From Candidatus Woesebacteria bacterium (GTDB lineage: Bacteria; Patescibacteriota; Microgenomatia; UBA12405), in NCBI GenBank assembly GCA_035402805.1, contig DAONDY010000002.1:149963-213962 (forward strand): DNA of 64,000 nucleotides, in the 5' to 3' direction. The position numbers were made by a program, and so were the translations under genes. The notes beneath the pieces are model-generated. The model was not told where the DNA came from. It did not search any database and saw only the letters and a list, made by a program, of their open reading frames with translations. Shown here one piece after another: positions 1 to 64,000 of this stretch; the first letter of the stretch is position 1; each line of letters begins with the position of its first letter.

Positions 1-1275
1 TGTTTATTTTTACCAGTGCTAGTGTAATTTGCAGTTCCGCTTAATGGAGCAATTGCGGTTGAACCAGTAGAAGTAGAATTAAAAAGTGAATTATCAAATT
101 TCCAATGAGAAAATAATGAGGAATTTAGATCGGGGGCGGTGGAGGATTGGATGCCTAAATTGGCACTGGAACCGGATAAAGTTCCGCGTGAATTATAGTC
201 TTGTTTGATTTGGTCGGCGGTGCGGGCATAAGGATAAATTTTAACTTCATCAAAAACACCTTTTACATTGTAAGTGTTGTTATTAGTGCCATTATAAGTA
301 TTAAAATATAGATCTGTAGTATTTGTTGCGATAGAGCTAGATATAACAGTACTATTGGCTAATTTCCCATCAATATAGCTTTTAGCAATATCATTTTCTT
401 TAAAAGTTATTGTAATTTGATGCCATTGATTTGGTGAAACAGTAACACTGGCTATTCCATTAGTTCTTGTCCCTGATGTATTCCAATAATTAAAACTTAT
501 TGTATTGCCAGTTATATTAACAGCATATGGACCACCACTACCTTTATAAAAAATATAATTATCTGAATTTGTACCGTCGTGTTTTATCCAAAAACTAATC
601 GTAAATTCTTTTAGATAATTAAAAGTTGGTGATTGGTTTATTTTTATGAAATTGGATGTACCGTTAAAGTCTAAACATTTTCCAGAAACACATTGTGATT
701 CATCACTCCAAGTAGCACCAGAAATTGTGCCGTTATTTTGATTATTAGCCGAGTCGTAGGCGGTGGTGCCGATGCCTTCGTCGAATTTCCAATAAGCAAT
801 TGGGCCGCCGCCGACTTCTTCACTAGATAAAGAACCAATGGTGTAATTACTGGCTTGAGTAGAAAAATCGGCACTAGAAAAACCATTTTCAATAGTAGAG
901 TTACCGTAATAAGCATAAATAGTAGAAGTACCAGCGGGGAAAGAGGGAATTAAAATATGGAAAGTAATAGAAGTAGTACCAACACCAGAAACAAGATAAT
1001 AATCAAGAAGATTACCATTATTATCTATAAATCTAAAATCACCATCATCAGTTTGAGCTTTAGCGGTACTACCGATGTTGATTGATGTGGTAATGTAGAC
1101 ATTAGATTCAGCCGTAGTATGAGAAGAAATATCTATGGCTTGTCGGTAATGCCAACTATCATTCCACCAAGCCGCAGAAACTTTTTGTTTTGGTAAAATA
1201 AATTTCCATAAAATTACAACACCAATTAAAAGAAGAGAGAAAATAATTAATAGAGATTTATAAGAAAATTTGGAC
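1..1275 (-). CDS. Large secreted surface protein, N-terminal part only (runs off window). N-terminal signal anchor, DUF2341-like segment (W-H-Y-R-Q-A-I-D-I), then LamG/concanavalin-like lectin domain (WKFDEG...NNGT..GATW...G.CLDFNG)
   Basis: Own translation of minus strand: GTG/TTG start near 1275 just after an in-frame stop at 1285-1287. Open frame continues to base 1 without a stop (so absent from the supplied ORF track). Motifs recognised by eye. Confidence 0.55.
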
Positions 1276-1337
1276 ACTAAGTTAGTTTAACAAGAACAGC
1301 TTAAAATTATTAAAATCAAATTAAAATTTATTTAAAT

Positions 1338-1452
1338 CCTTCCTCCCCGATATTTATCGGGGTATCCTCCCTTATCAAGGGAGGAAGTATTATCTTTTAA
1401 TTTCTCCCTTTGTTAAGGGGAGATGTTGAACGAAGTGAAACAGAGAGGATTA
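1338..1452 (+). repeat. Intergenic palindromic repeat unit, family B copy B1: successive GC-rich hairpins (ccccgatatttatcgggg; tcctcccttatcaagggagga; tctccctttgttaaggggaga) ending ...aacagagaggatt
   Basis: Near-identical core tttctccctttgttaaggggagatgt...gacagagaggatt also at ~37460-37530 and 40001-40047. Related to right terminal repeat of DUF559 element at 51650-51704. Confidence 0.7.
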
Positions 1453-1455
1453 AAT

Positions 1456-1869
1456 CTAGTAAAACACCACTTTGACTTGTTGAGGGATAGTGCCATTTTT
1501 AGTCTTGGCGGCAACACTAAACTGGCCAGGAATATTGGAAGATAAATCAAAAACTGCCTTACCTGAATCGTCAGTGATGTTTTGAATCTTAGTAATACTG
1601 ATTTTAGAAGAAGTAGAGAGACTAATGGTTTGATTAGAAACTCCAAGACCGCGACCATCAAGAATAAAAACAGTTAGACGAATTTTTTCTTTATTGTCGG
1701 CTTTGGCTTGAAGAGGAGAAGCAAAAAGATAAGAGTTTTCTAGTACAACTGAAGATTGATTTCCAGTTGAGGCTTTTTTAACGAAGATGGTGGTTCTGAG
1801 AACTAGAAAGACAGAGGCAATTAATGCAATTGATAAAAATAGAATGATAAATAAATATTTTTTGTTCAC
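1456..1869 (-). CDS. Hypothetical small membrane-anchored/secreted protein (N-terminal hydrophobic helix, beta-rich remainder)
   Basis: ORF track. Hydrophobic N-terminus MNKKYLFIILFLSIALIASVFLVL. Flanked by repeat B1 (3' side) and a degenerate family-A repeat (5' side). Confidence 0.45.
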   Translation of the reverse strand: MNKKYLFIILFLSIALIASVFLVLRTTIFVKKASTGNQSSVVLENSYLFASPLQAKADNKEKIRLTVFILDGRGLGVSNQTISLSTSSKISITKIQNITDDSGKAVFDLSSNIPGQFSVAAKTKNGTIPQQVKVVFY

Positions 1870-1892
1870 TAATTAATATTAGCATTTTATAT

Positions 1893-1990
1893 AAATTCTC
1901 GTTAAATTCTTGGCTCGATAACATTTTTGCCGTGCTCACGCCCTTCGGCATTACACCTCGGATGATTGCGCGCGGAAAAATATTATCTTC
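1893..1990 (+). repeat. Degenerate copy of intergenic repeat family A (starts aattctcgtta..., shares tgccgtgctcacg / cttcg blocks with copies at 12183, 37241, 58988)
   Basis: By-eye alignment to family A consensus. Much more diverged than the other three copies. Confidence 0.35.
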
Positions 1991-2002
1991 GCCAATTTAA
2001 AA

Positions 2003-2887
2003 TTATTTGGCGATTTTAAGGGTGCGATGGAGGACATCTGGATACACATGGGGAAAGTTTTGGGTTTTGATAGCAGGATAAGAAGTGCGTAGAGCTGGAA
2101 GAAATTTTAATTGAGAAACTCGACGATAAAAATTGGAGTTAAAGAATAGGAAGATAAAAAATAAAATAAGAGTAAAAATAAAGATAGGGAGTAAAACCAT
2201 CAGATAAGTATGTTGTTGAAGAAAAATCCAAAACAAGGAAGGCATTAAATAAAGTAGAGAATTAGATTTTGGAGAATTACTACCGTCATATTCGACTGAA
2301 GTGTAAAGGCGATAATTACTGGAATAAGCAGTTGGTAAATTAAGACTATAATTACCATTTTTATCAGTAGAAGCCTTTAATGGAGGTAAGGAATAGGCTA
2401 AAGCAGCCTTGGGAAATGATTTGGCAGTATCATCGACTTTATAAAAGAAGATATTAATAGGAGAATTGGGAATACTCTGACCAGAGGTGATAACAGTAGA
2501 ATTGGGATTTATTTTGTCTTGTTCTAGAGAAATAGTGGGAGGAAGAATAATTGGACCGATGTTAGTATGATAATTGGTGGTTGGAGGTGGAGGGACACAA
2601 ACTAAAGTACTATTTCGATCGTAGTTATCTTTTGATTGAAGACATAGTTCCGAAGAATTTTTTGGGAGAACATGTTTATTAAACTCAAAATAGCCATTAT
2701 CTTGACTGAAAGTAAGTGCGTAAATACCAACACCAGTTAACTCAACTCGAGAGGTGGGTGAGGTGTAACCAAAAATAGTAACTTCATTCTCACCAATAGA
2801 AGCAGAAATGGAAACATCACCAGATTTTTCTAAAGCCAAACTAGGAGAGGCTAATAATAAGAAAAGTAGCAAAAAAACACGGAACAT
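2003..2887 (-). CDS. Secreted protein with signal peptide, Pro/Thr-rich linker and C-terminal multi-helix hydrophobic anchor
   Basis: ORF track. N-terminal MFRVFLLLFLLLASPSLA signal peptide. C-terminal hydrophobic stretch LFWIFLQQHTYLMVLLPIFIFTLILFFIFLFF. Start overlaps stop of upstream gene by 1 nt. Confidence 0.5.
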   Translation of the reverse strand: MFRVFLLLFLLLASPSLALEKSGDVSISASIGENEVTIFGYTSPTSRVELTGVGIYALTFSQDNGYFEFNKHVLPKNSSELCLQSKDNYDRNSTLVCVPPPPTTNYHTNIGPIILPPTISLEQDKINPNSTVITSGQSIPNSPINIFFYKVDDTAKSFPKAALAYSLPPLKASTDKNGNYSLNLPTAYSSNYRLYTSVEYDGSNSPKSNSLLYLMPSLFWIFLQQHTYLMVLLPIFIFTLILFFIFLFFNSNFYRRVSQLKFLPALRTSYPAIKTQNFPHVYPDVLHRTLKIAK

Positions 2888-3879
2888 TATTGATCCTTAT
2901 ATTTTTTCTTTAAGGTTTCTAATTCTTTTTCAAGTTCGTCAACTTTTTCAGAAGTCTCTTTTTTACTACCAGTCTTTTTCTTAAGAGCCAGAATAATAAC
3001 GACAATGATAATTATGGCGGTAGTGACTAAAATGAGTAATCTCCAAGGAATAACCCAGAAGAAAAGTACAGCAGTAGCAACTCCACCAGCAGTCCCATAA
3101 GCAGCATTTAATTCAGCTTTATAACGACCAAAAAGCCATTTTTTGCTTAATTGATTTTGAAATTCTCTGACTTTTCCTGGGAAAATATTGACACCTTCGG
3201 CATTGAAAGCAATTTGATCGGTTCTTAAACCAAACATATTGGTAACAGTGATATTACCAGCTGCTTTGATGTGAATATCAGATAAATTTTGGATAACAGT
3301 TTTAAAGTCAATTGGTCCAAATTCAGAGAATTTAGGAGCAGTAAAGTCTTTTACGGTAGCATTTTGACGGATATTTCCAGGAATTGTGATGTAAACTAGA
3401 GTACCAACTTTGGTTTGAATAGAAGAACCAGTGGAATCAATAATAGAAACTTGATTATCTGGACTATGAAGAACCATAGCATAGTGACCACCAGGGAGAG
3501 CATTAGCTGGAGGCATAACTGTTAAAATTAAAGTTTTAGTTTCGCCACCTTTTAGTTTGACAGATGAAGGAGATACTTGGATCCAAGAACTAGCAGCCCA
3601 GCGGTTATCCTCTTTAGAGGAAGTAATAACAGTGGGAGTACCAATATCATCATTAACTACAAAATCTTCAACGGTTATAGTTATATTTTTTTCTTTACTA
3701 GATTCGTTTCGAACTTTAATAGTTTGACTAACAACACCATCTGGTTTAACAGTAACTTCAAGACGAGGAGGGATAGCTGATAATCCTTCAGTAGTTTGAG
3801 CGTGGATAGGGGCAGTTATAAGAGAATAGTTGGTGGCTAATAGAAGAAGTAGGGTTGTTATTTTTATATATTTTTTCAT
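2887..3879 (-). CDS. Cell-surface protein: signal peptide, beta-rich ectodomain, single C-terminal TM helix followed by Lys/Glu-rich cytoplasmic tail (architecture like DUF916-type wall/surface proteins)
   Basis: ORF track. N-terminal signal peptide. C-terminal VLFFWVIPWRLLILVTTAIIIIVVIILALKKK then KETSEKVDELEKELETLKKKYKDQ. Confidence 0.5.
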   Translation of the reverse strand: MKKYIKITTLLLLLATNYSLITAPIHAQTTEGLSAIPPRLEVTVKPDGVVSQTIKVRNESSKEKNITITVEDFVVNDDIGTPTVITSSKEDNRWAASSWIQVSPSSVKLKGGETKTLILTVMPPANALPGGHYAMVLHSPDNQVSIIDSTGSSIQTKVGTLVYITIPGNIRQNATVKDFTAPKFSEFGPIDFKTVIQNLSDIHIKAAGNITVTNMFGLRTDQIAFNAEGVNIFPGKVREFQNQLSKKWLFGRYKAELNAAYGTAGGVATAVLFFWVIPWRLLILVTTAIIIIVVIILALKKKTGSKKETSEKVDELEKELETLKKKYKDQ

Positions 3880-3881
3880 TT

Positions 3882-5372
3882 TTAGAAAGTGGCAGTAGCA
3901 ATATAACTAATTTGATTTTCATAAGTGCCAGCTTGTTGAGTGGTAGAAGCAACCGCTCGATAACAAACATAAATAGAATCAGTACCAGTTGGAGTATTGG
4001 TGCGGCTTAAGATTGGTTGAGCATTAGCAAAACCAATTCCGAATGGTTTATAGTGACCAACAGTAGTAATACCAATTGAAGCAGTAGTTCCTGTAGTAAC
4101 ACCAACTTCGAGAGAGTAACCAAAACCAGAATTAGTATAAGCAGTCCAGGCTCTTTGGGCTGTGGGAGTACAACCAGTCCCTTCACAAGTAGTATTAGGA
4201 ATAGTAAGACCAACACCACCAGCACCAGTGGTTCCAATGGTGGTCATAACTTGATTTTCGAAAGCTTGAATTACATAACCATTAGCTGAATTAGTTGTAC
4301 AAGAAATGCTTTGAGCAAGGTTGTTGTAAGTGCCCAAAACTAATGGTCCAAAATTTACAGAAGTAGCTGTTGTCTCTGGAGCTCCATTACTAATTGGGAG
4401 TCCGCAACGGCTGGTTCCGATTGAGGTAGTATTTGAAGATCCAATAGTGAAAGTAATGGTTGGATCGACAATAGCGGTAACTCTAACACTTTCGGTGACA
4501 GCTAATTTTCCGAAAGTAGTATCAATAACATTACCAAAAGTATCAATTTGTCTGATGGCATAATTATATGCATCAACTGTACCAGTAGCTTGTCCAGGGA
4601 CATGGTTAATGCCTGGAGCTGGATTGATTAATTTGCTGTAAGTATCTCGACCAATGACCATACTAATACCAACACCGACAGTGGAAGCATTACCACTACA
4701 CTGAATGACGTGATAGGTTCCAGTAGAACCAATATTAACTCCAGAGGAAATGAAAACAGTGGTTCCAACACTGGCAGTACCACTAAGAGGACAAGTAATA
4801 TCAGCTACTTTTAAAGCAGTTCCCGGTCCAGTGGTGGTAGAACCAACATCTTTACCTAAATCAAATCCGCCTTGATCTGGAATACCATCTGCTGGTAGTT
4901 CACCAGGGAGATTGGTAGCTTTAATTAAAAATTGCCAAGTTTCACCAACACCAGTAGAACTTTGGGGAACGAAAGAAACAGTGTGAACAGCAGAACGGGT
5001 GGCAATAACATAAGCGTTAGGAGTAGTAGTACCAATAGCGGTAGAAAGTTCTATGGAGGCGGTATCACCAATATTTCTAACAATGTAAGTGCTAACAGTG
5101 GTAACACCAGCGTTAGCAATAACGATAGTATCACCAGTAGCAAGATTGGCGGTAATGATTGAAGGAGCTGAACTACCGATAGTATTTATTTTAATAGTAG
5201 ATCCATTAGCACTACTTAGACGACCAAAAAAAGACAATTGAGCTGTAGAAAGTTGGTCTTTTAGACTATTGACAGGGGCTGATTTAATTTGACTACCATT
5301 AGCGAAAAAAGTTAAATAGACAGGCAATGCCAGAAAAAGAAATGTTACAACTCGAAATAAAGCTTTTTTCAT
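3882..5372 (-). CDS. Secreted Thr/Gly/Ser-rich surface protein (496 aa) with signal peptide; first gene of a three-gene surface-protein operon (3882-5372, 2887-3879, 2003-2887)
   Basis: ORF track. MKKALFRVVTFLFLALPVYLTFFANG signal peptide. Low-complexity T/G/S/V-rich beta-strand-like composition. 3-nt gap to next gene. Confidence 0.5.
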   Translation of the reverse strand: MKKALFRVVTFLFLALPVYLTFFANGSQIKSAPVNSLKDQLSTAQLSFFGRLSSANGSTIKINTIGSSAPSIITANLATGDTIVIANAGVTTVSTYIVRNIGDTASIELSTAIGTTTPNAYVIATRSAVHTVSFVPQSSTGVGETWQFLIKATNLPGELPADGIPDQGGFDLGKDVGSTTTGPGTALKVADITCPLSGTASVGTTVFISSGVNIGSTGTYHVIQCSGNASTVGVGISMVIGRDTYSKLINPAPGINHVPGQATGTVDAYNYAIRQIDTFGNVIDTTFGKLAVTESVRVTAIVDPTITFTIGSSNTTSIGTSRCGLPISNGAPETTATSVNFGPLVLGTYNNLAQSISCTTNSANGYVIQAFENQVMTTIGTTGAGGVGLTIPNTTCEGTGCTPTAQRAWTAYTNSGFGYSLEVGVTTGTTASIGITTVGHYKPFGIGFANAQPILSRTNTPTGTDSIYVCYRAVASTTQQAGTYENQISYIATATF

Positions 5373-5451
5373 TTTATTTGTGTAATTTAGTGATAAATAA
5401 AGATAGATTTTTTAAATATAGTTGTCAAGAAGTTAATTTATAAAATTGGTA

Positions 5452-5506
5452 ATTTGATTTAAAAAAAATGTCGGTATAATACAAGAGCATTAAAAGTTTA
5501 GGAGAA
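5452..5506 (+). promoter_or_regulatory. Putative sigma-70-like promoter and RBS for ppdK: TTGATT -N15- TATAAT (about 5452-5480), then AGGAG Shine-Dalgarno 8 nt before ATG
   Basis: Seen in sequence: ...ggtaatttgatttaaaaaaaatgtcggtataatacaagagcattaaaagtttaggagaaaaATG. Confidence 0.4.
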
Positions 5507-5508
5507 AA

Positions 5509-8163
5509 ATGACTAATACAAAAAAATACGTCTATTTTTTCGGTAATGGAAAAGCTGAAGGCGACAAGGATATGAAATATATTCTTGGCGGTAAAGGTGC
5601 TAATTTGGCAGAAATGACCAATTTGGGAATTCCAGTACCGGCAGGTTTTACTATTTCAACAGAGGTATGTCAATACTATTATAGTAATGGCAAAAAATAT
5701 CCAACTGAATTGAAAGGGGATGTAGAAAAAGAAATTGCTCGTTTAGAAGAAAGCACTGGTAAAAAATTTGGTGATGATAAAAATCCATTATTGGTTTCAG
5801 TTAGATCTGGAGCAGCGGCTTCAATGCCAGGAATGATGGATACTATTTTAAATTTAGGTTTAAATGAAAAAGTAGTCGAAGGAATGGTTGAGAAAACTGG
5901 CAATGCCCGATTTGTTTGGGATTCTTACCGACGTTTTATTCAAATGTACTGCAATGTAGTAGAAAATATGGAACATGAAAAATTGGAACATGTGATTAAT
6001 ACTGTCAAGGCAGAAAGAGGAATTAAGGAAGATACAGCCATGACAGCTGAAGATTGGCAAAAGGTGGTTAGAGGCTATAAAGAAATTTATAAAATTGAAA
6101 AAGGACACGATTTTCCAAGTGATGCCAATGTTCAACTTTGGGGAGCAATTGATGCTGTTTTTGGTTCTTGGAATAATCCAAGAGCAATTATTTATCGTCA
6201 ATTAAACAAAATTGATGAGAAAAAAATCTTTGGAACTGCAGTAAACATCCAATCAATGGTGTTTGGTAATATGGGTGATGATTGCGGAACTGGAGTAGCT
6301 TTTACTCGTAATCCTTCAACTGGAGAAAATGTAGCCTATGGAGAATATCTAATGAATGCCCAAGGTGAGGACGTAGTGGCAGGAATTAGAACTCCAAAAA
6401 AGCTCGATTCTCTAAAAGAAGATAATGAAACTGTTTATAAAGAATTAATTGCTATTTTTGATAAATTAGAAAAACATTATAAAGATATGCAGGATGTGGA
6501 ATTTACCATTGAAAATGGTAAATTGTTTGTTCTTCAAACCAGAAATGCTAAAAGAACCGCTCCAGCTATGGTCAAAGTAGCAGTTGATTTAGTTAGTGAG
6601 GGATTGATTGATGAAAAAACAGCATTAGTGAGAGTTGAAGCTGACAAACTTGATCAATTGCTTCATCCAACTTTGGATCCAAAGGAAAAATCTAAATTCC
6701 AATTAATCACTAAAGGTTTACCAGCATCTCCAGGTGCAGCTTCTGGACAAGTTGTTTTTAACGCTGAAACTGCAGTTGAATGGGTGGAGAATGGTAAAAA
6801 AGTAATTTTAGTTAGAGCCGAAACTTCTCCTGAAGATATTGCCGGAATGAACGTAGCGGCTGGTATTTTAACGGCTCGAGGCGGAATGACTTCTCATGCA
6901 GCTGTGGTGGCTCGAGGTATGGGCCGATGTTGTGTGGCTGGTTGTGAAGCTTTAACTGTAATGGAAAGTTCTAAAATATTCAAAGTAGGTGATATTGAAG
7001 TCAAGGAAGGTGATTTAATTACTTTGGATGGAAGTGCTGGTGAAGTCTTCTTAGGTAAAGTACCAACTATGGAAGCTCAATTAAATGATGATTTTGCTCA
7101 ATTGATGAAATGGGCAGATAAAACTCGAAAATTGGGAGTCAGAACTAATGCTGATACTCCAAAAGATGCTAAAACAGCTCGAGAATTTGGAGCTCAAGGT
7201 ATTGGTCTTTGTCGAACTGAACATATGTTCTTTGAAGAAGATAAAATCTTTGCTATTCGACAAGTGATTATTTCAGATACTCTTGAACAGAGAGAAACCG
7301 CTTTGGAAAAAATCTTCCCCATGCAAAAAAATGATTTCAAACAGATATTTGAAATTATGGAAGGTTTACCAGTCAAAATTCGTTTACTTGATCCACCTTT
7401 ACACGAATTTGTACCTCATGAAGACAAAGATATTGAGGCTTTAGCAAAAGAAATGGGAATTTCTTTTGAAAAATTGAAAGAAAAAGTAATATCTCTACAT
7501 GAAGCTAATCCAATGATGGGTCATCGTGGTTGTCGACTTGGTGTTACTTTCCCAGAAATTAATCAAATGCAAGTGAAAGCTATTATGAGTGCCGCTTGTG
7601 AATTGAAGAAAGAGAAAAATGCTGAGATTGTTCCAGAAATTATGATCCCATTAATTGCTGATGTAGAAGAATTAAAATGGCTTAAAGCTAAATTGATTCC
7701 AGTTATCGAAGAAACCATGAAATCTTATGGTGTTACTTTGAAATATGAAATTGGAACCATGATTGAAATTCCAAGAGCAGCAGTAACTGCTGATGAAATT
7801 GGGACTGAAGCTGATTTCTTCTCTTTTGGAACTAATGATTTGACTCAAATGACCTATGGGTTCTCTCGTGATGATGCGGGAAAATTCATTAAAGATTATA
7901 TGAGAGAAAAAATCTTAGTTGAAGATCCGTTTAAAAGTGTTGACCAAAAAGGTGTTGGTAGACTAATGGAAATGGCAGTGAAACTTGGTCGAGATGGTAA
8001 TAAAGATCTTAATATTGGTATCTGTGGAGAACAGGGTGGAGATCCAGATACAGTTAAATTCTGTCATAGAATTGGACTAAATTATGTGTCTTGCTCGCCT
8101 TACCGAGTACCAATTGCTAGATTGGCGGCAGCACAAGCGGTGGTTGAAGAAATGAAGAAATAA
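5509..8163 (+). CDS. ppdK: Pyruvate, phosphate dikinase (884 aa)
   Basis: PEP-utilising phosphohistidine motif GGMTSHAAVVARGMG, C-terminal TIM-barrel motifs (RTEHMF, GTNDLTQ), N-terminal ATP-grasp region. Length typical of PPDK. Confidence 0.92.
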   Translation: MTNTKKYVYFFGNGKAEGDKDMKYILGGKGANLAEMTNLGIPVPAGFTISTEVCQYYYSNGKKYPTELKGDVEKEIARLEESTGKKFGDDKNPLLVSVRSGAAASMPGMMDTILNLGLNEKVVEGMVEKTGNARFVWDSYRRFIQMYCNVVENMEHEKLEHVINTVKAERGIKEDTAMTAEDWQKVVRGYKEIYKIEKGHDFPSDANVQLWGAIDAVFGSWNNPRAIIYRQLNKIDEKKIFGTAVNIQSMVFGNMGDDCGTGVAFTRNPSTGENVAYGEYLMNAQGEDVVAGIRTPKKLDSLKEDNETVYKELIAIFDKLEKHYKDMQDVEFTIENGKLFVLQTRNAKRTAPAMVKVAVDLVSEGLIDEKTALVRVEADKLDQLLHPTLDPKEKSKFQLITKGLPASPGAASGQVVFNAETAVEWVENGKKVILVRAETSPEDIAGMNVAAGILTARGGMTSHAAVVARGMGRCCVAGCEALTVMESSKIFKVGDIEVKEGDLITLDGSAGEVFLGKVPTMEAQLNDDFAQLMKWADKTRKLGVRTNADTPKDAKTAREFGAQGIGLCRTEHMFFEEDKIFAIRQVIISDTLEQRETALEKIFPMQKNDFKQIFEIMEGLPVKIRLLDPPLHEFVPHEDKDIEALAKEMGISFEKLKEKVISLHEANPMMGHRGCRLGVTFPEINQMQVKAIMSAACELKKEKNAEIVPEIMIPLIADVEELKWLKAKLIPVIEETMKSYGVTLKYEIGTMIEIPRAAVTADEIGTEADFFSFGTNDLTQMTYGFSRDDAGKFIKDYMREKILVEDPFKSVDQKGVGRLMEMAVKLGRDGNKDLNIGICGEQGGDPDTVKFCHRIGLNYVSCSPYRVPIARLAAAQAVVEEMKK

Positions 8164-8179
8164 TATTTCTTTGAGATTA

Positions 8180-8205
8180 AAAAAGCCCCCGAAAGGGGGC
8201 TTTTT
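8180..8205 (+). terminator. Rho-independent terminator aaaaagcccccgaaagggggcttttt after ppdK
   Basis: Perfect 7-bp GC stem plus T-run, seen in sequence. Confidence 0.8.
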
Positions 8206-8210
8206 AAATA

Positions 8211-8231
8211 GGGCGACCACAAGAGTCGCCC
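8211..8231 (+). repeat. REP-like GC-rich hairpin gggcgac-cacaaga-gtcgccc immediately upstream of the RayT-like transposase gene
   Basis: Seen in sequence. Same gggcga...tcgccc stem type as the two hairpins inside the transposase ORF. Confidence 0.55.
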
Positions 8232-8253
8232 ATACACATGATAATATAATTGT

Positions 8254-8841
8254 ATGTATTATCACAGAAGATCGATTAGATTAAAGGGATATAATTATTC
8301 ACAAAATTGGTTTTATTTTGTAACCATATGTGCCAAAAATAGAGGTAATGTTTTTGGTGAAATTGTAGGGGCGAGGCGTGACTCGCCCTTAATTAATAAA
8401 AATAATATATTTGCAAACGATCTGAATAGTAATTTATTCGAAATGAAATTAAATCAAAATGGGGAAATTATTGATGAAATTTGGAAATCATTATCAATTC
8501 ATCATAATGTAATTTTGGATGAATTTATTATTATGCCAGACCATATACATTTTATTTTGGTAATTAAAAATGACTTAAATAAAAATCAAAATAAATTGGA
8601 AAATAATGAAAATTTGATATTAAAAAATAATAATAAGGGCGAGTCACGCCTCGCCCCTACATTAGGGTGGATTGTTGGAATTTTTAAAACAGAATCAACA
8701 AAACGAATTAATAAATTAAATGAGACGCCAAAAATTCAATTATGGCAACGCAATTATTATGAAAGAGTTATTCGTAATGAAAAAGAGTATTTGATGATTA
8801 AAAAATATATTAGAGATAATCCAAAAAATCTAGGTTTATAA
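8254..8841 (+). CDS. RayT-like (REP-associated) Y1 HUH transposase of the IS200/IS605 superfamily (195 aa)
   Basis: N-terminal YHRRSIRLKGYNYSQ..YFVTICAKNR signature of TnpA-REP proteins. HUH motif MPDHIHFIL. RAPTLG-like motif SRLAPTLGWIVGIFK. C-terminal catalytic Tyr region QRNYYERVIRNE. Confidence 0.8.
   Translation: MYYHRRSIRLKGYNYSQNWFYFVTICAKNRGNVFGEIVGARRDSPLINKNNIFANDLNSNLFEMKLNQNGEIIDEIWKSLSIHHNVILDEFIIMPDHIHFILVIKNDLNKNQNKLENNENLILKNNNKGESRLAPTLGWIVGIFKTESTKRINKLNETPKIQLWQRNYYERVIRNEKEYLMIKKYIRDNPKNLGL
8361..8675 (+). repeat. Perfect 28-bp inverted repeat pair (tgtaggggcgaggcgtgactcgccctta at ~8361-8388 and its reverse complement at ~8648-8675), each itself a gggcgag/ctcgccc hairpin, lying in-frame inside the transposase ORF and bracketing the HUH motif
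   Basis: Seen in sequence by reverse-complement comparison. Confidence 0.75.
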
Positions 8842-8848
8842 TTGTCTT

Positions 8849-9319
8849 ATGAATATACAAGATTTAAAAGAATTCATTTTAGAAGCGAATGGGAAGGGAT
8901 ATGGAAGTGGGGAACAAAAAACAAGAGAAAAACAAGAAGATGGGTCGACGACGATTAAATATCAAAACGGAGATTGGAAAATGGTTGACAATTATGTGGG
9001 TGGGGAGCCGTATGCAGGAATGACAAAAATATTTTTTCAAGACAAAGTGGTGTGGTCAATGGTTTATTATGGATTGGTCGATAAAAAAGTTGAGGGTTTT
9101 AAAGATGTTTATGGTTTTTTAATGAAATCACTTTTGCAAATGCCCTCCGATTACCCTTATCGAGGTCCTAGGGAATTTGTTGAAGAAGAGTGGAAATATA
9201 ATAATGATTGGAGTGGGGAAGTGGAAGAATTTAATGGGGAGGAAAAAATTTATTTTAAAAATGAAATGATTTTTTGGACAAAATATATTGGCGGGGTGGT
9301 GGATGTGAGAGAAGAATAA
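8849..9319 (+). CDS. Hypothetical protein (156 aa), acidic/aromatic-rich, no recognisable motif
   Basis: ORF track. Tight spacing (8 nt) after transposase gene. Confidence 0.4.
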   Translation: MNIQDLKEFILEANGKGYGSGEQKTREKQEDGSTTIKYQNGDWKMVDNYVGGEPYAGMTKIFFQDKVVWSMVYYGLVDKKVEGFKDVYGFLMKSLLQMPSDYPYRGPREFVEEEWKYNNDWSGEVEEFNGEEKIYFKNEMIFWTKYIGGVVDVREE

Positions 9320-9400
9320 ATTTTAGTTTAGAAAAAAATAGCCGGCAGATGTTTGTTGTTATACAAAAACCTGCCGGCGTGAATATAAAAAAAGAAAGGG

Positions 9401-9655
9401 TTATGATTCGTTTAATTTTTTTATTAATTCATCTTCCCAGACGCCGTTTTTTGAGTCTGCGATTATTATATACTCGGGATCTTCGGGCATACAAGGAAAA
9501 TATCCTTCTAGAGGAATGAAATCTCCAGATGAATGTTCAGCTATAAAAGTAGCTGCATGTTCGCGGGTTAAATGGTAAGAAAATTTTCTTGGTACATTGA
9601 TAGGAGATTTAGGTTTGGCTGATTCCCACAAAACACCAGTAATAAAGGTTTTCAT
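9401..9655 (-). CDS. Hypothetical small protein (84 aa), lone minus-strand gene among plus-strand genes
   Basis: ORF track only. Confidence 0.3.
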   Translation of the reverse strand: MKTFITGVLWESAKPKSPINVPRKFSYHLTREHAATFIAEHSSGDFIPLEGYFPCMPEDPEYIIIADSKNGVWEDELIKKLNES

Positions 9656-9793
9656 AGAATTTGATTCCTTTCTTGATTTAGATTTTTTATATAAAAGTGC
9701 GAAAGCACCAAAATTTTTTCAAAGCTTGAATTGAAAATTTGGGTTTGGGTCTATTTTATCACTAGAATAAATAAAATGTATTATAATTAGGTT

Positions 9794-10039
9794 ATGAAAA
9801 TAAAAAATAAAAAAACAGAATGCTGTGAAAAGATAGATTCTAAAAAATGTGATTGTGGTTGTAATTGTGGTAAAACTGGTTGGTCTAATAGCGCTATTTA
9901 TGGATTGAGTGTAGTTGGAGCTTTGTTTTATTTTTTGCAAAATGCACCAAATTTTGGAGCAGTAATGATTGGCATTGGAAAATCGATTTTTTGGCCAGCT
10001 TTCTTGATGTTTAAATTGCTGACTTATTTGGGAATGTAA
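9794..10039 (+). CDS. Small Cys-rich membrane protein (81 aa): N-terminal CC..C.C.C.C metal-binding-like cluster followed by two hydrophobic helices
   Basis: ORF track. [22 protein letters not shown] then [14 protein letters not shown]... and [15 protein letters not shown]. Confidence 0.4.
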
Positions 10040-10041
10040 TT

Positions 10042-11334
10042 TTGATAAAATGTCTCATGACTAAAATTTTAGACGATAGTAAAATAAAAAGTTTTATTAA
10101 AGATGAAGAAGTTTTGGAATGGCAAGAAAAAGTAAAAGAGGCGCATAAGAAAATTCATGAGAAAAGCGGAGAAGGAAGTGATTTTTTAGGATGGGTAGAT
10201 TTGCCGATTAATTATGACAAAGAAGAATTCTCAAGAATAAAATTGGCGGCAGAAAAAATTAGAAATGATTCAGATATCTTAATAGTAATTGGAATTGGGG
10301 GATCATATTTAGGATCTAAAGCAGTTATTGAGGCATTAAAAGGTGATTCAAAAATGGAAATTTATTTTGCTGGAAATGATTTAAGTTCTCGACATATAAG
10401 TGATTTACTTCAAAAAATTGAAGGTAAAAATGTTTCTTTAAATGTAATTTCAAAATCAGGAACGACTACTGAACCAGCTTTGGCTTTTAGAATTTTAAGG
10501 GAGTGGATGGAAGTGAAATATGGTGAGGAAGCCAATAAAAGAATTTATGCCACGACTGATAGAGAAAGAGGGGTTTTAAAAGAATTATCAATCAAAAAAG
10601 ACTATGAAACTTTTGTGGTTCCAGATGATATTGGAGGGAGATATTCAGTTTTAACAGCAGTAGGTTTATTACCAATTGCAGTGGCGGGAATTAATATTGA
10701 TGATTTAATGTGCGGTGCCCAAGCAGCGAGACAAAATTTTAATAATGAAGATTTATTGGAAAATGATTGCTATAAATATGCAGTTTATCGAAATATTTTA
10801 TATAAACAGGGAAGAGAAATTGAAATTTTGGCAAATTATGAACCATGTTTACACTTTATAAGTGAATGGTGGAAACAGCTATTTGGGGAAAGCGAAGGTA
10901 AAGATAAAAAAGGAATTTTTCCAGCAGCGGTAGATTTTACGACTGATTTACACTCGATGGGACAATTTATTCAAGATGGAAATCGAATTTTATTTGAAAC
11001 AGTTTTATCAATAGAAGAAGATGAAGAAAAATTAGTAATAAAAGAAGAAGAACAAAATTCAGATGGTTTAAATTTTTTGGTAGGCAAAACTCTTGATGAA
11101 GTAAATAAGAAGGCAATGGAAGGAACGATTTTAGCCCATACTGAGGGTGGAGTATTAAATCTAATTATTAGATTACCTAAATTAGATGCTTTTAATTTAG
11201 GATATTTGCTTTATTTTTGGGAAAAAGCTTGTGCTATGAGTGGATATTTATTGGGAGTAAATCCATTTAATCAACCGGGAGTGGAAGTGTATAAGAAAAA
11301 TATGTTTAAGCTACTTGGTAAACCAGGATTTTAA
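10042..11334 (+). CDS. pgi: Glucose-6-phosphate isomerase (SIS-domain, short 430-aa type)
   Basis: Motifs [47 protein letters not shown] characteristic of PGI. Confidence 0.85.
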
Positions 11335-12171
11335 TTTAAACTTTTTGATTCCAAAAATAATCAAGGTGACTAATAAGATAAATAAAAGAGGTGAAATAGG
11401 TAAAACATAGAAGGAAGTGTTATATGGTTGAGAATTCAGATCGGAATTTAAAATGACAGAGACTTTGTAGTGGCCCGGCCAAAGAGGGGGATTGATAGAA
11501 CAGGAACTTTCATTTAAACAACTAATATTGCGACTGTGGTGGTTTAAAACATTATCTGGACTTAGCTCAAATTCTTTAATAACTTTATCGTTTTTAGTGA
11601 TGGTAATTTTGCCATTAGTTTTGAAAAAGAAATCGGAATTATTTTTTATTTGGCCATTAAAAGTGATGGGGTTAAAAAAGATGTCTTTTATTTTTGGAGA
11701 AATGGAAAAATTTTGAATAGCTGATTCAACTTTGGGGTTTTCGATATTGGAAACTGTCAACAAAAGATGGGAACCAATTTTGCCGGTGGCGGCAGTAAAA
11801 TTATCATTTGATTGAATAGTATTTTGATTTTGAAAAATAAAAAAAGTGTAATAATTGTCGGCTAGACTAATATTAGAATTGGTTTTTATTTTTAAAACTA
11901 GTTGTTGTTTGGAGTTGGCAGCTAAAACAAAAGGTTGACCGAGTTTAATATCAGAGTTGGCAAGGGAAAATTCAATATTAGGATTACTGATGGCTTGATT
12001 ATAATTAACCGAGCCGTCGGTGCCACTAGGAATCCAAGGTAAAATTTCAGTGTTAAGAATAATTTCAGAATCGGAATTATTGGTGACGTCGTAGGCTTGG
12101 ACAAGATTAACGCCGGGTTTTAAAACGTATTCTGATTGAGCTGGTGATAAAGATAAATTAAATGTTGTCAT
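11311..12171 (-). CDS. Hypothetical surface protein with C-terminal TM anchor (286 aa); 3' end overlaps pgi by 24 nt (convergent)
   Basis: ORF track. C-terminal [20 protein letters not shown] hydrophobic anchor. Confidence 0.4.
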
Positions 12172-12182
12172 AAATCTTATTA

Positions 12183-12265
12183 AAAACTCTCGTTACAAAT
12201 TTTTTATAATCGGCGAATGTGCGTCGCACGTTCGATATTACAAAAAATTGCAACTTCGACTTTTT
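12183..12265 (+). repeat. Intergenic repeat family A, copy A1 (~85 bp; outer arms gttacaaattttttat / acaaaaaattgcaac, inner hairpin gaatgtgcg-tc-gcacgttcg)
   Basis: 80-90% identity by eye to copies at 37241-37330 and 58988-59075. Lies between two minus-strand genes. Confidence 0.7.
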
Positions 12266-12284
12266 AATTATTTTATAAATCATA

Positions 12285-13034
12285 TTAATATTTAGGGACC
12301 ATAATAAAATTTATAGAATTTTGATAAGTGCCAGCACTTTGATTTGGAGAAATATTAACTTTATAAGTAATATTGGCAAGGTGATCTTCAACTGGGGTAT
12401 TTTCAGACATAATTATTTTGGCAGTTTCGCCAGCCGAATTATCAGCAAATTGACGGAAATAAGTAGAATTAGTAAAAAAAGTGGAAGTACCGTCACCAGA
12501 AGCATTAAAACCAAAACCATAGGTATTACTACTGGTCCAAACATCGGATGTTGATTCCGAACAGGTACTAGAATCACATTTAGTATCGGAAATAGTAATG
12601 CCACCGCCAATAGTTTTTAGAGGGTGATTAGCAAAGGTAAGAATATCGTAACCATGAGCAGTAGGGGTGCTAACAGTTAATGTGTTGGTAACAGTAGAAC
12701 CAATATTAGGAATCAAATTGCCAAAATTTAGATCAAGATTACTAATTTGAAAAGATAAAGGAATAGCATTGTCGTAAATATATTGAAAACCAGCTTTGAC
12801 AATATAACCAGCGCCATCGTATTGACCAGGGGCATTTTGACCGACAGAGTCGGTTAAAGTATAAGTGCTAGAAGTTTTTTTACCACCAGTCATATTAAAA
12901 TTGCCAAATTCAATATGAAAATTATTGGAATCAAAGGTTTGACTAAGACAGATTTCAGATCTCAGATGACAGATTTCAGATAAGAATAAAAAGGCAATAA
13001 AAAAGATTTTAAGTTTCATCAGATTCTTGATCAA
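12285..13034 (-). CDS. Secreted hypothetical protein with signal peptide (249 aa)
   Basis: ORF track. N-terminal MIKNLMKLKIFFIAFLFLSEI signal-like region. Confidence 0.45.
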   Translation of the reverse strand: MIKNLMKLKIFFIAFLFLSEICHLRSEICLSQTFDSNNFHIEFGNFNMTGGKKTSSTYTLTDSVGQNAPGQYDGAGYIVKAGFQYIYDNAIPLSFQISNLDLNFGNLIPNIGSTVTNTLTVSTPTAHGYDILTFANHPLKTIGGGITISDTKCDSSTCSESTSDVWTSSNTYGFGFNASGDGTSTFFTNSTYFRQFADNSAGETAKIIMSENTPVEDHLANITYKVNISPNQSAGTYQNSINFIMVPKY

Positions 13035-13719
13035 TTTGGGTAATTAATTGTTCAGAAGAATTTAGAAGGGATTTGGCTGATGATTTAATTTTATTAATTT
13101 TTTCTTTTTGGGTTGCCGATAAAGGGGTAGATACAATTTCGGAACTGGTGTCGATAATTTGACAGAGACCAGTTTTAAGTTTAAGTGAATGCCAAAGCAG
13201 AACATCAGTTTCATCGGCGGCAATAATTTTATCATCTTTAATTTTGGCTAAGAATTGGCGACCAATAAACCAAGCTAAGGGGGTGATTAATAAAAGAGAA
13301 GAAAGAGAAATGACAGAAACGAAAGAATTGAGTGATTGTGATAGGATTAGAACTAGAAAAAGAGAATAGGAAAGAGTAGTGGTGGCCGGGTTTTGAAAAG
13401 CAATAAAAAATAAAAGGAAGTAAATAAGAAAGAAAAAGGGTGAATTAAGACTGCCAGTGGCAAAAACAATGATATTAATTAAAAAGGCGGTTAAATGGAT
13501 AGAAAAAGTCTTTTTGGTAAAATATAAAATTAAAATGGCAATAGAAATGATAGCGATTAATTGGGGAGTAAAATAAGTCAAACTAGAGATAGAAAAAAGG
13601 AAAGATAAAAGAGAAACTATAAAGAATAAAATTATACTAATAATCTGAGGCATTAATATAGTATTGACCATTTGAGGTTGACTATCAAGTTTTTGGTTAA
13701 AAATGATAATATTTATCAA
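13009..13719 (-). CDS. Polytopic membrane protein (about 5 TM) with soluble C-terminal domain, function unknown
   Basis: ORF track. Repeated hydrophobic segments. Confidence 0.4.
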   Translation of the reverse strand: MINIIIFNQKLDSQPQMVNTILMPQIISIILFFIVSLLSFLFSISSLTYFTPQLIAIISIAILILYFTKKTFSIHLTAFLINIIVFATGSLNSPFFFLIYFLLFFIAFQNPATTTLSYSLFLVLILSQSLNSFVSVISLSSLLLITPLAWFIGRQFLAKIKDDKIIAADETDVLLWHSLKLKTGLCQIIDTSSEIVSTPLSATQKEKINKIKSSAKSLLNSSEQLITQIDQESDET

Positions 13720-14330
13720 TGAGATTGTTGGAAAAAATACAAAAACTAAAAATAGTTGACGGATTATTAGTGATAGGTTTTTTGCTGGTAATTTTAGGTA
13801 TTGGAATGAATTTTAAAGATCAGTTTATGACGAAAGAAGAAGTAAAAATAGAGACAAAAAATATTAGTCCAACAGGTAAAAGTGATATACAAGTTGATAT
13901 TGAAGTAGTTATTGATATATCAGGAGAAGTGATGAAAGCTGGTGTTTATAAACTAAAAAATGGATCAAGAATTGATGATGTATTAATAATGGCCGGGGGA
14001 CTAAGCTTAAAGGCAGATAGGAATTGGGTGGATAAAAATTTAAATCGAGCGGAAAAAGTTTACGACGGACAAAAGATTTATATACCTAAAGTTGGGGAAA
14101 ATGTTGTTATTAATAGCACCCCGCTGGTGCGGGATGCTATTGTAGTCAGACTTAATTCGGCGAGTTTGGAGGAGTTGGATAAGTTGGATGGAGTGGGTCC
14201 GGCGATTGCTCAAAGAATTATTGATTATCGAACTGAAAATGGGGGATTTAAAAGTGTGGAAGAAATTAAATTAGTGCCAGGGATAGGAGATAAGATGTTT
14301 GAAAAGATAAAAAATGAAATTCAATTATAA
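13719..14330 (+). CDS. comEA: ComEA-type DNA receptor: N-terminal TM, SLBB-like domain, C-terminal tandem helix-hairpin-helix
   Basis: C-terminal LDKLDGVGPAIAQRIIDYRTENGGFKSVEEIKLVPGIGDKMFEKIKN (HhH). N-terminal membrane helix. Confidence 0.8.
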   Translation: MRLLEKIQKLKIVDGLLVIGFLLVILGIGMNFKDQFMTKEEVKIETKNISPTGKSDIQVDIEVVIDISGEVMKAGVYKLKNGSRIDDVLIMAGGLSLKADRNWVDKNLNRAEKVYDGQKIYIPKVGENVVINSTPLVRDAIVVRLNSASLEELDKLDGVGPAIAQRIIDYRTENGGFKSVEEIKLVPGIGDKMFEKIKNEIQL

Positions 14331-15228
14331 ATATTTAATTTGGTTGGGAATATTTTTAGTAGTTATTTTTATATACAAGTTTATAAATAAGGATAGTTTT
14401 ATTGAGGTTATTTTTCAAAATTTGCCGCCGAGGGAAGCGAGCTTAATGGCGGGGATGGTCTTTGGAGATAAAAATAATTTTGACAAAAATACTATCTTAA
14501 ATTTTCAATTTAGTGGGGTAATTCATATTATGGTGGTTTCGGGAACGAATATTGTTTTAGTGTTTAGAGGTTTAGTAGAAAGAATTGCAAGCTGGATTGG
14601 TAGGAAAAGAGCAATTATATTGGGATTTGGAGTGACTTTGGTTTATATAAATTGGGTAGGTTGGGAAATACCGGCGGTCAGAGCTTTTTTACTGATGAGT
14701 ATTTTTTATTGGGCACAATTGCTTGGTCGCAAATTTAACCTATTTAGAGCCATAATGTTGATTATTTTAATAATGGTTTTGGCCGATTATCGGGTATTTT
14801 TGAGTGGCAGTTTTTATTTAAGTTTTGTGGCATTTGGGGCAGTAGTAATTAATTTAAACAAGTCGCGAAAATGGTGGAGTGATTTATGGAATTCATTCTG
14901 GGTAAATTTATGGCTTTTACCAATTTTGGCTTTGTTTTTTGGAAAAATAAGCATAGTGGCACCGATTACTAATGCTTTAATTTTATTTTTAGTCGAAATA
15001 ATTACTATTTTAGGGGTGATAGGAAGTTTTTTTGGTTTATTGGTGCCTATTTTGGGTAAAATCGTATTATGGATAAGTTATCCGTTATTGAAATATATAC
15101 TATTAATAGTAGATTGGTTGGCGAGTTTTAAATGGTCGAGTATAGAGATTAAATTTAATTGGTTGTTTCTAATTGGTTGGTATTCATTATTAATAGCTTG
15201 GTGGTTGAAGAAAAAAAATGAAACATAG
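14314..15228 (+). CDS. comEC: ComEC/Rec2 competence-domain membrane channel protein (304 aa), lacking the N-terminal OB domain and with the beta-lactamase-like domain encoded separately
   Basis: Competence-domain motif SLMAGMVFGDK...SGVIHIMVVSGTNIVLV and multiple TM helices. Confidence 0.75.
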   Translation: MKFNYKYLIWLGIFLVVIFIYKFINKDSFIEVIFQNLPPREASLMAGMVFGDKNNFDKNTILNFQFSGVIHIMVVSGTNIVLVFRGLVERIASWIGRKRAIILGFGVTLVYINWVGWEIPAVRAFLLMSIFYWAQLLGRKFNLFRAIMLIILIMVLADYRVFLSGSFYLSFVAFGAVVINLNKSRKWWSDLWNSFWVNLWLLPILALFFGKISIVAPITNALILFLVEIITILGVIGSFFGLLVPILGKIVLWISYPLLKYILLIVDWLASFKWSSIEIKFNWLFLIGWYSLLIAWWLKKKNET

Positions 15229-15976
15229 AATTATTTTGTTTTTGTCATTAATAATGTTGGTGGTGTTGTTTTGGATAACTTTACCATCAAAAAAAGTGAA
15301 AGTAATTTTTTGTGATGTGGGCCAAGGGGATGCGACTTTGATAACTTATAAAAATTGGCAAATGTTAATTGATACTGGTCCAAATAATAAAAAAGTGTTG
15401 AATTGTTTAGAAAATAATTTACCATTTTGGGATAAAAAAATTGAGATGTTAATGATTACTCATGGAGATAATGATCATGATGGTGGTTTAACAGATATGT
15501 CGAAATATTATAAAGTTGAACAAGTTATTTACTCTAAAAATGTGAATCAATTTGATTTAATTAGAACTGATTGGATGACATTTGAGGTGGTCAATTCTGG
15601 GTTGAAAGATGATAATGAAAATTCAATAGCCGGTGTTTTAAGTTATGAAAAAACTAAAATTTTTTTTAGTGGAGACATAACGGCTGACACTGAAAAGAGA
15701 TTGGTATGGCAAAAAATATTAACCGATAAGGTTGATGTTTTAAAAGTCAGTCATCATGGTTCGAAAGATGGGACTAGTGAAGAATTATTAGAAGTATTAA
15801 AACCAAAATTGGCAATAATAAGTGTGGGAGTAAAAAATAAATTTGGGCATCCAACCAAAGAAGTATTAGATCGTCTAAAAGAAAAAGGAATAGAGATTAG
15901 AAGAACAGATGAGAATGGAGAAGTGCATGTAATAGATGTATTAGAAGAAATAGATAAAAAAGAAGTAATAGATTAA
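15218..15976 (+). CDS. Metallo-beta-lactamase-fold protein corresponding to the ComEC C-terminal domain (separate ORF, 11-nt overlap with comEC)
   Basis: VIFCDVGQGDATLI, HGDNDHDGG (HxHxDH zinc motif), SHHGS motifs. Confidence 0.75.
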   Translation: MKHRIILFLSLIMLVVLFWITLPSKKVKVIFCDVGQGDATLITYKNWQMLIDTGPNNKKVLNCLENNLPFWDKKIEMLMITHGDNDHDGGLTDMSKYYKVEQVIYSKNVNQFDLIRTDWMTFEVVNSGLKDDNENSIAGVLSYEKTKIFFSGDITADTEKRLVWQKILTDKVDVLKVSHHGSKDGTSEELLEVLKPKLAIISVGVKNKFGHPTKEVLDRLKEKGIEIRRTDENGEVHVIDVLEEIDKKEVID

Positions 15977-16020
15977 ATAGATTATTTAGATTAAATAGAT
16001 TATTTAGATTAAATAGATTT
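15971..16020. repeat. Short imperfect tandem repeat, 9-bp unit (a/t)(a/t)tagatta x5 (18-mer gattaaatagattattta x2.8) overlapping the stop codon of the MBL-domain gene
   Basis: Seen in sequence. Confidence 0.6.
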
Positions 16021-16060
16021 ACCACTTGATATGGATGTAATAGATGGGTTAGACTGAATC

Positions 16061-16363
16061 GTGGATAAGTGGTTTTATAAATTACACAGGATGAGTCTTA
16101 ACCAGCTTAAAGCGCTGGAGGTTTTGGCGTCTAGCACGGATGGAATAATTGAAGCTAATGAATCAGTAAAAGAAGTTGGTTTGGAAGGGAAGCATTTAGG
16201 AGGGATATTTTCATCTTTGTCTAGACAAAAAATAGGGAATGAAGGCCTAATTTTGGCTTGGGGAAGGGCAGAAAATGGTCGAGGTTTAAGATGGAAATTG
16301 AATACAAAATTAGTCGATCAAAAAGAGTTAAAAAAAGCAATAAAGGAGATTTTAGACCTATGA
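16061..16363 (+). CDS. Hypothetical 100-aa protein whose stop overlaps the start of the giant surface protein gene (ATGA)
   Basis: ORF track. ctATGAactgg junction at 16361-16364. Confidence 0.4.
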   Translation: MDKWFYKLHRMSLNQLKALEVLASSTDGIIEANESVKEVGLEGKHLGGIFSSLSRQKIGNEGLILAWGRAENGRGLRWKLNTKLVDQKELKKAIKEILDL

Positions 16364-19300
16364 ACTGGAAGAAAATCTTTTTATTAGCTTTGATCTTTTT
16401 TATTAGTAGTTTAGTTTCAGCCAGAGTCTTTTATGGCCGATTTAAAATAATTTTTGCAGCTCAAACAACAATAACATCAAGGTTAGATTTTGATGCAGGT
16501 ACTTTTGAAGGAACTGAAAGTCAAAGTAAGGAGGGAGATTTAAAATTAAAAGCCAGTGGAAATTGGAATCCGAGAGTATTTAAAACACCAAAAGTGACAC
16601 TAACTAATCAATCAGCTATTGCCAGTGATGGAACGGATGTTTATTTATTAGCAGGTCAAGATAGATATTTTACTAAATATATTTCCAGTGAAGATAGATG
16701 GGTAACTTTAGAGAATGCACCACATTTAGCTTATAACGGGGCAGATTTGGTCGTGTTAGGAGATTATGTTTATGCAATATATGGAAGTAATACTAAAAAT
16801 TTCAGTCGTTATTCAATAATGACTAATACATGGGAAGAGAGAGAAGATATGCCAGATTTAGTGGCAAATGGATCAACTATTGAAACTGATGGAACTTATA
16901 TTTATGCTTTAAGGGGGAATTCAACTTCTGATTTTTGGAAATATAATCCAACTACTGACAAGTGGTCTGATTTAAATACACCACCAGCAGCAATTGGCTC
17001 TGGAGCTAGTTTAGTCTATAAAGATGGTTACTTATATACACCGAGAGGAGCTTCTAACACAACTTTTTATCGATATAACATTAGTAATGGGATATGGTAC
17101 ACAATGCAAAATATCCCGGCGACTGTAGGAAGTAATCATAAATCTACAGTTTTAGGTGATTATATTTATGTAAATAGAGATACTAACACAAATAGTTTTT
17201 ATCGTTTTAATGTGGGGACTACAGCTTGGCAGACAATTGCCAATATTCCACAATTGACTCAATATGTAGGATCAGTGGCAGTGGGAGATACTGCGACTGG
17301 TTTTGTTTATGTGTTTAGAGGCAATGGTTATTATGACTTTTGGAAATATAATCCGAGAGATAATACTTTCTTGGGATTAACAGATTTACCTAATACCCCA
17401 AATACTGGCGCTGATTTACTTTATATGGATAATTACGTTTATTTTAGGAGGGGAAATAGCTCAAATTCTTTTTATAGATACAACACAGCAGTTGGTGGTA
17501 CTTGGGCAACAATGGCAAATGCTCCGGCAACTTTTGCTGATGATAATAGGGGAGTTAAAGCAGGAAATTATCTATATTATTTCAGAGGAAGTGGTGGAGC
17601 TAATACTTTTTATAGATATGATCCTAGTGTTGGAGTTGGTGGTACTTGGGCAACTATGTTGAGTACTCCGACAGCTTTGACGATTGGAGCTGGAGGAGCT
17701 TTGGCTTATCCAGGATCAGGGAATTATATTTATGCGACAAGAGGTGGAAATAATAGAACTTTTATGAGGTATACGATTGGAGTAGGAGAAACTTGGGATG
17801 ATGCAGTAGTAGCAGATTTACCTGATAATGCTGAACAGGGTTATGGATCAAGAATGACAAGTGATGGGACTAATATTTACTATATTTCAGGGAATGGAAT
17901 GGCTAATTTATATAAATATACAATAGCTGATAACATCTGGACAAGGTTGGGAACTTTACCTTTTTCACCTTATTACGGAACAGATATTAGTTATTATAAT
18001 AATAAAATTTATGTATTAGCAGGTAACTTAAAATCGGATTTTTGGGAATATTCTATTGATGATGAAAGTTGGAGATTATTACCACCAATACAAAGTTATG
18101 GGTTAACAGAGATCGGAGTTTGGAATGGTGGTTCGATTGTGGGTGATGGAAGTGGAACTTTTTATATTGAAGCGGGCAATAATAATACTAGATTTTTTAG
18201 TTATAGTGTAGGGAGTAGCAATTATCCAAGTAATGGAATATGGACAAGCGCTACAATTGATTTAAATTATGTAAAAAGTTGGTCGCCAATAGGGATAGAA
18301 TCGAGTACTTTGCCAGGGACATCTATAAATTGGGAGACAAGAACTAGTAATGATCGAATAAACTGGGAAATTTGGAAAGCAGGAGTAGGAACTAGTATAA
18401 CTTCAACTCCAAACAGATATATTCAATTGAGAATAACCTTAAATTCTGACGGGAGCCAAACTCCAACATTAAATTCGGTAGTAATAAATTATGTTGGTGA
18501 TTTAGAAAACCCAACTAATCCAAATAATATAATAGGCTTATCTCAACAGGTGTCAGGAATAGGATTGTCTAGTGGTGGTACTTATAATTATTTAGCACCT
18601 TATTTTAATTGGAGTGGAAGTACTGATGTAGATACTGGAGTGGCTGGTTATTATGTTTACTTTGGAATTGATTCAACCGCGGTTCCCGATATTAACGGGT
18701 CTTTTAGAACTAGTGCTGATTATTTAGTTAGTGATCCAATGGATCAAACAACTTATTATTTGAGATTAAAAACAGTGGATGAAGCCGGTAATAAAAGTGA
18801 AGCAATGACAGCTTTTATTTATACTTATAATGGAGTGTCTCCACCAACAATATTAAGTAAAAGTTTGACAACAGATTTTGAATTGGGGACAACTGATAGT
18901 GTAAATATTAGTGATAATCAGATTAAATTGGCATCGAAAGCTGGTTTTTGGCAACAAAATAGACTAGGACCATTGTCGGGAACTATTAGTTATGGATCGG
19001 GTTTTGCTTATTCAGCAACTAGGAACAAATTATATATCTTAAGAGGGACAAACAGTAATTCTTTTTATCAATATGACTTGACAACTAATATTGGATCAAC
19101 TTTGGCTAATGCACCAGGAACTGTATATTATGGAAGTGATTTAGTTGAAGGTCCAAGTGGTTATTTATATGCCTTGAGAGGTAATAATACTAATGGTTTT
19201 TGGAGATATGATTTGGCAGCTGGGACTTGGTCTGATGTATTGGCGGCAGATACTCCACAACCAGTTTATTATGGAGGATCTTTAGTTTTTGATGGAGATA

Positions 19301-22300
19301 GATATATTTATGCTTTAAAAGGGAATACAGATGATACTTTTATGAGATACGATACTATGACTGATAGTTGGGAAGTTTTAGATAATATTGATTTTGGAGC
19401 ACCGATACAACAACTTAATAATAATGTTTATGATGGAGCAGACTTGGCTTTTGATGGTAATCATGAAATTTATGCAATTCAAGGAGGAAGTAAAACTGGT
19501 TTCTCGGTTTATAATATTAGTAGTGAAAAGTGGAGTCAGTTAGGAAATTTACCAGTAATGGCTGGAGCTGGATCGCAAATAGAGTTTGATGCTGATAATA
19601 ATGCTATTTATTATTCACCGGGGTGGGGAAGAAATTTCTTCTATAAATATAGCATTGAAAGCCAAAGCTGGAGTGAACTAGCAGAGGTACCTTATGTGGT
19701 AGGGGCAGGATCAGCTTTAAAAAAAGTTGGTGATAATATATTTTTGGCAATAGGAGGAGGAAGTGCAAATATTTATAAATATTCCATAAGTAAAAATGCT
19801 TGGTCGGTACCGACAATGGGATTGTTTGGTGGTTTTTTTAGGGGTAGTGACAGTAGAAATTTTACTTATGGTGCAGATATAGTTAAAGGAGATGGGGATT
19901 ATTATTATTTGACTAGAGGTAATTACGATAATCTCTTTGTTAGATATAATCCTGAAACTGGAGTGGCAACAAAAATGGCTGATGCTCCAGGAGGTTTTTA
20001 TAGTGGTGGAGATTTAACTTATGATAGTGTGGCTAATAAAATTTATGCTATTACTAATCCTAATTATAGAAAATTATTTGTCTATGATATAGCGACTGAT
20101 GTTTGGAGTGAAGAAATTAATGACCCACCACCGGCTGACGCTGCTGATGGAGGAGCGATGTCTTTTGATGGATCTAAATATATTTATTGGATTAGAGGTA
20201 TTGGTCAAAGTTTTTATAGATTTGATACTCAAGGAGTGGGAACTAGTAAGTGGTCAAAACTTCCAAATGTGCCTTTGGCAATTGGGGCTGGTGGCGATTT
20301 AGTAGTTAAAGGTGATTATATCTATAGTTTAAGAGGAGCTGCTTCAACCAGCTTTTTAAGATTTGATATTGGAACAACAACTTGGTCTGATGTGGCAGTA
20401 GCTGATTTACCATCTGGGATGACAGTAACAACAGATGGATTTTTAGTTGATTTAGGTGGAAACAAATTAATGGCTTGTCGAGGAAATAATACTAATACTT
20501 GTTATGAATATTCTATTAGTGATAACAGTTGGCAATTAATAGATGGAACTTTTGGACCATATATTTATAGAGGAGCAGCGGGAGCTAGTAATGGGGAAAA
20601 TAGAGCTTTTATAATTCCAGGAAATGGAACAGTAAATACACCAAATAATGGAATATACAGTTATGTAAGTCAAGGAAGTGATTCTGCTTATGAAGAAGAT
20701 GGTAGTTATATTAGTCCAGTTTATGATCTAGATATGGTTTATCGTTTTGCTAATTTAAAAGTTGGTGTATCAATGCCAAATAATACCGATTTGAATGTTT
20801 ATACAAAAACTTCTAGTGATAATGTTGAATGGAGTGATTGGGCTTTGGTTAGTGATAAAAAGATTATTGGAAATGATTGGATTTATAAAATAAATTCAAT
20901 ACCTGGTCGATATTTAATGATCAAATTAAACTTGTCCTCTAGTGATGGAATAAAAACTGGTGTAGTTAATGATTACCAAATTAGTTATTACCAAGATTTA
21001 GATCCGCCAAATAATCCGACGGAATTAAGTGTTTATCAGAATATTAGTAAAGGAACAACTTTAACTTCGGGAGTTTGGAATAATAGTACAACTCCTTATT
21101 TTGAATGGAATACAGGTACAGATGGAGACAATGGTTCAGGAGTGGCGGGTTATTATACTTATTTTAATCTAGGATCAACTGCTGATCCGGCAGTTTTAGG
21201 AACTTATACAACAGCACCTAATTTTAGTGGAGTTGGCTTATCTAGCGGGCAAACATACTTTTTCCGAATGAAGACTAAAGATAGTGCCAATAATATAAGT
21301 AGTGAAGTTGGAACAACTTTTGTCTATAAATTAGATAATACGCCGCCAGTTAATCCAATAACTATTTCAGTTGATCCACCAGGGTATACAAACACTAATA
21401 ATTTTAATTTTACTTGGTCTTCAGGAAGTGATGTTGGTTCATCAGTATCGGCTTATTGTTATAAAGTAGGAATAGGTGGAACTGAGAGTTGTATTCAGGG
21501 AATAGGGATAACTGGTGTTAGTGGAGTGCAAGCTTATCAAACAGGAACTAATACTTTCTATTTGAGAGTAAAAGACACAGCTAATAACTATGCGACTGAT
21601 TATGCTACGGCAAGTTTTTATTACAGTTCAATAGCTCCTGGAGCACCAAAAAATTTAGCAGTAGGGCCAACTATTAATTCAGTTAATGAATTTGCCTTTT
21701 CTTGGCAAGCACCAGACTTGTTTTATGGTCAACAAGTTGGATTGAGATATTATTATTCAATTAATGAAGAGCCTTCATCTTCAAATGTCAATAAAATTGG
21801 TTTAGCTGAAACTTATTTATCGAGTGGTCCTTATGCCACCAGAAAAGACAGTAACACTTTTTATGTGGTAGCAAAAGATGAAGCAGGAAATATTGATTAT
21901 AATAATTTTACTTCGGTTCAATTTGAAGCCAAAACTTCAGCTCCTGGAATTCCTTTAAATACTGATATTTCTGATGTATCAGTTAAAGAAACTAATAATT
22001 GGAGGTTGGCTTTGGCTTGGGAAAGTCCGGAAGTAAGTGGTTCAGGAATTGCCAATTATAAAGTTTACAGGTCAGGGGTGACAGATGCTAATTGTAGTAC
22101 TGATATGGATGACTTTACTAATATCTCTTCAACTAGTAGTGAATCATTTGTGGATACAAATTTAAAACAAACAAAATATTATTATTGTGTAACAGCTTGT
22201 GATTCAACTAATGAATGTAGTGCACCATCTAGTACAGTATCTTTAACTCCCGATGGAAAATGGCGGGTAGCTCCAACTTTATTAGATGGTCCAAGTGCGG

Positions 22301-23499
22301 TGGTAAAAACTAAATCGGCGACTGTTACATGGACAACCAATAGAACAGCTAGTTCATTTGTAAAATACGGAAAAAGTTCTGGTGATTATGGTGATGAAGT
22401 GGGAACTTCTGATCAATTAACGGCTCATGAAATTGATTTATCAGGATTGGATCCGGGAACAACTTATTATTATAAAGTTTTATGGACCGACGAAGATGGA
22501 AATACTGGAGAATCAGCAGAACAAACTTTTTCAACTAATGCAGCGCCACTAGTATCGGCAGTAAAAGTAAGTGATGTAAGTTTATATTCGGCTTATGTCG
22601 ACTTTACTCTTAAAAATGCAGTTAAAGCGGTGGTTCAATATGGAAAAACGACAGCTTATGGAAATAATCAGGAAATTACAACTTCTAGAGCTGAGGGAAG
22701 TTATATGTTTAAGATAGAAGAGTTGGAAGAAGGAACTGTTTATCATTTAAAGATACAAGCTTTAGATGAAGAAGGAAATATTTTTACTAGCGATGATTAT
22801 ATTTTTGAAACTTTACCAGTACCAAAGCTTTCAGATGTTAAAACCCAACAAGTTAAAGGAATGGCGACGGCAACTTTAAGATTGTTGTGGAAATCAAATA
22901 CAGCAGTGAGTTCAATAGTTACTTATTATCCAGTTGGAAGAACAGAAATGGCCAAAGATAATATTAAATTAACTTTATCAAAAAATCATGAAGTTTTATT
23001 AAAAGATTTATATGACGATACAGAATATGTATTAGTTTTTAAAGGAAGAGATTCAATGGGAAATAGTGCGGAGGGTATAACTTTGAAATTTAAAACATCA
23101 GCTGATATGAGACCACCAGTAATTTCTGATTTAAGATTAGAATCAGTTGTTGATGGAATAGGGGCTGATGCTAAAGCTCAAGTAATTGTTTATTGGAACA
23201 CTGATGAACCAGCAAGTTCGCAAGTAGAATATGGCCAAGGAACTGGCAATGATTATCCGAATAAGAGTCAAAAAGATTCTAATTTAACATTGAATCATAG
23301 TTTGACAGTTCCAGAGTTGAAACCGTCAGAGGTTTACCATTTTAGAGTAGTAACTGAGGATAAAATTGGCAATGTAAGTATGTCTTATGATAATGTAGTA
23401 ATAACCTCGAAAGAAACTAAATCAGCTTTGGATTTGGTAATTGAAAACTTATCTAAAAGTTTTGGATTTGTCAGTAATTTATCAGGAGTGGCTAAATAA
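16362..23499 (+). CDS. Giant secreted surface protein (~2379 aa): signal peptide, several Kelch-like beta-propeller repeat arrays (recurring Y.Y..RG....F.RYN....W units), interspersed FN3-like domains, and C-terminal array of purple-acid-phosphatase-N/FN3-like domains
   Basis: ORF track frame 16258-23499. Preferred start ATG 16362 giving MNWKKIFLLALIFFISSLVSA signal peptide. Dozens of ~45-aa Kelch-like repeats. FN3-like segments (ATVTWTTNRTASSFVKYGK...TTYYYKV). Confidence 0.8.
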
Positions 23500-24302
23500 T
23501 GATTAATAAAGAAATAATTCTAAAAATAGACGATGTAAAAATGGATTTTAATGTTGGGGGTCAAACGGTGCAGGTATTAAAAGGAATTAGTATGGATATC
23601 AAACAAGGTGATTTTGCTGTGATATTTGGACCATCAGGATGTGGTAAATCAACCTTATTACATTGTATTTTGGGAATGGAAAAACCAACTTCAGGAAAAG
23701 TTGCAATTGAAGGGATAGAAATAGGAAATATGACAGAAGATGAAATGGTTAAGTTTAGAAAAACTAGAATTGGATTTGTTTTTCAGCAATCAATATGGAT
23801 TAAATCTTTAAATGTATTAGAAAATGTAAGTTTTCCTAATTTATTAAAAGGAATGACTAAAGAGGATGCTCAAAAACTGGCTCTGGAAACCCTTAAAGAG
23901 GTTAAATTAGATAATTGGGCTAGTTATAGTCCAAGTCAATTATCTGGAGGTCAACAGCAAAGAGTTAGTCTAGCGAGAGCTTTAACCTTGGATCCAGCCA
24001 TAATTGTGGCTGATGAACCAACTGGAAATTTGGATACGGTGGCTGGTGATGAATTAATAGGCTTATTGGTAAGCTTAAATAAAGATAAAGGTAAAACTAT
24101 TGTAATGGTTACTCATGATTTGGAATATTTAAAATTTGCAAACAAATTGTTTCATATAATTGATGGTGAATTAGTGGAACAATTTGATAATGCTGAGGCA
24201 ATAAAAATGTCAGGTTCATTAAGAACTAAAAAAGGTAAAAGAACGAAAGAAACTGTTTGTAATGATAATTATTTAGATTCTAGAAATAAAAAATGCAAAT
24301 AA
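23499..24302 (+). CDS. ABC transporter ATP-binding protein, FtsE/LolD/MacB family
   Basis: Walker A GPSGCGKST, signature LSGGQQQRVSLARAL, Walker B IVADEPTGNLD. TAATG overlap with giant gene. Confidence 0.88.
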   Translation: MINKEIILKIDDVKMDFNVGGQTVQVLKGISMDIKQGDFAVIFGPSGCGKSTLLHCILGMEKPTSGKVAIEGIEIGNMTEDEMVKFRKTRIGFVFQQSIWIKSLNVLENVSFPNLLKGMTKEDAQKLALETLKEVKLDNWASYSPSQLSGGQQQRVSLARALTLDPAIIVADEPTGNLDTVAGDELIGLLVSLNKDKGKTIVMVTHDLEYLKFANKLFHIIDGELVEQFDNAEAIKMSGSLRTKKGKRTKETVCNDNYLDSRNKKCK

Positions 24303-26386
24303 TTAATAAAATTAAATCATTCAGTTTAAAAACTTTTTTAGCCAAGATGAGGGCAGCGATTTTATTTATCTGGTCAAATATAGTTTTTTTAGTTGTGCTA
24401 TTGGTTTATGTAATTAGAGGATTATTAAAATTCTTAACAAGAAGGAAATGGATAGGAAAATTATTTTTGTTGATAAAAACCGAATTTTTAATAAATTTAT
24501 TAACTAAATTAATGTATAAAATTGATGTTAATAAAGATGGAGGAGTGACTAAAAGTTATCTAATAGAATTGGCTTTTAGAAACATGAAATCTAAAAGAAA
24601 TAGAGCAATAGTGACAGTTGGAGGAGTGGCGTTGGGAGTAGGGGCAATTGTGTTTTTAGTGTCCATTGGTTATGGATTAGAAAGTATGGTAATTGGCAGA
24701 GTGGCAAAATTAGATGAATTAAAAATGGCTGATATCAGCTTAGGTAAATCTTTGACAGTTAAATTAAATGATGAAACATTGGAAAAAATTAAAGCTTTGA
24801 AAGATGTTACAGAAGTGATCCCAGTAGTTTCGATGGTTTCTAAAATTAAATTTAATAACTCAGTCTTTGATGTAATGTCTTTTGGAGTTGATGAAAGATA
24901 TATAAAAGCAGTAAATCCAAATTTTATAAGCGGAGAAAAATTTGCCGATAAGGATAAAAATTTTGTTTACAATAATGAAAATAATCAAAATATTTTAGGA
25001 GTAGAACAAGAAGTAGAAATGGTTGATGATAGTATGAAAACAAATTCAGGAATTTTTGATTTTAATGTGAAAGATGACAAAAAAGTAATGGTTTATAGTG
25101 ATTGTAATATGATTAAAAGCGAAGCTTTGGGTTATGTAATCAGAAGTGAGGGTGGGTATATAGGTGAAGAAGTTTGGGGTGAATATTATTTAAATGAAGA
25201 AAATAATGTGGTTGGGAGAAAAGAAAAATCAGAAGAATTTTATTCAAAATGGATTAGGGCAAAAGTGCCTTTATGGATGATAGGTGAAGAAGGATTAGCG
25301 GTGCCAAAGTTGACAAAAAATGGAGAACAGGAATGGGTGATTGGTTGTTTTAAAAATGAAGAAATAATAACTGAGGAAGGAAATTACGAAAAATCTAATT
25401 TAGATGAATATCTTGAAGGTGATGTTTTAGGAATAGCAACAGAATCAGCGGAATTAGTAACAACAGAAGAGGCAACTCCTTCAGCTAATTTATTTGAAAC
25501 AGTGACAGCAACTGATTCGGCTGGAATTGAATGGGTGGAACTAAAAAAAGTAGAAGAAGATCCAAATGCTTTAAAAGAAGTTGCTTTTAATGGGAGCCCA
25601 GTAGCAGAGGCTTTTGTTAGTACGGGAATGTTAAAACTTTTAGGGATGACGGCTGATAAAGCTATTGGAACTAATTTTAAAATTTCTTATATTATTCCCG
25701 ATGGTAATATTAGTGGAGTTAGTGGGAGGTTACAATCAACCGAGATTGAATATAAGGTCAAAGGAGTAGTAGATGATGCAACTAGTAATTACTATTATTT
25801 TCAAATAGCTGATGCTAAAAGATTAGGAATTAGTATTTATTCTCAATTAAAAGTAGTAGCTAAAGATAAGATAGCTTTGGCTGATGTTAGAAAAAATATT
25901 GAAGAATTGGGTTTAAAAACTGATAGTACAGCGGATACGGTGGTAAGAATAGAAAGTTTATTTGGAACTTTAAGAATAATTTTAGGATTTTTGGGTACAA
26001 TTGCTTTAGCAGTGGCATCTTTGGGGATGTTTAATACAATGACGGTTTCACTTTTAGAAAGAACTAGAGAGGTTGGTGTTATGAAGACTATGGGGATGCT
26101 TTCCAATGAGGTAAGAGAACTATTTTTGGCTGAGTCAATGATTATGGGAGTAGGAGGTGGAGTATTAGGAATTTTATTTGGATTTTTTTTAGGAAAAATA
26201 TTGTCAATAATTTTAAGTTCGATTTCTCTTTTAAAGGGTCAAGGAATAATAAGTATTACGACTATTCCTTGGTTTTTCACAGTATTTATTTTAGCAGTGT
26301 CTTTTTTGGTGGGAATAATTACTGGTTGGTATCCATCAAAGAGAGCTAGACAGATATCAGCTTTAAATGCTTTAAGATACGAATAA
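24293..26386 (+). CDS. MacB/FtsX-type ABC permease (697 aa) with extra N-terminal TM helix, large extracytoplasmic domain and C-terminal FtsX 3-TM bundle
   Basis: LAFRNMKSKRNRAIVT...GVALGVGAIVFLVSIG (TM1), ~400-aa middle domain, C-terminal FtsX-like helices. 10-nt overlap with ATPase gene. Confidence 0.8.
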   Translation: MQIINKIKSFSLKTFLAKMRAAILFIWSNIVFLVVLLVYVIRGLLKFLTRRKWIGKLFLLIKTEFLINLLTKLMYKIDVNKDGGVTKSYLIELAFRNMKSKRNRAIVTVGGVALGVGAIVFLVSIGYGLESMVIGRVAKLDELKMADISLGKSLTVKLNDETLEKIKALKDVTEVIPVVSMVSKIKFNNSVFDVMSFGVDERYIKAVNPNFISGEKFADKDKNFVYNNENNQNILGVEQEVEMVDDSMKTNSGIFDFNVKDDKKVMVYSDCNMIKSEALGYVIRSEGGYIGEEVWGEYYLNEENNVVGRKEKSEEFYSKWIRAKVPLWMIGEEGLAVPKLTKNGEQEWVIGCFKNEEIITEEGNYEKSNLDEYLEGDVLGIATESAELVTTEEATPSANLFETVTATDSAGIEWVELKKVEEDPNALKEVAFNGSPVAEAFVSTGMLKLLGMTADKAIGTNFKISYIIPDGNISGVSGRLQSTEIEYKVKGVVDDATSNYYYFQIADAKRLGISIYSQLKVVAKDKIALADVRKNIEELGLKTDSTADTVVRIESLFGTLRIILGFLGTIALAVASLGMFNTMTVSLLERTREVGVMKTMGMLSNEVRELFLAESMIMGVGGGVLGILFGFFLGKILSIILSSISLLKGQGIISITTIPWFFTVFILAVSFLVGIITGWYPSKRARQISALNALRYE

Positions 26387-26388
26387 GT

Positions 26389-27387
26389 TTATTCAATTTC
26401 TGGCTTAGAGATCTCGTCGTAAACAACTTTAGAGACCTGTTTTATAAAATTGGCGGCATTGTCAAAGTCAGTACTACGACTCATAACACAGATCAAATAA
26501 GGTTTATTAGGTAGATAAACAATACCACAATCGTGAAGTTGTTTTTCTTTACTTGGTAAATATTGACGTTCGCCAAATTTATGAGAAACAGTAATGTTTT
26601 CTGGAACACCAGCGACTAAACCTTTGTAATATTGAGTTTTTGATAAAATGTTTAAAGCTTTTTCTGAGTTGTCTTGATCTAAAAAAGAAGCATTGAATAA
26701 AATTCTAAAAAATGAAGCATAATCTTTAACAGTAATAATATTACCATTAGGATCTTTCTGGGCTCTGGAAATATCAACGTCTAAATCTTTATAGACATTA
26801 AAAATTTTAGTATTATCGATATTGTCTAAAAGTAATTCATAGGCAGCGTTATCAGAGTAAATAATCATACGTTCAAGTAGATCACCAATAGTATATTCTT
26901 TATCTTTTTCGATGGTTTGAGTTGGAGTAATATTTTGTTGACTGTAATCAAAGTCTCTATTGTTGATAATTTTTTTATCTAAAAAATCATGATCCTTTTC
27001 GGTTTCTTTAAGGTAAGCCATTAAAACTGGAACCTTAATAAGACTAGCAGGCGAGAAGTATTCTTTTTCGTTAATACCAAGCCAAGGACCATTATTTAAA
27101 TCGCGATAATAAATCGAAGCAAAACTGATATTACCACTAGAAATTTGTTGATTAATAATAAATTGAATTTCTTTTTTTAATGAAGCTAAATTTTTATCTT
27201 GGCTAATAGTACTGGTTTCACATTCAAGTAGAGGGTTAATATATTTATAATTAAAATTATTACGAACTTCTTTAATAATATTTTGATTTGTTGTAGTAAA
27301 GATATAAGGTGAAAAAATAAGTCCACCAACAAAACTGACTAAAATTAAAGAAGAAGTAACGGCTATTTTTTTAATTGATAGATCCAT
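26389..27387 (-). CDS. Membrane-anchored class A beta-lactamase-like serine hydrolase
   Basis: SxxK motif SLIKVPVLMAYL, SDN motif IYSDNAAYELL, KTG-like HKFGE. N-terminal TM. Confidence 0.6.
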   Translation of the reverse strand: MDLSIKKIAVTSSLILVSFVGGLIFSPYIFTTTNQNIIKEVRNNFNYKYINPLLECETSTISQDKNLASLKKEIQFIINQQISSGNISFASIYYRDLNNGPWLGINEKEYFSPASLIKVPVLMAYLKETEKDHDFLDKKIINNRDFDYSQQNITPTQTIEKDKEYTIGDLLERMIIYSDNAAYELLLDNIDNTKIFNVYKDLDVDISRAQKDPNGNIITVKDYASFFRILFNASFLDQDNSEKALNILSKTQYYKGLVAGVPENITVSHKFGERQYLPSKEKQLHDCGIVYLPNKPYLICVMSRSTDFDNAANFIKQVSKVVYDEISKPEIE

Positions 27388-27438
27388 TATTATGAATATA
27401 ATAACATTAAAAAAATGTTTTTTGTAGTAAAATAACCT

Positions 27439-29808
27439 ATGGAAAATTTCAAGGAAATAGAAAATAAATGGAAAAAAATTTGGGAAGAAAACAAAGAATT
27501 GTATCGGGCTGATGATAATTCAAAAAAAACTAAAAAATATATTTTAGTTGAATTCCCATATCCAAGTGGCAGTGGTTTGCATGTTGGTCATGCTTTTAGT
27601 TTTACTGGTGGAGATGTTTATGCTCGATTTAAGAGAATGCAGGGAGAAAATGTTCTATTTCCGATGGGATGGGATGCTTTTGGTTTACCAACTGAAAACT
27701 ATGCCATTAAGATGAAGAAAAAACCTCAAGAAGTGACTAAAGAAAATACAGATATGTTTAGAAATCAGATGAAAGATTTGGCTTTTTCTTTTGATTGGAG
27801 TCGAGAAGTGAATACTACAGATCCTAGTTATTATAAATGGACTCAATGGATTTTTATTCAATTGTTTAAAAATAAGTTGGCTTACAAAAAAGAAATGCCA
27901 ATTAATTGGTGTTCATCTTGTAAAATCGGTTTAGCTAATGAAGAAGTAGTTGATGGAAAATGTGAGCGTTGTGGAGCGGAAGTAAGCCGAAGAAATATAT
28001 CCCAATGGGTAGTGAAAATAACAGATTACGCTGATAAATTAATTGAAGGATTAAAAGAAACTAATTTTATAGATAAAGTTAAACAGGCTCAAATTAATTG
28101 GATTGGAAAAAGTGAAGGAGCGAAGATTAAATTTCAAATAAAGGATAAAAATGAGAGTTTAGAGGTGTTTACGACTAGACCGGACACATTACCAGGAGTA
28201 ACTTTTATGGTAATTGCACCAGAACATGAATTAGTAAATAAATTGGACAACCAAGAAATTAAAGATTACGTTAAAAATTCCAGGAAAAAGAGTGATTTAG
28301 AAAGAACGGAACTTTCCAAAGATAAAACAGGAGTATTCTCAGGATTATATGCGATTAATCCAATTAATCAAAAACAGATTCCTATTTGGATTAGTGATTT
28401 TGTTTTGGCCAGTTATGGAACTGGAGCTATTATGGCAGTCCCAGCTCATGATGAGAGAGATAAAGAGTTTGCTAAAAAGTTTGGGCTAGAAATAATTAGT
28501 GTTTACGATGAAAATGATAAATCATATAGTATAGAGACAGAAAAAAAGAAAATGATTGAGTGGATAAAAGAAAAGGGAATTGGGGAAGGAACATCAAGTT
28601 ATCATTTGAGAGATTGGATATTTAGTAGACAGCATTATTGGGGTGAACCAATACCAATGGTTAATTGTCCAAAATGTGGAATGGTGCCAGTTTCCGAAAG
28701 TGATTTGCCAATTGTATTACCAGAAGTGGAAGCTTATGAACCAACCGATGATGGACAAAGTCCTTTATCACAAATGACAGATTGGGTTAAAACTATATGT
28801 CCTAAGTGTGGTGGACAAGCTATTAGGGAAACAGATACCATGCCAAACTGGGCAGGTAGTGATTGGTATTTTTTGAGATATATTGATCCACATAATGATA
28901 CAGAAATAGCTAGTCAAGAGTTAATGAAATATTGGAGTCCAGTTGATGTTTATATAGGTGGAGATGAACATAATGTATTGCATTTGCTTTATTCTCGGTT
29001 TATTTATAAATTTTTGTGTGATTTGGGAGTAGTACCAAAGGAATATCCAGAACCATATATTAAAAGGATGTCTCATGGGGTAATTTTAGGTCCAAATAAT
29101 CAAAGGATGAGTAAGTCTAAGGGTAATGTAATTGTGCCAGAGAGTGTGGCTGATAAGTATGGCGTGGATGTGGTGAGAATGTATTTAATGTTTATGGGAC
29201 CATTTGATTCAACTATGGCTTGGAATGAAAAGACTTTGATGGGAGTGAAGAGGTTTTTGGATAGATTTGAGAAATTTATCAATTATCAATTATCAATTAT
29301 CAATCAGAATCAAAAGGAGACTGATAGCAGTAGAGAAGTTAAGGTGATAATAAACAAGCTAATTGATGGGGTTACAGAAGATTTGAATGGTTTTAAATAC
29401 AACACGGCGATTGCTAAAATAATGGAAACTCTAAATAAAATTTCCAATGACAAATATCCAATTTCCAATGAAGATTTAGAAAAGTTAATTAAATTATTGT
29501 CACCATTTGCTCCTTATTTAGCAGAAGAATTGTGGAGTGAATTAGGAAATAATACGTCTGTTCATGCCTCTGAGTGGCCTGTGGTTGATAAAAAATATTT
29601 AGTTGAAGATGAAATAACAGTCATGGTGGCTATAAATGGCAAGGTTAGAGATCAGATGTCAGTTGACAGATCTCAGATATCAGATGAAAAAGAAATAATT
29701 AAAAAAGCAAAAGAATTAGAAAATATAAAAAAATGGATTGGAGACAAAAAGATAGTTAAAGAGATATATGTCCTAAGTAAAATGATTAATTTTGTTATAC
29801 TGGATTGA
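27439..29808 (+). CDS. leuS: Leucyl-tRNA synthetase
   Basis: HIGH motif HVGHAF, KMSKS motif RMSKSKGN, CP1 editing and Zn-knuckle CxxC regions. 789 aa. Confidence 0.92.
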   Translation: MENFKEIENKWKKIWEENKELYRADDNSKKTKKYILVEFPYPSGSGLHVGHAFSFTGGDVYARFKRMQGENVLFPMGWDAFGLPTENYAIKMKKKPQEVTKENTDMFRNQMKDLAFSFDWSREVNTTDPSYYKWTQWIFIQLFKNKLAYKKEMPINWCSSCKIGLANEEVVDGKCERCGAEVSRRNISQWVVKITDYADKLIEGLKETNFIDKVKQAQINWIGKSEGAKIKFQIKDKNESLEVFTTRPDTLPGVTFMVIAPEHELVNKLDNQEIKDYVKNSRKKSDLERTELSKDKTGVFSGLYAINPINQKQIPIWISDFVLASYGTGAIMAVPAHDERDKEFAKKFGLEIISVYDENDKSYSIETEKKKMIEWIKEKGIGEGTSSYHLRDWIFSRQHYWGEPIPMVNCPKCGMVPVSESDLPIVLPEVEAYEPTDDGQSPLSQMTDWVKTICPKCGGQAIRETDTMPNWAGSDWYFLRYIDPHNDTEIASQELMKYWSPVDVYIGGDEHNVLHLLYSRFIYKFLCDLGVVPKEYPEPYIKRMSHGVILGPNNQRMSKSKGNVIVPESVADKYGVDVVRMYLMFMGPFDSTMAWNEKTLMGVKRFLDRFEKFINYQLSIINQNQKETDSSREVKVIINKLIDGVTEDLNGFKYNTAIAKIMETLNKISNDKYPISNEDLEKLIKLLSPFAPYLAEELWSELGNNTSVHASEWPVVDKKYLVEDEITVMVAINGKVRDQMSVDRSQISDEKEIIKKAKELENIKKWIGDKKIVKEIYVLSKMINFVILD

Positions 29809-29898
29809 GTATTCTGATAGGGTACATAAAAATTACTCAATAAAAGATAACAGAATATATCAAGCAGAAGATTATTTCAACTGCTAATGTAATCAAAA

Positions 29899-31152
29899 TT
29901 GGTTAAAAGATGGGAAAATATGAATAAAATGAAAAGCTTTAAATTAAATAATGGAATTAGAGGGATAATTGTCCCAATGCCGGGTTTAAAGTCGGTAACT
30001 ATTGAGGTTTTTTTAAAAATTGGTTCTAAATATGAGAATAAAGGTGAATTTGGATTAAGTCATTTTTTGGAACATATGGCTTTTAAAGGGACTGAAAAAA
30101 GACCAACAGCGACAGATATAAATAGGGAAATTGATAGTAAAGGAGCTTCTTATAATGCAGGAACTGGACATGAAATGACTTCTTACTACATAACCACAGT
30201 TAAAGAGAATGCACCATGGGCAATTGAATTAATTTCAGATATTCTTTTTAACTCGTTTTATGACGAAAAAGAAACAATAAAGGAACGAGGAGTTATTATG
30301 GAAGAGATTAGAATGTATCAAGATAATCCAATGATGGGATTAAGTGGCGAATTTACCAAGTTTTTATATCAAGATAATTCAAATATTGGTTGTTGGAATA
30401 TTGCTGGTGAAGTGTCAGATATTAAAAATGTTGATCGAAAAATAATTATTGATTATAGAAATAAGTTTATTAACCCAAAAGAAATGGTGGTGGTGGTTTG
30501 TGGAGACGTGGATAATGAATTGGAAAAAGTAATTAAAGATAATTTTGGTGGTTTTTCTAAAGATGAATCGGCATTGCCAGAGGTGAAATTAATTTTGAAT
30601 AAAGAAAAAAATATGGTGATTAAAAAAGAATTAGAGCAAGGCCATTTTTGTATGGGGGTTCCAGCTTTGGGTTGGTCTGATAAGCGAAAATACTCTTTAA
30701 AATTATTAGATATAGTTTTAGATGGAAATAGTTCTTCTCGACTTTATACTAAAATTAGAGAGGAAAGAGCTTTGGCTTATTATGTATCGCCAGTTGGAGA
30801 GATGTTTAAAGAGGGTGGTTACTGGGCAATTCAATCGGGAGTTAATTTAGACAAGATAGATGAGGCTATGGAAGTAGTAACTGAAGAAATAGGGATAATA
30901 GCTGATTCTATTAAGGAAGACGAATTAAAGAGGGCTAAGGATTACCTTTTAGGTAAGATGAAGTTATCAATGGATAAAACGGGTTTTGTTTCAGGATATG
31001 TGGGTCAAAAATTACTTTTGGAAAATAGTGAAGAAACATTAGAAGAAGAATTAAAGAAATATAATGAAACTTCTTTAAAAGAAGTAAAGGATTTAGCTAA
31101 GGAAATATTTAAAAAGGAAGAAATTAGGACTTTGGTGTGTCATAACAGGTAA
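29899..31152 (+). CDS. M16-family (pitrilysin-like) zinc peptidase
   Basis: Inverted zincin motif HFLEHMAFKGT with downstream E. Start may be one of several Met within first 12 codons. Confidence 0.75.
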   Translation: MVKRWENMNKMKSFKLNNGIRGIIVPMPGLKSVTIEVFLKIGSKYENKGEFGLSHFLEHMAFKGTEKRPTATDINREIDSKGASYNAGTGHEMTSYYITTVKENAPWAIELISDILFNSFYDEKETIKERGVIMEEIRMYQDNPMMGLSGEFTKFLYQDNSNIGCWNIAGEVSDIKNVDRKIIIDYRNKFINPKEMVVVVCGDVDNELEKVIKDNFGGFSKDESALPEVKLILNKEKNMVIKKELEQGHFCMGVPALGWSDKRKYSLKLLDIVLDGNSSSRLYTKIREERALAYYVSPVGEMFKEGGYWAIQSGVNLDKIDEAMEVVTEEIGIIADSIKEDELKRAKDYLLGKMKLSMDKTGFVSGYVGQKLLLENSEETLEEELKKYNETSLKEVKDLAKEIFKKEEIRTLVCHNR

Positions 31153-31591
31153 ATGTTCTGATATTTAGCAATCGATTTTTTAACTGCTAAGATTATTTTC
31201 ATTTTATAATTAACGGTTTTTTTGGGATTAATTATACTCTTTAGAGTGTTTAAAAAGTTTTATTAAAAAGGATTAATATGATAATGGAAGATAATTTTTA
31301 GGCTTAAAAATGATTTTAATTGATATATTAACTAGTTAGCTTTGTAAGGTATTTTTGTTATTTTAAGTGATTTATAAAAAATAATAGTTTATTAAACTTA
31401 TAATGTACTTTAATGCGGTAAATAAGTTTCATTTAAGTAATAAAAGATATATTTAGGTAGGTGTTTTATTTTATAGTATGTGCGGAGAAAAAAATAATGA
31501 AAAATATCAAAAGAAAGTGCGGTAAATAGGAAAATATATGCGGAAAAACTTAATTCTTGAGATCAAAATATGCGGTTAATCAGTGTGGAAG

Positions 31592-31663
31592 TGTCCTCAG
31601 GGGGAATTGAACCTCCATTCCAGGTTTAGGAAACCTGTGTTCTATCCGTTAAACTATAAGGAC
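31592..31663 (-). tRNA. tRNA-Arg (anticodon CCT)
   Basis: Manual cloverleaf fold of reverse complement: acceptor GTCCTTA/TGAGGAC, anticodon stem CAGGT/ACCTG with loop TTCCTAA, TTCAATT T-loop. One A-C mismatch in T-stem. Confidence 0.7.
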
Positions 31664-31718
31664 TTATTAAAATTTCTAATTTCCAATGACAAATGTCAAA
31701 AGTTAATTAGAACGGGGT

Positions 31719-31791
31719 CGGGGATACTGGATTCGAACCAGCAACCTCAGCGTCCCGAACGCTGCACGCTAGCCAATTGCGCCAATCCCCG
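31719..31791 (-). tRNA. tRNA-Pro (anticodon CGG)
   Basis: Manual fold: acceptor CGGGGAT/ATCCCCG perfect, anticodon stem CAGCG/CGCTG with loop TTCGGGA (G37), T-loop TTCGAAT. No encoded CCA. Confidence 0.75.
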
Positions 31792-32009
31792 AAAATAAAG
31801 AATAAGTTTATTATAACTCATGATGTATAAAGTATATTTTTTACTTATTTTGATATTTTTTACAATTTTTTACTAATAGCAACTTAGCAGTCAAAGTCTA
31901 GATTGCTAATGATGATTTTGTTTTTATTTATTGAGTTTTATGGAGATAAATATAGTTTTAATAACTAAGTCTTGACACTTAGTTTGTTTTTTTCTAGACT
32001 GTTTAATAT

Positions 32010-32246
32010 ATGACAGATCATGATAGAAATATGAGAACCTTAGTTTTATGTTTTGTATTAGCAATAATGGCTTTAATACCTTTAAGAGTGATTGAATACA
32101 GTCAAGATGTATCAGAAGTATCTTCAACACAGGTTCTAGGTGAAACGGTTCAACAACAGCTTGAAATAGTGCTACCTAACGGAGAATTGAATGTCAATCA
32201 ACTTAACTACGGTGACGAGATAACGGAAAAAGATTTACTTTATTAA
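32010..32246 (+). CDS. Small secreted/membrane peptide (78 aa) with N-terminal signal-like helix, preceded by plausible TTGACA-N17-TAGACT promoter
   Basis: ORF track. MRTLVLCFVLAIMALIPLRV hydrophobic N-terminus. Confidence 0.35.
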   Translation: MTDHDRNMRTLVLCFVLAIMALIPLRVIEYSQDVSEVSSTQVLGETVQQQLEIVLPNGELNVNQLNYGDEITEKDLLY

Positions 32247-32255
32247 AAAGAATTT

Positions 32256-33455
32256 CTATCTAATAGAAATAGAATAGAGGTTTTCTTGAGCGTTGTTGTA
32301 AGGAGCGGTTAAGGTAATAATTTTACTGCCATCAAGCCAAGGATAAACTACATTTTTATCAAAATTACCAGCAAAAAGGGTAAGTTTATTAGTATTATCG
32401 TACTCAACAGTTTGAATTTTCTGATCTTCAGTATAAATAAGATTATAAGAATTAGCTAGCCAATTGAGATTTTGTAAACTAGAATCGCCGATCCAAAAAT
32501 TAGTGTCATCTTTAATATCATAAACGTAATAATTGTCTTTTTTAATGTCTCGTGATTGATTTTGAGTTGATTGAGCTGGAGGTGGGGAAATTAAATCTTT
32601 TTGAAGGTTAGCGTCGGTTTTAGCTAAATAAAGAACTTTGGTATCATCATCGCTAAAAAGGATGTTTTTAGCTGAAGTAGTAGAGGTAATAGCTTGGATT
32701 TCTTTGGGAATAAGAGTAATTTTAGCTTTAATAAGTTGTTCTTCTTGATTTTGCCATTCTTCTTTAATCAGGGTTAATTTTGCAGTAACATCGTATAAGT
32801 TTTTGTAATCAGTAGTGGAATCTAGATTGATAAGATAATTAGTATTGTTACTAATATTTTTAGCTAATATTTGGCGGGAGTTGGGAGAAAAAGTAAAAGT
32901 GAACTTGGACCAATCTAAATTTGATAAATTTGAACTTAATTGACGAGCTGTATTTTTGGCTAAAAAGTTGACATTATTACTTAATTCAAGTAAGTATAGA
33001 CCGTTATCTTTAGTGGCTGAAGCTGAAGCAACGGAAAAAACAACTAAGGAACCGTCTGGGCTGACAGCAGGATTAATGGCACCGGTTAAAGTTACAGGTT
33101 TAAGATCTGGAGCAGAACGGAAAAGTTGAGCATCGCTTTGATAGACAATCTCTTTTTTAATTTGAATGTTTTTTTGCCAAGGTAAATAACCATCTTTGAT
33201 AATTTTGATGGTGTATTCGTCTGGAACAAGATTAATAGTATCATCGGTGGCAGTAATTAGACGATCATTAATATAGACAGAAGCGGCTTTAGGGCGGGAA
33301 GTGGCAGAAATGATACCAGTAGCTAAAAAGCTAATCTTACCCTTAGTAGAAATTTGGTAACCTCTGGCAAAAAATGAAATAACATAAGTAGCGGTAATGA
33401 TTAAAATAATGACCAAAAGAATGACGGATAAGCTTTTTTTATCTAGTGTAGACAT
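32256..33455 (-). CDS. Membrane-anchored PEGA-domain plus TolB-like (PD40 beta-propeller) protein
   Basis: N-terminal TM. PEGA-like ASVYINDRLITATDDTINLVPDEYTIKIIKDGYLPWQKNI. Repeated SPDGS/beta-propeller-like units. Confidence 0.55.
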   Translation of the reverse strand: MSTLDKKSLSVILLVIILIITATYVISFFARGYQISTKGKISFLATGIISATSRPKAASVYINDRLITATDDTINLVPDEYTIKIIKDGYLPWQKNIQIKKEIVYQSDAQLFRSAPDLKPVTLTGAINPAVSPDGSLVVFSVASASATKDNGLYLLELSNNVNFLAKNTARQLSSNLSNLDWSKFTFTFSPNSRQILAKNISNNTNYLINLDSTTDYKNLYDVTAKLTLIKEEWQNQEEQLIKAKITLIPKEIQAITSTTSAKNILFSDDDTKVLYLAKTDANLQKDLISPPPAQSTQNQSRDIKKDNYYVYDIKDDTNFWIGDSSLQNLNWLANSYNLIYTEDQKIQTVEYDNTNKLTLFAGNFDKNVVYPWLDGSKIITLTAPYNNAQENLYSISIR

Positions 33456-33482
33456 AGATGTATTATAACTTATAATTGAGGT

Positions 33483-34484
33483 ATGAATTTGTTTAAAAAG
33501 CTAGCAATTGATTTGGGAACGGCCAATAGTGTGGTTTGGGAGGCAGGGAAGGGTATAGTCTTAAATGAACCAACAATTGTGGCGGTGGGAATTGAAGATA
33601 GAAAAGTATTAGCGGTAGGGAATGAAGCTAAAAAAATGTTGGGAAAAACACCAGAATATATAGAAGTGATTCAGCCGTTAGAAGATGGGGTGATCGCCGA
33701 TTATGAAGTAACTGAGGCAATGCTTCGTTATTTTATGAAGCAGGTAATGGGAAATAATTGGTTTATTGGGCCTGAAGTGATGGTTTGTGTTCCGGCAGGG
33801 GTGACTCAAGTAGAACAAAGGGCAGTAATAGACGCCAGTTTGTCGGCGGGAGCTAGAAAGGCCTATCTTATCGATGAACCTTTAGCAGCGGCGATTGGGG
33901 CTAAGATTCCGGTATCTGAGGCCTTTGGTAATATGATTGTAGATATCGGTGGTGGAGCGGCAGAAGCGGCGGTAATTGCTTTAGGAGGAGTGGTGACGCA
34001 CAAAAGTGTTCGGGTGGGAGGAAATAAACTAGATAAGATGATAATGGATTTTTTGAAGAAGAAGCATAGTTTAGTAATCGGTGATCAAACGGCAGAAACA
34101 ATAAAAATTCAATTGGGAAGTGCCATTAAACCAAAAAAGCTGGAAACGATGGAAATAAATGGTAGAGATTCCATTTATGGGTTGCCTAAAAATGTGACTG
34201 TTAGTTCGGATGAAATTTATGAAGCTTTAAGACCAACCTTGGAGTCGATTATTTTAGTTATAAAAGATACTTTAGAAATTACTCCTCCAGAGTTAGTGGC
34301 GGATATTGTTGACAGAGGAATAGTTTTGAGTGGCGGGTCGGCTCAATTAAGGGGTCTAAATACTTTGATAACTCGAGAAATTGGGGTGTCGGCTCATGTG
34401 GCAATTGAGCCACAATTTTGTGTGATTAAAGGGACAGGAATTGCCATAGAAAATTTGGACATATATCAGCGGGCGATTAGGTGA
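33483..34484 (+). CDS. mreB: Rod shape-determining actin homolog MreB
   Basis: IDLGTANS phosphate-1 motif, DGVIADYEVTE, actin-fold motifs. 333 aa. Confidence 0.9.
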   Translation: MNLFKKLAIDLGTANSVVWEAGKGIVLNEPTIVAVGIEDRKVLAVGNEAKKMLGKTPEYIEVIQPLEDGVIADYEVTEAMLRYFMKQVMGNNWFIGPEVMVCVPAGVTQVEQRAVIDASLSAGARKAYLIDEPLAAAIGAKIPVSEAFGNMIVDIGGGAAEAAVIALGGVVTHKSVRVGGNKLDKMIMDFLKKKHSLVIGDQTAETIKIQLGSAIKPKKLETMEINGRDSIYGLPKNVTVSSDEIYEALRPTLESIILVIKDTLEITPPELVADIVDRGIVLSGGSAQLRGLNTLITREIGVSAHVAIEPQFCVIKGTGIAIENLDIYQRAIR

Positions 34485-34758
34485 TATATTTAAAAAAAAT
34501 ATCCTGTAAAATATCAATTTTTATTTTTTGGTGTCTAACTATTATATATATTATGAGTTTTAATTTTAATTTTTATTTTTAAATTATTAATTTTTAATAT
34601 TTTTAAATAAATTTCCTAATTTATCATTAAAGTAATAGAGTATAATTTTTGTTCAATTAATTAAATTTGGCCATAAAATAATTTTGGCTAATGTAACTTA
34701 TAAGGGGAGAATCTTAAAAGAGTGATATATTTAAAAAAAATATCCTGTAAATTTTCAG
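34482..34758 (+). repeat. Pair of ~30-bp direct repeats (gtgatatatttaaaaaaaatatcctgtaaa at ~34482-34512 and ~34723-34753) bracketing a ~210-bp extremely AT-rich segment. First copy overlaps mreB stop codon.
   Basis: Seen in sequence. Confidence 0.65.
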
Positions 34759-34833
34759 TATAAGAGCAAAATTTAATCAAAAAAATGATTTTTTTGATGA
34801 TAAAATTAATTAATAAGACTTATAAAATAAAAA

Positions 34834-35649
34834 ATGGTGAAAAAAAATAGCTTTAGAGCTCAAAAAAGGGCGAATATCGATAAGGATTTTAGCCTAAGCT
34901 TTTGGAAAATATTCAATATTTCACTGTTTGGCAGAGGGATGACTGAAGTGCTAAAGATAGTGGAAAATTGGCTTGAGTCTGAAGCTAAAAGTAAGTGGAT
35001 AGCGACGGTTAATCCAGAATTTGTAATGGAGGCTTTAAAAAATGATCAGTTTCGACAGATTTTGAGTCAAACTGATTTAAATGTAGTTGATGGGGTGGGG
35101 TTGCTTTGGGCCAGGGAAGTAAAAAATGGTAAAAGCTGGTTTAGGGCGGGAATGGAAATAATTAAAGGAAAACACCGTGAAGGACTGGTATCAGGGTCAG
35201 ATTTAATCCCAGAATTGTGTAAATTAGCAATAAAGAAAAATTATAAGGTATTTTTCTTGGGAGGATTTAACGATAGAGCCGAGAGAACGGCAAAATACTT
35301 TAAACTTCAAATGCCAGGTTTAAAATGTCAGTTTAGTGAAGGTGAACCGAATATAAAAAATGAAGAAGTATTAAAAAAAATAAACGAATTTAAACCAGAC
35401 ATTTTATTTGTGGCTTATGGGATGAAAAAGCAGGAAGAATGGATTAAAAATAATCGAAACAAGGCTGATTTTGGGGTGGCGATTGGAGTGGGAAGGAGTT
35501 TTGATTATTATAGTGGAGACTTAAAAAGAGCCCCAAAAATGGTAAGAAAAATGGGAATGGAATGGCTATATTCTTTAGTGAAAGAGCCAAAAAGATTTAA
35601 AAGACAATTGGTTTTACCTAAGTTTATGTGGAAGGTTTTAAAGGGCTGA
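34834..35649 (+). CDS. WecB/TagA/CpsF-family glycosyltransferase (N-acetylmannosaminyl/glucosyl transferase type)
   Basis: TVNPEFVMEA...LNVVDGVGLLWA matches WecB/TagA core. 271 aa. Confidence 0.7.
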   Translation: MVKKNSFRAQKRANIDKDFSLSFWKIFNISLFGRGMTEVLKIVENWLESEAKSKWIATVNPEFVMEALKNDQFRQILSQTDLNVVDGVGLLWAREVKNGKSWFRAGMEIIKGKHREGLVSGSDLIPELCKLAIKKNYKVFFLGGFNDRAERTAKYFKLQMPGLKCQFSEGEPNIKNEEVLKKINEFKPDILFVAYGMKKQEEWIKNNRNKADFGVAIGVGRSFDYYSGDLKRAPKMVRKMGMEWLYSLVKEPKRFKRQLVLPKFMWKVLKG

Positions 35650-35713
35650 TTTCTATCCTATAATCTTGACTTCAATTTTTTTAGAGTTATAATGCTGTGG
35701 CTATTACCAAAAT

Positions 35714-36352
35714 ATGGTAATAAGTATCGCTCTTTTAAAAAAAGAAAGGAAAGTGGCTATGTTTACTAGAGAAGTGGATTTGGGAAAAATTAAAAACGTG
35801 AGTATTTGGGAGTATGAGGAACTAAGGGGAATTGTTAATACTTCCAGTGGGAATCTCTTCCTACTGATGGAGGAGGATGGTGGATTATCTCGGTTTAAAG
35901 GATCTTTTCTCAGAAGGGATATAAAAAGAGGATTCCCTCTGAAAAACGGAAACAAAATTCTGGTTAGGCATTTTTGCGACGTTATTGTTGCAAATAATTC
36001 TCTTCTATTGTTTCCGGAGACAAAAGACTTTGGGTTTTTCGCCGATGTTCTGGCAGACAGTACCCAAAAAAAATGTGATTACATGTCCTTTAGATCGGCA
36101 TCGGTTAGAAGTTTCACGGTTATTGACCTTGAAGAATTAACTCTGACTGATGTTAGGATTTTTCCCACCTCGATGCCGAATCCTGAAGATTTTGATTTTT
36201 TGAGAGATCCGAAGTCATTTTTGGTTGTTGACGGTAAAAGTCAGAAACTGGTTCGAAATGGGGAAACAATCGACTTGTCGCAAGTTCCGGCTAAAATTAA
36301 AATTTCTCCAATGGCGGAGAAACTTATTTTATCGGGGCTGTTAACGCACTAA
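35714..36352 (+). CDS. Hypothetical protein (likely true start ATG 35759, ~198 aa) with atypical codon usage and locally higher GC
   Basis: ORF track. Use of CTG/CCG/CGG codons rare elsewhere in window. No recognisable motif. Confidence 0.4.
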   Translation: MVISIALLKKERKVAMFTREVDLGKIKNVSIWEYEELRGIVNTSSGNLFLLMEEDGGLSRFKGSFLRRDIKRGFPLKNGNKILVRHFCDVIVANNSLLLFPETKDFGFFADVLADSTQKKCDYMSFRSASVRSFTVIDLEELTLTDVRIFPTSMPNPEDFDFLRDPKSFLVVDGKSQKLVRNGETIDLSQVPAKIKISPMAEKLILSGLLTH

Positions 36353-36363
36353 CTTTTTTTAAA

Positions 36364-36426
36364 GAAGGAGACTATATCTGAATTTGCTTTTTGAAGCAAA
36401 ATCATTTACTAGTCTCCCTTTTTTTG
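36364..36426. terminator. Bidirectional nested hairpin terminator (ggagact...agtctcc plus T-run; inner tttgctttttgaagcaaa) between convergent genes
   Basis: Seen in sequence. Confidence 0.6.
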
Positions 36427-36428
36427 GT

Positions 36429-37217
36429 CTAAAACTCTCCAAGTAATTTAATTTCAAGCTTAAGAGTGATGCCGAGTTTTTCTTTGGCTTGAGATTGAAT
36501 TAGTTGAATTAATTTAAAATAATCGGTAGCAGTGGCGTGGCCATTATTAACAATAAAATTAGCGTGGCTGGAGCTAATTTGAGCATCGCCAATACTAAAA
36601 CCTTTGAGATTTAATTGTTGATCGATAATTTGGCCGGTAGGTAATTGATTGGGAATATTTTTAAAAACACAACCGAGAGAATTCATGGGTTGAATTGCGG
36701 ATTTTTTTTGAATAATGTCTTGAACCTGTTTTTGGGCTAAAGATGGGTCACCTGGAGTTAATTTTAAAACTGCACAAACAATAAAGTCGCCGAATTTTTC
36801 AAGCGAATCGATAAATTGAGAAAAATGATTTTTGTTAATTCCATGAATGTCGCCAATAATGGCACCGCCGACAGTGGAGGGAATATAGGCAAATTCTTCC
36901 AAACCTAAAAGGTGATGATCAAGGCTGTAATTGATTAGAGATGATAGTTGAGTACCAGAAGAAACCCTAACTTTATCCTGATCCATAATCTCCATTTCTT
37001 CGGAATCGTTTTTAATAACTAAACCGCGAATGCCAGAATCAGAAATCAAGACATTAGAACCATTTCCTAATATAGTAATAGGTAAATTATTTTTTTGGCC
37101 ATATTGTAGAGCTTCAACAAATTCATCGGTAGTTTTGGTATGAATGAAAAAATCAGCTGGACCACCAATTTTAACGGTGGTGTAAGGGGCGAGGATGATG
37201 TTTTTTTGAATATCCAT
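36429..37217 (-). CDS. murB: UDP-N-acetylenolpyruvoylglucosamine reductase (short form, 262 aa)
   Basis: FAD-binding N-terminal domain (TTVKIGGPADFF) and MurB C-terminal motif GCVFKN. Confidence 0.75.
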   Translation of the reverse strand: MDIQKNIILAPYTTVKIGGPADFFIHTKTTDEFVEALQYGQKNNLPITILGNGSNVLISDSGIRGLVIKNDSEEMEIMDQDKVRVSSGTQLSSLINYSLDHHLLGLEEFAYIPSTVGGAIIGDIHGINKNHFSQFIDSLEKFGDFIVCAVLKLTPGDPSLAQKQVQDIIQKKSAIQPMNSLGCVFKNIPNQLPTGQIIDQQLNLKGFSIGDAQISSSHANFIVNNGHATATDYFKLIQLIQSQAKEKLGITLKLEIKLLGEF

Positions 37218-37240
37218 ACTTGTATTATCTCATTAAATTA

Positions 37241-37330
37241 AATTCTCGTCACAAATTTTTTATGTCTGGTGAATGTGGTCGCCCACGTTCAAGGACACAA
37301 AAAATTGTGTCTTCGAACTTAATTTATGTC
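37241..37330 (+). repeat. Intergenic repeat family A, copy A2 (inner hairpin gaatgtgg-tcgc-ccacgttc)
   Basis: Alignment by eye to A1/A3. Between divergent murB and ruvC. Confidence 0.7.
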
Positions 37331-37409
37331 TTATAAAATAATATTTTTGAGATAATAAAAAATTATGGGTTGTTGATGTGGAAAAGTGGAGAAAATTTGA
37401 TTTGTCCTA

Positions 37410-37530
37410 TAATTAAATCCCTCTTGTCCTGCGGACATCCTCCCTCAACGAGGGCGGAAGTCTTTTTATTTTTCTCCCTTTGTTAAGGGGAGATGTCTCC
37501 ACGCTAACGCGGGGAGACAGAGAGGATTTT
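37410..37530 (+). repeat. Family B repeat unit, copy B2 (…tcctccctcaacgagggcgga…ttttctccctttgttaaggggagatgtctcc…ggggagacagagaggatttt). Coordinates +/-10 bp.
   Basis: Same core as B1 and B3. Lies ~80 bp downstream of A2 and ends ~15 bp before ruvC start. Confidence 0.65.
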
Positions 37531-37543
37531 GATACAATGAATT

Positions 37544-38014
37544 ATGATATTAGGAATAGACCCAGGTTTAGCCAATACTGGATGGGCGATATTAAGCGAT
37601 GAAAAAACTTTGGTGGAGTGTGGATGCTTAAAAACTAAAATCAGCGACGGATCGGCCTTGAGATTAGATCAGATTTATTGTGAATTAGAAGGATTAATTA
37701 AAAAATACAAAATTGAAGCAATTGCTATTGAAACATTATTTTTTGCCAAAAATGCCAAGTCGGCATTAAAAGTAGCGGAAGCAATTGGAGTGATTAAAGT
37801 TTGTGGGCAGAGAAATAAAATTGAAGTGGTGGGTTTTACGCCGTTACAAGTTAAAATGGCTTTGGTTGGTTATGGGCGAGCCGAAAAAGAACAAGTGGAA
37901 ATAATGGTGAGAAATTTTTTGAATTTAGAGAAGAATATTAGTCCGAGTCATGCTTCGGATGCGGTGGCAGTAGCTTTGACTTATTTGTTTACTAATAAAA
38001 ATTTAGCTATTTGA
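37544..38014 (+). CDS. ruvC: Holliday junction resolvase RuvC
   Basis: MILGIDPGLANTGWAIL N-terminus with catalytic Asp, RNase H-fold conserved residues. Confidence 0.85.
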   Translation: MILGIDPGLANTGWAILSDEKTLVECGCLKTKISDGSALRLDQIYCELEGLIKKYKIEAIAIETLFFAKNAKSALKVAEAIGVIKVCGQRNKIEVVGFTPLQVKMALVGYGRAEKEQVEIMVRNFLNLEKNISPSHASDAVAVALTYLFTNKNLAI

Positions 38015-38076
38015 TATAGTTTGTAGATATTGGGATATAGGTTTGGTTTTTATTCGGTTTAGTGTAAAATGGAGCT

Positions 38077-38649
38077 ATGATTTCTAGTCTTAAAGGTGAA
38101 ATTTTAACTATAGGAAATAATTATTTGGAAATAGAAGTTAGTGGGGTAGGTTATTTGGTTTGGTGTGGATTAAATTTCTTAAAAAGAAAAACAGCGGGTG
38201 AAATTTGTCAGATTTATACTTATCAGTCGGTTTCGGAAAATGATATTTCTTTGTTTGGCTTTGAAAGTCGAGATGAGGTTAATCTATTTAAAATGTTGAT
38301 TTCGGTGTCGGGGGTGGGGCCGAAAACTGGAGCTCAAATAATGGGTCAGGTAAATAGCGAGGAGATAATTAAAGCGATTGGAAATGCTGATGTAGGATTT
38401 TTTGAAAAGGTAAAGGGAATTGGTAAAAAAACAGCTCAAAGAATTATTGTTGATTTGAAGTCAAAAATCGGCGGTTTAGGGGAATTGGATTTAACTAAAG
38501 ACGAAAATAAAAATATCGATGATGATTTGAGTTTAAGTTTAAAACAATTAGGTTTTGATAAAAAAGAAATTGAAAAAGTAGTGGCTAAATTACCAAAAGA
38601 ATTAATAACTATTGAAGAAAAATTAGAATGGTGTTTAAGTAAAATATGA
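38077..38649 (+). CDS. ruvA: Holliday junction branch-migration protein RuvA
   Basis: OB-fold N-terminus, HhH motifs ISVSGVGPKTGAQIM and KGIGKKTAQRII. Confidence 0.85.
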   Translation: MISSLKGEILTIGNNYLEIEVSGVGYLVWCGLNFLKRKTAGEICQIYTYQSVSENDISLFGFESRDEVNLFKMLISVSGVGPKTGAQIMGQVNSEEIIKAIGNADVGFFEKVKGIGKKTAQRIIVDLKSKIGGLGELDLTKDENKNIDDDLSLSLKQLGFDKKEIEKVVAKLPKELITIEEKLEWCLSKI

Positions 38650-39611
38650 CGGATAAAAATTTAAATCCTAAAGCAGAAGTGAACGAAAAAGTAGTGGAAA
38701 AAAGTTTGCGTCCTCAAAAATTAAATGAGTTTATTGGCCAGGAAAAATTAAAAGAACAATTAAAGATTTTTTTAGAGGCGGCCAAAACTCGAGGTGAGGC
38801 CTTGGATCATATTTTGTTTTATGGTCCTCCAGGTTTAGGAAAAACAACTTTAGCTTGTTTGATGGCTAAAGAAATGGGAAGTAATATTAAAATGACCTCA
38901 GGCCCGGCCTTAACAAGAGCTGGAGATTTAGCCTCGATTTTGACTGGTCTTAAAAAGGGCGATTTTTTGTTTATTGATGAAATTCATAGATTAAATAAAT
39001 TAGTAGAAGAAATGCTTTATAGTGCTATGGAGGATTTTGCTTTAGACATTGTTTTAGGAAAAGGACCATCGGCAAAAACTGTCAGACTTAATTTACAAAA
39101 ATTTACCTTAGTTGGGGCAACAACAAGAATTGGATTAATTAGCGGTCCTATGAGAGACCGATTTGGCTATGTCCAACAGTTGGATTTTTATGAAAATAGT
39201 GATTTATCAGAAATTATTGAAAGAACAGGGGAAGTTTTAAAAGTAAAAATTGATCCGATAGCAGCCAAGCAGATTGCAAAAAGATCGAGAGGGACTCCAA
39301 GAATTGCCAATCGATTATTACGTAGGGTTCGTGATTATGCTCAAATAAAAAATGATGGATTAATTACCTTAAAGGAAGTAGAAGAAGCTTTAAAAATGTT
39401 GGGAGTGGATGGGGAAGGGCTCTCTGATGCTGATAGAAAATATTTAGAAGTAATCGAAAAACAATATAATAGAGGACCAGTAGGAGTGGAGAACATTGCG
39501 GCGGCATTAACCGAAGATGTGGGAACAATAACAGAGGTTTACGAACCGTTTTTGATGAAAAAGGGACTAATTAAGAGAACACCTAAGGGCAGGGTGTTGA
39601 CAAAGAAATAA
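38646..39611 (+). CDS. ruvB: Holliday junction ATP-dependent helicase RuvB
   Basis: Walker A GPPGLGKTTLA, Walker B FIDEIHRL, sensor and winged-helix C-terminus. ATGA overlap with ruvA. Confidence 0.9.
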   Translation: MTDKNLNPKAEVNEKVVEKSLRPQKLNEFIGQEKLKEQLKIFLEAAKTRGEALDHILFYGPPGLGKTTLACLMAKEMGSNIKMTSGPALTRAGDLASILTGLKKGDFLFIDEIHRLNKLVEEMLYSAMEDFALDIVLGKGPSAKTVRLNLQKFTLVGATTRIGLISGPMRDRFGYVQQLDFYENSDLSEIIERTGEVLKVKIDPIAAKQIAKRSRGTPRIANRLLRRVRDYAQIKNDGLITLKEVEEALKMLGVDGEGLSDADRKYLEVIEKQYNRGPVGVENIAAALTEDVGTITEVYEPFLMKKGLIKRTPKGRVLTKK

Positions 39612-39612
39612 A

Positions 39613-39870
39613 TTATTCGGTTTGGATACCAAGTAACCAAAGAACAGCTTCTTTTCGATAACGGCGATCACCACGAGCATTAATGCGGATAGCGGGGAGT
39701 TTGCCTCGTTTACCCCATCTTTTGATGGTTAATTTACTAACGCGGAGTAGATCGGCGACTTCGGCGACGGTTAAAAGGTCGGGAAGATTGTCGATGGAGA
39801 CTCCATTAATTTTTTTGGGGGTGGATGGTTGTTTCACAAGTTTCTCTTGTGATTCGTTTTGATAGTCCAT
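39613..39870 (-). CDS. Excisionase-family helix-turn-helix DNA-binding protein (85 aa)
   Basis: LLTVAEVADLLRVSKLTIKRWGKRGKLPAIRI matches Xis/MerR-like HTH_17 pattern. Confidence 0.6.
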   Translation of the reverse strand: MDYQNESQEKLVKQPSTPKKINGVSIDNLPDLLTVAEVADLLRVSKLTIKRWGKRGKLPAIRINARGDRRYRKEAVLWLLGIQTE

Positions 39871-39956
39871 TGAGTGGCTCCTCTTATATCGGAATAATGA
39901 TTAATTAATATCAGTAAAACATATTAGATATTAGTGTGTCAATAATCAATTAAAAC

Positions 39957-40050
39957 CTACCCCTAACCCCTCCCTTAAAAAAGGAGGGGGAAATGTTTAT
40001 TTTTCTCCCTTTGTTAAGGGGAGATGTCACGAAGTGACAGAGAGGATTTT
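39957..40050 (+). repeat. Family B repeat unit, copy B3 (cccctcccttaaaaaaggagggg hairpin; tctccctttgttaaggggaga hairpin; gtcacgaagtgac hairpin; ...agagaggattttt)
   Basis: Seen in sequence. Overlaps the GTG-extended 5' end of the downstream ORF. Confidence 0.7.
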
Positions 40051-40066
40051 TAGTGTAGAATTGTTT

Positions 40067-41056
40067 ATGGACTATAAAATTGCATTTTTTGGAGTTAAAA
40101 GTTGGGAAAGAGAAATTATAGAAAAAAAGATTGCAGGGTTGGATGTTTTTGGGGTGGGGATTTTTGAGGGGGAAATTCAAGATAATTTAGAATTGGCGGC
40201 AAAATATGACATTATTTCGCCTTTTATTTATTCAAAAATGGATAAAGAGGTGTTGAATAAATTGCCGAATTTGAAAATGATTGCTACCAGATCGACGGGG
40301 ATGGATCATATAGATATTAGTGAGTGTGATAAGAGAAAAATAAAAGTAGTTAATGTACCGATTTATGGTTCAAACACAGTGGCGGAATATACTTTTGCTT
40401 TATTGTTGGCAATTGCTAAAAAAATAGTAGTGGCTCATCAATCAGTGGAGGATGGTGAATTCAATCCAGAGGGTTTAACTGGAGTGGATTTGTATGGAAA
40501 AACTTTAGGAGTAATAGGTTGTGGAAAAATAGGGCAAAACGTGATCAAGATTGCTAAAGGCTTTGGAATGAAGGTTTTAGGAGTTGATGGTAAACAAGAT
40601 CATCTTTTGGCTAAAAAAGTTGGTTTTAAATATGTAAGTTTAGAAGATTGTTTGCAGGAGTCGGATTTTATAACACTTCATGTGCCAGCTATACCAGAGA
40701 CATTTCATATGATTAATAAGAAAAATATTAAATTGATGAAAAAGGGAAGTTATCTGATTAATACTTCGCGGGGAGCGGTAATTGAAACTGAGGCAATTGT
40801 GTGGGCATTAAATAATAAAATTTTGACTGGGGCGGCTTTGGATGTAACCGAGGAAGAAAATCTTTTGGAAAGTATGAGTGTGGTGATGAGCAGAAAAATT
40901 ACTAAAGATGATTTACAGGAGGTTTTGAGTTTTCATATGCTTCGAGATCGGGATGATGTAATATTCACGCCGCATAATGCTTTTAATACTAAAGAAGCAA
41001 TTGAAAGAATTGTAGAAACGACGATTGAAAATATTAAGAACTTTTTAAAGAATTAA
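40067..41056 (+). CDS. D-isomer-specific 2-hydroxyacid dehydrogenase (D-lactate dehydrogenase-like)
   Basis: NAD-binding GVIGCGKIGQNV, catalytic R/E/H triad region (TSRGAVIETEA...FTPHNAF). ORF track frame from 40034, start moved to ATG 40067 (MDYKIAFFG). Confidence 0.75.
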   Translation: MDYKIAFFGVKSWEREIIEKKIAGLDVFGVGIFEGEIQDNLELAAKYDIISPFIYSKMDKEVLNKLPNLKMIATRSTGMDHIDISECDKRKIKVVNVPIYGSNTVAEYTFALLLAIAKKIVVAHQSVEDGEFNPEGLTGVDLYGKTLGVIGCGKIGQNVIKIAKGFGMKVLGVDGKQDHLLAKKVGFKYVSLEDCLQESDFITLHVPAIPETFHMINKKNIKLMKKGSYLINTSRGAVIETEAIVWALNNKILTGAALDVTEEENLLESMSVVMSRKITKDDLQEVLSFHMLRDRDDVIFTPHNAFNTKEAIERIVETTIENIKNFLKN

Positions 41057-41520
41057 TTTCTACTAAAATCATCATCAAGGCGAACGATATCGTCTTCAGT
41101 TGATGGGTTTGATGGATCTAGATGTTTCCAAATTTCGGCGATTATACCTGGTTTTTTAAAGCCACAAAGCCGATGATTTTCTTTATTTTTGAGGGTAATT
41201 GACTCTCCGGTATTTAAGATAAATTCCTGGCCGTTGGCAATAACTTTAACTGGTCCTTGAACTACGTACCATTCTTCGTCTCGTTTATTATGAATTTGAA
41301 GAGAAAGTTTTTTATCGGGTTCGACAATAAGGATTTTAGGACTGATAAATTGATTGTTAGATTGGAAATTAGGAAAGAAAAGCTTTAAAAAAGTGTCCAA
41401 ACAGTCAGCTGAAATATGCCAAAAAGCACCCCATGGCCTTTCTAAATCTTTAGAGGCAATGACCAGTTTATTATCAACTAACCATTTTTCTGTTTGTTCG
41501 ATTAGCTGGTTTTTTGTCAT
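41053..41520 (-). CDS. Stand-alone cupin corresponding to the mannose-6-phosphate isomerase (type II PMI) C-terminal domain of bifunctional ManC
   Basis: KLSLQIHNKRDEEWYVVQGPVKVIANGQEFILNTGESITL matches PMI cupin motifs. Confidence 0.65.
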   Translation of the reverse strand: MTKNQLIEQTEKWLVDNKLVIASKDLERPWGAFWHISADCLDTFLKLFFPNFQSNNQFISPKILIVEPDKKLSLQIHNKRDEEWYVVQGPVKVIANGQEFILNTGESITLKNKENHRLCGFKKPGIIAEIWKHLDPSNPSTEDDIVRLDDDFSRN

Positions 41521-41543
41521 GCTTATATTATATAATGATTTAT

Positions 41544-42599
41544 ATGAAACCAGTCATTATCTGCGGTGGTGTAGGTTCAAAAATGTGGCCAATGAGTCGC
41601 AGTACTATGCCAAAACATTTTTTACCGTTGATTAACGGTAAGTCTTTGTTTCAATTAAATTGGGAAGCCTTAAGAAGGAGATTTAGTCCAGAAGAAATTT
41701 TTTTACAGACTAATGAAGTTCAAGCTAAAATTGCCAAAAATTTAATTCCAGAAATTATTGAAGAAAATATTTTTATTGAACCAGAAATGAGAAATCAGGG
41801 TCCGGCAACTGGATTTGCGGCGGCTCAATTAATTAAAAGAGGCTTTGGAGACGAACCTTTTATATTGGTCCAAGCAGATGTTTTAAGAGAGCCAGATGAG
41901 GAATTTTTAAAAATGATTGGAGAAGTGGAAAAATTAGCTGGAGCTAACGATAAATATATTACTGGTGGTTTTGCTCCACAAACTATTGTTAGGGGGGTGG
42001 ATTATTTGGTTAAAGGAAATTTAATTAGTGAAGAAAATGGGGTCAAAATATTTGAAGTGGCTGATTATATAGATAGAACCGAGGAAGAAAAAATTAAGGA
42101 ATATTTGGGTGGTGATAAATTGCTTTTACATGCCAATCACACCACCATGACACCAAATAATTTATTAAAAATGTATCAAAAATATAAGCCGGAATGGTAT
42201 GAGCCATTGGTAGCTATTTCTACTAATGGTGATGTGGTGACTGAATATGGAAAAATGCCAAAAGCAGGAATTGAAGAAGTTACAAAATTGGTTTATAAAA
42301 GTGGAGAGGCTTTAGTGGTGGAATTACCTTTTAATTGGGTTGATTTTGGGACTTGGGAATCGGTGGCCAATTATATGAGAGAAAAGAGTATGTATAACCC
42401 AGAAGACGTTTTTGAAGTTGAAAGCCAAAATAATTTTGTTTATAGAAAAGACAAAAAATATGTGGCTTTAATTGGGGTAGAAAACTTGGTTGTGATAGAT
42501 ACGGCTGATGGTTTATTGATAACTAAAAAGGATCAAACAGGGAAAGTGGGGACGGTGGTTGATAAGTTAAAAGAAGAAAATAGAAGCGAATTGATTTAA
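41544..42599 (+). CDS. manC: Mannose-1-phosphate guanylyltransferase (nucleotidyltransferase domain of ManC, without fused cupin)
   Basis: PVIICGGVGSKMWPMSR...PKHFLPL N-terminal NTP-transferase signature. ORF track frame from 41514, start set to ATG 41544. Confidence 0.75.
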   Translation: MKPVIICGGVGSKMWPMSRSTMPKHFLPLINGKSLFQLNWEALRRRFSPEEIFLQTNEVQAKIAKNLIPEIIEENIFIEPEMRNQGPATGFAAAQLIKRGFGDEPFILVQADVLREPDEEFLKMIGEVEKLAGANDKYITGGFAPQTIVRGVDYLVKGNLISEENGVKIFEVADYIDRTEEEKIKEYLGGDKLLLHANHTTMTPNNLLKMYQKYKPEWYEPLVAISTNGDVVTEYGKMPKAGIEEVTKLVYKSGEALVVELPFNWVDFGTWESVANYMREKSMYNPEDVFEVESQNNFVYRKDKKYVALIGVENLVVIDTADGLLITKKDQTGKVGTVVDKLKEENRSELI

Positions 42600-42601
42600 A
42601 C

Positions 42602-42630
42602 TAAAAAACCCGCCAAATGGCGGGTTTTAA
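42602..42630. terminator. Bidirectional rho-independent terminator aaaaacccgccaaatggcgggtttt between manC and rplL
   Basis: Perfect 7-bp stem flanked by A-run and T-run. Confidence 0.8.
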
Positions 42631-42648
42631 AAAGTTAAAATAAAAGAA

Positions 42649-43059
42649 TTATTTTAATTCAACTTGAGCACCAGCAGCTTCTAATTTAGCTTTAGCATCA
42701 TTAGCAGCATCTTTTTTCATGGTACCTAAATCAGCTGGACAGGCATCGACCATATCTTTAGCTTCTTTTAAACCAAGTTCTGGTTTAAATTCTCGAACAG
42801 CTTTGATGACGGCAATTTTATTGGCGCCAGCAGAAGTGATGACGACATCAAATTCAGTCTTTTCTTCAGCAGCAGGAGCGGCAGCAGCACCACCAGCAAC
42901 GGCAGCACCAGCAGCAGCTACAGGAGCAGCAGCGACGGCCTTGACATCAAATTTTTCTTCAAGAGCCTTAACTAATTCGGAAAGCTCAAGAACTGAGAGT
43001 TCGGCTACAGAATCGAGTAATTTTTCGATTTTAGCACTTACTTTTTTATCTTCTGACAT
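42649..43059 (-). CDS. rplL: 50S ribosomal protein L7/L12
   Basis: N-terminal dimerisation helix, Ala-rich hinge, C-terminal KEAKDMVD...[12 protein letters not shown]. Confidence 0.92.
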
Positions 43060-43121
43060 AGATTTTTAATTTAATTAATAATTAATAGTTTATAAAGTTA
43101 AAAGTTTATCAAGTTTTAAAC

Positions 43122-43634
43122 TTATTTTTGTTTTTCAGAAATGGCTTTAAGAGTTAAAACCAATTGAGTTTGGTTAAAACGGAGAGCATAAGCCAATCTT
43201 TGGAGAGGATTTTTGAGTCCACCAATAAATTGAGCAATAAGAGTGCTTTTGGAAGGTAGAGTTAAAAAGGTTTTTAATTCATCTAGGGATAAAAGTTTTT
43301 TATCGTAGATACCATATTTGAAGGTAGTTTTTTCCTTAGCTTTATTAACTTTATCGATTTCTTTTAAAGGAGCAATTTCATCTTCGTTACAAAAAGTAAC
43401 AGCGGTGGGACCAGTTAAAACTTCTGGTAGGGTAATGCCTAATTTTTCTAAAGCTCTGGTTAAAAGAGAGTTTTTAACAACTTCGATTGAACCACCAGTA
43501 TTTTTAACATTGGCACGAAGATCAGTAGTGTCAGCGGCATTTAGACCTTGATATTGAATTAAGGCAACTGATTTAGCGGCACTAATTTTTTTAGCGACGT
43601 CTTCGACTTGATTGATTTTTAGTTGAGTAGTCAT
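43122..43634 (-). CDS. rplJ: 50S ribosomal protein L10
   Basis: L10 fold sequence. Position immediately upstream of rplL. Confidence 0.88.
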   Translation of the reverse strand: MTTQLKINQVEDVAKKISAAKSVALIQYQGLNAADTTDLRANVKNTGGSIEVVKNSLLTRALEKLGITLPEVLTGPTAVTFCNEDEIAPLKEIDKVNKAKEKTTFKYGIYDKKLLSLDELKTFLTLPSKSTLIAQFIGGLKNPLQRLAYALRFNQTQLVLTLKAISEKQK

Positions 43635-43836
43635 ATTTTTTTATAAAAAAACCTCGCCGAAGTGCGAGGGTAATGTAAAACAAGATAAATTGTTTTGCCT
43701 CGGCGGGATTTATTTTTGTACCTGCTGTCTTCGGTTGATGGGTTTATTGTACTAAGAAATAGTTTAAATGTAAAGAATTAAAAAAAGAAGGTCTGGGGAA
43801 GCAATGGTTTAAATTGTTTCCCGAGACCTCGGATGT
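43635..43836 (-). promoter_or_regulatory. rplJ leader region containing GC hairpin cctcgc-acttcg-gcgagg followed by U-run 9 nt before the start codon (possible L10-responsive attenuator, or terminator of upstream gene)
   Basis: Hairpin at 43651-43670 plus second GC segment gcctcggcggg at ~43697. Interpretation by analogy with rplJ leader autoregulation. Confidence 0.35.
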
Positions 43837-44250
43837 TTATAACGAAGATTGTTCTTTTTGTGGATTTGATAATCGACTTATTTTTGATTTGAGAGCGGCA
43901 ATAATTTCTGGAGGGAGATTTCTAGGTGATTGAAGAATTAATTCTAACAAAACAAGATTACGACATCTGTTGAGGATAAAATCTTTTATGTCGGGAATTC
44001 TATTATTTAGGGCAGAAATAGGTTTGGGTAGATAAATTCTGAAAGCACAGATCCAGTCTGGGATATTGAAGGTGTCGATGGGTCGATGAGAAATTTCGTG
44101 GCAGAGTTTTTCTTTCCTTCTTTTTAACAAATGGTTAAAACTTAATTCTCCCACAATGTTAGCGATGGTCATTTTTTCTGGATCTGGTTTTTCTCTCATA
44201 AATAATACCTCTCTTCGTATTTTTGGAGTTTTGGACAGACCTAAGGACAA
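43837..44250 (-). CDS. Hypothetical protein (137 aa)
   Basis: ORF track only. Confidence 0.35.
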   Translation of the reverse strand: MSLGLSKTPKIRREVLFMREKPDPEKMTIANIVGELSFNHLLKRRKEKLCHEISHRPIDTFNIPDWICAFRIYLPKPISALNNRIPDIKDFILNRCRNLVLLELILQSPRNLPPEIIAALKSKISRLSNPQKEQSSL

Positions 44251-44415
44251 TCTAGGGTATAAAGGTGCAAATAACTGGAAGCGCAGGGTTGCTTGGTTAT
44301 TTTTAGTAACTTTCGGAAGTATAATCTGGTTTAATTTTTTTTCAACTGTTTGTTTATAAAAGAGTAATTTTAAGATATACTACCCTATAGATAAAAATTA
44401 TAATTTTTCTAATTT

Positions 44416-44991
44416 ATGAAAATATACTTTATCGCATCTTCTCGATTAGTTGGAGCTAATCCAAAACTATATACAAAAATATATAATTATCTGTCCAAGG
44501 GTTATAAAATGGTTAGTGATAAGGTGATAAAATGGGTAAAAATGGGAATTAAAGATGTGAGTAACTCGCCGATTAAATTTACTAAAGAAAATTATATTCA
44601 GTCGTTGGAAGCAGTTAAAAAAGCAGATGTTGTAGTGATGGAAGTGACTGGTCATAGTATGTCGATGGGTTATTTGATTAGTAAAGCTTTGGAAATGAAT
44701 AAACCAGTGGTGGCTTTGCATAAAAAAGAATATATTCCGGTGTTTATTAAAGGAATTGGTGATCAAAAATTGATAATTTCGGAATATGGAGAAAATGATG
44801 TGGAAGAAGTAATTGAAAAGGCTTTAAAAAAGGCTAATAGTTTGATTGATGTTAGATTTAATTTTTTTGTGAGTCCAAAAATTTTGAATTATTTAGATTG
44901 GGTGGCTTCAAAAAAAATGTTGCCCCGATCAGTATTTTTGAGAAATTTGATCGATCGTGAGATGAAAAAGGATAAGGAATTTAAGAATTAA
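44416..44991 (+). CDS. Hypothetical two-domain protein: N-terminal nucleoside 2-deoxyribosyltransferase-like Rossmann domain, C-terminal ribbon-helix-helix-like segment
   Basis: ADVVVMEVTGHSMSMGYLISKALEMNKPVVAL resembles NDT-family core. C-terminal LPRSVFLRNLIDREMKK resembles RHH. 11-nt convergent overlap with murF-like gene. Confidence 0.4.
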   Translation: MKIYFIASSRLVGANPKLYTKIYNYLSKGYKMVSDKVIKWVKMGIKDVSNSPIKFTKENYIQSLEAVKKADVVVMEVTGHSMSMGYLISKALEMNKPVVALHKKEYIPVFIKGIGDQKLIISEYGENDVEEVIEKALKKANSLIDVRFNFFVSPKILNYLDWVASKKMLPRSVFLRNLIDREMKKDKEFKN

Positions 44992-46186
44992 TTTTTTGTC
45001 TAAATTTATTTTTAGTTTTTAGCCAATAGGGAGATTGACGGCAAATTTTTTTAGAATCAGATGGATTTTTAAGAATCGATTTGACTAATTCTTCAAGAAA
45101 AATGGTGTTTTGTGAACCTTTTACTAAAATAGTTTCTCCACCAGTAATTTTTTCTTTTAAAAATTCAGCCGCAGTCCACCAGTTATCGAATTTTTGAGAT
45201 TTATCACCAAAATATTTAGTAGTTTCTGAGCCAACACTAATAATTAGATCGGCTGATTTTAAAGCTTGTTGATATATTTTTTGATGTTCTTCTGAAGTGG
45301 TGTGGCCGATTTCTCTCATGTCGCCTAAAACAGCAATTTTTTTGCTTTTGAAATTGGATAAAAATTTAAGTAATTCGGAACAGGCAATAGGGGAGGAATT
45401 GTAAGAACTATCAATAATAGTTGTGTTTTTAATTCCTTCTAGAATAGAAGAACGTGATGGCGGTAAAGAAAAATTTTCTTGAATATTTTTAATAGCATCA
45501 CTAGCTTTGATATTAAAAACTTGAGCCAAGCTAAGGGCAGCTCCAAAGCTAATCTGATAAACGTCGGGAAGATAAAAATTAGTGAATTTAATTTTAGTTG
45601 GAGTAACGTTAATTATATTTTTATTTTTGGTATATTTTTGGACTAATTTATCTTGATTATTAATAATGGCAATTTTGGCCTGGTTAACTAATTTTGCTTT
45701 TTCTTGAGCAATTTGTTTGAGTGAATCAAAATTATTTAGATGAACTGAGCTAACATTGAGAAAGATACCAATATTTGGCTTGACTATTGATAATAAATAT
45801 TCCATATTTTTTGGCCAAGAAGCAGAATCAATACCCATTTCTAAAATTAAAACATCATAGGATTGCCAATTAGTAAGATATCTTATGGGTGAAAGAACGA
45901 TTATTGATAACCAATCAAAAAAATTATAATTATTAGGTTTGAGATTAAGTATGCTTAAGGGTAGTCCAGATTCAGAGTTGCAATTATTGTTAGTTTTTAT
46001 TTTATATCTTTTAGGAAAGATTGATTTACAGGCGATAAGAGTGGAACTTTTTCCAGCAGAGCCAGTAATACCAATAATATCTAATTGTTTCTTTTTGATT
46101 TTTTGAATAAATCTAACTTTAGAAAGTTGAAGTTTTGCAAAAAACTTGATGTAATTTAAAACCAGGAGTGAGATGTTTTTTTTCAT
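44981..46186 (-). CDS. murF: Mur ligase family protein, probably UDP-MurNAc-tripeptide D-Ala-D-Ala ligase (short 401 aa)
   Basis: P-loop GITGSAGKSST, Mur ligase middle and C-terminal domains. Adjacent to alr and ddl. Confidence 0.65.
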   Translation of the reverse strand: MKKNISLLVLNYIKFFAKLQLSKVRFIQKIKKKQLDIIGITGSAGKSSTLIACKSIFPKRYKIKTNNNCNSESGLPLSILNLKPNNYNFFDWLSIIVLSPIRYLTNWQSYDVLILEMGIDSASWPKNMEYLLSIVKPNIGIFLNVSSVHLNNFDSLKQIAQEKAKLVNQAKIAIINNQDKLVQKYTKNKNIINVTPTKIKFTNFYLPDVYQISFGAALSLAQVFNIKASDAIKNIQENFSLPPSRSSILEGIKNTTIIDSSYNSSPIACSELLKFLSNFKSKKIAVLGDMREIGHTTSEEHQKIYQQALKSADLIISVGSETTKYFGDKSQKFDNWWTAAEFLKEKITGGETILVKGSQNTIFLEELVKSILKNPSDSKKICRQSPYWLKTKNKFRQKINS

Positions 46187-47346
46187 ATAATTTTTCTTTT
46201 AATTGATGAGTGTAGTGAGCAAATAAGAACATGAATGGGAATACCTAAAGTGGCACATAATTTGTAAGCTGAACAGGGGTCTTTGATATTAGGTGAAATA
46301 ATAGTAACTTTGTCACCAATTTTAGCATCAATAGTTCTAGGGATTTTAACTATAGTCATATTCATATTAATATTCCCGACAATAGGGCATTTGGTATCTT
46401 GAATTAAAAAAGAAGCATTATTGCTTAGTCTATAAGGAATGCCTTCGTAATAACCGGCAGTAATAATGCCAATAAGTTCATCTTGCTTGGCAATATAACT
46501 ACCACCATAACTGACTTGAGAACCAGATTTGATTTGTTTGATTAAGGCTAAACGAGAAGTGAAATTTAAGGCTGGTTTTAAAAATAATTTTTGAGTGCGA
46601 GCTTCGGTGGTGTGATTTCCAAAAGGGGAATAGCCGTAAAAACCAAGACCAAGACGAACAAGATTGAAATAAGAATCATGAGTAATAGAAGCACCGGCAG
46701 TGGCAGATATATGTTTGTATTTAAATTTAAAACCAGACTTTTCAAAAAGAGAAACCATTTCTTTAAATAATTTAATTTGACGGTTAGTAAAGCTTATTTT
46801 TTGGGGATCACTGGCTTGAGAAAGATGAGAATAAATGCCTTCGACTTTGAGATGGGGATATTTTTTGAGAGTGGTAATAAATTGGGGAATATCTTTCTTT
46901 TGAAGACCAAGGCGACACATGCCAGTGTCCAATTTGATATGGACTTTGGCGTTAGATTGATGTTTATTTAAAGCTTCAAGAGATTCGATATCGTAAACGG
47001 TGAAGGTAAAAGGCAGTTTTTTCCAGACTTGATAGTTTTTGGGATCGGTATAACCCATGATCATAATAGGAGTTTTGATGTCCTGTTTGTAAAGTTCATA
47101 AGCCTCGTAAAGAGAATCAACCATAATATAAGGAATGTTTTTAAAATGTTTGTCAATGATTTGAGCTACTTGAGATAAGCCATGTCCATAGGCATTAGAT
47201 TTTAAAACGGGGCAGATATAGCAATTAGGATTGATTTTTTGGAAGTAATTATAATTATTAATTAGAGCAGAAGAATCGATAGTTATTTCATTTAAAGTTT
47301 GGTATTCAGACATGACTAATGATAACATATTGACTTTGTAAGTCAA
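46183..47346 (-). CDS. alr: Alanine racemase
   Basis: PLP-lysine motif VLKSNAYGHG, C-terminal beta domain. 4-nt overlap with murF start. Confidence 0.85.
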   Translation of the reverse strand: MTYKVNMLSLVMSEYQTLNEITIDSSALINNYNYFQKINPNCYICPVLKSNAYGHGLSQVAQIIDKHFKNIPYIMVDSLYEAYELYKQDIKTPIMIMGYTDPKNYQVWKKLPFTFTVYDIESLEALNKHQSNAKVHIKLDTGMCRLGLQKKDIPQFITTLKKYPHLKVEGIYSHLSQASDPQKISFTNRQIKLFKEMVSLFEKSGFKFKYKHISATAGASITHDSYFNLVRLGLGFYGYSPFGNHTTEARTQKLFLKPALNFTSRLALIKQIKSGSQVSYGGSYIAKQDELIGIITAGYYEGIPYRLSNNASFLIQDTKCPIVGNINMNMTIVKIPRTIDAKIGDKVTIISPNIKDPCSAYKLCATLGIPIHVLICSLHSSIKRKII

Positions 47347-47403
47347 TAATTAGGTATAATATTTGTGTTTGCAATTAAAAATAATTACTGCTATAATAGC
47401 GTT

Positions 47404-48324
47404 ATGAAAAAAATAAAGGTTTTACTTTTAATGGGTGGGGGAGGAACTGAACATGAAGTGTCGTTGTCTTCTGGAAGAGAAGTTTTTAAAAATATCGACT
47501 TGAATAAATATGAAGTAAAAACTTTGGTGGTGGAAAATAAACAAATAAATATTGAAGAAATTAAAAAAAATGATCCAGATGTAGTCTTTATTGTGATTCA
47601 TGGAAGTATTGGAGAAGATGGAACAATTCAAAAAATTTTGGAGGAAAATAAAATTAGATTTACTGGTTGCGGAAGCGAAGCTTCAGCCTTAGGAATGGAT
47701 AAAAGCAGATTTAAAGAATTAATGAAAAAAAGTGGATTACCAATTCCTGTGGGAATAGAAATAGTCAAAAATAAAAATATTGATTTGGAAGAAATAAAAA
47801 AAATAGCCAAGAAATTGGTAATTAAACCAGTAAGTCAGGGTTCGAGCGTAGGAATAAGTATAATTGATGATTTTAAAAAAATAAGTGAAGCAGTAAAAAT
47901 GGCTTTTAAATATGACGATAGAATTTTAATAGAAGAATTTATTGATGGAATAGAAGTTTCGTGTGGTGTTTTAGGTAACGAAACCCCCACATCTTTACCG
48001 GTGGTTGAGATTTGTCCAAAAAATATTTTTTTTGATTATGAAGCTAAATATACTGATGGAAAATGTGAAGAAATTGTTCCAGCTAGATTATCTAATGAAA
48101 TAACTAAAAAAATTCAAGAATATTCAATAAAGGTTTTTAAATTAATTAATGGCAGAGGTTTTGCTAGGGTTGATTTTATTATAAGAAATAACGAACCAGT
48201 AATTTTAGAGATAAACACAATTCCAGGGTTAACTCCAAATTCACTTTTACCAAAAGAGGCAAGAGCAGCTGGAATAAGTTATCCAGAATTGTTGGACAAG
48301 ATGATTGGACTGGCATTGAAATAA
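47404..48324 (+). CDS. ddl: D-alanine--D-alanine ligase
   Basis: KVLLLMGGGGTEHEVSLSSG N-terminus, ATP-grasp motifs. Start set to ATG 47404 within ORF-track frame 47365-48324. Confidence 0.85.
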   Translation: MKKIKVLLLMGGGGTEHEVSLSSGREVFKNIDLNKYEVKTLVVENKQINIEEIKKNDPDVVFIVIHGSIGEDGTIQKILEENKIRFTGCGSEASALGMDKSRFKELMKKSGLPIPVGIEIVKNKNIDLEEIKKIAKKLVIKPVSQGSSVGISIIDDFKKISEAVKMAFKYDDRILIEEFIDGIEVSCGVLGNETPTSLPVVEICPKNIFFDYEAKYTDGKCEEIVPARLSNEITKKIQEYSIKVFKLINGRGFARVDFIIRNNEPVILEINTIPGLTPNSLLPKEARAAGISYPELLDKMIGLALK

Positions 48325-48514
48325 TAGGAATCTTTTTTAGGCTGATTTTTGAATAATTGCTATATTTTATTATTATTGATACAATCACTCGCAATATTTT
48401 TTAATATTGTTTTATATATTAGTATATAAAAATGCTGGCAATTAATTTGCGCTAGCAGGGATTTGTACTTTTATAATTTGTTTGTGATGATAAGTCAAGA
48501 AAGGGTGGTTTGAA

Positions 48515-48928
48515 ATGGCAAATTTTAGTAAAAGTGATATTGAAAGGATAATCCAAGAGGCAAATACGGTTGAGAAAGTAAAACAACTTTGCAGAAAATA
48601 TAGTATTTCCAGTGAGGTTGGAAAAGCAGCACTGAAGAGATGGGAAGAACTTTCTTTAGAAGCGGTGGAAGAAGCAACCACACCTGAGGAAGCAAGGATA
48701 GCTTGTCGTAATTCTCCTTATGGTAGTGAGGCTGAAAAAAAAGGAAAGAAAAAATGGGAAAAACTTTCCTTAAAAGAGGTGAGAAAAGCAAATACGCTTG
48801 AGAAGGTAGAGAAAGCTTGTCATAGTTGTCCCTATCTCAGCGAGGCTGAAAAAAAAGGACTGAAAAAATTGGAAAAATTTTACTTGAAAGAGACAAAAAA
48901 GCAACTACGGTTAAAAAAGCGGCATTAG
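48515..48928 (+). CDS. Hypothetical protein built of three ~38-aa tandem repeats (…C..SPY.SEAEKKG.KK.EKL.LKE…), Lys/Glu-rich
   Basis: ORF track. Repeats visible in translation and in DNA (gaggctgaaaaaaaagga x2). Confidence 0.45.
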   Translation: MANFSKSDIERIIQEANTVEKVKQLCRKYSISSEVGKAALKRWEELSLEAVEEATTPEEARIACRNSPYGSEAEKKGKKKWEKLSLKEVRKANTLEKVEKACHSCPYLSEAEKKGLKKLEKFYLKETKKQLRLKKRH

Positions 48929-48972
48929 TCAAGATTCTATCCCTAATAGATTAAATAATCACAAAACAAACA

Positions 48973-49030
48973 AAAAGACTGCATAAAAATTGTGTATATT
49001 TTACACAGTAATTAGCAGTCTTTTTTATTT
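48973..49030. terminator. Bidirectional nested hairpin terminator (aagactgc…gcagtctt stem, inner tgtgta/tacaca hairpin, T-run) between repeat-protein gene and rplA
   Basis: Seen in sequence. Confidence 0.6.
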
Positions 49031-49034
49031 TTAT

Positions 49035-49787
49035 TTATAAGTTGACGATCTTTACTTTAACACAAGGGCCCATGGTGGCGCAGAGAGCCAATTTTCTGAT
49101 TTTATTAGCTTTGACAACTTTAATTAGTTCACTAATATTAGCAACAACTTCTTCGTCTTTTTGAGAAATTTTACCAACAACAACGTGAACAACAGGAGCT
49201 TTCTTTTCAGTTTTCAAAACAGTTTTTGCAGCTGAAAGTTTTTTAACTGAATCTTCTGGTTTGTCGGTTAAAGTACCATTCTTAGGATTTGGCATTAAAC
49301 CTTTTGGTCCTAAAATTTTAGCTAAAGGTAAAAGTTTGGGCATAGTAGCTGGAGTGGCAATCAAAATGTCAAAATTAATTTTGCCATCTTTAAGTTCAGC
49401 TAAGATAGTGTCATTTAAAATGACAACCTTTTTACTGGCAGTTTCTAAATGAGGGAAATTAATTTCACCAACATTACCGAGATCGAGAATAGTAACGTGA
49501 GCTTCAACTTTACCATCAAATTTAGATAAAGAAGTTTCTTTAACTAATTTAACAGCCTCATCGAGAGGGTAGTATTTATTAACATCGATTTTAGCTTTGG
49601 CAGCTAAATATTTTTTGGATCGCTTTTTAGCGACTTTAGTGGTGGCAGTAGTTTCTTCAACAGCAGTTTCTGCGGTTTCAGCAACAACTTCTTCGGCCTT
49701 TTGAGTATCGTCAGTTTTGACAATCTCTTCCACTTTGGTTTGTTCTTTGGCTTTTTTAGCCTTGTTTTCTTGAGTGGTTTTGCTCAT
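49035..49787 (-). CDS. rplA: 50S ribosomal protein L1
   Basis: L1 fold sequence (…GPKGLMPNPK…). Downstream of rplK. Confidence 0.9.
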   Translation of the reverse strand: MSKTTQENKAKKAKEQTKVEEIVKTDDTQKAEEVVAETAETAVEETTATTKVAKKRSKKYLAAKAKIDVNKYYPLDEAVKLVKETSLSKFDGKVEAHVTILDLGNVGEINFPHLETASKKVVILNDTILAELKDGKINFDILIATPATMPKLLPLAKILGPKGLMPNPKNGTLTDKPEDSVKKLSAAKTVLKTEKKAPVVHVVVGKISQKDEEVVANISELIKVVKANKIRKLALCATMGPCVKVKIVNL

Positions 49788-49854
49788 TTGTTTTTATTTA
49801 ATAAATAATTAAGGAATAAATCCCTCTAAATCTCCCTTTGACAAGGGAGACTTT
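49788..49854 (-). promoter_or_regulatory. rplK-rplA intergenic segment with hairpin tctccctttgacaagggaga (possible L1 autoregulatory mRNA site or a fragment of repeat family B)
   Basis: Hairpin seen in sequence. Close resemblance to family-B hairpin tctccctttgttaaggggaga. Confidence 0.3.
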
Positions 49855-50277
49855 TTAGATAATCTCAACACCCATAGATTTGGCAGTGCCCATGACTGAT
49901 CTTTTGGCTGCTTCTAAATCTTTAGTGTTTAAATCGACAATTTTAGCTTTTGCAATTTGCTCGACTTGAGCCATGGTTAACTTACCGACTTTTTCTTTGC
50001 CAGTAGTGCCAGCGCCTTTAGCGATGCCACTTATTTTTTTGATCATATCAGAAACTGGAGGCTGTTTTAAAATGAATTCGAAAGAACGATCTTCAAAAAT
50101 AGTGATAACTGCAGGGATAATGGATCCACGCATTTCTTTAGTTCGGTCATTAAATTCATTACAGAAATCCATGATCTTGATACCTTGAGGACCAAGAGCA
50201 GTACCGACTGGAGGAGCTGGATTAGCGCTACCTGCCGGAATAGTTAATTTAACAATTGTTTTTATTTTTTTAGCCAT
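49855..50277 (-). CDS. rplK: 50S ribosomal protein L11
   Basis: N-terminal PAGSANPAPPVGTALGPQGI motif, typical L11. Confidence 0.92.
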   Translation of the reverse strand: MAKKIKTIVKLTIPAGSANPAPPVGTALGPQGIKIMDFCNEFNDRTKEMRGSIIPAVITIFEDRSFEFILKQPPVSDMIKKISGIAKGAGTTGKEKVGKLTMAQVEQIAKAKIVDLNTKDLEAAKRSVMGTAKSMGVEII

Positions 50278-50318
50278 TTTTTTAGTTTTAAAGTTATAAA
50301 GTTTATCAAGTTATAAAG

Positions 50319-50915
50319 TTAGAGTTCTTTAGAAACCTGTAAGAAGTCGAGTTCGACTGGAGTTTCTCGTTCGAAAATGGAAATCAAAACTCTAATTTTA
50401 CCTTTTTCTTGGTCAATAGATTCGATAGTACCAATAAAATCGGCAAATGGACCGTTGATAATTTTAACGACATCACCAATAGCAAAAGGAGTTTGAAATT
50501 TTGGTTTGTCTTCTTCTGTAGTTTGAAGAATTTGATCAACTTCCTTTTGGGAAATAGGGGATGGAGTGTTTTCAATACCAATGAAACCAGTGACTCCTTG
50601 AGTGGTACGAACAGTAACCCAAGCATCATCATCCATAACCATTTGAACTAAGACATAACCTGGAAAGGTTTTTTCTTGAGATTTAACTTTTTGACCACGA
50701 CGAATGATCATTTTACTTTGAATAGGAACGATGGCTTGGAAGATTTTATCTTCAATTCCCATAGTTTTGATTCTGGTTTTTAAAGCCTCAATAGCTTTGT
50801 ATTCATGACCGGAATAGGTATTAATGACATACCAAGCGGCATCGATACTAGGTTCAAAAGGAGAGAGTTTAAATAAAAACTCTTTTTTGTTAGTTTTTGT
50901 AGATGTTTTTGGCAT
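50319..50915 (-). CDS. nusG: Transcription antitermination factor NusG
   Basis: NGN domain (WYVINTYSGHE) and C-terminal KOW (FAIGDVVKIINGPFADFIGTI). Confidence 0.88.
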   Translation of the reverse strand: MPKTSTKTNKKEFLFKLSPFEPSIDAAWYVINTYSGHEYKAIEALKTRIKTMGIEDKIFQAIVPIQSKMIIRRGQKVKSQEKTFPGYVLVQMVMDDDAWVTVRTTQGVTGFIGIENTPSPISQKEVDQILQTTEEDKPKFQTPFAIGDVVKIINGPFADFIGTIESIDQEKGKIRVLISIFERETPVELDFLQVSKEL

Positions 50916-50917
50916 AA

Positions 50918-51196
50918 TTATTTTTTAATTGTTCCAGTGGTAGAAGCGACCGTTGGAAGAGGAATAATTGAAGGTTCGGCGGCTTGTTCAACAGTGGCCG
51001 GAGTCTGATTTTTAAAGTTACCAATTAGGGCGAAAGACTTGGTAAACAGATAATCAAAACCTCCCAAAATTAGGGAGATTACAATCGAGATTGATATTAC
51101 CACAATTGTAAGCTGAATTAAAGTATCTTTTTTAGGCCATGAGATGCTTTGAAAAACTTCTCGCACTTCTTTAAAGAATTTAATGATTTTTTGCAT
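50918..51196 (-). CDS. secE: Preprotein translocase subunit SecE
   Basis: 92 aa, single TM (IVVISISIVISLILGGFDYLF). Position upstream of nusG. Confidence 0.75.
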   Translation of the reverse strand: MQKIIKFFKEVREVFQSISWPKKDTLIQLTIVVISISIVISLILGGFDYLFTKSFALIGNFKNQTPATVEQAAEPSIIPLPTVASTTGTIKK

Positions 51197-51210
51197 GAAA
51201 GTATTATAAC

Positions 51211-51704
51211 AAAACCCCTTTGTTTCGCTTCGCTCAACATCTCCCCTTGATAAAGGGGAGAAACATAATAAGATTAAAATGTGAAATATATTACTGATAT
51301 TAAAGCTAAAACTAATAAATTAAACATAAGATATTTAGAATCTTTAAAAAAGGTGGCAAGGAATAATAGAAGTAAGCCAACTCAAGCAGAATTTATAATG
51401 TGGCAACATTTAAGAAAAAATAAATTTGGTTGTAAATTTACGAGACAAAAACCGATTAATAGATTTGTTTTGGATTTTTATTGTTCTAAATTATTGTTAT
51501 GTATAGAAATAGATGGAGAATCTCATTTAAATAGACAAAATTATGATCTAGAAAGAGATAAATTCTTAGAAAATTGTTTAGGTATTAAAACAATTAGATT
51601 TAGTAATGATGAGGTTTTGAATGATTTTTTGAAAGTAAAAGAAAAACTTCTCCCCTTTATCAAGGGGAGATGTCACAAAATGAAATGAGTGACAGAAGGG
51701 TTTT
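51211..51704 (+). mobile_element. Putative compact mobile element: DUF559 endonuclease ORF bounded by ~55-bp imperfect terminal inverted repeats (left aaaacccctttgtttcgcttcgctcaacatctccccttgataaaggggag; right ctcccctttatcaaggggagatgtcac…gtgacagaagggtttt), each containing palindromic hairpins
   Basis: Reverse-complement comparison of both ends: identical 24-nt inner block, matching aaaaccc/gggtttt tips. Right repeat supplies the last 13 codons of the ORF. Confidence 0.6.
51281..51688 (+). CDS. DUF559 (Vsr/MutH-like restriction endonuclease fold) protein, 135 aa
   Basis: …EFIMWQHLRKNKFGCKFTRQKPINRFVLDFYCSKLLLCIEIDGESH… matches DUF559 core (D…E.DG..H). GTG start. Confidence 0.65.
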   Translation: MKYITDIKAKTNKLNIRYLESLKKVARNNRSKPTQAEFIMWQHLRKNKFGCKFTRQKPINRFVLDFYCSKLLLCIEIDGESHLNRQNYDLERDKFLENCLGIKTIRFSNDEVLNDFLKVKEKLLPFIKGRCHKMK

Positions 51705-51835
51705 AAACACCGCGGAATTGTTGCAAAATTCAATTTTGATACATTTTAGTCTATTGACTCGTACTAGTGGTGGTGGATATGATGATTAACATACACTATA
51801 AATAGTGTTTTATTAATTATAATAAAAATTACAAA

Positions 51836-52336
51836 ATGCTGTGTCCATATTGTGGTTTTGATGAATCAAATGTTTTGGAAAGTCGTGAGGCAGAAGATGG
51901 AAAAGTGACGAGAAGACGAAGGGAATGTTTAAAGTGCAAAAAGAGATTTACAACTTATGAAAGAATCGGGAGCGTGGAGCTAAAAGTTATTAAAAAATCA
52001 GGGAGAGTTGAAGATTATTCTCGAGAAAAATTAGAAAAATGTATAGATAAGGCTTGTTGGAAACTGACGGATGAGGAAAAAAATAAATTAATTGATGAAA
52101 TTGAAATGAAACTTTTAAACTGGCCAAGTGTGGAAATTCCCTCGAAAGAAATTGGAATGATGGTGTTAGAAAAATTAAAAAATATTGATCCTATGGCATA
52201 TATTAGGTTTGCTACTGTTTATTTGGATATAAATGAAATAAATGACTTTAAGGATTTATTAGTTAGTTTTGAAAAATTTCGGCCAAAGGCCGATCAGCCT
52301 ATGGCTGAAATTAGCAGTTTTAAAAATAAAAAATGA
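51836..52336 (+). CDS. nrdR: Transcriptional repressor NrdR (Zn-ribbon + ATP-cone)
   Basis: MLCPYCGFDESNVLESRE…RRRRECLKCKKRFTTYERI signature. Confidence 0.9.
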   Translation: MLCPYCGFDESNVLESREAEDGKVTRRRRECLKCKKRFTTYERIGSVELKVIKKSGRVEDYSREKLEKCIDKACWKLTDEEKNKLIDEIEMKLLNWPSVEIPSKEIGMMVLEKLKNIDPMAYIRFATVYLDINEINDFKDLLVSFEKFRPKADQPMAEISSFKNKK

Positions 52337-54801
52337 CAGATATAAGCAGGCAAAACATAAATGAAAATGAATTATTAGAACCAAGTCTTTCACTTAATGC
52401 TAAATATATTGCCGAAACTAGGTATTCTAGAAAAGATGAAGATGGAAAATCTATAGAAACAGTTAAAGATATTTTTTGGCGTGTAGCAAGTAATGTGGCC
52501 AAAGGAGATGCAGTTTTTGGAGCTAATGAAGAACAGATTGATAGACAGGCCAAGTCTTTTTACCAATTAATGGCAGAACAAAAATTTCTACCAAATACTC
52601 CGTGTTTGGTTAATGCAGGAAAGACCCATCAGCAATTATCGGCTTGTTTTGTACTGCCAATAGATGATTCGATGGAATCAATTTTGGAAACCATGTCAAA
52701 TATGGCTTTGATTCATAAAAGTGGCGGTGGAACTGGTTTTTCATTTTCAAGACTTAGACCAAGCGGGGATTATATTAAAAGTAGCGGTGGAACAACTGTT
52801 GGCCCGGTAAGTTTTATGCAGGCCTACAACGATGTAACGGCTCAAATTAAACAAGGTGGAGTACGACGGGGAGCTAATATGGGAATGTTGTCAATTGATC
52901 ATCCAGATGTACTTCGATTTGCAGTGGCAAAGCTTGATGAATGGAGTTTGACTAACTTTAATATATCGTTGGCAGTGACTAATTCTTTTATGGAAAGAAT
53001 TGAAATCGATAAAAAATTTGCAGATGACGATTCTATTCCTGAAGAAGCGGTTGAAGAAATTAGAATTGCCGAGCAAAACAGAAGTGCCGACGAAAGATTA
53101 AGAGAGGTAGAGGCTGGAATTAAAAAAGTCTATGATTGGGCTAAAGCCACTAAAGAAGGTGAGGGTTATGATCTAATTAACCCAAGGACAGGTCAGTCGA
53201 CAATGAAATTAAATGCTTATAAAGTATTTAATTTGATTACCAGATTAGCTTGGCAATTTGGTGATCCGGGATTGGTTTTTATTGACAGAATGAATGAATC
53301 TAGTTCAAATCCAATACCGAGCGTAGGAAAAATTGAAGCAACTAATCCTTGTGGAGAACAGCCGCTTTTGCCTTACGATGCTTGTAATTTAGGAAGTGTT
53401 AATTTAAGTAAATTTGTCGAAGGATCGGACATAAATTGGAATGGATTGAAGGAAACAATTAAAATAGGGGTTCACTTTTTGGATAATGTGGTAGAAATTA
53501 ATGATTTTCCGGTTCAAAAAATTAAAGAAATGGTAAATAGCACTCGAAGAATTGGAGTGGGAGTGATGGGTTTTGCTGATGCTCTTTTTAAATTGGGAAT
53601 TAAATATGATTCAGAAGAAGGAATTGCTTGGGCTGAGAAAATAATGAAATTTGTAACCGAATCAGCTAAAGAGGCAACCCAAGAATTAGGAGTAACCCGA
53701 GGAGCTTTCCCATTATGGGAAAAGAGTGTTTATTTCAACACTGGTTATAGACCAAGGAATATGGCTTTAACTACCATTGCTCCAACTGGAACCATCAGCA
53801 TGTTGGCTGATACTAGTTCAGGAATCGAGCCAGTGTTTTCTTTGGGTTATCAAAAAAATACGGTTGAAGGTAAAACATTGTATATAGTCAGTCCAATTTT
53901 GGTTGAAGAGCTTAAAAAGAGAAATATTTACAGTGAAGAATTAATTGAAAAGATTGTTAAAAATGGGGGAATTTTGAAAGGAATAGAGGAAATACCAGAA
54001 GACTTAAAATCATTATTTATCACCGCTTTGGAAATTGATCCGGAATGGCATATTAGGGTTCAAGCAGCTTTCCAAAAATATACCGACAATGCGGTGTCTA
54101 AAACAATTAATTTACCAGAAGAAGCCACAGTTGATGATGTACGAAAAGCTTATTTAAAATCTTATTCATTAGGAACAAAAGGAATTACTATTTACAGGAG
54201 CGGTTCAAGATCTTTTGAGCCAATGCAAAAAGTTAAAGCTAAAGAAGGAAAAGTTGAAGAAAAAATAATTAATGTTCAACCCAAGAAAAAAGCCACTCCA
54301 ATAATGGCCAGAGGGGTTAGATTAAAGAAAAAATGTGATTTGGGAAGTGTTTATACTTCTATTTTTTATGAAGCCGGTGATGGTCCAGTGGAAGTCTTTG
54401 TTAATTTAGGTAAAAGTGGTGGTTTTATGTCAGGAGCGGCTGAAGCGACCGGTAGACTAGCCTCTTTAGCCTTAAAATATGGGGCTAGTTTAGATGAAAT
54501 TGCAGATGAAATGGTGGGAATAGCCTGCGGCCAAAAAGTGGGTTTAGGATCGGGGACAGTTCTAAGTATGTTTGACGCAGTTGGTAAATCACTTTTAGAA
54601 GTATCAAGAGGTGAACAATTAGATATTTTTGCTTGCGAAAAAGGTTCTATTGATACGAAAGCAATTGAAAGTATTAGAGTCAAACAAGCCGATTTGGAAA
54701 GCAAGGCTATTTCTTGTCCAGATTGCGGTAGTCCTTTAAGAGCTGAAGAAGGATGTTTTAAATGTACTAATGAATTTTGTGGTTATAGTAAATGTTCATA
54801 A
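52333..54801 (+). CDS. nrdJ: Class II (adenosylcobalamin-dependent) ribonucleotide reductase, monomeric NrdJ type with C-terminal Cys-rich tail
   Basis: RNR barrel motifs (NPCGEQPL, catalytic Cys/Asn/Glu context), B12-type length and C-terminal CPDCG…CFKC. Confidence 0.85.
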   Translation: MTDISRQNINENELLEPSLSLNAKYIAETRYSRKDEDGKSIETVKDIFWRVASNVAKGDAVFGANEEQIDRQAKSFYQLMAEQKFLPNTPCLVNAGKTHQQLSACFVLPIDDSMESILETMSNMALIHKSGGGTGFSFSRLRPSGDYIKSSGGTTVGPVSFMQAYNDVTAQIKQGGVRRGANMGMLSIDHPDVLRFAVAKLDEWSLTNFNISLAVTNSFMERIEIDKKFADDDSIPEEAVEEIRIAEQNRSADERLREVEAGIKKVYDWAKATKEGEGYDLINPRTGQSTMKLNAYKVFNLITRLAWQFGDPGLVFIDRMNESSSNPIPSVGKIEATNPCGEQPLLPYDACNLGSVNLSKFVEGSDINWNGLKETIKIGVHFLDNVVEINDFPVQKIKEMVNSTRRIGVGVMGFADALFKLGIKYDSEEGIAWAEKIMKFVTESAKEATQELGVTRGAFPLWEKSVYFNTGYRPRNMALTTIAPTGTISMLADTSSGIEPVFSLGYQKNTVEGKTLYIVSPILVEELKKRNIYSEELIEKIVKNGGILKGIEEIPEDLKSLFITALEIDPEWHIRVQAAFQKYTDNAVSKTINLPEEATVDDVRKAYLKSYSLGTKGITIYRSGSRSFEPMQKVKAKEGKVEEKIINVQPKKKATPIMARGVRLKKKCDLGSVYTSIFYEAGDGPVEVFVNLGKSGGFMSGAAEATGRLASLALKYGASLDEIADEMVGIACGQKVGLGSGTVLSMFDAVGKSLLEVSRGEQLDIFACEKGSIDTKAIESIRVKQADLESKAISCPDCGSPLRAEEGCFKCTNEFCGYSKCS

Positions 54802-54807
54802 ATAAAT

Positions 54808-55305
54808 ATGAGTGAAGAAAGTGACAGAGGAAGAACACAAGGAGAATGTCTTCTTGATGTTAGTAAAAATTCGCCTTTTGTTGAGGCAGTTGGTTCGATT
54901 GATAGATTTCAAGCCAGTCTAGGATTAGCTAAGGTAAAAATGACAAACACTGACGAAAAAAAGAGATTTTCTCAAATGGAGAAAGATTTATATGAAATTA
55001 TGGGTAGTCTATACATGGGTCAAAGTTGGGCTAATGGGGATAAAAAAATAGAGCAAATAGACAAAGAGATTGAATCGACAAAAAAAAGGATTAGTAACCT
55101 TGAGGGATTTTTGATTCCAGGCGAAAATGAAATTGAAGCTAGAATAAATTTATGTAGAACGGATTGCCGAGAAGCAGAAAGACGATTAGTTAGTTTAAAA
55201 ATTGATAGGGAAGAAAAAGAAAACCTGAAATTTGATCTAAATGTACTTAAATATTTTAACCGATTATCATCCTTATTAAATTTAATGTGGAGGTCGAAAT
55301 TTTAG
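54808..55305 (+). CDS. PduO-type ATP:cob(I)alamin adenosyltransferase
   Basis: DRGRTQGECLLDVSKNSPFVEAVGSIDRFQASLGLAKV and FLIPGENEIEARINLCRTDCREAERRLV match PduO-type ATR motifs. Context next to B12-dependent RNR. Confidence 0.7.
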   Translation: MSEESDRGRTQGECLLDVSKNSPFVEAVGSIDRFQASLGLAKVKMTNTDEKKRFSQMEKDLYEIMGSLYMGQSWANGDKKIEQIDKEIESTKKRISNLEGFLIPGENEIEARINLCRTDCREAERRLVSLKIDREEKENLKFDLNVLKYFNRLSSLLNLMWRSKF

Positions 55306-55401
55306 TGATAGAATAGATTTATCAAGAGGGAATCAGGTTAAAATCCTGAGCTGTGCCGCAACCGTATAGCCGGATAACTAAAACTTTCGAGCAAGAGTAA
55401 T

Positions 55402-56247
55402 ATGAATAATTTAGAAAATAAAAAGTTTTACGACATAAATAAAAATGATTTAAGTGAAGTGGCGGGGGCTTTTTTAGAAGAGGGAACAAGTGATGATTTA
55501 AGAAAAAGAATAAATATTTCTGATCTTTATCCAGAAAGTAAAATTGAAAAGGATAATTGGGAATATAACGAACACTCTGAAGAAGAAAGAGAGGCGACAA
55601 TTAATATTTTTGAACTAGGGAAAAAGGGTTATAATTTGGTTATTTGGATAAGTCCTGATGATGGGGGAAAAGTTTATAAAGAGGGAAGATTGAATATGGA
55701 ATTTCCTATTTTTGGGGAAAGAGAATGGGCAATTTATGGAAGACATATGCCATTACTTTGTGATGAAAAGGAGTCTTTTGAATTGGCAAAAAGATTATTA
55801 GACAACAATGGTTTTTCACTTAGAGAAATTAACTGCAAAGAAGATGTTAGAACTCAACCAATAGCTTTTAAAATAGAGGAAGTTGATGATTGGATAAAAA
55901 AATGCAGGGAATTAATGCCGGAGTTTTCAGAAATTTGGGATTTTGTTGAACAGGGGAAAGATGTAGAAAATAAAATAAAAATGGAAAAAGATGTGAGAAT
56001 GGCAATGAAAATGGCAGAAGGTGATAACTATTTATTTGAAAGTATTATGGCTAGAATGGGAAATGAAATTAATGCTGAGGGTGGCCATGGTAGTTCTTGG
56101 GGTGGAGTAGATAGTGATAGGGGTATGATTATTTCGGTTAATTCTAGTGGAGAAATCTCTTATCAAATGGGAAGCACAGAAGGATTAACTTTTTGTAAAA
56201 AATGTGGTTGCTGGTATTCTGGTGACAAATGTCCATTGTGTGGTTGA
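55402..56247 (+). CDS. Hypothetical 281-aa protein ending in a CxxC…CxxC zinc ribbon, embedded in the dNTP-synthesis gene block
   Basis: ORF track. C-terminal CKKCGCWYSGDKCPLCG. No recognisable enzymatic motif. Confidence 0.45.
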   Translation: MNNLENKKFYDINKNDLSEVAGAFLEEGTSDDLRKRINISDLYPESKIEKDNWEYNEHSEEEREATINIFELGKKGYNLVIWISPDDGGKVYKEGRLNMEFPIFGEREWAIYGRHMPLLCDEKESFELAKRLLDNNGFSLREINCKEDVRTQPIAFKIEEVDDWIKKCRELMPEFSEIWDFVEQGKDVENKIKMEKDVRMAMKMAEGDNYLFESIMARMGNEINAEGGHGSSWGGVDSDRGMIISVNSSGEISYQMGSTEGLTFCKKCGCWYSGDKCPLCG

Positions 56248-56361
56248 TATATTTTGATATACAAAAAGATGTCTTTTGATCTATTTATTTGACCCAGTTT
56301 GTTTAATTGATTAAAAGTTAGGAGTAGTTTAACCTGTCTTAGATTATAAATTCTATGCAAA

Positions 56362-57093
56362 ATGGCAAAGCAGGAAAAATTAAAAGTTAAATTATTGAGT
56401 TATACGGTAAATCCAGAGCAAAATATTGTGGCGGCTATTAGACAATGTTATGCGGCAATAGGAGCAAAAGAATTAAAAGAAAAAACAAATAAAGAAACGA
56501 GAGAAAGATTAATAAAACAAGTGATAGCATCTGGTCACACATCTACTTTGGAGCATGCCAGTTTTACTTTTGCTGTTGAAGGAATTAGTAGAGTGACGGA
56601 AATTCAATTAATTAGACATAGAATTGGTTGTTCTTATTCGATTCAGTCAGGTAGATATGTTAAAAGAAATGAAGCTTCTTATGTGATTCCACCGGCAATA
56701 TTAAATAGTGATAAGAATGTTTTGAAAAAAGTAAAAAAACATTTTGAAAATGCTCAAAAACTTTACAGTGAATTAATTGATTTAGGAATTAAGGCGGAAG
56801 ATGCTAGATATTGTCAACCGCAGGCATTAAAAACTAAGATGGTGGTGACAATGGATGCCAGAGCTTTACTTCATTTTCTTACTTTAAGATGTTGTCGAAG
56901 AGCTCAATGGGAAATTCAGTTATTGGCTAACGAAATGTTGAAATTGGTAAAGAAAAAGGCACCAATTTTATTTGAAAATACAGGTCCGAGCTGTGTGTCA
57001 CAAGGAATATGTTTTGAAGGAGATATGAGCTGCGGACTTTGGAAAACGATTAAAGGAGCAGAATTAAAAAAGAGGATAAAAGAAAATGAATAA
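56362..57093 (+). CDS. thyX: Flavin-dependent thymidylate synthase ThyX
   Basis: ThyX motif RHRIGCSYSIQSGRY (RHRxxxxxxS). Confidence 0.88.
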   Translation: MAKQEKLKVKLLSYTVNPEQNIVAAIRQCYAAIGAKELKEKTNKETRERLIKQVIASGHTSTLEHASFTFAVEGISRVTEIQLIRHRIGCSYSIQSGRYVKRNEASYVIPPAILNSDKNVLKKVKKHFENAQKLYSELIDLGIKAEDARYCQPQALKTKMVVTMDARALLHFLTLRCCRRAQWEIQLLANEMLKLVKKKAPILFENTGPSCVSQGICFEGDMSCGLWKTIKGAELKKRIKENE

Positions 57094-57787
57094 TAAAGGT
57101 AAATTTATTGTAATTGATGGAATTGATGGAGCTGGAAAAGGAACGCAGACAGAATTGTTAGTTGAAAGACTCAAAAAAGAAAATAGGGAAGTGGTAGTGG
57201 ATGATTATCCCCATTATGAAACTAGCTTTTGGGGAAAACATGTCGGTAGGATGTTAACTGGGGAGTTTGGAGAGCTTTTTAGTATTAATCCATATTTAGC
57301 CGTATTACCTTATATGTTAGACGAGGAAGATGGAAGTCGAAAAATAATTAGGCCGGCTTTAGAAAGTGGAAAAATAGTAATATCAAATCGATATTTTACT
57401 TCTAATGTTCATCAAATTGCTAAAAGGCCGGAGGGTGAAAGAGAAATTTATGCTAATTGGTTGTGGGAGGCTGGATATAACCAAATGGGAATTATAAAAC
57501 CAGATTTAATTATAGTTTTATTAGTGGATCCTTTGATTTGTAAAGAAAATATTTTAAAAAAGGCAGAAAGAAATTATACAAAAGGAAAGGGAATGGACCA
57601 GGCGGAAGAAAATTTTAATCACCAAATGGAATCAGCAAAAGAGTATCAAAAAATGGCAGAAAAAGAGCCAGAAAGATGGGTATTAATAGACTGTTGTAGA
57701 GATGGTAAATTATTATCAAGGGAAGAAATAAATAATATTCTTTTTGAAGAAATTAAAAAAAGGAATTTATTAGGAGAAGATCTTTAA
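57086..57787 (+). CDS. tmk: Thymidylate kinase
   Basis: P-loop FIVIDGIDGAGKGTQ, DRY-like motif. 8-nt overlap with thyX. Confidence 0.85.
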   Translation: MNNKGKFIVIDGIDGAGKGTQTELLVERLKKENREVVVDDYPHYETSFWGKHVGRMLTGEFGELFSINPYLAVLPYMLDEEDGSRKIIRPALESGKIVISNRYFTSNVHQIAKRPEGEREIYANWLWEAGYNQMGIIKPDLIIVLLVDPLICKENILKKAERNYTKGKGMDQAEENFNHQMESAKEYQKMAEKEPERWVLIDCCRDGKLLSREEINNILFEEIKKRNLLGEDL

Positions 57788-57824
57788 ATGAGAGGAACAA
57801 GGTAATTTGTTGTAAAATCACTTT

Positions 57825-58982
57825 ATGATAGATGAACAAGTTAGAGACTTAATTAAAAAAGAAGAAGAAAGACAAGAGAAATTAGTTCACTTAATTCCCA
57901 GTGAAAACTTTGCCTCTGATGAAGTTAGAATGGCGTTGGGAAGCTGTTTAACTAATAAATATGCCGAGGGTTATCCTGGCAGAAGATATTATCAGGGCAA
58001 CGAATTTATAGATCAAATCGAAAATTTGGCTATTGAGAGGGGTAAAAAGGTGTTGGGAGTGGAACATTTAAATGTTCAGCCATATTCTGGAAGTCCAGCT
58101 AATAGTGCTGTTCAAATGGCATTATTGGAACAAGGGGATAAAATTTGTGGATTGAAATTATCGGCTGGCGGACATTTAACTCATGGTCATCCAAAAATTA
58201 CTTTTTCAGGAAAATTTTTTGAAAGTGTGCAGTATGATGTGGAAGAAGATGGACGAATTGATTATGATAAGTTGGAAAAATTGGTTTTAGAAGAAAAACC
58301 GAAAATGATTATAGCCGGGACTACGGCTTATCCTTATATTTTAGATTTCAAAAGATTTGGGGAAATTGCTGATAAAGTTGGAGCTTGGTTGGTGGCGGAT
58401 ATTTCTCATATTGCTGGGCTAGTGGTTGGCGGAGTTCATCCGAGTCCAAATGAATATGTTCATGTTATTACTTCTACAACTCATAAAAGTTTAAGAGGTC
58501 CACGGGGGGCAGTGATTGGAATTACTAAAAAAGGAATGGAAAAAGATGTTGATTTGGCTAAAAAAATTGATCGAGCCGTTTTTCCAGGTTTACAAGGCGG
58601 TCCACACGAAAATCAAATAGCTGCTTTGGCGGTAGCTTTTAAAGAATGTGATACGCCAGAATTTAAGGATTATGCGGCTCAGATTGTTAAAAATGCTAAA
58701 GTTTTAGCTGAAACTTTACGAAAAAATGGGTTAAAAGTTTTTGGGACGGAAAATCATTTAATGGTGGTGGAGGTGGGTTTTGAAAAAGGCAAAGATGCGG
58801 CAGTAAAATTGGAAGAAAATGGGATTGTGGTTAATGCTAATACAATTCCTCATGATACAGCTGGTCCCTTTAGACCATCTGGAATTAGAATTGGAACTCC
58901 AGCCATGACAACCAGAGGGTGGAAAGAAAAAGAATTCGAGGAATTAGGAAATAAAATTGCAGGGATAATAAAGAATTTATAA
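57825..58982 (+). CDS. glyA: Serine hydroxymethyltransferase
   Basis: PLP-lysine motif TTHKSLRGPRGA, GGHLTHG. Confidence 0.9.
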   Translation: MIDEQVRDLIKKEEERQEKLVHLIPSENFASDEVRMALGSCLTNKYAEGYPGRRYYQGNEFIDQIENLAIERGKKVLGVEHLNVQPYSGSPANSAVQMALLEQGDKICGLKLSAGGHLTHGHPKITFSGKFFESVQYDVEEDGRIDYDKLEKLVLEEKPKMIIAGTTAYPYILDFKRFGEIADKVGAWLVADISHIAGLVVGGVHPSPNEYVHVITSTTHKSLRGPRGAVIGITKKGMEKDVDLAKKIDRAVFPGLQGGPHENQIAALAVAFKECDTPEFKDYAAQIVKNAKVLAETLRKNGLKVFGTENHLMVVEVGFEKGKDAAVKLEENGIVVNANTIPHDTAGPFRPSGIRIGTPAMTTRGWKEKEFEELGNKIAGIIKNL

Positions 58983-58987
58983 ATTTT

Positions 58988-59075
58988 AAATTCTCGTTAC
59001 AAATTTTTTATGTCTGGTGAATGTGCGGTGCACGTTCAAGGCCATAAAAAATTGCAACTTCGGATTTAAAATTAC
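58988..59075 (+). repeat. Intergenic repeat family A, copy A3 (inner hairpin gaatgtgc-ggt-gcacgttc) between convergent glyA and a small membrane-protein gene
   Basis: Alignment by eye to A1/A2. Confidence 0.7.
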
Positions 59076-59092
59076 GTCTGTGAACTCTAAGT

Positions 59093-59347
59093 TTATTTCT
59101 TATCTTTCTTGAATTTTTTGTTTAGGAAAGCAAGAATCTTGCCATTGTCGATGTCCCAGCGATTAAGGAAGAAAATGTAGATTATTTCGAAGATACCTAT
59201 GGTGTTGACGTTTAGTAAGAGGATAAACCAAATGAGCTGTCTTTTATTGGCAGATTTCCAAAGAGCAAGACCTTTCCAGACTAGAGTCCAGATTAAAAGA
59301 GGAAGATAAAACTGAGGTTGGCTTAGAAAGGAAAGAATATTATTCAT
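59093..59347 (-). CDS. Small two-TM membrane protein (84 aa)
   Basis: ORF track. Two hydrophobic helices. Confidence 0.4.
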   Translation of the reverse strand: MNNILSFLSQPQFYLPLLIWTLVWKGLALWKSANKRQLIWFILLLNVNTIGIFEIIYIFFLNRWDIDNGKILAFLNKKFKKDKK

Positions 59348-59368
59348 AATTAATTGATTATAGCAGAA

Positions 59369-61981
59369 TTATTTTTTGTTTGATCTAAATATAAAAATAA
59401 ATGCAGGAATTAAAAGGATGAAACCGAGAAATTCAAAGATTTGTGGCCAGAAGAAAAGATAAACAGTAGTTGGGTTGTTGGAGGGGATTTGCCAACCATT
59501 GGCCCAGTTATTGACTAAGGTATGGTTTTTTAAAAAGACTGGTTTAAAACCTTGAAAATAAAAGGCAATCCAACCTTTATGAAAAGATTGAGGGAGAACT
59601 AAATATTTATTGTTAGTTTGATTGAATTTTACTTTATAATAAAAAATATTTGATTTTGCAGACAAATAATTGTTATTGGGTGACTGATAATCATTAATTA
59701 GAGAAATATTATTTTGATAAGGATAAATTTCTGGATTTTTAATATCATTTATTGATAGATTTTGATTAAAACTGGGATTATCAAAAAGAACAGTTAACCC
59801 GGTGTCAAATGAGAAGTTTTCCATTTTAGGAATTAAGAACCAACTGGTTTGCCATTCGTCAGATTTTTTTAATTGGTTTTTGAAAAAATAATAGCGGTTA
59901 AGATTATCAAAAGCAGAAATGATGGGAGTTTGACCTTTAGTATTTCTAGATTCTATTTTTAATAAATAATCTTGATCAAATTTTATGTCAGGGAAGTTAA
60001 ATCCTAAAAGGTTGTGGGAAAATTTATTTTCGAAATGGAAATATAGTTGATTAGAGGTAATAACTTTGGTAGTTTTGTTTTCGGTCAGTGCTCCATGTTC
60101 TAAAGAATATATAACAGAAGATGAATCTGGTAGTTGTTTTGGATAAAAATTTGGATCGAAACTACTGATAGGATATTCTTCTTCGATATTGTTAGTGGTA
60201 TAAACTTGGCTAGGTCTAATATTTTGATAAATATAGATGGAACCAATATTTTTAACTAGTTTAAGATTGTCGATTTGATTTAATAGTTCGAATTGAGTAG
60301 AACTAAGTTTTGCATAGGTTAGTTCGTCGGTAAAATAAATATTTCGATCAAAAATTACATATTCAATTGAGTATTTATCAATAATTTTATTTAAAGCCTG
60401 AGGATTTTTTTGTTGAATAGCGGTGTTTAATTCCCAATAATATTTTTCATTTTTGAGACTCCAAACATCAAAGGCTCTATCTAAAATTGGTTGTTTTAAT
60501 CCATACCAGAGAAAACCAGAGCCTTTAACCCCCCAACGATAAGTGGTCCAACCCCAAAAAGAACCTTGGGGAAGATTCATAATTCGGGCGGTTGGAGAAA
60601 TTTGGTTAAAATATTTAATCAACTCTAAATAATCATTGGGAATATTTTGTTTAATTAGAGGAGAAAAAAATTGACCTTGGAAAACAGGAAAAATAAATTT
60701 GAATAAAGAAAAAATAAAAAATAGACTTAATATAGCTTTAGAAAAGCTAGGGGAGTATTTTATTTTTTTGAAAAAATTAAAAGAACTCTCTAATCCAAAA
60801 GCAATAAAAACAGAAAAAACAAAAGCAGTGGGGACAAAAAATTTAGTCCAAGGAGATCGAAATATTTGATTTAAAACAGGAATTTGACGAATAAAATAAT
60901 TTATTTGAGAAAAAACAGGAGTAGCGGAAAGTAAAGCAATTGAAGATAATAAGAAAATTAAAACGAGAGAAATTTTTATGGGTGATTTTTTAAGTTTAGA
61001 AATGAAATAAATTAGACCAATAATGACAAAAATGGAAACTAAATAGCCACAAATAAGGTTGTATTTATTGGAAAAGTAAACATTCCATGATGGGAAAAGA
61101 GTATCGTAATTGTTAGGGAAATCAACATAATAGTTTCTTAATATTAAGAAGTCGCCGATAGTACCACGATTTTGGTTACGGTCAAAGGTTTCTTGATTGG
61201 CCATGTAGTTGCCAAAACTTTGAATGGTGTTATTAAGATCATTTTTGAAATAATAGGCCAGTGGTAATAACCAAAAAGAATTAATAAGGATTAGATTTAT
61301 AAGAAAAACAAAATGAACTTTGAGAGTAGTTTTATTAAAATTAGAAATTAAATTGGAAATTAAAATAATTAAACAACAGATAAAATAAACTATAAAAATT
61401 GTTTGGACATAGAAACTAGGAATGGCCAGAAGATTTATTAAAATTAAATATACTAGATTTTTACGGTTTGGAGTTTTTAAATAATTCCAGAGAAGAAAAA
61501 AGAGAGCTGGAAAAAATCCCCAAAAAGTAGCAAATGGTTCAAAAGTTACCCAAAAATATTGAACGGTGCCAAAGTTAAGGAGATAAAAAAGAGAAGCAAG
61601 AAGGCTGGAATTTTTGGAAAGGTTAAAAATTTTTTTAAGGCCGATATTAAGGCTAAAAGTACCTAAAGTTAGCATTAAAAATTGCCAAAGATAACGAATT
61701 AGATTGGTTGGTAAAATAAGAGTGAAAGGCAAGATAATCAATTGTCTAATTAGTTCAGTGGCGTGTCCCATACCGCCAACCAATCCGAGACCTTGATATT
61801 CCTGCCAAACAGCCAAAAGGGATCTTTTTAGATTAAGCCAAATGTTTAATTCTGGTAAAAGATTATCCCAACCAACGAGCCAGGTGTGAGGAGAAAAATT
61901 TTGACAGAATAAAATTAAAAGCACTGAAGCTAAAATAATTTTATCGAAGTGGCTTTTAAACTTTGATATTAAAACCATCAA
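59369..61981 (-). CDS. YfhO-like polytopic membrane protein (GT-C-fold glycosyltransferase candidate): ~12 N-terminal TM helices, large extracytoplasmic domain, C-terminal TM
   Basis: 870 aa. Topology and size match YfhO family. Immediately downstream of a GT2 gene as in csbB-yfhO pairs. Confidence 0.55.
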   Translation of the reverse strand: MMVLISKFKSHFDKIILASVLLILFCQNFSPHTWLVGWDNLLPELNIWLNLKRSLLAVWQEYQGLGLVGGMGHATELIRQLIILPFTLILPTNLIRYLWQFLMLTLGTFSLNIGLKKIFNLSKNSSLLASLFYLLNFGTVQYFWVTFEPFATFWGFFPALFFLLWNYLKTPNRKNLVYLILINLLAIPSFYVQTIFIVYFICCLIILISNLISNFNKTTLKVHFVFLINLILINSFWLLPLAYYFKNDLNNTIQSFGNYMANQETFDRNQNRGTIGDFLILRNYYVDFPNNYDTLFPSWNVYFSNKYNLICGYLVSIFVIIGLIYFISKLKKSPIKISLVLIFLLSSIALLSATPVFSQINYFIRQIPVLNQIFRSPWTKFFVPTAFVFSVFIAFGLESSFNFFKKIKYSPSFSKAILSLFFIFSLFKFIFPVFQGQFFSPLIKQNIPNDYLELIKYFNQISPTARIMNLPQGSFWGWTTYRWGVKGSGFLWYGLKQPILDRAFDVWSLKNEKYYWELNTAIQQKNPQALNKIIDKYSIEYVIFDRNIYFTDELTYAKLSSTQFELLNQIDNLKLVKNIGSIYIYQNIRPSQVYTTNNIEEEYPISSFDPNFYPKQLPDSSSVIYSLEHGALTENKTTKVITSNQLYFHFENKFSHNLLGFNFPDIKFDQDYLLKIESRNTKGQTPIISAFDNLNRYYFFKNQLKKSDEWQTSWFLIPKMENFSFDTGLTVLFDNPSFNQNLSINDIKNPEIYPYQNNISLINDYQSPNNNYLSAKSNIFYYKVKFNQTNNKYLVLPQSFHKGWIAFYFQGFKPVFLKNHTLVNNWANGWQIPSNNPTTVYLFFWPQIFEFLGFILLIPAFIFIFRSNKK

Positions 61982-61986
61982 TTAAA

Positions 61987-62856
61987 TTATACTTGAGCTT
62001 GAGCAAAAGTCCCAACAGTAAGACCGTTAGGTTTTTTGATGCCACGAATACGATACCAGATTTCGTTAATAAGATGGTTAGGGATTAAACTAACAACAGT
62101 AATTTGCATTAAATTTAAAGCGATAGCTTTTAAACTTGGTCTAAAACCAAGATTTAATGCAGCAAAACGGCTTTTGATGGTTAATTTAAAAGTAGCTTTG
62201 GGATTTTTATGAGAAAGGCTGCCATTTAAATGACGATAGAAAAGTAAATTGTCTTCAAGGTTGGCAATTTGACCGTGAAGCATAAATCTAAACATTAAAT
62301 TAATTTCTTCAGCCGATGATTGAATTGGTTTGTACCAGATAAAATTTTTAGGTAATTTAGAAAGATTGACCATCATTGATGGTTGTTGCATAGGAATAGC
62401 CCAAAAAATCATATCTTTAAGTTTTTCGGCTTGAGTAGGAAAATTTTTATTACCGATAATATTATTAAATTCATCAATAACAACACATTGACCACCAACA
62501 GCGACAACTTGATAATTTTTCTTTAAAAACTGAATTTGTTTTTCAAGACGATTGGCAAAAGAAATGTCATCAGCATCCATACGGGCTAAAAATTTACCAC
62601 GAGCTTTGGAAATAGCAATATTGGAAGTTAAGCTAACTCCTAAATTAATTTGATTTTTAATAGCAATAATACGAGAATCTTTTTTGGCAAATGATTTGAT
62701 TATTTTCCAAGAATCGTCGGTAGAAGCGTCGTCAACAATGATAAATTCGAAATTAGAAAAAGTCTGATTTAAAATACTTTCAATGGCTTGATCAAGATAA
62801 GGGGAAGCGTTGAAAACAGGCATGTAGATGGTGATAAGTGGTTTAATATTTTTCAT
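61987..62856 (-). CDS. Family 2 glycosyltransferase (soluble, GT-A fold)
   Basis: IYMPVFNASPYLDQAIESILNQT, DDASTDDS and DADD motifs. Confidence 0.8.
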   Translation of the reverse strand: MKNIKPLITIYMPVFNASPYLDQAIESILNQTFSNFEFIIVDDASTDDSWKIIKSFAKKDSRIIAIKNQINLGVSLTSNIAISKARGKFLARMDADDISFANRLEKQIQFLKKNYQVVAVGGQCVVIDEFNNIIGNKNFPTQAEKLKDMIFWAIPMQQPSMMVNLSKLPKNFIWYKPIQSSAEEINLMFRFMLHGQIANLEDNLLFYRHLNGSLSHKNPKATFKLTIKSRFAALNLGFRPSLKAIALNLMQITVVSLIPNHLINEIWYRIRGIKKPNGLTVGTFAQAQV

Positions 62857-63002
62857 TAGTTTTGTTTTTTCCAGTTTCGTCCTTTTGGACTCATCAGTAT
62901 CGACAATATCGATAGACTGGAGTGAGCTGAAAAAATAGAGAAGTAATTTAAAAGCAAAAGTGCTTCAAACTATTCATATTCTTTCAGCTCATCAGCCGTG
63001 AT

Positions 63003-63854
63003 TTATTTGGATTGGGTGGGTGGGGTCAGGGGACCGTAGTCAACTGTGCCATAGGCCCAGTTGTATTGAATTGCTTGACCAAGTCTGAATTCGAACTCGT
63101 TTTGAGCCCATTCGGCTTTTGTTGTTAAGGCAAAGCCATTTTGGATTTGAACAGTATAGATCCCAGGAGCATATGCTCTATAGACACCGCCATTTTTTCC
63201 ATCAACGACTAAGCCGCCAACGATACCAACTTCACCAGTTTTTACTTCAAATGTCCACTTGTATTCGTCATTAGTGCCGGTTTCAGTGTACCAATTTGGG
63301 TGGCCGATTTGTTCTTGCGGAAGATTACCATGCTCGAGAGCAGGATCAACGACAGCAAGAGTTGCGGTGGTTGTGGCTGCGGTGATTGAGACAGTGGTTG
63401 GAGCGGCTTGGGTGGTTTGTGAGGAAAGAGCGATTGTTCCCCAGATGGCAAATGCCAAGACGATAATTCCTAGGCCAGTAAAAAATGTCGCTATTTTAGT
63501 GGGTTTCATCCATGCGTAGTGACCGTTTGTGGCAGCTGCGACAATGAAAAAACCCAGACCAATGATGGCGATGATGGCACCGACCAGGACAACGATTGTC
63601 CAGGCGCCCATGATGAGCGGAAGGACGGTGAGGCTGATGATGCCGACGATGATAGCCAACAGGATTCCGAATGACGGCAACACGAATTTCTTAAACATAA
63701 CGATACCTCCTAGTATCTTTTCTTTTAGATAGATGATTAGATCTCTTAGGTTTTGTCGGTCATATGGTCTCCCACAGTTCCAACAAAACCGGGCCTTTGT
63801 GTTTCTGGTTTCAGAATGACAATAAAGGCATTCTTTAGCTGGTTTCGTAGCCAT
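63003..63854 (-). CDS. Hypothetical membrane protein with N-terminal Zn-ribbon (CxxC…CxxC), 3-4 TM helices and extracytoplasmic C-terminal domain; GC content clearly above window average
   Basis: ORF track. CLYCHSETRNTKARFCWNCG. Hydrophobic segments. Many GC-rich codons. Confidence 0.45.
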   Translation of the reverse strand: MATKPAKECLYCHSETRNTKARFCWNCGRPYDRQNLRDLIIYLKEKILGGIVMFKKFVLPSFGILLAIIVGIISLTVLPLIMGAWTIVVLVGAIIAIIGLGFFIVAAATNGHYAWMKPTKIATFFTGLGIIVLAFAIWGTIALSSQTTQAAPTTVSITAATTTATLAVVDPALEHGNLPQEQIGHPNWYTETGTNDEYKWTFEVKTGEVGIVGGLVVDGKNGGVYRAYAPGIYTVQIQNGFALTTKAEWAQNEFEFRLGQAIQYNWAYGTVDYGPLTPPTQSK

Positions 63855-64000
63855 CCATGTTATCCTCCTTTCCGAAGCGGGCCTACCTTATGGTTTCCCA
63901 TGCTTCTATACAAATCCAAAAATACCTTACGGCAAATCTGGTATCTGAAAACTAAAAATTAGTTTACACATAGCAGACTTGCTTTAGGGTAATAAATCAC

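Follow-up and report, generated by a model that had tools for sequence, protein, structure and literature searches.

REP Elements in RAYT Genes

[quoted passage not shown] This TnpA_Y1 subclass (PMC6006769) is identical to RAYT group 4 (Bertels et al. 2017, PMC5581495). [quoted passage not shown] In subclass 2.4, W, Q and R of the block that contacts the GTAG tag are well conserved (PMC6006769). A REP is described by a 5' GT[AG]G tag at 0-2 nt from a fully paired stem of 7-20 bp, which encloses a loop of 2-5 nt (Quentin 2018, PMC6006769). Intragenic palindromic insertions add 8-30 residues to proteins at tolerated positions (Di Nocera et al. 2013, PMC3733652).

We analyzed a 64-kb stretch of DNA from Candidatus Woesebacteria (referred to as the window), which contains a single RAYT gene. 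Two REPs are in frame within this gene. In-gene REPs of subclass 2.4 were already published in 2018, and the gene from the window is a further case. It adds a little to the published picture: a second REP site ahead of the HUH motif, arms that change in concert (at least 8 cores) and no other REP in 64 kb. The features are as follows (positions in the window).

8176-8209, + strand: terminator-like hairpin of ppdK (AAAAAAGCCCCCGAAAGGGGGCTTTTT), an inverted repeat and the left edge of the RAYT unit
8208-8236, - strand: degenerate third REP, reading GTATGGGCGAC-TCTTGTG-GTCGCCC, with the tag GTAG decayed to GTAT and the orientation of arm 2
8254-8841, + strand: gene for a RAYT/TnpA_REP-type Y1 HUH nuclease of 195 aa (Pfam, NCBIfam, 4ER8, Foldseek)
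8364-8391, + strand (coding strand): arm 1, REP copy 1, GTAG tag and hairpin with core 8365-8388, encoding VGARRDSP (aa 38-45)
8539-8553, + strand: HUH motif D96-H97-I98-H99-F100, with H97 and H99 invariant in alignment A1
8634-8661, - strand (template strand): arm 2, REP copy 2, GTAG tag and hairpin with core 8637-8660
8743-8778, + strand: block W164-Q-R-N-Y-Y-E-R-V-I-R-N175, from the HMM alignment to residues 90-123 of 4er8_A
8806-8823, + strand: Y motif YIRDNP (aa 185-190), with Y185 matched to the first Tyr of DYIYINP in 4ER8

The RAYT Protein

The ORF codes for a Y1 HUH nuclease of the RAYT/TnpA_REP type. This was already assumed in a preliminary description based on the sequence, and it is borne out. 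Pfam PF01797 scores 26.4 bits (cut-off 23), and the family profile matches 4ER8 (TnpA_REP), with the best stretch reaching only 21 bits, a weak sequence similarity. When the AF2 model (pLDDT 76) was compared to the PDB with Foldseek, 30 matches were obtained at E <= 0.001. The top match is 4er8_A, followed by IS200/IS605-type Y1 transposases (IS200, ISDra2, IS608, Sulfolobus tokodaii, DR_0177). The score for NCBIfam REP_Tyr_transpos (equivalog NF047646) is 48.7 bits, which is under the cut-off of 80 and counts against the RAYT identity. The Y---NP motif of RAYT class 2 is present (YIRDNP).

The string YY..VIRNE had been taken for the catalytic motif, which has to be corrected. Its counterpart in 4ER8 is the WQ...E..R block, which includes the residues labelled as binding GTAG. 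The Y motif of the subclass is YIRDNP with Y185. Within the block, W164, Q165, Y169, E170, R171 and R174 align to W94, Q95, W99, E100, H101 and R104 of E. coli TnpA_REP, and the latter are labelled around the GTAG tag in Figure S11 of Quentin 2018 (PMC6006769). N189 aligns to N119 of E. coli TnpA_REP, which is named essential in the literature. The HuH-Y distance (H97 to Y185) is 88 aa. The partner of Y185 in 4ER8 is Y115 (counted from chain residue 90), which is reportedly the catalytic tyrosine (Messing et al. 2012).

More than 7,900 homologs of the protein were found, and the one with 100% identity carries the name Candidatus Woesebacteria. A scan of a genome collection returned almost only distant homologs, from outside the candidate phyla radiation; these are from Cyanobacteria, Chloroflexi, Chlorobiaceae and Bacteroidota. 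The HuH motif is DHIH in the window and in the closest relatives; it is NH[IV]H in many of the homologs in A1. Judged by motifs, length and taxon range, the protein appears to fit subclass 2.4/group 4.

A Perfect Inverted Repeat Within the Gene

A repeat search of the window identified the arms at 8364-8391 (TGTAGGGGCGAGGCGTGACTCGCCCTTA) and 8634-8661 as exact reverse complements. Each arm has 28 nt with 100% complementarity, and the arms are separated by a spacer of 242 nt. Both are in frame within the ORF and flank the HUH motif. The perfect inverted repeat of 28 bp around the HUH motif, as announced in the preliminary description, is thus real, but the positions given (~8361-8388 and ~8648-8675) were off by 3 nt and 14 nt. 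The repeat was not encountered in 100 shuffles (0 matches), and the expected number of such inverted repeats within 600 nt, anywhere in the window, is about 6e-9. Each arm by itself also forms a 7-bp GGGCGAG/CTCGCCC hairpin, as described before, with a DNA free energy of -8.3 kcal/mol. When read on the coding strand, arm 2 encodes GESRLAPT (aa 129-136).

Invertible switches classically have inverted repeats on both sides of a functional core, and REPINs are thought to move as units. It might be supposed that the HUH-coding segment is inverted or lost through recombination or RAYT cleavage, so that the gene is switched off and on, but we consider this highly improbable. The spacer encodes the conserved core that is common to all Y1 transposases, and in all of the 14 homolog genes that were inspected (14/14), the ORF is intact and the orientation unchanged. 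Inversion was rejected because the inverted 242-nt spacer gives multiple stop codons, and REPIN-like excision was rejected because a deletion from arm to arm (298 nt) shifts the frame.

REP Features of the Arms

Each arm consists of a GTAG tag, a perfect GC stem of 7 bp and a loop of 6 nt (GCGTGA). Tag and 7-bp stem fit the REP descriptor, while the 6-nt loop is one base over the range of 2-5 nt. The arms are GC-rich within an AT-rich gene, as had been noted, with a GC content of 0.73 (73%) compared to 0.22 (22%) in the remaining gene; the GC3 values are 0.69 and 0.17. In six close homologs, a stem pair is changed from A-T to C-G at both partners. This change forces the replacement of S by A at site 1, and of E by A and L by R at site 2. 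The arms are genuine GTAG-tagged REPs. They are DNA elements rather than protein motifs.

The reverse assignment, with the peptides being selected and the inverted repeat incidental, is extremely improbable. It can draw on the sequence A-P-T-L-G after site 2, which is near-invariant in the family (A1). SRLAPTLG had been called conserved, and this holds for its APT-LG part; the residues G-E-S-R-L are dictated by the REP and become G-A-S-R-R when the stem changes. Thus, residues change in pairs as base pairing demands (E/L to A/R, S to A). In addition, at least 8 unrelated peptide pairs are found at the same sites, the partners being reverse-complement translations, and both segments have rare GC-rich codons and low pLDDT values.

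According to the AF2 model, the site of arm 1 is a loop between predicted strands 35-38 and 63-66. The block-mean pLDDT is 85 for residues 31-40, 51 for residues 41-50 and 47 for residues 51-60, with values under 50 at residues 47-58. The segment is missing from more distant homologs (A1), in agreement with the suspected insertion relative to typical RayT proteins. The site of arm 2 is the end of the beta3/alphaC linker (aa 109-131, pLDDT <50), with a helix (137-156) next to it. Its sequence is hypervariable in A1, and the model shows it as disordered. Both REP-encoded peptides are thus predicted to be in low-confidence loops of the structure.

According to the preliminary description, its reading would be refuted by orthologs lacking the DNA palindrome, together with an absence of similar hairpins elsewhere. 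This refutation fails, since orthologs carry the palindromes and the REP family is found elsewhere, though not in other parts of the window. The description had also proposed a synonymous-site comparison. In a set of six close homologs, 10 of 13 degenerate codons in the REPs are invariant, compared to 38 of 73 outside, and this is not significant (p = 0.13). The AT-biased gene has too little synonymous variation for such a test. Therefore, the DNA-level argument uses the compensatory changes and the composition. One of the REP codons counted as variable in this test is an alignment artefact in L201.

The two arms are the only GTAG/GTGG hairpins with a stem of 7 or longer in the 64 kb. The window was searched with the exact stem pattern, with a 24-mer allowing 3 mismatches and by tagged and untagged hairpin scans, and these revealed no further REP beyond the gene and an upstream relic. 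Similarly, the 13-20 kb around the close homologs L203, L117 and L205 contain no other REP of the arm family. A REP population of this enzyme is therefore hypothetical in this lineage. On metagenome contigs, in contrast, the arm-type REP pattern has 154 matches, and 140 of the 154 are outside RAYT genes. Although the search pattern allowed mismatched combinations, the varying stem pair is complementary in all matches (154/154). Some matches are in frame in genes for PolyA_pol, Queuosine_synth and formyl-transferase, and VGARRDAP and GASRRAPT are examples of REP-encoded peptides that recur in frame in ordinary genes of metagenome contigs. The REP family of the arms is dispersed on metagenome contigs. 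The suggestion that the GGGCGAG hairpin represents a REP family found elsewhere thus holds on metagenome contigs but not within the 64-kb window.

The Upstream Region

REPs with a GT[AG]G tag are expected within about 1 kb of a RAYT gene. Here, there are two GTAG hairpins inside the gene and a decayed one (GTAT) upstream. The latter has the GGGCGAC...GTCGCCC hairpin at 8211-8231, 22 nt ahead of the ATG, and had been reported before at a distance of 23 bp. It has a DNA free energy of -8.6 kcal/mol (z = -6.8). Its 7-nt loop (TCTTGTG) is that of the REP inside the L205 homolog, and identity to this in-gene REP is 24/34, compared to 12/34 for the REP of the window itself. In the ortholog L201, this third REP is shortened to ATAGGGCGA.

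The RAYT gene is directly downstream of ppdK in the window and in L205 (PPDK 94% identical), and ppdK is also upstream of the RAYT gene in L200, L201 and L202. The terminator-like hairpin (AAAAAAGCCCCCGAAAGGGGGCTTTTT) also precedes the RAYT gene in L201, L202 and L205. A terminator scan called only the minus-strand copy (8198-8186) of the ppdK hairpin and no site on the + strand. A promoter scan returned 7 sites, with 5.4 expected. An Rfam scan of 8000-9000 at E <= 1 gave nothing near any gathering score; therefore, no known RNA family applies.

Concerted Change of the Two Arms

In the window and in L200, L201, L203, L205 and L208, the arms are perfectly complementary over 25-29 nt, although these six genes have four different core sequences. 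L205 carries a different core (GTAGGGGCGGGTCTTGTGCCCGCCC) at both sites, which again results in a perfect inverted repeat of 28 nt. In L208, a loop variant (GCTTGA) is mirrored in both arms. At the protein level, 22 of 120 homologs have peptides at site 1 and site 2 that are encodable by an inverted repeat with 23 or more perfectly paired nt, compared to 0/120 in shuffled controls. These 22 homologs span at least 8 different cores, and they are half of the homologs with a site 1 REP (22/44). The comparisons indicate a concerted evolution of the arms, with eight or more different cores involved.

Such concerted change could mean that the long-range stem of 28 bp is selected as such, in mRNA or single-stranded DNA, where it would enclose the HUH-coding segment and might inhibit translation (autoregulation) or label the gene for the enzyme it encodes (self-recognition). 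Upon RNA folding of 8340-8685, this stem dominates both the minimum-free-energy and the centroid structure (-91 kcal/mol, z = -7). Complementarity has been kept in the six genes in spite of their four cores, and the L208 change affects a loop which the local hairpin does not need. We nevertheless regard selection of this stem as rather unlikely. A whole sister clade (L207, L141, L171, L102, both L186 genes, L191, L196 and L140) stably holds two cores that differ between the sites, GGGTCGG..CCGACCC and GGGCGCG..CGCGCCC, and both are perfect local hairpins. L202 has mixed arms. In most family members outside this clade, REPs are restricted to the HuH-Y loop, where they often form a self-complementary "double-foot" palindrome. 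Furthermore, neutral quasi-palindrome correction or gene conversion would equally make the arms identical. The 28-bp stem is thus not the conserved unit; in the sister clade, each site retains a perfect hairpin of its own.

A minus-oriented GTAG hairpin is found between HuH and Y in 61 of 97 homolog genes. For the CTAC foot, 43 genes use the APT frame and 18 a different one, with the PL frame in 17. With the foot in more than one frame, the data do not support that all family members inherited site 2 from a single ancestral insertion. Site 2 is a hot spot of indels and duplications. L205 was also considered as a mosaic RAYT that arose by a cassette swap bounded by REPs. However, the right-hand boundary is not at REP 2, and the "type B" center has a subclade of its own (P0103, P0048, P0051); the mosaic is therefore given as a mere observation.

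The REPs might also be selfish, neutral passengers in two permissive loops, having no role for the RAYT and being free of constraint at the DNA level. We assign some, if limited, probability to this. The low-confidence loops and the same REPs in frame in unrelated housekeeping genes are as expected for passengers, and so are the instability of site 2, the outcome of the synonymous-site test and the differing frames of the CTAC foot, which suggest repeated insertions. On the other hand, position, frame and perfect hairpins are retained in homologs down to 62-65% amino acid identity, and stem changes are always compensated. Also, the REPs persist in genomes with ~33% GC, in a gene with an otherwise low GC3 (0.17), and at loci without visible copies that could re-seed them.

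Proposed Explanation

We consider it likely that the window codes for a RAYT of subclass 2.4/group 4 with two in-frame, oppositely oriented copies of its presumed cognate REP, which are DNA elements that the protein tolerates. Of the two readings in the preliminary description, this favors the invasion of the gene by a REP pair that left the frame intact. In-frame REPs are a published property of subclass 2.4 (PMC6006769). According to the model, one REP site would be in a beta-hairpin loop before helix A and the other in the variable beta3/alphaC linker. The perfect inverted repeat of 28 nt would then be due to one REP variant that is present at both sites at this time. The concerted change of the arms may result from gene conversion or template switching, acting between near inverted repeats, or from RAYT-mediated copying.

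By analogy to other RAYTs, a folded single-stranded REP would be bound through its GTAG tag and cut at the adjacent CT. If this applies, each DNA strand of the enzyme's own gene would provide one bona fide substrate. The gene with its REPs may then be viewed as a compacted REPtron in which a REP "seed" is physically linked to the enzyme. Translation might be damped by mRNA structure as a side effect.

It is tempting to go one step further and to speculate that, in this RAYT clade, a single ORF has come to hold both the enzyme and the only REPs on which it acts, the arms around the HUH core being actively kept identical through at least eight different cores, including unpaired loop positions. 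Such a putative self-regulating REPtron is unlikely. If it exists, there would be RAYT-driven copying from arm to arm, or a selected stem of 28 bp would let the enzyme sense or throttle its own gene. This would be a self-contained, self-regulating REPtron in genomes that are otherwise devoid of REPs.

With the likely explanation, a RAYT with two copies of its presumed cognate REP, a striking sequence oddity is attributed to a documented property of a RAYT subfamily. With the paired coevolution of its arms and the apparent lack of nearby REPs, this lineage offers a compact natural system to study the use of REPs by RAYTs and a possible cis action of in-gene REPs.

Comparison with Known Systems

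IS200/IS605 TnpA is likewise a Y1 HUH enzyme; it acts on single-stranded DNA hairpins with a guide tetranucleotide 5' of the hairpin, as is presumed for the enzyme from the window. In IS200/IS605, the hairpins are at the ends of the element and outside of tnpA, whereas they are within the gene here. The Y motif is Y---Q there and Y---NP here (PMC6006769). IS200/IS605 elements are multicopy, while the gene reported here occurs once in the window and is directly downstream of ppdK also in L205.

In-frame palindromes in coding genes are shared with intragenic REPs and Rickettsia palindromic elements (Di Nocera et al. 2013, PMC3733652). In our case, the host gene is that of the presumed mobilizing enzyme, and the sites are fixed and conserved across many homologs.

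The E. coli REPtron (4ER8) is similar with respect to the fold, the GTAG-tagged hairpins, the single-copy gene (one copy in the window) and the inverted REPs around the catalytic gene. W, Q, E and R of the GTAG-contact block of E. coli TnpA_REP are kept, but Y169 and R171 are found in place of W99 and H101. REPs from E. coli number in the hundreds, flank the gene and have a bulged stem; those of the window are located within the coding sequence, as hairpins with a perfect 7-bp stem.

REPINs are short noncoding doublets which occur in many copies. They also consist of two inverted REPs with arms that stay complementary through evolution (Bertels & Rainey 2011, PMC3116915). Here, the 242-nt spacer codes for the HUH core, the pair occurs once in the window and excision would destroy the gene.

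The closest relation is to subclass 2.4, from which there are several differences. The host is Candidatus Woesebacteria. A literature search found no RAYT or REP paper linked to Patescibacteria or the candidate phyla radiation; therefore, the RAYT from the window may extend the known host range. The motifs DHIH and YIRDNP deviate from the consensus of the subclass (NH[IFV]H and YIxNNP), and both count against the assignment. The beta1-alphaA region, ahead of HuH, contains a further in-frame REP, whereas the paper lists no insertion in this region for subclass 2.4 (PMC6006769). The REPs form an inverted pair with coevolving arms, and flanking or dispersed REPs were not seen in 64 kb, except for the decayed upstream relic. 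In other respects, the locus resembles the subclass. The protein shares the length (~194 aa), WQ, Y---NP and the lack of a C-terminal extension. It has a long variable beta3/alphaC linker, a region in which short DNA repeats also occur in subclass 2.4, and its HuH-Y distance of 88 aa equals the subclass median (88). The REPs are of the GTAG type, with three G-C pairs at the base of the stem, and arm 2 (aa 129-136) is at the published position of in-frame REPs.

The Inverted Repeat and Its RAYT Gene

A perfect 28-bp inverted repeat had been described preliminarily within a gene for a RAYT (TnpA_REP, a REP-associated Y1 HUH nuclease), in frame and around the HUH motif. It is present, with small shifts in the coordinates. 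The features in the window are as follows.

8211-8231: third hairpin (GGGCGAC...GTCGCCC), 22 nt before the ATG, just past the terminator-like hairpin of ppdK
8254-8841, + strand: RAYT ORF, 195 aa
8364-8391, + strand: arm 1, TGTAGGGGCGAGGCGTGACTCGCCCTTA, 28 nt, within the ORF
8539-8553, + strand: HUH codons, flanked by both arms
8634-8661, - strand: arm 2, 28 nt, 100% complementary to arm 1, within the ORF

The arms are 242 nt apart (repeat search) and have 73% GC (22% in the rest of the gene). Each alone forms a hairpin (-8.3 kcal/mol, DNA) whose stem, GGGCGAG/CTCGCCC, has 7 bp and whose loop has 6 nt. That the repeat is far beyond chance is upheld: shuffled sequences never yielded the pattern, and about 6e-9 such inverted repeats are expected by composition.

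A database protein 100% identical to the RAYT is annotated as Candidatus Woesebacteria, and there are >7,900 homologues. The Pfam Y1_Tnp match is slightly above cut-off, while the NCBIfam RAYT model (48.7 bits, cut-off 80) stays under it. A profile built from 33 homologues matches 4ER8 (the E. coli TnpA_REP structure), and Foldseek with the AlphaFold model (pLDDT 76) gives 4er8_A as best hit, followed by IS200/IS605-type Y1 transposases. In the HMM alignment, W164-Q-R-N-Y-Y-E-R-V-I-R-N175 corresponds to the 4ER8 block of W94, Q95, W99, E100, H101 and R104, which is labelled around the GTAG tag in Figure S11 of Quentin 2018 (PMC6006769), and Y185 in YIRDNP corresponds to the tyrosine motif DYIYINP. 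The segment YY..VIRNE, initially taken as catalytic, is therefore the tag-recognition block and not the tyrosine motif.

CATGATAATATAATTGT (8237-8256) abuts the ATG. Its sequence is conserved in L201, with a similar form in L203 and L202 (L numbers denote loci with homologue genes or REP matches). It holds a -10-like box 4-8 nt from the start codon and leaves no space for a Shine-Dalgarno sequence, so that the RAYT mRNA may be leaderless. A DUF5680 gene (PF18931, E = 2e-26; 8849-9319) starts 8 nt past the stop codon; L200 and L205 have a 100-aa gene in its place. GC skew is positive in all 2-kb bins (1-64000); thus, the window belongs entirely to one replichore, and the RAYT gene has the orientation of the G-rich strand.

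The Arms as REPs

Each arm opens with GTAG, followed by a GC stem that has three G-C pairs at its base, which is the canonical REP layout (Quentin 2018, PMC6006769). Six close homologues (amino-acid identity 62-82%), aligned by codon, have two stem variants, GCGAG...CTCGC and GCGCG...CGCGC, and every A-to-C change is accompanied by T-to-G in the partner. This paired change costs amino-acid replacements, S to A at site 1 (ahead of HUH), and at site 2 (between HuH and Y) both E to A and L to R. An explanation as protein motifs is contradicted by these paired replacements and by the diversity of the peptide pairs. To judge from the sequences, the arms are REPs. A synonymous-site test of DNA-level constraint was not significant.

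A metagenome pattern scan tolerated non-complementary combinations at varying stem positions, and these were complementary in 154/154 matches. Only 14 of the 154 are in or beside RAYT homologues; the other 140 are on contigs with 33-69% GC. Because these lie outside RAYT genes, some of them in ordinary genes, the REP family, whose existence the preliminary description had left to be checked, is real and dispersed, though not within the window: hairpin and pattern scans of the 64 kb found no canonical GTAG hairpin other than the two arms. The ordinary genes with in-frame REPs encode proteins of the PolyA_pol/CCA-adding type, Queuosine_synth, a formyl transferase and a TPR protein. Their contigs have 35-44% GC, and inserted peptides include RASHDSPLQ and VGARRDSP.

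In-frame REPs in ordinary genes (position in the spanning ORF)
L153: aa 79
L143: aa 268
L128: aa 251
L104/L151: aa 111/131

No further REPs were seen in 13-20 kb around L203, L117 and L205. Several further ones occur at L186, L140, L102 and L207, most of these loci having been found through the REP itself.

Position in the Protein

In the AlphaFold model, VGARRDSP (aa 38-45) belongs to the loop joining strands 35-38 and 63-66, and GESRLAPT (aa 129-136) ends the linker past the HUH strand, directly ahead of helix 137-156. Block-mean pLDDT is 85 (31-40), 51 (41-50) and 47 (51-60), and values are <50 in segments 47-58 and 109-131. The first arm had been suspected to lie in an insertion relative to other RAYTs, and the alignment agrees: more distant homologues wholly lack the site 1 segment and have V-D-G in its place.

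On their interior sides, both REPs are flanked by N/K-rich stretches of low complexity and highly variable length. Site 2 is a hot spot of duplications and indels. L117 has CAGGGCGCGTTGGAAAATAATAAT (NNNQGALE) as three tandem 24-nt copies directly 5' of the full site 2 REP, and each copy has a partial REP foot at its start. In L201, 18 nt are inserted past the first GCCCCTACA, ending in a second, imperfect foot copy (CCAACA). Homologue protein P0012 reads GASRRIVEGASRRAPT in this region.

Concerted Evolution of the Two Arms

The extra in-frame REP ahead of HUH, in + orientation, results in an inverted REP pair that brackets the catalytic core. This arrangement is found in a candidate-phyla-radiation-like clade (window, L117, L200-L203, L205, L207, L208, L141, L171, L102, L186, L191, L196/L140) and sporadically elsewhere (L056, L010).

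Evolution is concerted between the two arms. Both sites carry the A/T variant in the window and L200, and the C/G variant in L201, L203 and L117; in L208, a loop change from GCGTGA to GCTTGA is present in both arms. In L205, whose RAYT gene is directly downstream of ppdK and whose PPDK is 94% identical to that of the window, both sites hold GTAGGGGCGGGTCTTGTGCCCGCCC, a 25-nt core of entirely different sequence, which again makes a 28-nt perfect repeat. For 22 of the 120 best homologues, the site 1 and site 2 peptides could be encoded by a perfect inverted repeat >=23 nt long, with at least 8 different cores (shuffled controls: 0/120).

Arm identity is not obligatory, the perfect long-range repeat being a frequent rather than a required state. 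L202 has mixed arms, and throughout a sister clade, site 1 holds GGGTCGG..CCGACCC and site 2 holds GGGCGCG..CGCGCCC, both forming perfect hairpins locally; for these reasons, we consider the local REP hairpin to be the conserved unit. In the mRNA, the 28-bp stem would form on thermodynamic grounds by folding prediction and could damp translation. The sister clade, devoid of perfect arms, argues against a long-range stem as the selected feature. A switch by inversion or excision is improbable, as inversion introduces stop codons and arm-to-arm deletion a frameshift.

RAYT genes of two types occupy the same position downstream of ppdK in genomes with 94% identical PPDK (compared: L205:7282-10543, window:5509-8841, and L200). 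L200 and L205 are 100% identical in the C-terminal 28 aa and 78% in the N-terminal 37 aa; the centre (REP 1 to WQ motif) is ~40% identical by eye between the types, and the REP core differs, a pattern suggestive of recombination or allele replacement. The upstream hairpin (8208-8236, - strand) shares its 7-nt loop, TCTTGTG, with the REP of the L205 type (type B), to which it is 24/34 identical (12/34 to the window's own REP). Its tag has decayed to GTAT, and the L201 orthologue has just ATAGGGCGA left there. When read in antisense, arm 2 with TATTATTTTT after it (8633-8660, - strand) fits the intrinsic-terminator consensus and could stop antisense transcription into the RAYT gene.

According to published biochemistry on other RAYTs, the folded single-stranded REP is bound with its 5' GTAG and cut at an adjacent CT or CA; the complementary strand (iREP) was neither bound nor cleaved in the two systems tested there. 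By analogy, the window enzyme would bind the folded REP via GTAG and cut at the neighbouring CT/CA. Since there is exactly one REP per gene strand (arm 1 on +, arm 2 on -), both followed by C-T-T, we read the locus as a putative compacted REPtron (a RAYT gene plus its REPs). Homogenisation of the arms might proceed by template switching or gene conversion between close inverted repeats, or by RAYT-mediated copying. The gene carries two presumed cognate REPs in tolerated loops, retained with compensatory changes and often homogenised. The observation reported initially stands; its interpretation, as a self-recognition or autoregulatory structure or an invading REP pair, does so only in part.

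Comparison with Subclass 2.4

As described by Quentin, Siguier, Chandler and Fichant 2018 (PMC6006769), TnpA_Y1 subclass 2.4 (Bertels' group 4) comprises proteins of ~194 aa with the motifs NH[IFV]H, WQ and YIxNNP. HuH and Y are 88 aa apart (median), and the beta3/alphaC insertion, which varies in length and sequence, contains short DNA repeats. In-frame REPs in these RAYTs are known since that paper, whose description of the subclass gives no beta1-alphaA insertion. The window protein appears to fit (195 aa, WQ, Y---NP, H97-Y185 = 88 aa, no C-terminal extension), with two deviations: DHIH instead of NHIH, and YIRDNP as the Y motif. Its homologues occur in Chloroflexi, Cyanobacteria, Chlorobiaceae, Bacteroidota and others, which broadly matches the published ranges, group 4 being common in Cyanobacteria, Chlorobia and Caldilineae (Bertels et al. 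2017, PMC5581495). Of 97 homologue genes surveyed, 76 contain GT[AG]G hairpins or have them <=400 nt away, and 61 have a minus-oriented hairpin, often a "double-foot" palindrome, in the HuH-Y interval. The window gene is a new Candidatus Woesebacteria member of a described kind, RAYTs of the subclass 2.4 type that contain in-frame REPs, to which it adds modest extras: a second REP site, co-evolution of the two REPs and a genome that seems poor in REPs.

Follow-up and report, generated by a model that had tools for sequence, protein, structure and literature searches.

The stretch of DNA analyzed here (the window) comprises 64,000 nucleotides of a contig from a Candidatus Woesebacteria bacterium; its GC content is ~33%, and contigs near-identical to it come from anaerobic-digester-type metagenomes. 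Three copies of an intergenic hairpin repeat, termed here family A, lie on its plus strand: A1 at 12178..12268 (100.9 bits with our covariance model R1), A2 at 37234..37325 (94.1 bits) and A3 at 58982..59072 (105.1 bits). An earlier note on this DNA, made from the letters alone, had placed copies of an ~85-bp unit at 12183-12265, 37241 and 58988. These are the same three copies, all present where described (plus strand, 12183-12265, 37241-37322 and 58988-59069) and with their stem sequences correctly quoted; the repeat is real but longer than the note had it, at ~90 nt with an outermost AAATTC/GAATTT helix, and the limits returned by model R1 are wider. Across all copies, the family A unit measures 85-91 nt.

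The three copies occupy different gene arrangements. A1 lies between tandem minus-strand ORFs (11311..12171 and 12285..13034) and is, as noted earlier, antisense to both; A2 separates the divergent genes murB (minus strand) and ruvC (plus strand); and A3 starts at the stop codon of glyA/SHMT (plus strand) and is convergent with a DUF5652 gene on the minus strand. Proteins encoded beside family A copies include DUF5652 and DUF5680. The recurrence of the repeat within the window is far beyond chance: its 19-nt 5' motif occurs three times when 0.31 occurrences are expected, even at 3 mismatches, and the inner-hairpin pattern GAATGTG-N-CACGTTC occurs three times against an expectation of 0.00.

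Family A copies in related genomes

Together with the three copies in the window, 21 sequences from related metagenome and MAG contigs make up a set of 24 distinct family A sequences at ~14 distinct genomic sites. A scan of a genome collection with a two-anchor pattern returned two true copies and one chance match; the true copies reside in a Shapirobacteria MAG (L006) and in a MAG that is labelled Gammaproteobacteria yet is syntenic with the window (L007). Scanning metagenomes with an anchor in the 5' half of the element located copies on 12 further contigs, and model R1 recovered copies that the patterns had missed (two in L012, three in L093, two in L098, and one each in L090, L096 and L023, the last at 4720-4811). 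A scan of viral contigs yielded no family A copy and a single chance match.

Over the related contigs, family A occurs at a density of about one copy per 14 kb, with a spacing of roughly 5-20 kb, but individual contigs vary widely, with no copy in 12 kb at one extreme and 3 copies in 11.6 kb at the other. By extrapolation, a genome of 0.6-1 Mb would hold some tens of copies. Family A is probably confined to one clade of CPR Microgenomates, with genomes similar to those of Woesebacteria and Shapirobacteria, and a literature search returned no description of such repeats in CPR bacteria.

Base pairing and a mismatch are conserved together

The fold of family A is a single long, imperfect hairpin made up of four helical segments, of which the AAATTC/GAATTT helix is the outermost. 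For A1, A2 and A3 this hairpin forms on either strand, with z-scores of -2.5 to -5.6. Within the window, A1 and A3 share an identical 8-bp inner stem (GAATGTGC/GCACGTTC) and differ there only in the 3-nt loop, so that a single compensatory pair, C-G in A1 and A3 versus G-C in A2, remains of the three compensatory variants of the inner stem that had been proposed; the ninth pair assigned to A1 (gcg/cgc) would leave an impossible 1-nt loop. The foot pair of the inner stem is also double-changed (C-G versus T-A). In the middle stem, ATAATC/GATATTA of A1 corresponds to ATGTCT/AGGACA of A2 and A3, which amounts to three consecutive double changes, and one pair of the outer stem is altered on both sides, from T-A to C-G, in A2. 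Covariation within the window is stronger in the middle and outer stems than in the inner stem. Two subtypes are represented: A1, with the middle stem ATAATCGG/GATATTAC, belongs to subtype II, and A2 (with a 4-nt loop, TCGC, and a G-C top pair) and A3 belong to subtype I. An inversion of the core as the source of the A1 middle stem was considered and rejected, as reverse-complementing the consensus right arm does not yield the left arm of A1.

The larger set carries the same signal. In a 17-copy alignment, double changes affect 14 of 35 pairs, as compared with 6.2±1.4 in shuffled alignments (0/500 reached the observed value) and at most 6 when partners were slid, and 91.7% of the cells are paired. 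In the full set of 24, double changes are found at 19 of the 35 pairs (11.6±1.7 in shuffles; 0/1000), and 90.8% of cells are paired, versus 80.7% in shuffles. These counts are to be read as coming from copies that are related sequences in an alignment fitted to the covariance model; the metagenome search was anchored on the 5' half only, which left the 3' partners free to vary.

At the fifth pair of the inner stem, T stands opposite G in every copy, in the three of the window as the earlier note had observed and in 24/24 of the full set, even though the pair on either side of it covaries (A-T changes to G-C, and G-C to C-G, in one copy of L093, in L096 and in both copies of L098). Because compensatory changes far exceed those in shuffled alignments and the mismatch persists in all 24 copies while its neighbors covary, selection for the fold of family A, and for its T·G mismatch, is well supported by these comparisons, and the earlier reading of the compensatory changes as selection on pairing holds against both the shuffled and the slid controls. 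The unpaired regions are no better conserved than the stems.

All copies lie on the G-rich strand

Although contigs are assembled in arbitrary and independent orientations, all family A copies, at ~14 distinct sites, lie on the G-rich strand of their contig (skew +0.13 to +0.42). In the window, the GC skew of the plus strand is strongly positive along all 64 kb and stays positive both within minus-strand genes (0.17) and between genes (0.16), so it is not a by-product of the direction of transcription. Nor can co-orientation with genes explain the polarity of the repeat, since ~14/14 sites are polar and just 57% of the window's genes (31 on the plus strand and 23 on the minus strand) are on the G-rich strand. 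At four sites, the gene on the 5' side of the element is on the opposite strand, and the clearest case is the A1 site, where the element is kept in three genomes while antisense to both neighboring genes. The assignment of leading and lagging strands is assumed from GC skew on partial contigs, and the ribosomal-protein and tRNA genes in the window are on the other, C-rich strand. One contig (L006) shows a possible switch in GC skew near 3-3.5 kb, and no family A copy lies beyond the switch.

A second repeat, family B, consists of a two-hairpin motif followed by AGAGAGGA and is situated upstream of start codons. One of its five distinct copies lies on the C-rich strand and thus against the skew, so that family B, in contrast to family A, is not skew-bound. 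In several relatives, the two families occur together, with a stop codon followed by family A, then by the family B motif, which resembles a 5'-UTR, and then by a start codon.

Sites are filled, empty or occupied by other elements

Comparisons of orthologous intergenic sites revealed turnover. Between the comEA stop and the comEC start (14326..14334), the window is empty, as are L007 and L099, but L023, L093 and L098 each harbor a family A copy; relative to L023, the window differs by a clean 82-bp indel, located at the overlap of these two genes. At the 3' end of comEC (15215..15230), the window and L023 are empty, family A is present in L007, L093 and L098, and a RAYT gene is present in L099. 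The A1 site contains orthologous copies in L009 and L023 and is empty in L093, where the sequence differs from the window by more than the element itself. At the A3 site, three relatives (L090, L091 and L096) carry a RAYT gene. In L067, a family A copy sits exactly where the window has a terminator-like hairpin and a family B motif. Finally, the copy at 4720-4811 in L023 has mismatched arms and scores only 36.8 bits, which marks it as a decaying copy.

A distant relative of family A, family C, occupies 1903..2001 on the plus strand of the window (21.4 bits with model R1, E 0.14). It retains the outer architecture of family A (TCGATAACATTTTT ... AAAAATATTATCTTCG) around a different GC-rich core, and is preceded, at 1893-1904, by a 12-nt fragment (AAATTCTCGTTA) identical to the 5' end of family A. 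A homologous copy of family C lies at 2774-2872 in L057, and in L093 the family C site is taken by a family A copy (3675-3767).

Subtypes of family A cluster by genome and not by site: all three copies in L012 have the loop GGTCGCCC, all three in L093 have the subtype II middle stem and both in L098 are of a third type, while a single site, that of A1, holds subtype I in L009 and subtype II in the window and L023. This genome-wise clustering, combined with sites that are variously filled, empty or replaced, points to replacement or concerted evolution rather than slow drift in place. For the several sites that are filled in several relatives, ancient insertion with subsequent loss, or gene conversion, is inseparable from repeated insertion. 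The flanks are AT-rich and palindromic (TTAA/TTTAAA-like), such that exact ends, a target motif and a target duplication are not resolvable within them; in L006 and L007, the outermost positions are complementary and do not form direct repeats.

A RAYT-like gene with REPs of its own

The sole transposase-like gene in the 64-kb window, 3.4 kb from A1, encodes a RAYT-like Y1 (HUH) transposase (8254..8841, plus strand). Its product matches NCBIfam REP_Tyr_transpos with an E value of 6.9e-13 and 48.7 bits, which is below the cutoff of 80, and Pfam Y1_Tnp with 26.4 bits, above the cutoff of 23, and is identical to an NCBI entry from Candidatus Woesebacteria. No DDE transposase, integrase, IS200-type TnpA or TnpB was found in the window, and no DDE transposase or IS in the fetched flanks. 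The gene contains, in frame, a canonical GTAG REP that is unrelated to family A (GTAGGGGCGAGGCGTGACTCGCCC; 8365..8388, plus strand) and an identical REP in inverted orientation (8637..8660, minus strand), and a GC-rich hairpin (GGGCGAC-cacaaga-GTCGCCC; 8211..8231, plus strand) lies just upstream of its start. RAYTs of subclass 2.4, as defined by Quentin et al. (2018), have an NH[IFV]H-like HuH motif, WQ and YIxNNP motifs, a length of ~194 aa and in-frame REPs (PMC6006769, Table 1). With the motifs DHIH, WQ and YIRDNP, a length of 195 aa and two in-frame inverted GTAG REPs, the protein from the window fits that published description, this being a comparison by description (PMC6006769).

Throughout the DNA fetched, GC-rich GTAG REPs are confined to RAYT genes or the DNA adjacent to them. 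When the flanks of RAYT genes at seven loci were searched for the halves of family A, none was found, and each had a GC-rich hairpin instead. Because family A never abuts the gene at any of these seven loci, it is not, by the trait that defines cognate repeats, the cognate REP of this RAYT. A tblastn search with the RAYT protein against all fetched loci matched only the near-identical contigs L001-L003, the other contigs with family A being short.

In relatives, the RAYT gene travels as a cassette with its upstream hairpin, which covaries and accompanies the gene in L090 and L096. Four intergenic sites carry the cassette: it follows ppdK in the window, L093 and L098, glyA in L090, L091 and L096, comEC in L099 and a dCMP deaminase gene in L092. 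Other genomes have family A at two of these four sites, and wherever the cassette occurs it lies on the G-rich strand. This circumstantial overlap, which is subject to sampling bias, is suggestive of an insertion route shared by the RAYT gene and family A.

RNA or DNA, and which strand

The earlier note had offered two readings of the repeat, a structured RNA or a REP-like single-stranded DNA hairpin, and had pointed out that the T·G position is a wobble only in plus-strand RNA. That is true of this one position, but other pairs are A·C on the plus strand and would form G·U on the minus strand: over the 24 copies, the wobble cells of the plus strand comprise 52 G·T and 43 A·C. When folded as RNA, the minus strand is the more stable in 19/24 copies (with means of -23 and -26 kcal/mol on the two strands), whereas DNA folding favors neither strand (11/24), and hairpin stability this equal makes orientation-dependent deletion no obvious source of the polarity.

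The Rfam comparison proposed in the earlier note gave no match at the gathering threshold over the whole window, terminator families included, and around the copies even E<=10 returned nothing for families A, B or C and only far sub-threshold matches near A2. Scans of the A1, A2 and A3 loci detected no consistent sigma-70 promoter and no terminator-like site; the T and A runs of the element are internal to the hairpin and paired to each other. The copies are intergenic, and genes beside them occur in all four orientation arrangements. In most cases, the gene upstream is co-oriented and its stop codon lies 0-50 nt before the start of the copy; for many copies, the gap to the preceding stop is only a few bases, too little for a promoter of their own.

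A single-stranded DNA hairpin of REP-like kind fits these observations much better than a structured plus-strand RNA, because the orientation of the repeat tracks the G-rich strand, neither wobble pairs nor folding energies favor plus-strand RNA, sites are both filled and empty and at least one copy has decayed. Of the two earlier readings, the plus-strand RNA is thus unsupported and the DNA hairpin is the better fit, although not as a canonical REP.

Discussion

Family A has counterparts among several classes of bacterial repeats. REPs are sequences of 20-40 nt that carry GTAG or CGTC as an unpaired tag at the hairpin foot and flank their RAYT, and REPINs are inverted doublets of REPs (PMC3733652, PMC6006769). 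Like both, family A consists of intergenic hairpin repeats located downstream of genes, with complementarity kept between variants, in genomes that have a single-copy RAYT-like Y1 gene, and a single-stranded DNA substrate is proposed for family A as for REPs. However, canonical REPs differ from family A, which is one AT-rich hairpin of 85-91 nt, is untagged and never flanks a RAYT gene. GTAG is absent from family A, and CGTC appears only in CGTCAC variants (e.g., A2 and L007), most copies having CGTT or CGTA. Unlike a REPIN, family A is one continuous hairpin, the halves of which do not fold on themselves. Moreover, a strict single orientation has not been described for REPs or for BIMEs, which occur as inverted pairs.

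Elements of the IS200/IS605 type undergo precise excision and insert in fixed orientation into the lagging-strand template (PMC5027513, PMC6006769). Family A shares with them, and with their gene-less derivatives, the PATEs, a fixed orientation (in its case relative to the G-rich strand, the link to replication being assumed), apparently seamless indels, imperfect DNA hairpins with conserved irregularities and the presence of a Y1 HUH enzyme in the genome (PMC5027513). IS200/IS605 elements and PATEs, however, possess two subterminal hairpins that differ between the left and the right end, and their insertion point lies 3' of a specific target of four or five nucleotides, which is not duplicated, whereas family A is a single near-symmetric hairpin with no conserved target motif separable from its AT-rich outer helix.

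In overall appearance, family A resembles palindromic repeats of other bacteria. The ERIC/IRU, RUP, Correia/NEMIS, Rickettsia RPE and Bacillus bcr1 repeats are long, palindromic and MITE-like, with lengths of ~70-150 nt. As in family A, each is one long imperfect hairpin, intergenic and co-transcribed, with filled and empty sites, but these repeats occur in both orientations, and several have TA duplications or parent insertion sequences. We know of none from CPR bacteria, and of none with sequence similarity to family A. By the usual marks of a MITE, the termini of family A are inverted repeats, a target duplication is indistinguishable from an extension of the palindrome, and the window and flanks contain no insertion sequence. 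Integron attC sites are likewise imperfect palindromes (57-141 nt) in which structure is kept over sequence, and their use as a folded single strand, in a strand-specific manner and with conserved unpaired or mismatched bases, also recalls family A; attC sites, however, form cassette arrays beside an integrase. We rejected an attC identity for family A: the order RYYYAAC...GTTRRRY is reversed (GTTACAA...TTGCAAC), copies are dispersed among housekeeping genes and there is no integrase in the window. Intrinsic terminators were rejected as well, as no GC-rich stem with an immediate T run exists at any of the three loci. Family A therefore falls outside canonical REPs, REPINs, PATEs (by their end hairpins and target), attC sites, intrinsic terminators and all Rfam families; it works most like REP/REPIN and IS200/IS605-type elements and looks like the long palindromic MITE-like repeats.

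The explanation that we prefer, and to which we assign about an even chance, is that family A is a non-autonomous, REP/MITE-like interspersed hairpin DNA element that spreads via single-stranded DNA at the replication fork. The element would be excised and inserted as single-stranded DNA after folding on the strand exposed at the fork, which would produce the polarity; on the assumption, made here from GC skew and true of most bacteria, that the G-rich strand is the leading one, the exposed strand would be the lagging-strand template. Pairing would be under selection because only copies able to fold serve as substrates, and the T·G mismatch may be a feature by which the hairpin is recognized. 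A Y1 HUH transposase might act in trans, and the only visible candidate for this conjectural role is the RAYT-like gene at 8254-8841. Once inserted, copies would be passively transcribed, from either strand, as strong mRNA hairpins and may secondarily affect transcripts. By analogy, such a process would parallel the single-stranded transposition of IS200/IS605 elements (PMC5027513).

Other explanations account for parts of these data. The location of most copies shortly after a co-oriented stop codon, and their place in several relatives between that stop codon and a family B motif with its start codon, would suit a cis-acting mRNA hairpin (a protector of 3' ends, an RNase III-type processing site, or a weak bidirectional terminator or insulator) that spread by unspecified means. 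RNA folds are strong on both strands (the means of -23 and -26 kcal/mol given above), and the A-rich 5' and T-rich 3' borders resemble those of bidirectional terminators. We nevertheless think it unlikely, if a possibility to be kept in view, that such a role is primary: an RNA function served in either orientation does not explain polarity with respect to the G-rich strand, including at the four sites whose 5'-side gene is on the opposite strand (at A1, the genes on both sides are); in transcripts of the A1 locus, A·C takes the place of the invariant T·G; the three copies in the window offer no terminator-like site; and a function that the cell could not do without is hard to square with one copy having decayed and with orthologous sites being empty. 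A role as an mRNA hairpin can, however, accompany spread via single-stranded DNA as a secondary effect. Transcription as an independent structured small RNA of ~80 nt from the plus strand, the main reading of the earlier note, is the explanation that we consider highly improbable. The uniform orientation of the copies might be expected of RNA genes co-oriented with replication, and the invariant T·G is tolerated as G·U only in plus-strand RNA, but against this stand the 43 A·C cells that become G·U on the minus strand, the greater stability of minus-strand RNA in 19/24 copies, unpaired regions conserved no better than stems, the lack of an Rfam match, the lack of a promoter-like site upstream or of space for one, and the turnover in presence and absence.

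Strict polarity with strand composition could also arise without any mobility if family A were a DNA structure by which the host signals replication priming or restart, fork pausing or chromosome organization. The occurrence of copies roughly every 5-20 kb, the mismatch kept within a covarying stem and the conservation of several sites across relatives would all agree with such a signal. Yet close relatives readily lack the element at a site, even one at which genes overlap, different hairpin families replace one another at a single site, one copy has decayed and density varies widely between contigs (no copy in 12 kb versus 3 in 11.6 kb); to our knowledge, no polar host signal is an 85-nt hairpin, and we regard this explanation as improbable. 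We are no more inclined to view family A as a classical cut-and-paste MITE that is moved by a DDE transposase encoded elsewhere and owes its polarity to a sampling accident or to selective loss of one orientation. The entire element is an inverted repeat, its sites are intergenic and both filled and empty, and the TTAA/TTTAAA-like flanks leave room for a short palindromic target duplication, but a single polarity at ~14/14 sites, when 57% of genes lie on that strand, is unexpected from double-strand cut-and-paste. Furthermore, equal stability of the DNA hairpin on the two strands (11/24) supplies no obvious filter for orientation-dependent deletion, internal stems covary and not the termini alone, and neither the window nor the fetched flanks encode a DDE transposase. 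The host replication signal, the small RNA gene and the DDE-mobilized MITE each fit fewer observations than does a hairpin element spreading via single-stranded DNA.

We regard a more far-reaching version of spread via single-stranded DNA as doubtful. Families A and C could represent an undescribed class of replication-polar, single-hairpin, single-stranded DNA transposons of CPR bacteria that a domesticated RAYT, with canonical GTAG REPs restricted to its own gene, mobilizes in trans; they would repeatedly target a few intergenic sites where the RAYT cassette also lands, and would then be reused by the host as modular elements of gene boundaries. If true, this would be the first RAYT-type enzyme that propagates long untagged hairpins.

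For annotation, family A serves as a warning against calling an RNA gene from covariation alone when the repeat is palindromic. CPR bacteria have tiny, tightly packed genomes that are usually described as poor in mobile DNA; with about one copy every 14 kb and turnover where genes meet, a conserved hairpin element would contribute notably to the dynamics of these genomes and would serve as a useful strain marker. Family A combines full polarity, an invariant mismatch in a covarying stem and insertion sites common to a wandering RAYT gene, and thereby offers a system in which two open questions can be tested, namely by what means REP-like repeats are mobilized and whether RAYT-type enzymes act at the replication fork.

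Hairpins within and around the RAYT gene

The RAYT-like transposase gene of the window (8254-8841, plus strand) itself carries two canonical GTAG REPs, at 8365-8388 on the plus strand and at 8637-8660 on the minus strand. These are identical in sequence (GTAGGGGCGAGGCGTGACTCGCCC) and inverted relative to each other, and both are read in frame, encoding the peptides VGARRDSPL and GESRLAPTL. Immediately upstream of the gene there is a third GC-rich hairpin (8211-8231). The same arrangement of REPs and hairpin is found at the RAYT gene of the related contig L093; a search of the window and the fetched loci detected GTAG REPs of the RAYT type nowhere else.

Among related genomes, the RAYT gene occupies four different intergenic sites: after ppdK (the window; L093, 10001-10543; L098, 10001-10468), after glyA (L090, 10001-10510; L091; L096, 8941-9429), after comEC (L099, 3970-4548) and after a dCMP deaminase gene (L092, 1286-1906). 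Two of these sites are occupied in other genomes by family A, the intergenic hairpin repeat, and at every observed site the RAYT gene is on the G-rich strand. The upstream hairpin moves between sites together with the gene, and its stem has undergone substitutions that keep the pairing intact (GGGCGAC/GTCGCCC in the window, GGGCGGT/ACCGCCC in L090 and GGGCGGAC/GTCCGCCC in L096).

GC skew and gene orientation

GC skew is unusually strong (0.15-0.39) along the entire window (1-64000). Contrary to what would be expected if the G-rich strand were the leading strand, the ribosomal-protein cluster (rplL/rplJ at 42649-43634; rplA/rplK/nusG/secE at 49035-51196) and both tRNA genes (31592-31791) are on the C-rich strand. 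Within L006, an 8-kb Shapirobacteria stretch, the sign of the skew flips at around 3000-3500, possibly at an origin or terminus of replication. The only family A copy of this stretch lies on that side of the switch where its strand is the G-rich one.

Gene calls and contig labels

Phosphoglucose isomerase is encoded by a single open reading frame in the window (10042-11334, plus strand; 430 aa) and in the near-identical contig L003 (425 aa), but is called as two genes of 217 and 196 aa in L001 (10838-12114) and L002 (4288-5564), two otherwise identical metagenome contigs. The split stems either from a frameshift at the strain level or from misassembly. An open reading frame of 2,413 aa (16258-23499, plus strand) contains internal DNA repeats and has weak matches to Kelch, fibronectin-III and NANM, and its product is probably a giant surface protein. 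L007 (CAYPBP010000005.1) and L096 (CAYPBP010000013.1) belong to one MAG titled "uncultured Gammaproteobacteria"; because both share synteny with the CPR window (~70-85% translated identity), this label or the binning looks wrong.

Other structured elements

A type III hammerhead ribozyme was recognized by Rfam on the minus strand at 62869-62922. The genes on either side of it, one encoding a glycosyltransferase and the other an unannotated ORF, are likewise on the minus strand. The ribozyme's score of 49.2 bits is barely over the gathering score of 48.5, and its catalytic core is complete (CUGAUGAG, CGAAAC and GUC).

Another repeat, family B, has four plus-strand copies in the window (1375-1436, 37445-37506, 39976-40037 and 51653-51683) and further copies in L007, L093, L098 and L096. 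Each consists of CTCCC-TTTGTTAA-GGGGAG, a second hairpin and then AGAGAGGA, with start codons downstream. The second hairpin differs among copies in stem and length with pairing preserved (GTCAC GAA GTGAC; GTCC GAA GGAC; GTCTCC...GGGGAGAC). Family B has no match in Rfam and looks like a 5'-UTR or ribosome-binding-site RNA motif. Its placement, in contrast to that of family A, does not depend on the DNA strand: one of its five distinct copies is on the C-rich strand.

Family C comprises hairpin elements of ~100 nt whose outer arms resemble those of family A, around a different, GC-rich core (window, 1893-2001 including a preceding 12-nt fragment, plus strand; related contig L057, 2774-2872, minus strand). 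The fragment before the window copy reproduces the family A 5' end without a mismatch, which suggests that one element landed in, or took the place of, another.

Follow-up and report, generated by a model that had tools for sequence, protein, structure and literature searches.

The seven plus-strand genes at 13719-26386 of the window (the whole 64,000-nucleotide stretch that was analysed, from a Candidatus Woesebacteria bacterium) are best explained as two independent units, an explanation to which, taken as a whole, we assign a probability of roughly 0.55. ComEA and a two-piece ComEC would form an ordinary DNA-uptake set whose upstream position in this lineage is incidental. The second unit would be an operon extending from its own promoter (16026-16055) to 26386, autoregulated by a winged-helix protein, whose giant surface protein is held or actuated by a cognate ABC complex.

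Organization of the locus

ORF calls gave seven plus-strand genes with overlapping or adjoining ends, as the first-pass annotation had described, including the ATGA overlap at 16360-16363 and the TAATG junction at 23497-23501. Its domain calls (ComEA HhH/SLBB, Competence, Lactamase_B, Kelch, FN3, ABC_tran, MacB_PCD and FtsX) were also recovered with Pfam and NCBIfam. The features of the region are the following:

13719..14330, plus strand: ComEA (ORF call; TM anchor, SLBB, HhH DNA-binding)
14314..15228, plus strand: ComEC channel half (ORF call; 17-nt overlap with ComEA)
15218..15976, plus strand: ComEC nuclease (MBL) half (ORF call; 11-nt overlap with the channel half)
15923..16021, plus strand: 9-bp repeat array including the distal box (11 units; putative operator or iteron array)
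16026..16055, plus strand: sigma-70-type promoter (consensus scan and conservation)
16061..16363, plus strand: 100-aa winged-helix protein, GTG start (ORF call; putative autoregulator)
16360..23499, plus strand: giant surface protein, 2379 aa (ORF call and Pfam)
23386..23496, plus strand: conserved C-terminal tail of the giant protein (tail conservation across loci; proposed ABC docking or recognition element)
23499..24302, plus strand: ABC ATPase (ORF call and ABC_tran)
24293..26386, plus strand: type VII (MacB/FtsX-fold) permease, 697 aa (ORF call, Pfam FtsX/MacB_PCD, AF2; 10-nt overlap with the ATPase)

A convergent gene begins 2 nt past the permease stop. Only one interruption breaks the series of overlaps: the MBL gene and the 100-aa ORF are separated by a gap of 84 nt (15977-16060). 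Co-transcription, which had been suggested for all seven genes, fits the tightly coupled small ORF, giant gene, ABC ATPase and permease, but a conserved promoter lies in the gap that follows the ComEC MBL gene. No terminator was predicted in these 84 nt, so read-through from comEC into the downstream operon is possible in this genome.

The DNA-uptake genes and their linkage to the operon

ComEA matched Pfam HHH_3 (4.8e-22) plus SLBB, and TIGR01259 at 5e-30, yet with 104 bits against a cut-off of 152 bits. The channel half of ComEC consists of the Competence domain alone (Pfam, 1.1e-39; no OB-fold/DUF4131 was detected) and matches positions 117-410 of TIGR00361. The nuclease half, which has an N-terminal TM helix and an MBL domain with the motif THGDNDH, matches positions 424-663 of the same family at 2.5e-34, as well as Lactamase_B (1.3e-12). 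The two halves are separate ORFs in 9/9 related loci. The similarity of the MBL protein to its relatives stops near aa 236 of 252, and the final ~17 codons of its gene run into the 9-bp repeat array.

The seven genes could also be read as a single co-transcribed system in which DNA scavenging by ComEA/ComEC is physically coupled to host attachment, a reading that we consider highly improbable. The shared strand, the compact spacing and the gap devoid of a predicted terminator agree with it, and a clade of close relatives (L002-L004, L029, L030, L033-L035, L040, L041, L052, L054) carries ComEA/ComEC immediately upstream, in some cases with no small ORF between ComEC and the giant gene. However, of the 28 loci for which 3 kb or more of upstream sequence was available, just nine have ComEA/ComEC upstream in the same orientation, all of them from close relatives (Shapirobacteria-like CPR). 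An opposite-strand beta-lactamase-like gene separates ComEC from the small ORF in L001, L005, L007 and L008; in L011 and L012 the ComE block is inverted and ~8 kb distant, where it accompanies the upstream genes 11311-13719(-), and in loci of more distant genomes it is absent within 10 kb of the operon. Thus, the functional link between DNA uptake and the giant protein proposed in the first-pass annotation was not borne out: the comEC linkage is confined to close relatives and a dedicated promoter intervenes, whereas synteny of the small ORF, giant gene, ABC ATPase and FtsX permease is conserved as a tightly coupled unit down to ~40% protein identity.

The promoter, the repeat array and the winged-helix protein

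A consensus scan of the window identified a promoter with −35 TTGATA, an 18-nt spacer and −10 TAGACT. In all 25 genome loci aligned, TTGACA-N17/18-TATACT precedes the small ORF at a constant distance, whatever gene lies upstream; this, together with the 9/28 loci with ComEC upstream, is the reason for considering the two units independent. The −10 box ends 5 nt upstream of the GTG start of the 100-aa ORF, and this spacing suggests that the mRNA is leaderless or near-leaderless.

The array has 11 units: a distal box, GTGCATGTA, and, after it, ten 9-bp units with the consensus A-W-A-G-A-W-N-W-W. Two further repeat-like units, ATGGATGTA and ATAGATGGG, are found inside the promoter spacer. TRF reported a period of 9 with 8 copies, including a perfect repeat of 18 nt x 2.8. 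In the window and in 25 loci the units keep a common register, which continues into the −35 and −10 boxes; a lag of 9 gave the strongest autocorrelation in 25/26 upstream regions, and the distal box is located at −(4 or 5 + 9n) relative to the −35 box in 21/22 loci. Array length ranges from 3 to 13 units across loci, and within ~470 kb the array is nearly unique to the promoter site of the operon. It co-occurs with the small ORF: the median maximum lag-9 autocorrelation was 0.62 in the 29 loci with the ORF and 0.37 in the 23 without it, and values of at least 0.55 were obtained for 17/29 and 0/23, respectively, a contrast inflated by the frameshifted genes included in the latter group. The pairing of array and small ORF holds even before unrelated giant genes (L013, L019).

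Structure prediction, which had been suggested for the 100-aa protein, produced a confident winged-helix model (pLDDT 89.5). Its invariant residues are GK.LGG.FSSLSRQ, in the recognition helix, and GRGLRWKLN, in the basic wing. The nearest folds are DNA-binding winged-helix domains, including those of the repeat-array binders Orc/Cdc6, RepA and TubR, and no sequence similarity to any PDB chain or Pfam family was found. The protein of the window had no Pfam MarR match, and the best match of a distant relative was MarR_2 (E 0.027, below the cut-off). Since the small ORF is missing from 23 of the 52 complete triad loci, it is dispensable for the triad of surface protein, ATPase and permease.

The surface protein and its ABC pair

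The giant protein comprises a Sec-type signal (~aa 1-34), two Kelch beta-propeller blocks, each trailed by a stretch unassigned by Pfam, and FN3/Ig repeats (Pfam on 300-aa slices). Its homologues (36-80% identity) come after the small ORF in 24/26 genome loci. The only hydrophobic segment is N-terminal and is followed by a conserved AxA-type site and a conserved mature N-terminus; neither a C-terminal TM nor an LPXTG was found by hydropathy and sequence inspection. The most conserved part of the protein is the C-terminal ~400 aa, ending in the tail YDNVVITSKETKSALDLVIENLSKSFGFVSNLSGVAK, with the near-invariant pattern …V.ITPK.T..AL.LV…L…FGF…. The sequence of this tail is amphipathic, and the tail is present once per locus, where it invariably closes the gene that lies before the ABC ATPase.

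In the translated ABC ATPase, the motifs are intact (Walker A GPSGCGKST, signature LSGGQQQR, Walker B IIVADEPT, H-loop VTHD). It matched ABC_tran at 5.5e-34, and its best NCBIfam matches, all below their cut-offs, were LolD, YbbA, the MacB NBD and FtsE. The permease matched Pfam FtsX (3.1e-18) and MacB_PCD (1.8e-10). Hydropathy and the AF2 model supported both the extra N-terminal hydrophobic helix (~aa 15-50, before TM1) and the extracytoplasmic domain of ~400 aa that had been noted earlier; the latter measures ~417 aa (aa 138-554), includes a conserved beta-rich insertion, carries conserved residues throughout, and precedes TM2-4. The best Foldseek matches of this moderately confident model (pLDDT 75.3, pTM 0.51; residues 226-238 and 377-423 below 50) were MacB, LolCDE, Spr0694-0695 and YtrEF (E 1e-17 to 1e-14).

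The conserved core is therefore a triad, formed by a surface protein with an FN3 stalk and the tail, the ABC ATPase, and an FtsX/MacB permease of ~700 aa with an outer domain of ~420 aa. The overlap between the stop of the small ORF and the start of the giant gene measures 4 nt in 12 genome loci and 8 nt in four. In a metagenome scan seeded with the tail, the ABC ATPase followed it in 66/71 loci (53/57 + 13/14) and the FtsX permease in 61/62 (50/50 + 11/12). These and the other locus counts are not independent, because several loci represent one contig, identical or nearly so, that recurs in more than one collection. The linkage of tail and ABC genes extends to shorter proteins (1100-1600 aa, DUF2341 type) that have neither the Kelch part nor the small ORF; in one tail-bearing locus (L100), neither ABC nor FtsX was found within 10 kb. 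The first-pass annotation regarded the arrangement as not a described system, and for the operon of small ORF, giant gene, ABC ATPase and FtsX permease no description was found in the literature searched.

Alternative explanations for the array and the ABC pair

The array might instead act as a contingency (copy-number-variable) or UP-like promoter element, adjusting expression through slippage, with the winged-helix protein acting on another protein or DNA. The variation of 3-13 units between loci and the signs of perfect recent duplication (the 18 nt x 2.8 repeat in the window, stretches of identical units in L005 and L009) are compatible with this, and winged-helix domains can mediate protein contacts too. 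We judge it unlikely given the strict co-occurrence of array and small ORF (17/29 against 0/23 at the 0.55 threshold), which persists in L013 and L019, and given the invariant recognition helix and basic wing; the two ideas are not exclusive.

The ABC pair, in turn, could be a generic pump of the MacB/BceAB type, serving efflux or peptide resistance and connected to the surface protein by nothing more than a common operon. Its homologues are annotated at source as 'antimicrobial peptide transport system permease', and small-molecule export is common among MacB-family pumps (review PMC5985334). However, the pair follows a tail-bearing gene in 61/62 to 66/71 loci across ~40% identity and is missing in L019, where the C-terminus of the giant protein is different. 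On one contig, two diverged triads lie in tandem (permeases 32% and ATPases 46% identical), and each giant gene retains its own pair. Together with the absence of MacA/HlyD adaptor or BceRS-type sensor genes from the gene tables of two annotated loci, these observations make a generic pump very unlikely. A LolCDE-like extractor, which would transiently pull the tail, or an uncleaved N-terminal anchor, from the membrane and free the giant protein to the wall, S-layer or medium, is doubtful but deserves consideration. The permease fold fits LolCDE as well as MacB, the top NCBIfam match of the ATPase was LolD (4.4e-63, below the cut-off), and the amphipathic tail could sit in the outer leaflet. 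The linkage of tail, ABC and FtsX supports extraction and anchoring alike; against extraction, the N-terminus of the giant protein has no lipobox or cysteine in its sequence, no hydrophobic stretch of the tail is long enough to form a TM, and no downstream acceptor was in evidence.

Comparison with known systems

FtsEX and its partners (EnvC, PcsB, CwlO, RipC) share with this operon the type VII ABC fold, a separate ATPase and a partner gene linked to the ABC genes; by analogy, the role proposed here would be holding and driving an exported protein, not solute transport. In contrast to FtsX (~300 aa), the permease has 697 aa, a MacB_PCD and the ~417-aa outer domain, and its FtsX NCBIfam matches were far below the cut-offs; the partner is a 2379-aa Kelch/FN3 protein rather than a coiled-coil hydrolase activator, and a division context is not evident. 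LolCDE, among the top structural matches and the best family match of the ATPase, likewise acts on a membrane-tethered protein terminus, but the putative substrate here lacks a lipobox, and the single permease gene implies a homodimer instead of a LolC/LolE pair. CPR cells are generally thought to have no outer membrane, and so would offer no Lol destination. MacAB-TolC shows the same MacB_PCD and FtsX architecture, MacB being the top Foldseek match, but here the NBD is encoded as a polypeptide of its own, the outer domain has roughly double the size, and neither a MacA/HlyD-family adaptor nor TolC appears in the two gene tables. Giant adhesins of type 1 secretion (LapA/LapBCE, RTX adhesins) also combine a repetitive surface protein, a conserved C-terminal element and an adjoining ABC gene; unlike them, the giant protein has an N-terminal Sec-type signal and would not need export driven by a C-terminal signal, and the ABC is of the type VII fold, not the T1SS exporter type, with no MFP or OMF partner seen.

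Regarding the array, TubR-tubC, the omega repressor heptads and the RepA iterons differ from it in that the period here is 9 bp, the putative binder has no sequence similarity (PDB, Pfam), and the setting is the regulation of a surface-protein operon on a chromosome instead of the partition or replication of a plasmid. Compared with MarR/ArsR-type repressors, the 100-aa protein is ~40 aa shorter than MarR proteins, and its candidate operator consists of direct repeats, not a palindrome.

Proposed function of the operon

Both mechanistic steps of the preferred explanation, autoregulation through the array and docking of the tail on the ABC complex, are inferred from co-occurrence and fold. The winged-helix protein would bind the 9-bp units from the distal box, GTGCATGTA, up to and including the −35 and −10 boxes and thereby autoregulate the operon, like proteins that coat short direct-repeat arrays. 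A 9-bp spacing is unusual among known winged-helix operators, which counts against this step. Sec export and cleavage at the AxA-type site would leave the giant protein with no membrane anchor of its own, given its single N-terminal hydrophobic segment and the lack of a C-terminal TM or LPXTG. Its near-invariant amphipathic tail may then dock on the outer domain of the dedicated type VII ABC complex. FtsEX holds and conformationally drives EnvC, PcsB or RipC; in a comparable manner, this complex would retain the giant protein at the cell surface and pass ATP-driven conformational changes to it, with the variable Kelch propellers, probably glycan-binding, at its distal end.

Organization of the locus

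The ORF scan recovered all seven plus-strand genes proposed in the first-pass annotation, with the same boundaries, and Pfam and NCBIfam bore out all of the domain calls.

Features of the locus (window positions)
13719-14330, +, ComEA (ORF scan)
14314-15228, +, ComEC channel half, Competence-domain ORF (ORF scan, Pfam)
15218-15976, +, ComEC nuclease half, MBL ORF (ORF scan, Pfam)
15923-16021, +, array of 9-bp units, including a perfect 18-nt repeat of 2.8 copies
16026-16055, +, predicted sigma-70-type promoter (consensus scan)
16061-16363, +, small ORF, 100 aa (ORF scan)
16360-23499, +, giant, 2379 aa, starting at the ATG at 16360 (ORF scan)
23499-24302, +, ABC ATPase (ORF scan)
24293-26386, +, permease, 697 aa (ORF scan)

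Both reported junctions occur in the sequence: ATGA at 16360-16363, where the small ORF meets the giant, and TAATG at 23497-23501, where the giant meets the ABC ATPase. The genes had been described as overlapping or adjacent along the whole chain; this is correct except for one 84-nt break, between 15976 and 16061. The locus consists of two units, the ComE set and an operon with its own promoter. The search for intrinsic terminators was uninformative (6 found vs 4.4 expected).

Elsewhere in the window, whose GC content is 29-39%, the plus-strand GC skew is positive in every 2-kb window (0.09-0.48, mostly above 0.2), even over minus-strand genes. A match to the type III hammerhead ribozyme at 62869-62922 (-), which scores 49.2 bits (gathering score 48.5) and has an intact CUGAUGA...GAAA core, lies within the 146-nt spacer of two minus-strand genes (61987-62856 and 63003-63854). 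There is also a tandem repeat at 48640-48892 (114 nt, 2.2 copies, 79% matches), and a CAG triplet run of about 22 units (42867-42933, 71% matches) located about 700 nt from an L10 leader match at 43637-43752 (-).

The operon is conserved independently of the ComE genes

Using the small ORF family, we collected 26 genome loci with 10-kb flanks. The closest one (L003) belongs to a Candidatus Shapirobacteria MAG and shows 80-89% protein identity; the remaining relatives are labelled as Shapirobacteria, Roizmanbacteria or Woesebacteria, or carry MAG labels that are generic or evidently wrong. These relatives place the window in a CPR bacterium of the Microgenomates group. In 24 of the 26 loci, the small ORF is followed by a homologue of the giant, the ABC ATPase comes next in all 18 loci that are long enough, and the permease is then present in all 15 that extend further. 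The end of the small ORF and the start of the giant share 4 nt in 12 loci and 8 nt in four; gaps of 4-25 nt are found in four others, and three loci carry an extra putative membrane protein of 220-240 aa between the two genes (L021 10300-11022, L022 10317-10985 and L024 10297-10980; the ORF at 1260-1928 of L062 is the L022 gene). This branch has the largest giants (about 2750-2900 aa), and at least some of its extra ORFs have an N-terminal hydrophobic stretch.

At the other end, a same-strand ComEC MBL gene within 3 kb upstream was found in only 9 of the 28 loci with enough sequence, all of them in the clade closest to the window. In four relatives (L001, L005, L007 and L008), an opposite-strand beta-lactamase-like gene separates ComEC from the small ORF; its window homologue sits downstream of the permease, in convergent orientation (26389-27387). 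In two others (L011 and L012), the ComE block is inverted and about 8 kb away, still beside homologues of the window genes at 11311-13034, and the other genome loci with upstream sequence have no ComE gene within 10 kb. Among the loci of the closest clade, L033, L040 and L052 have the giant directly after ComEC without the small ORF or the array, and the spacer of about 100-170 nt contains promoter-like hexamers. Since only the closest relatives have ComEC directly upstream and elsewhere insertions or inversions are observed, the ComE adjacency is a lineage-restricted synteny that has been repeatedly broken, and not a conserved functional link. Together with the promoter that separates the two units, this corrects the attractive but unsupported inference that DNA uptake is physically coupled to adhesion at this locus.

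Upstream of ComEA, the minus strand (11311-13719) encodes three proteins without a family: one of 286 aa, a secreted one of 249 aa whose C-terminus reads ...TYQNSINFIMVPKY, and a polytopic membrane protein of 236 aa. Homologues of the 286-aa and 249-aa proteins stay beside ComEA even in the inverted block (L011 and L012, around 2100-5100). Secreted proteins with a similar ...TxxxIYTATxxY ending are encoded behind an unrelated giant at 17831-19830 of L019.

ComEC itself is encoded as a channel half and a TM-anchored MBL half in the window (14314-15976) and in all nine related loci carrying both parts (L001-L004, L007-L009, L011 and L012). The relative frames of the two ORFs vary among these loci, which rules out a sequencing frameshift artefact and identifies the split as a lineage trait. 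The channel half contains a Competence domain (Pfam, 1.1e-39) and the nuclease half a Lactamase_B domain (1.3e-12) with the HxDxDH-type motif THGDNDH; both domains are shared with the known ComEC/Rec2 channels, and both halves match TIGR00361, with the match beginning at model position 117. In contrast to the known proteins, which are single polypeptides with an N-terminal OB-fold, here there are two ORFs, and neither gave an OB-fold or DUF4131 match in Pfam or NCBIfam. A word search of a paper on ComEC evolution (PMC6299819) for terms that would describe a divided gene gave no match.

A 9-bp array and a dedicated promoter precede the small ORF

When the 260 nt preceding the small ORF were aligned for the window and 25 other loci, an architecture emerged that is conserved regardless of the upstream gene. 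It comprises a distal box, GTGCATGTA; a series of 3 to 13 nine-bp units with the consensus A-W-A-G-A-W-N-W-W; and a sigma-70-type promoter, TTGACA-N17/18-TATACT, whose spacer includes two further unit-like 9-mers. In the window, the array begins inside the MBL gene, within its final ~17 codons. The units are in register: lag 9 gave the top autocorrelation in 25 of the 26 upstream regions, and the offset of the distal box from the -35 hexamer is -(4 or 5 + 9n) in 21 of the 22 loci that have this box. In most loci (16055-16063 in the window and its equivalents in L001-L018), only 5-11 nt separate the end of the -10 box from the start codon of the small ORF. Because this leaves no room for a Shine-Dalgarno sequence, the spacing suggests that the mRNA of the small ORF is leaderless or near-leaderless.

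Period-9 arrays this strong are nearly confined to the promoter site. Only four other peaks were detected in the ~470 kb scanned, and the idea that the array is a general promoter feature was rejected on this basis; two of the four were looked at, a coding repeat (L012) and a peak that overlaps the CAG run of the window (42867-42933). The in-register array is linked to the small, winged-helix gene. When the 52 loci with a complete upstream end were compared, the median of the maximum lag-9 autocorrelation was 0.62 with the small ORF (n=29) vs 0.37 without it (n=23), and values of at least 0.55 were found in 17/29 and 0/23 loci, respectively; these numbers are indicative only, since the loci without the small ORF include some frameshifted genes and in several cases the same contig is represented by more than one locus. 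The small ORF and the array also precede unrelated giants in L013 and L019.

The fold of the small ORF matches winged-helix proteins in the structural model. The small ORF itself had no family match in NCBIfam or in Pfam, even at E up to 1, and extending the Pfam search at this limit to nine distant relatives brought up no usable match; a MarR profile (MarR_2) was hit by one distant relative at E 0.027, under the cut-off. The profile of the small ORF retrieved only noise from the PDB (E above 1). The winged-helix protein may bind the array and thereby autoregulate the operon.

The giant ends in a conserved tail linked to an ABC ATPase and an FtsX permease

The giant has one N-terminal hydrophobic segment followed by a conserved AxA-type site and a conserved mature N-terminus, T(I/L)TSR.DF..G. 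Two Kelch blocks come next, each followed by a stretch unmatched in Pfam, and then FN3/Ig repeats. We read the unmatched stretches as probable beta-sandwiches; this duplicated layout derives from Pfam slices and sequence reading, given that a blastp self-comparison (E 1e-5) found no internal repeat pairs. A whole-protein sequence search of the PDB gave no match.

In an alignment of 18 homologues, conservation of the giant is highest over the C-terminal ~400 aa, and its final ~37 aa make up a near-invariant tail, …D(T/N)V.(I/V)TPK.T..AL.LV(I/V)..L...FGF…, which occurs once per locus and ends the gene before the ABC ATPase. A homologue search with the last 120 aa yielded only 6 fragments and hence no taxonomic spread. 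When the tail alignment was used to seed a metagenome scan, 304 relatives were obtained, from which 80 loci were kept. The ABC ATPase directly follows the tail in 53 of 57 loci matched by the tail regular expression and in 13 of 14 that it missed and that were checked by coordinates; the FtsX permease comes next in 50/50 and 11/12, respectively. The sole clear exception to this linkage is one locus, L100. These results establish a triad of tail-bearing protein, ABC ATPase and FtsX permease, which in the window lies downstream of the dedicated promoter.

Shorter proteins of 1100-1600 aa can also carry the tail and be accompanied by the ABC pair; that of L028, for example, has a DUF2341 N-terminal part and is without Kelch repeats, small ORF or array. 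In L019, the giant ends in a different C-terminus, and the ABC pair is missing. On one contig, two triads are arranged in tandem, head to tail (L022 155-9724, followed by L022 10001-20155 / L062), with permeases that are 32% identical and ATPases that are 46% identical. The presence of two diverged triads side by side suggests that a surface protein requires the particular ABC pair encoded with it. The small ORF and the array are seen for the second triad only; the start of the first copy falls outside the locus.

All three features of a type VII ABC system were found in the window: a four-helix FtsX domain, an outer domain with a MacB core and an intact ATPase. The ATPase (ABC_tran, 5.5e-34) retains the Walker A, signature, Walker B with the catalytic Glu, and H-loop motifs. 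The permease matches FtsX at aa 566-689 (66.4 bits, cut-off 25.5) and MacB_PCD (41.9 bits, cut-off 27). Hydropathy places TM segments at 103-137, 555-588, 610-649 and 650-682 and, with the AF2 model, agrees with the earlier description of an additional hydrophobic helix at the N-terminus and an outer domain of ~400 aa, here ~417 aa, besides the four FtsX helices. The outer domain holds a beta-rich insertion in which Gly, Trp and Tyr positions are conserved across 43 homologues. Foldseek searches with this model, of moderate confidence (pLDDT 75.3), retrieved MacB, LolCDE, Spr0694-0695 and YtrEF (E 1e-17 to 1e-14).

Discussion

We regard the operon as a candidate type VII ABC system for mechanotransmission, in which the class of partner and the regulatory module are both new. 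In the literature searched, which included reviews of type VII ABC systems, the triad, the tail, the small protein and the array are not described, and the module is not mentioned in the literature on Omnitrophota giant genes (bioRxiv 10.1101/2023.11.21.568195) or in a Saccharibacteria Tn-seq paper (PMC10633639). Very large FN3-containing CPR proteins have been referred to as surface-targeted in general statements (PMC13059738).

Once exported, the giant would lack any anchor in its own sequence. Neither a C-terminal TM segment nor LPXTG is present, and its last 37 aa show no hydrophobic span, LPXTG or family match that would indicate a sortase, exosortase or T9SS sorting signal; sortase and PEP-CTERM signals combine a motif, a TM helix and a basic tail, and T9SS uses a CTD of ~80 aa, neither of which the tail fits. 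Its tail may instead dock on the outer domain of the cognate type VII ABC complex, which would hold or actuate the giant in a manner similar to FtsEX. The permease differs from FtsX, whose outer domain is short (~100 aa), and it scores 28-32 bits against the FtsX NCBIfam models (cut-offs 225-255). A transient extraction or release like that carried out by LolCDE, instead of anchoring, fits the same data, and LolCDE is among the structural matches of the permease; however, LolCDE substrates are lipoproteins with a lipobox, whereas the N-terminus of the giant has neither a lipobox nor a Cys, and the permease reaches 66 bits against the lolCE model TIGR02212 (cut-off 362).

A generic efflux role for the ABC pair would be in line with its MacB fold and is unlikely because of the linkage of the tail to the ABC ATPase and the FtsX permease. 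MacAB-TolC has a linked MacA/HlyD adaptor and an outer-membrane duct, neither of which was seen at the window operon or at L027 and L028, the loci with gene tables. No gene of the window operon matches HlyD; the next gene is the convergent beta-lactamase-like one, and those after the permease in L027 and L028 are also unrelated (Rhodanese and GIY-YIG, respectively). CPR bacteria are generally considered to have no outer membrane. Type I secretion also differs: its substrates have no N-terminal signal, whereas the giant has one of the Sec type, and it uses its own type of ABC protein with an MFP and an OMF, whereas here the ABC pair has the MacB fold and no MFP or OMF gene was seen at the window operon, L027 or L028.

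Docking of the tail on the ABC complex could be part of a surface machine, so far unrecognised, in many Microgenomates, in which a Sec-exported giant or mid-sized protein on an FN3 stalk is plugged by its tail into the enlarged outer domain of its cognate type VII ABC complex and actuated by ATP, one branch being regulated by a new array-polymerising winged-helix protein. We consider this tentative, with a probability of roughly 30%. ATP hydrolysis in the cytoplasm would then drive the mechanical actuation, tensioning or release of an adhesin of ~2400 residues, and in that branch the winged-helix protein would polymerise on the copy-number-variable array built into the promoter, setting expression. 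If true, mechanotransmission would have a new use here, and the architecture of the operator would be new as well.

The winged-helix protein and its in-register array constitute one of the few defined promoter/operator candidates for the CPR radiation, and this putative operator is directly testable in vitro. The lifestyle of CPR bacteria is believed to be one of attachment to other cells, for which they would have to display and control very large surface proteins; the giant shows no recognisable anchor. The conserved pairing of a tail-bearing protein with its own MacB/FtsX-type ABC complex is a concrete, testable candidate for the anchoring or actuation of such proteins, and would extend the idea of mechanotransmission, as in FtsEX, LolCDE and MacB, to adhesin-like proteins.

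Follow-up and report, generated by a model that had tools for sequence, protein, structure and literature searches.

The closest described counterparts of the repeats analysed here are the REPIN-RAYT systems, in which short palindromic units are dispersed in intergenic DNA, inverted units form doublets around a spacer, and the partner gene, which encodes a transposase of the HUH/Y1 (IS200-like) kind, is itself bracketed by inverted units. MITEs and other miniature repeats, such as the Correia, RUP, BOX, and ERIC elements, are non-coding sequences with terminal inverted repeats that are present in some relatives and absent from others and that share their ends with a longer partner, and copies of the Rickettsia palindromic elements can sit in frame in a protein gene. 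A protein family provides a further point of reference. DUF559 (PF04480) is found in very many bacterial genomes, where it is annotated as “endonuclease domain-containing protein,” and a structure, 3hrl, has been solved; to our knowledge, the family is without a known function and is not a known transposase. In a survey of RefSeq genomes, DUF559 was overrepresented among the genes that inverted repeats overlap (odds ratio 14.3), an enrichment that was left unexplained there (PMC9881135), and our literature search found DUF559 tied to flanking repeats nowhere beyond this statistical listing.

The divergent intergenic region between murB and ruvC described below contains two elements, A2 and B2, each from a family of its own of short interspersed repeats that form hairpins and are of the REP/MITE kind. 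B2 is part of an undescribed system of repeats linked to genes for DUF559 nucleases.

The murB-ruvC gap and its orthologues

The window, meaning the whole 64,000-nt stretch of DNA that was analysed, is AT-rich and contains 31 intergenic regions of at least 40 bp, 5.0 kb in sum. Homologues of its proteins are recorded under Candidatus Shapirobacteria or Microgenomates, which places the genome in the Candidate Phyla Radiation (CPR). One of them is the 326-bp gap between murB and ruvC, which is laid out as follows (R1 is our covariance model of the ~55-nt B unit):

36429-37217, minus strand: murB, flanking the gap
37224-37232, minus strand: candidate proximal murB promoter, an extended −10 TGAGATAAT found in a promoter scan with its TG, 6 nt before the ATG at 37217
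37238-37330: A2, a long imperfect palindrome of family A (nhmmer E 1e-25, nhmmer start 37234)
37328-37413: non-repeat core between A2 and B2, 86 bp, with a DnaA-box-like TTTTCCACA (reverse complement of 37377-37385) and a CCTATAAT box
37412-37464, minus strand: left unit of B2, an inverted copy (R1 47.2 bits, E 1e-11)
37467-37532, plus strand: right unit of B2 (R1 60.4 bits, exact 24-mer match)
37530-37538, plus strand: candidate proximal ruvC promoter, an extended −10 TGATACAAT, 5 nt before the ATG at 37544
37544-38014, plus strand: ruvC, flanking the gap

The 24-mers that define families A and B occur 3 times each in the window, against 0.00 occurrences expected from shuffles, and the folding of A2 and B2 is much more stable than that of shuffled sequence (z −5 to −7). 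The preliminary description of this stretch had the gap consisting almost entirely of these two repeats. Both are indeed present there, but they cover only ~210 of the 326 bp (~64%), with 86 bp of non-repeat DNA between them. Its estimate that B2 stops about 15 bp before the ruvC start was close, the distance measured from the 3′ edge of B2 to the ATG being 13 nt. The outer stem of A2 is AT-rich and is followed by the internal loop C[TC]G / C[TTC]G, by a second stem made of A/T runs, and by the apical hairpin GAATGTGG-TCGC-CCACGTTC; the fold of A2 has a z of −5.2 on the plus strand and −7.3 on the minus strand. The right unit of B2 runs from hairpin b (TCTCCCTTTGTTAAGGGGAGA) through TG and a variable hairpin a (TCTCCACGCTAACGCGGGGAGA) to a conserved end (CAGAGAGGATTT).

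Contigs of the same species from 2 unrelated samples (L001 and L002) were 100% identical over 361 bp of the gap, so that A2 and B2 are fixed in the species, and for the same reason this pair was uninformative as comparison material. Three of 5 short contigs with the same ruvC break inside B2, which is the usual behavior of assemblers at a repeat.

Assignment of these elements to known RNA families met with little success. A scan of the window at Rfam gathering thresholds returned 2 tRNAs, an L10 leader, and a hammerhead only, and E-value scans of A2 and B2, the A′ element, the DUF559 cassette (both introduced below), and locus L013 gave nothing credible, with a single sub-threshold match to whalefall-1 RNA (RF01762). 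The right unit of B2 resembles the two-hairpin layout of that RNA with its GAGGA-containing 3′ end (19.2 bits, E 0.014); the gathering threshold is 37, no other unit, doublet, or cassette arm matches, and we regard this as a weak or chance similarity. There is no terminator-like site with a U tract in 37150-37600. A phage origin was rejected, as neither the A nor the B pattern was found in a viral contig collection, and an end motif common to A and B (AAAWYC) was set aside as too short and too AT-rich to serve as evidence.

The gap was compared with its orthologues in 4 other species (L017, L019, L020, and L021), whose MurB proteins are 73-82% identical to that of the window. In all of them and in the window, the core is 86 nt long, without indels, and invariant in most columns. 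On these comparative grounds, we take the core to be ancestral regulatory DNA. Two more specific readings were rejected. For a small RNA, the 86-bp core lacks a consensus RNA structure on either strand. As a replication origin, the core would have a single DnaA-like box, perfect in 3 relatives and with one mismatch in the window, and the window has no excess of boxes of this kind (31 against 24 ± 5 expected).

B2 is absent from the orthologous regions of all 4 species. The position of A2 is empty in L017 and is occupied by an A′ element in L019, by a short hairpin with an A-like 3′ part in L020, and by a GC-rich, REP-like palindrome starting GTAGGGG in L021. The site 5′ of a 2-hydroxyacid dehydrogenase gene likewise holds B3 in the window, A and a right B unit in L020, A alone in L019, and a GTAGGGG palindrome in L021. 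The occurrence of different hairpin families at the same orthologous positions marks these positions as hot spots that were colonised independently, and because these relatives are without B2 and have the A2 position empty or differently filled, the insertions of A2 and B2 are independent and recent. Conserved operator DNA, the alternative to the real dispersed repeats proposed in the preliminary description, does not account for these elements, since the 4 relatives lack A2 and B2 and extra copies are present elsewhere.

Each repeat abuts a candidate −10 box. The pattern TGnTAnnAT-N5-ATG at ruvC is kept in L019, L020, and L021, all 3 orthologues that could be read there, and TATAAT-N5/6-ATG at murB is kept in 4 of 4. 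The conserved ruvC −10 lies inside the 13 bp left free by B2, which makes it more likely that B2 belongs to the −35/upstream zone than to the transcript. It is therefore doubtful that ruvCAB transcription must start in or cross repeat DNA, as had been claimed. If the candidate −10 boxes are promoters, the murB and ruvC mRNAs would be leaderless, or nearly so, and A2 and B2 would lie outside the transcripts. ruvC could have an additional, distal promoter in the conserved CCTATAAT at 37406-37413, which would place B2 in a leader; the retention of this box in L019, though ruvC is not downstream there, counts against this reading. Any influence that A2 or B2 may have on the expression of murB or ruvC is likewise inferred. 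In the sequence of events that we propose, A2 and B2 would have inserted separately, on either side of the older 86-bp core, each immediately 5′ of the −10 box of the neighboring gene, murB or ruvC.

Family A and its adjacency to B units

Family A has 2 further copies in the window, and a third element is related to it:

12178-12273: A1, a family A copy between 2 minus-strand genes (24-mer and nhmmer)
58980-59079: A3, a family A copy located 3′ of glyA in a gap between convergent genes (24-mer and nhmmer)
1890-1999: A′ element, of a sister subfamily with different helices (A′ profile E 3e-29)

A profile built from the 3 A copies has no match to 1890-1999 at E ≤ 1. Conversely, when 1890-1999 was combined into an A′ profile with a similar element located 5′ of murB in L019, this profile found 6 further copies in other genomes and no A copies; relatives of A′ are located in L019, L092, L025, L088, L082, L117, and L120. 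The A′ element of the window is preceded by an A-like left-end fragment, AAATTCTCGTTA, and A and A′ have in common a left-end motif (AAATTCTCG) and an asymmetric internal loop of identical sequence, in which C[TC]G faces C[TTC]G, while their helix sequences differ. They are sister subfamilies of one long-hairpin kind. The 11 distinct copies of family A from the window and related loci form one long hairpin, with compensatory changes in 9 of 21 predicted pairs, and a T.G pair in the apical stem is conserved in 9 of the 11. No gene is flanked by A arms in any related locus examined, and A/A′ is a separate long-hairpin family for which no partner gene was found. The RAYT-like protein encoded in the window (8254-8841) is without a homologue in the other loci. 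The asymmetry of G.U against A.C pairs and the plus and minus fold energies are mixed in A, A′, and B units and do not single out a transcribed strand.

The adjacency of A2 and B2 had been taken as one of 2 instances of the same pairing, the other at 1338-1990, and it had been suggested that the families are inserted together or that one is a target for the other. The second instance does not hold, as B1 and A′ lie in separate intergenic regions with a 414-bp gene for a 137-aa Big_1-domain protein (1456-1869) between them, and the element at 1890-1999 is A′ rather than A. With 4 of the 31 intergenic regions containing A-type elements and 5 containing B units, the chance of at least one shared region is P = 0.52, and the adjacency between murB and ruvC thus needs no special explanation.

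A functional coupling of A and B, through co-insertion or with one as the target of the other, finds its only support in other genomes, where an A or A′ hairpin is followed 7-25 nt on by a single B unit in plus orientation. Order and orientation are constant over about 5 independent sites (L009, L020, L136/L049, L120b, and one orthologous site common to L128, L120a, L044, and L025), which is more than we would expect by chance, and in this weaker form the suggestion retains some substance. It fails at murB-ruvC, where A2 and B2 are 82 nt apart with the conserved core between them, were gained independently, and share a region no more often than chance predicts. With the supposed second pairing split by a gene, and with most A copies and most B units standing alone, we consider coupling highly improbable. 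The adjacency of A2 and B2 is a coincidence of 2 insertion-tolerant promoter flanks, not a coupled element.

B units and DUF559 cassettes

A B unit is ~55 nt long and consists of hairpin b, TG, hairpin a, and a conserved end, CAGAGRGGWTTT. Twelve half-elements align to this one unit: the left and right halves of B1-B3, the flanks of the window's DUF559 gene, and the flanks of those in L006 and L009. The 7-bp hairpin b is conserved (TTCTCCCYTTnnnnAAGGGGAGA), whereas hairpin a is hypervariable between copies, and the tetranucleotide GTAG does not occur in the unit alignment. In the window, R1 has exactly 8 strong matches, which pair up as 4 inverted doublets; three are compact (B1, B2, and B3), and one surrounds a DUF559 open reading frame. 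Apart from B2, the window contains:

1331-1455: B1, a gene-less inverted doublet (R1 47.0 and 62.1 bits)
39949-40052: B3, a doublet without a gene, 5′ of the 2-hydroxyacid dehydrogenase gene (R1 44.0 and 66.3 bits)
49815-49855, minus strand: a degenerate solitary unit between rplA and rplK that lacks hairpin a (R1 20.3 bits, E 0.0013)
51208-51707, plus strand: the DUF559 cassette, with an inverted unit at 51208-51266, the ORF at 51281-51688, and a second unit at 51644-51707

B1, B2, and B3 fold into closed multi-hairpin structures (z −5 to −6). The doublets are ~117 bp long and contain no ORF; their terminal inverted repeats are AAATCCCTCTTGTC / GACAGAGAGGATTT, and an AT-rich spacer of 15-30 nt separates the units of gene-less doublets. 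The doublet ends run into a self-complementary TTAAA/TTTAA context, and the empty sites available are too diverged to fix the junctions and so to define a target-site duplication. Doublets of the B1 type also occur in L055, L120, and L103, and gene-less doublets of B architecture were found at over 10 additional loci. When metagenomes were searched for hairpin b exactly as it stands in B1-B3, 35 contigs matched, of which 2 are the 3′ ends of DUF559 genes with the same arm; most of the others contain a single unit, located downstream of a stop codon or in an intergenic region. Since most of these copies are single units and not doublets, an origin as internally deleted transposons does not cover them.

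Under a strict pattern, 56 units contained 41 different hairpin a segments, some types of which recur across genomes beside different hairpin b variants. The closing stems of hairpin a average 4.5 bp, against 0.59 bp in shuffles. Stems maintained in this way, together with the 9 of 21 compensated pairs of family A, would suit a host function, in which A and B are kept as promoter-upstream modules, sites for nucleoid or regulatory proteins, insulators, or hairpins that stabilise or process RNA, and the link to DUF559 is secondary. The same reading is favored by the precise placement of elements just 5′ of the −10 boxes at murB, at ruvC, and at the 2-hydroxyacid dehydrogenase gene, by the recurrence of different families at the same orthologous positions, and by a slight bias of single units toward the orientation of the upstream gene (28 versus 14). 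However, the same promoters do without the elements in close relatives, and units are found in all gene contexts and even in coding sequence, one of them lying in frame inside a 316-aa MiaA/IPPT ORF (miaA, L106). The pair asymmetry fits no consistent transcribed strand, and neither the U tract of a terminator nor an Rfam family at threshold is present. Taken together, these observations make a host function quite unlikely as the explanation of A and B.

The association of B units with a gene is clearest in the cassette at 51208-51707. The ORF belongs to DUF559 (PF04480, E 5e-28), its units score 64.5 and 66.1 bits with R1, and the 26-nt arms are 100% complementary. The 3′ unit overlaps the last codons of the gene (..LLPFIKGRCHKMK*), and the C-terminus of the protein, ..LLPFIKGRC.., is hairpin b read in frame; the same tail is found in homologues down to ~46% identity. 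The arms depart from B1-B3 by 3 differences in hairpin b and end in GAAGGGTTTT instead of GAGAGGATTT, so a master copy matching B1-B3, if there is one, lies outside the window.

For a broader comparison, 80 DUF559 loci were collected from species-representative genomes, nearly all of them Shapirobacteria, together with loci obtained by exact protein look-ups, and 300 bp upstream of each gene were compared with its 3′ end, using displacements of 1.5 kb as controls. A flanking inverted repeat with z > 5 against shuffles is present at 65 of 81 loci. The median score is 40 for inverted repeats, 23 for direct repeats, and 20 for the displaced controls; the inverted score exceeds the direct one in 69 of 81 loci (Wilcoxon 6e-8), and scores of at least 35 were reached by 53 of 81 loci and by none of 62 control pairs. 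R1 has 156 matches in 87 related loci; typically, a minus-strand unit lies just 5′ of the start codon and a plus-strand unit covers the stop, with gene-less doublets elsewhere in the flanks. In L103 and L132, longer partners have the same ends as gene-less doublets and a predicted nuclease as their product. The 80 loci are close relatives (41-85% identity), and the association may therefore be specific to this clade.

Inverted units like those of B2 thus bracket DUF559 genes both in this genome and in Shapirobacteria, which suggests that B2 is a gene-less, non-autonomous form of the DUF559 cassette. On balance, we lean toward the view that B units and doublets are related to DUF559 cassettes as their non-autonomous forms, with the conserved segments of the unit as the substrate of the nuclease.

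Besides the absence of B2 from relatives and the in-frame unit in miaA, features of the cassettes are also signs of movement. Cassettes differ in location between genomes, for instance lying between secE and nrdR or, in L009, between the Competence and Lactamase_B ORFs derived from comEC. At least 2-4 DUF559 copies are present per assembly in 18 assemblies, L032 has a tandem pair, and paralogues within a genome are ~50-60% identical and hence old. The cassette between secE and nrdR is syntenic in 5 species, in the same orientation in the window, L006, L023, and L034 and inverted in L024, where the protein is 83% identical and the whole cassette, both arms included, has been turned around. Synteny in 5 species also fits long vertical persistence without recent movement. 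The inverted cassette raises the possibility that the inverted units are recombination sites for a programmed inversion of DUF559 and that gene-less doublets are leftovers of this switch, and DUF559 is indeed enriched among predicted targets of programmed inversion (PMC9881135). No invertase gene adjoins the cassettes, however, and the inversion is seen between species only. A switch would also leave scattered single units, the in-frame copy in miaA, and the hypervariable hairpin unexplained, and we regard it as very unlikely.

The DUF559 protein and comparison with known systems

The DUF559 protein of the window is 135 aa long, with no obvious separate DNA-binding domain and no NUMOD/HTH region. 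Its best match by sequence in the PDB, and the only solved relative found by this route, is 3hrl, an uncharacterised DUF559 protein from Neisseria (E 2e-14). A Foldseek search with its AlphaFold model (pLDDT 81.5) returned 3hrl (E 2.5e-6), followed by 3r3p (E 3e-3, TM 0.75, probability 1.0), with Vsr and TnsA far lower. The latter structure is the catalytic domain of the EDxHD homing endonuclease I-Bth0305I, an enzyme that has a Vsr-type active site and acts as a dimer on a pseudo-palindromic target (PMC3239194). Residues E76, D78, H82, and D89 are invariant in 20 DUF559 homologues and fit this active site. DUF559 is accordingly modelled as a small PD-(D/E)XK nuclease of the Vsr/EDxHD type, a prediction that draws on the fold comparison.

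We infer that DUF559 is the enzyme that acts on B units and mobilises them. In the mechanism that we propose, the protein would recognise hairpin b and the ..CAGAGRGGWTTT end, which are the conserved portions of the unit, and cleavage at the units would drive the copying, inversion, and spread of cassettes and of their gene-less relatives, much as in the case of RAYT transposases and their REPINs, although the enzyme is of another kind. More speculatively, a Vsr-type enzyme could sense, in extruded DNA, the T.G pairs that are conserved in the apical stem of family A and in hairpin b of B1-B3.

In the main rival reading, the relationship is turned around, such that the units and doublets spread by other means, for example through a Y1/RAYT-like transposase (8254-8841) or replication slippage, and DUF559 is a free-standing homing endonuclease whose gene has settled inside the doublet, its own symmetrical target, and copies itself into empty ones. 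The closest characterised fold is that of such an enzyme, one that works as a dimer on a pseudo-palindromic site (PMC3239194), and the DUF559 gene always lies between 2 b hairpins, at the place where gene-less doublets have their 15-30 nt AT-rich spacer. The occurrence of both cassette orientations at one site is what a symmetrical target predicts, and the ORF at 8254-8841 in the window does have HUH and Tyr motifs. Against homing, no orthologous site was found with a doublet that is empty in one genome and gene-bearing in another, the age of the within-genome paralogues (~50-60% identity) gives no sign of recent homing, and the GC palindromes of the RAYT-like gene (GTAGGGGCGAG..) are of a different family from B. 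We therefore judge homing unlikely and retain the reading in which DUF559 itself acts on the units.

A consistent physical link between DUF559 and a defined, repeated DNA structure gives a large uncharacterised family a testable role. The bacteria concerned belong to the CPR, and several active-looking hairpin-repeat families are present in them despite genomes smaller than 1 Mb with ~8% intergenic DNA. The accumulation of repeats upstream of the −10 boxes of seemingly leaderless genes matters for promoter annotation, and the breaking of contigs inside B2 matters for metagenome assembly.

Among described systems, the Rickettsia palindromic elements resemble B in that a copy can sit in frame in a protein gene, here miaA of L106. 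I-Bth0305I (3r3p) and Vsr agree with DUF559 in predicted fold and in the acidic and histidine residues that are invariant, and the site on which I-Bth0305I acts is pseudo-palindromic; DUF559 differs in being a 135-aa protein without a NUMOD/HTH region that is not located inside an intron or intein. With MITEs and the Correia, RUP, BOX, and ERIC repeats, B shares a length of ~120 bp, terminal inverted repeats (AAATCCCTC...GAGAGGATTT), the lack of coding capacity, presence/absence polymorphism between relatives, and a longer partner with common ends. It departs from them in that the longer partner encodes no recognised transposase and in that single half-units are commoner than doublets.

The window also contains, with the RAYT-like gene at 8254-8841, GC-rich palindromes of that gene's own, and GTAG is found at 8364-8391 as well as in the palindrome of L021.

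The resemblance of the B system to REPIN-RAYT systems is the most extensive. Short palindromic units are dispersed in intergenic DNA (8-9 units in 64 kb), inverted units form doublets with a spacer, a pair of inverted units also encloses the partner gene, and stems are kept by compensatory change; the locus of the partner gene may likewise persist by vertical descent (here, synteny between secE and nrdR extends to 5 species). In contrast to REPIN-RAYT systems, the partner is a DUF559 protein of the PD-(D/E)XK (Vsr/EDxHD-like) kind and not an HUH/Y1 (IS200-like) transposase, its gene is present in multiple copies, and the B unit lacks GTAG and has 2 hairpins, one of them hypervariable. It is conceivable, although we hold it to be somewhat doubtful, that DUF559 proteins are the enzymatic partners of an undescribed REPIN-like class of palindromes and that these constitute a second, mechanistically independent replicator of the REPIN-RAYT type in the ultra-small genomes of the CPR.

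Promoter-like boxes and the murB-ruvC core

In front of murB, ruvC and the 2-hydroxyacid dehydrogenase gene, a -10-like hexamer that is kept in relatives stands just 5 to 6 nt upstream of each start codon:

37224-37232, 37530-37538 and 40050-40070, and orthologues: -10-like hexamers of the three genes

Because these conserved hexamers lie so close to the start codons, their placement in the sequence suggests that leaderless mRNAs are widespread in this lineage. The hairpin repeats are inserted directly upstream of the boxes in all three cases.

Between the two repeat units of the murB-ruvC gap lies a core of 86 bp (37328-37413), which is constant in length and highly conserved across five species. 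On its minus strand it reads CCACTTATCCACATCAACAACCCATA, with a DnaA box that is perfect, TTATCCACA, in three relatives (L019-L021) and carries one mismatch in the window and in a fourth (L017). No RNA structure was found in the core across the five species. The core could be a control region, regulated by DnaA or bound by another protein.

DUF559 cassettes in other genomes

In one species, L024 (3930-4420), the DUF559 cassette at secE/nrdR is flipped as a whole, both arms with it, with respect to these two genes; the four others share the orientation of the window (51208-51707). Another locus, L032, carries two DUF559 cassettes on one contig (3992-4420 and 5791-6207), 1.4 kb apart and each with its own inverted arms. 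A further cassette lies in a different context:

L009, 2002-4198: DUF559 cassette flanked by two ORFs, one with a Competence domain (upstream) and one with a Lactamase_B domain (downstream)

Together these two ORFs look like a split comEC. The left unit of this cassette is read through by the upstream ORF and the downstream ORF starts within the right unit, and an A copy plus a single B unit (1876-2034) stand ahead of the Competence-domain ORF. Many of the MAG records with Shapirobacteria-like DUF559 loci (L026-L028, L030, L032 and others) bear the title "uncultured Gammaproteobacteria" or "Pseudomonadales", apparently a case of mislabelled bins.

Known RNA families and repeats within coding sequence

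Among the known RNA families recognized in the window are the following:

62869-62922, minus strand: type III hammerhead ribozyme (49.2 bits, above the Rfam gathering score of 48.5); a family 2 glycosyltransferase gene (61987-62856) has its start codon 13 nt downstream
43637-43752, minus strand: ribosomal protein L10 leader (RF00557, 52.2 bits), in its expected place upstream of rplJ

A transposase-like ORF, in which the HIH and YYE motifs are recognizable, contains palindromes in frame:

8178-8232: hairpins near the ORF
8254-8841: RAYT/IS200-like Y1 transposase ORF (PF01797, E 8e-6)
8364-8391 and 8634-8661: two GC-rich palindromes, TGTAGGGGCGAGGCGTGACTCGCCCTTA, 28 nt, 100% complementary

In the protein, these palindromes read ..VGARRDSPL.. 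and ..GESRLAPT... L021 has similar GTAGGGG palindromes at the murB-upstream and dehydrogenase-upstream hot spots.

In L106 (reverse strand, 990-1937), a MiaA/IPPT gene carries an in-frame insertion of a B-type unit, which adds the protein segment ..NSPFVKGRCPQDREDL.., an arrangement reminiscent of the Rickettsia palindromic elements.
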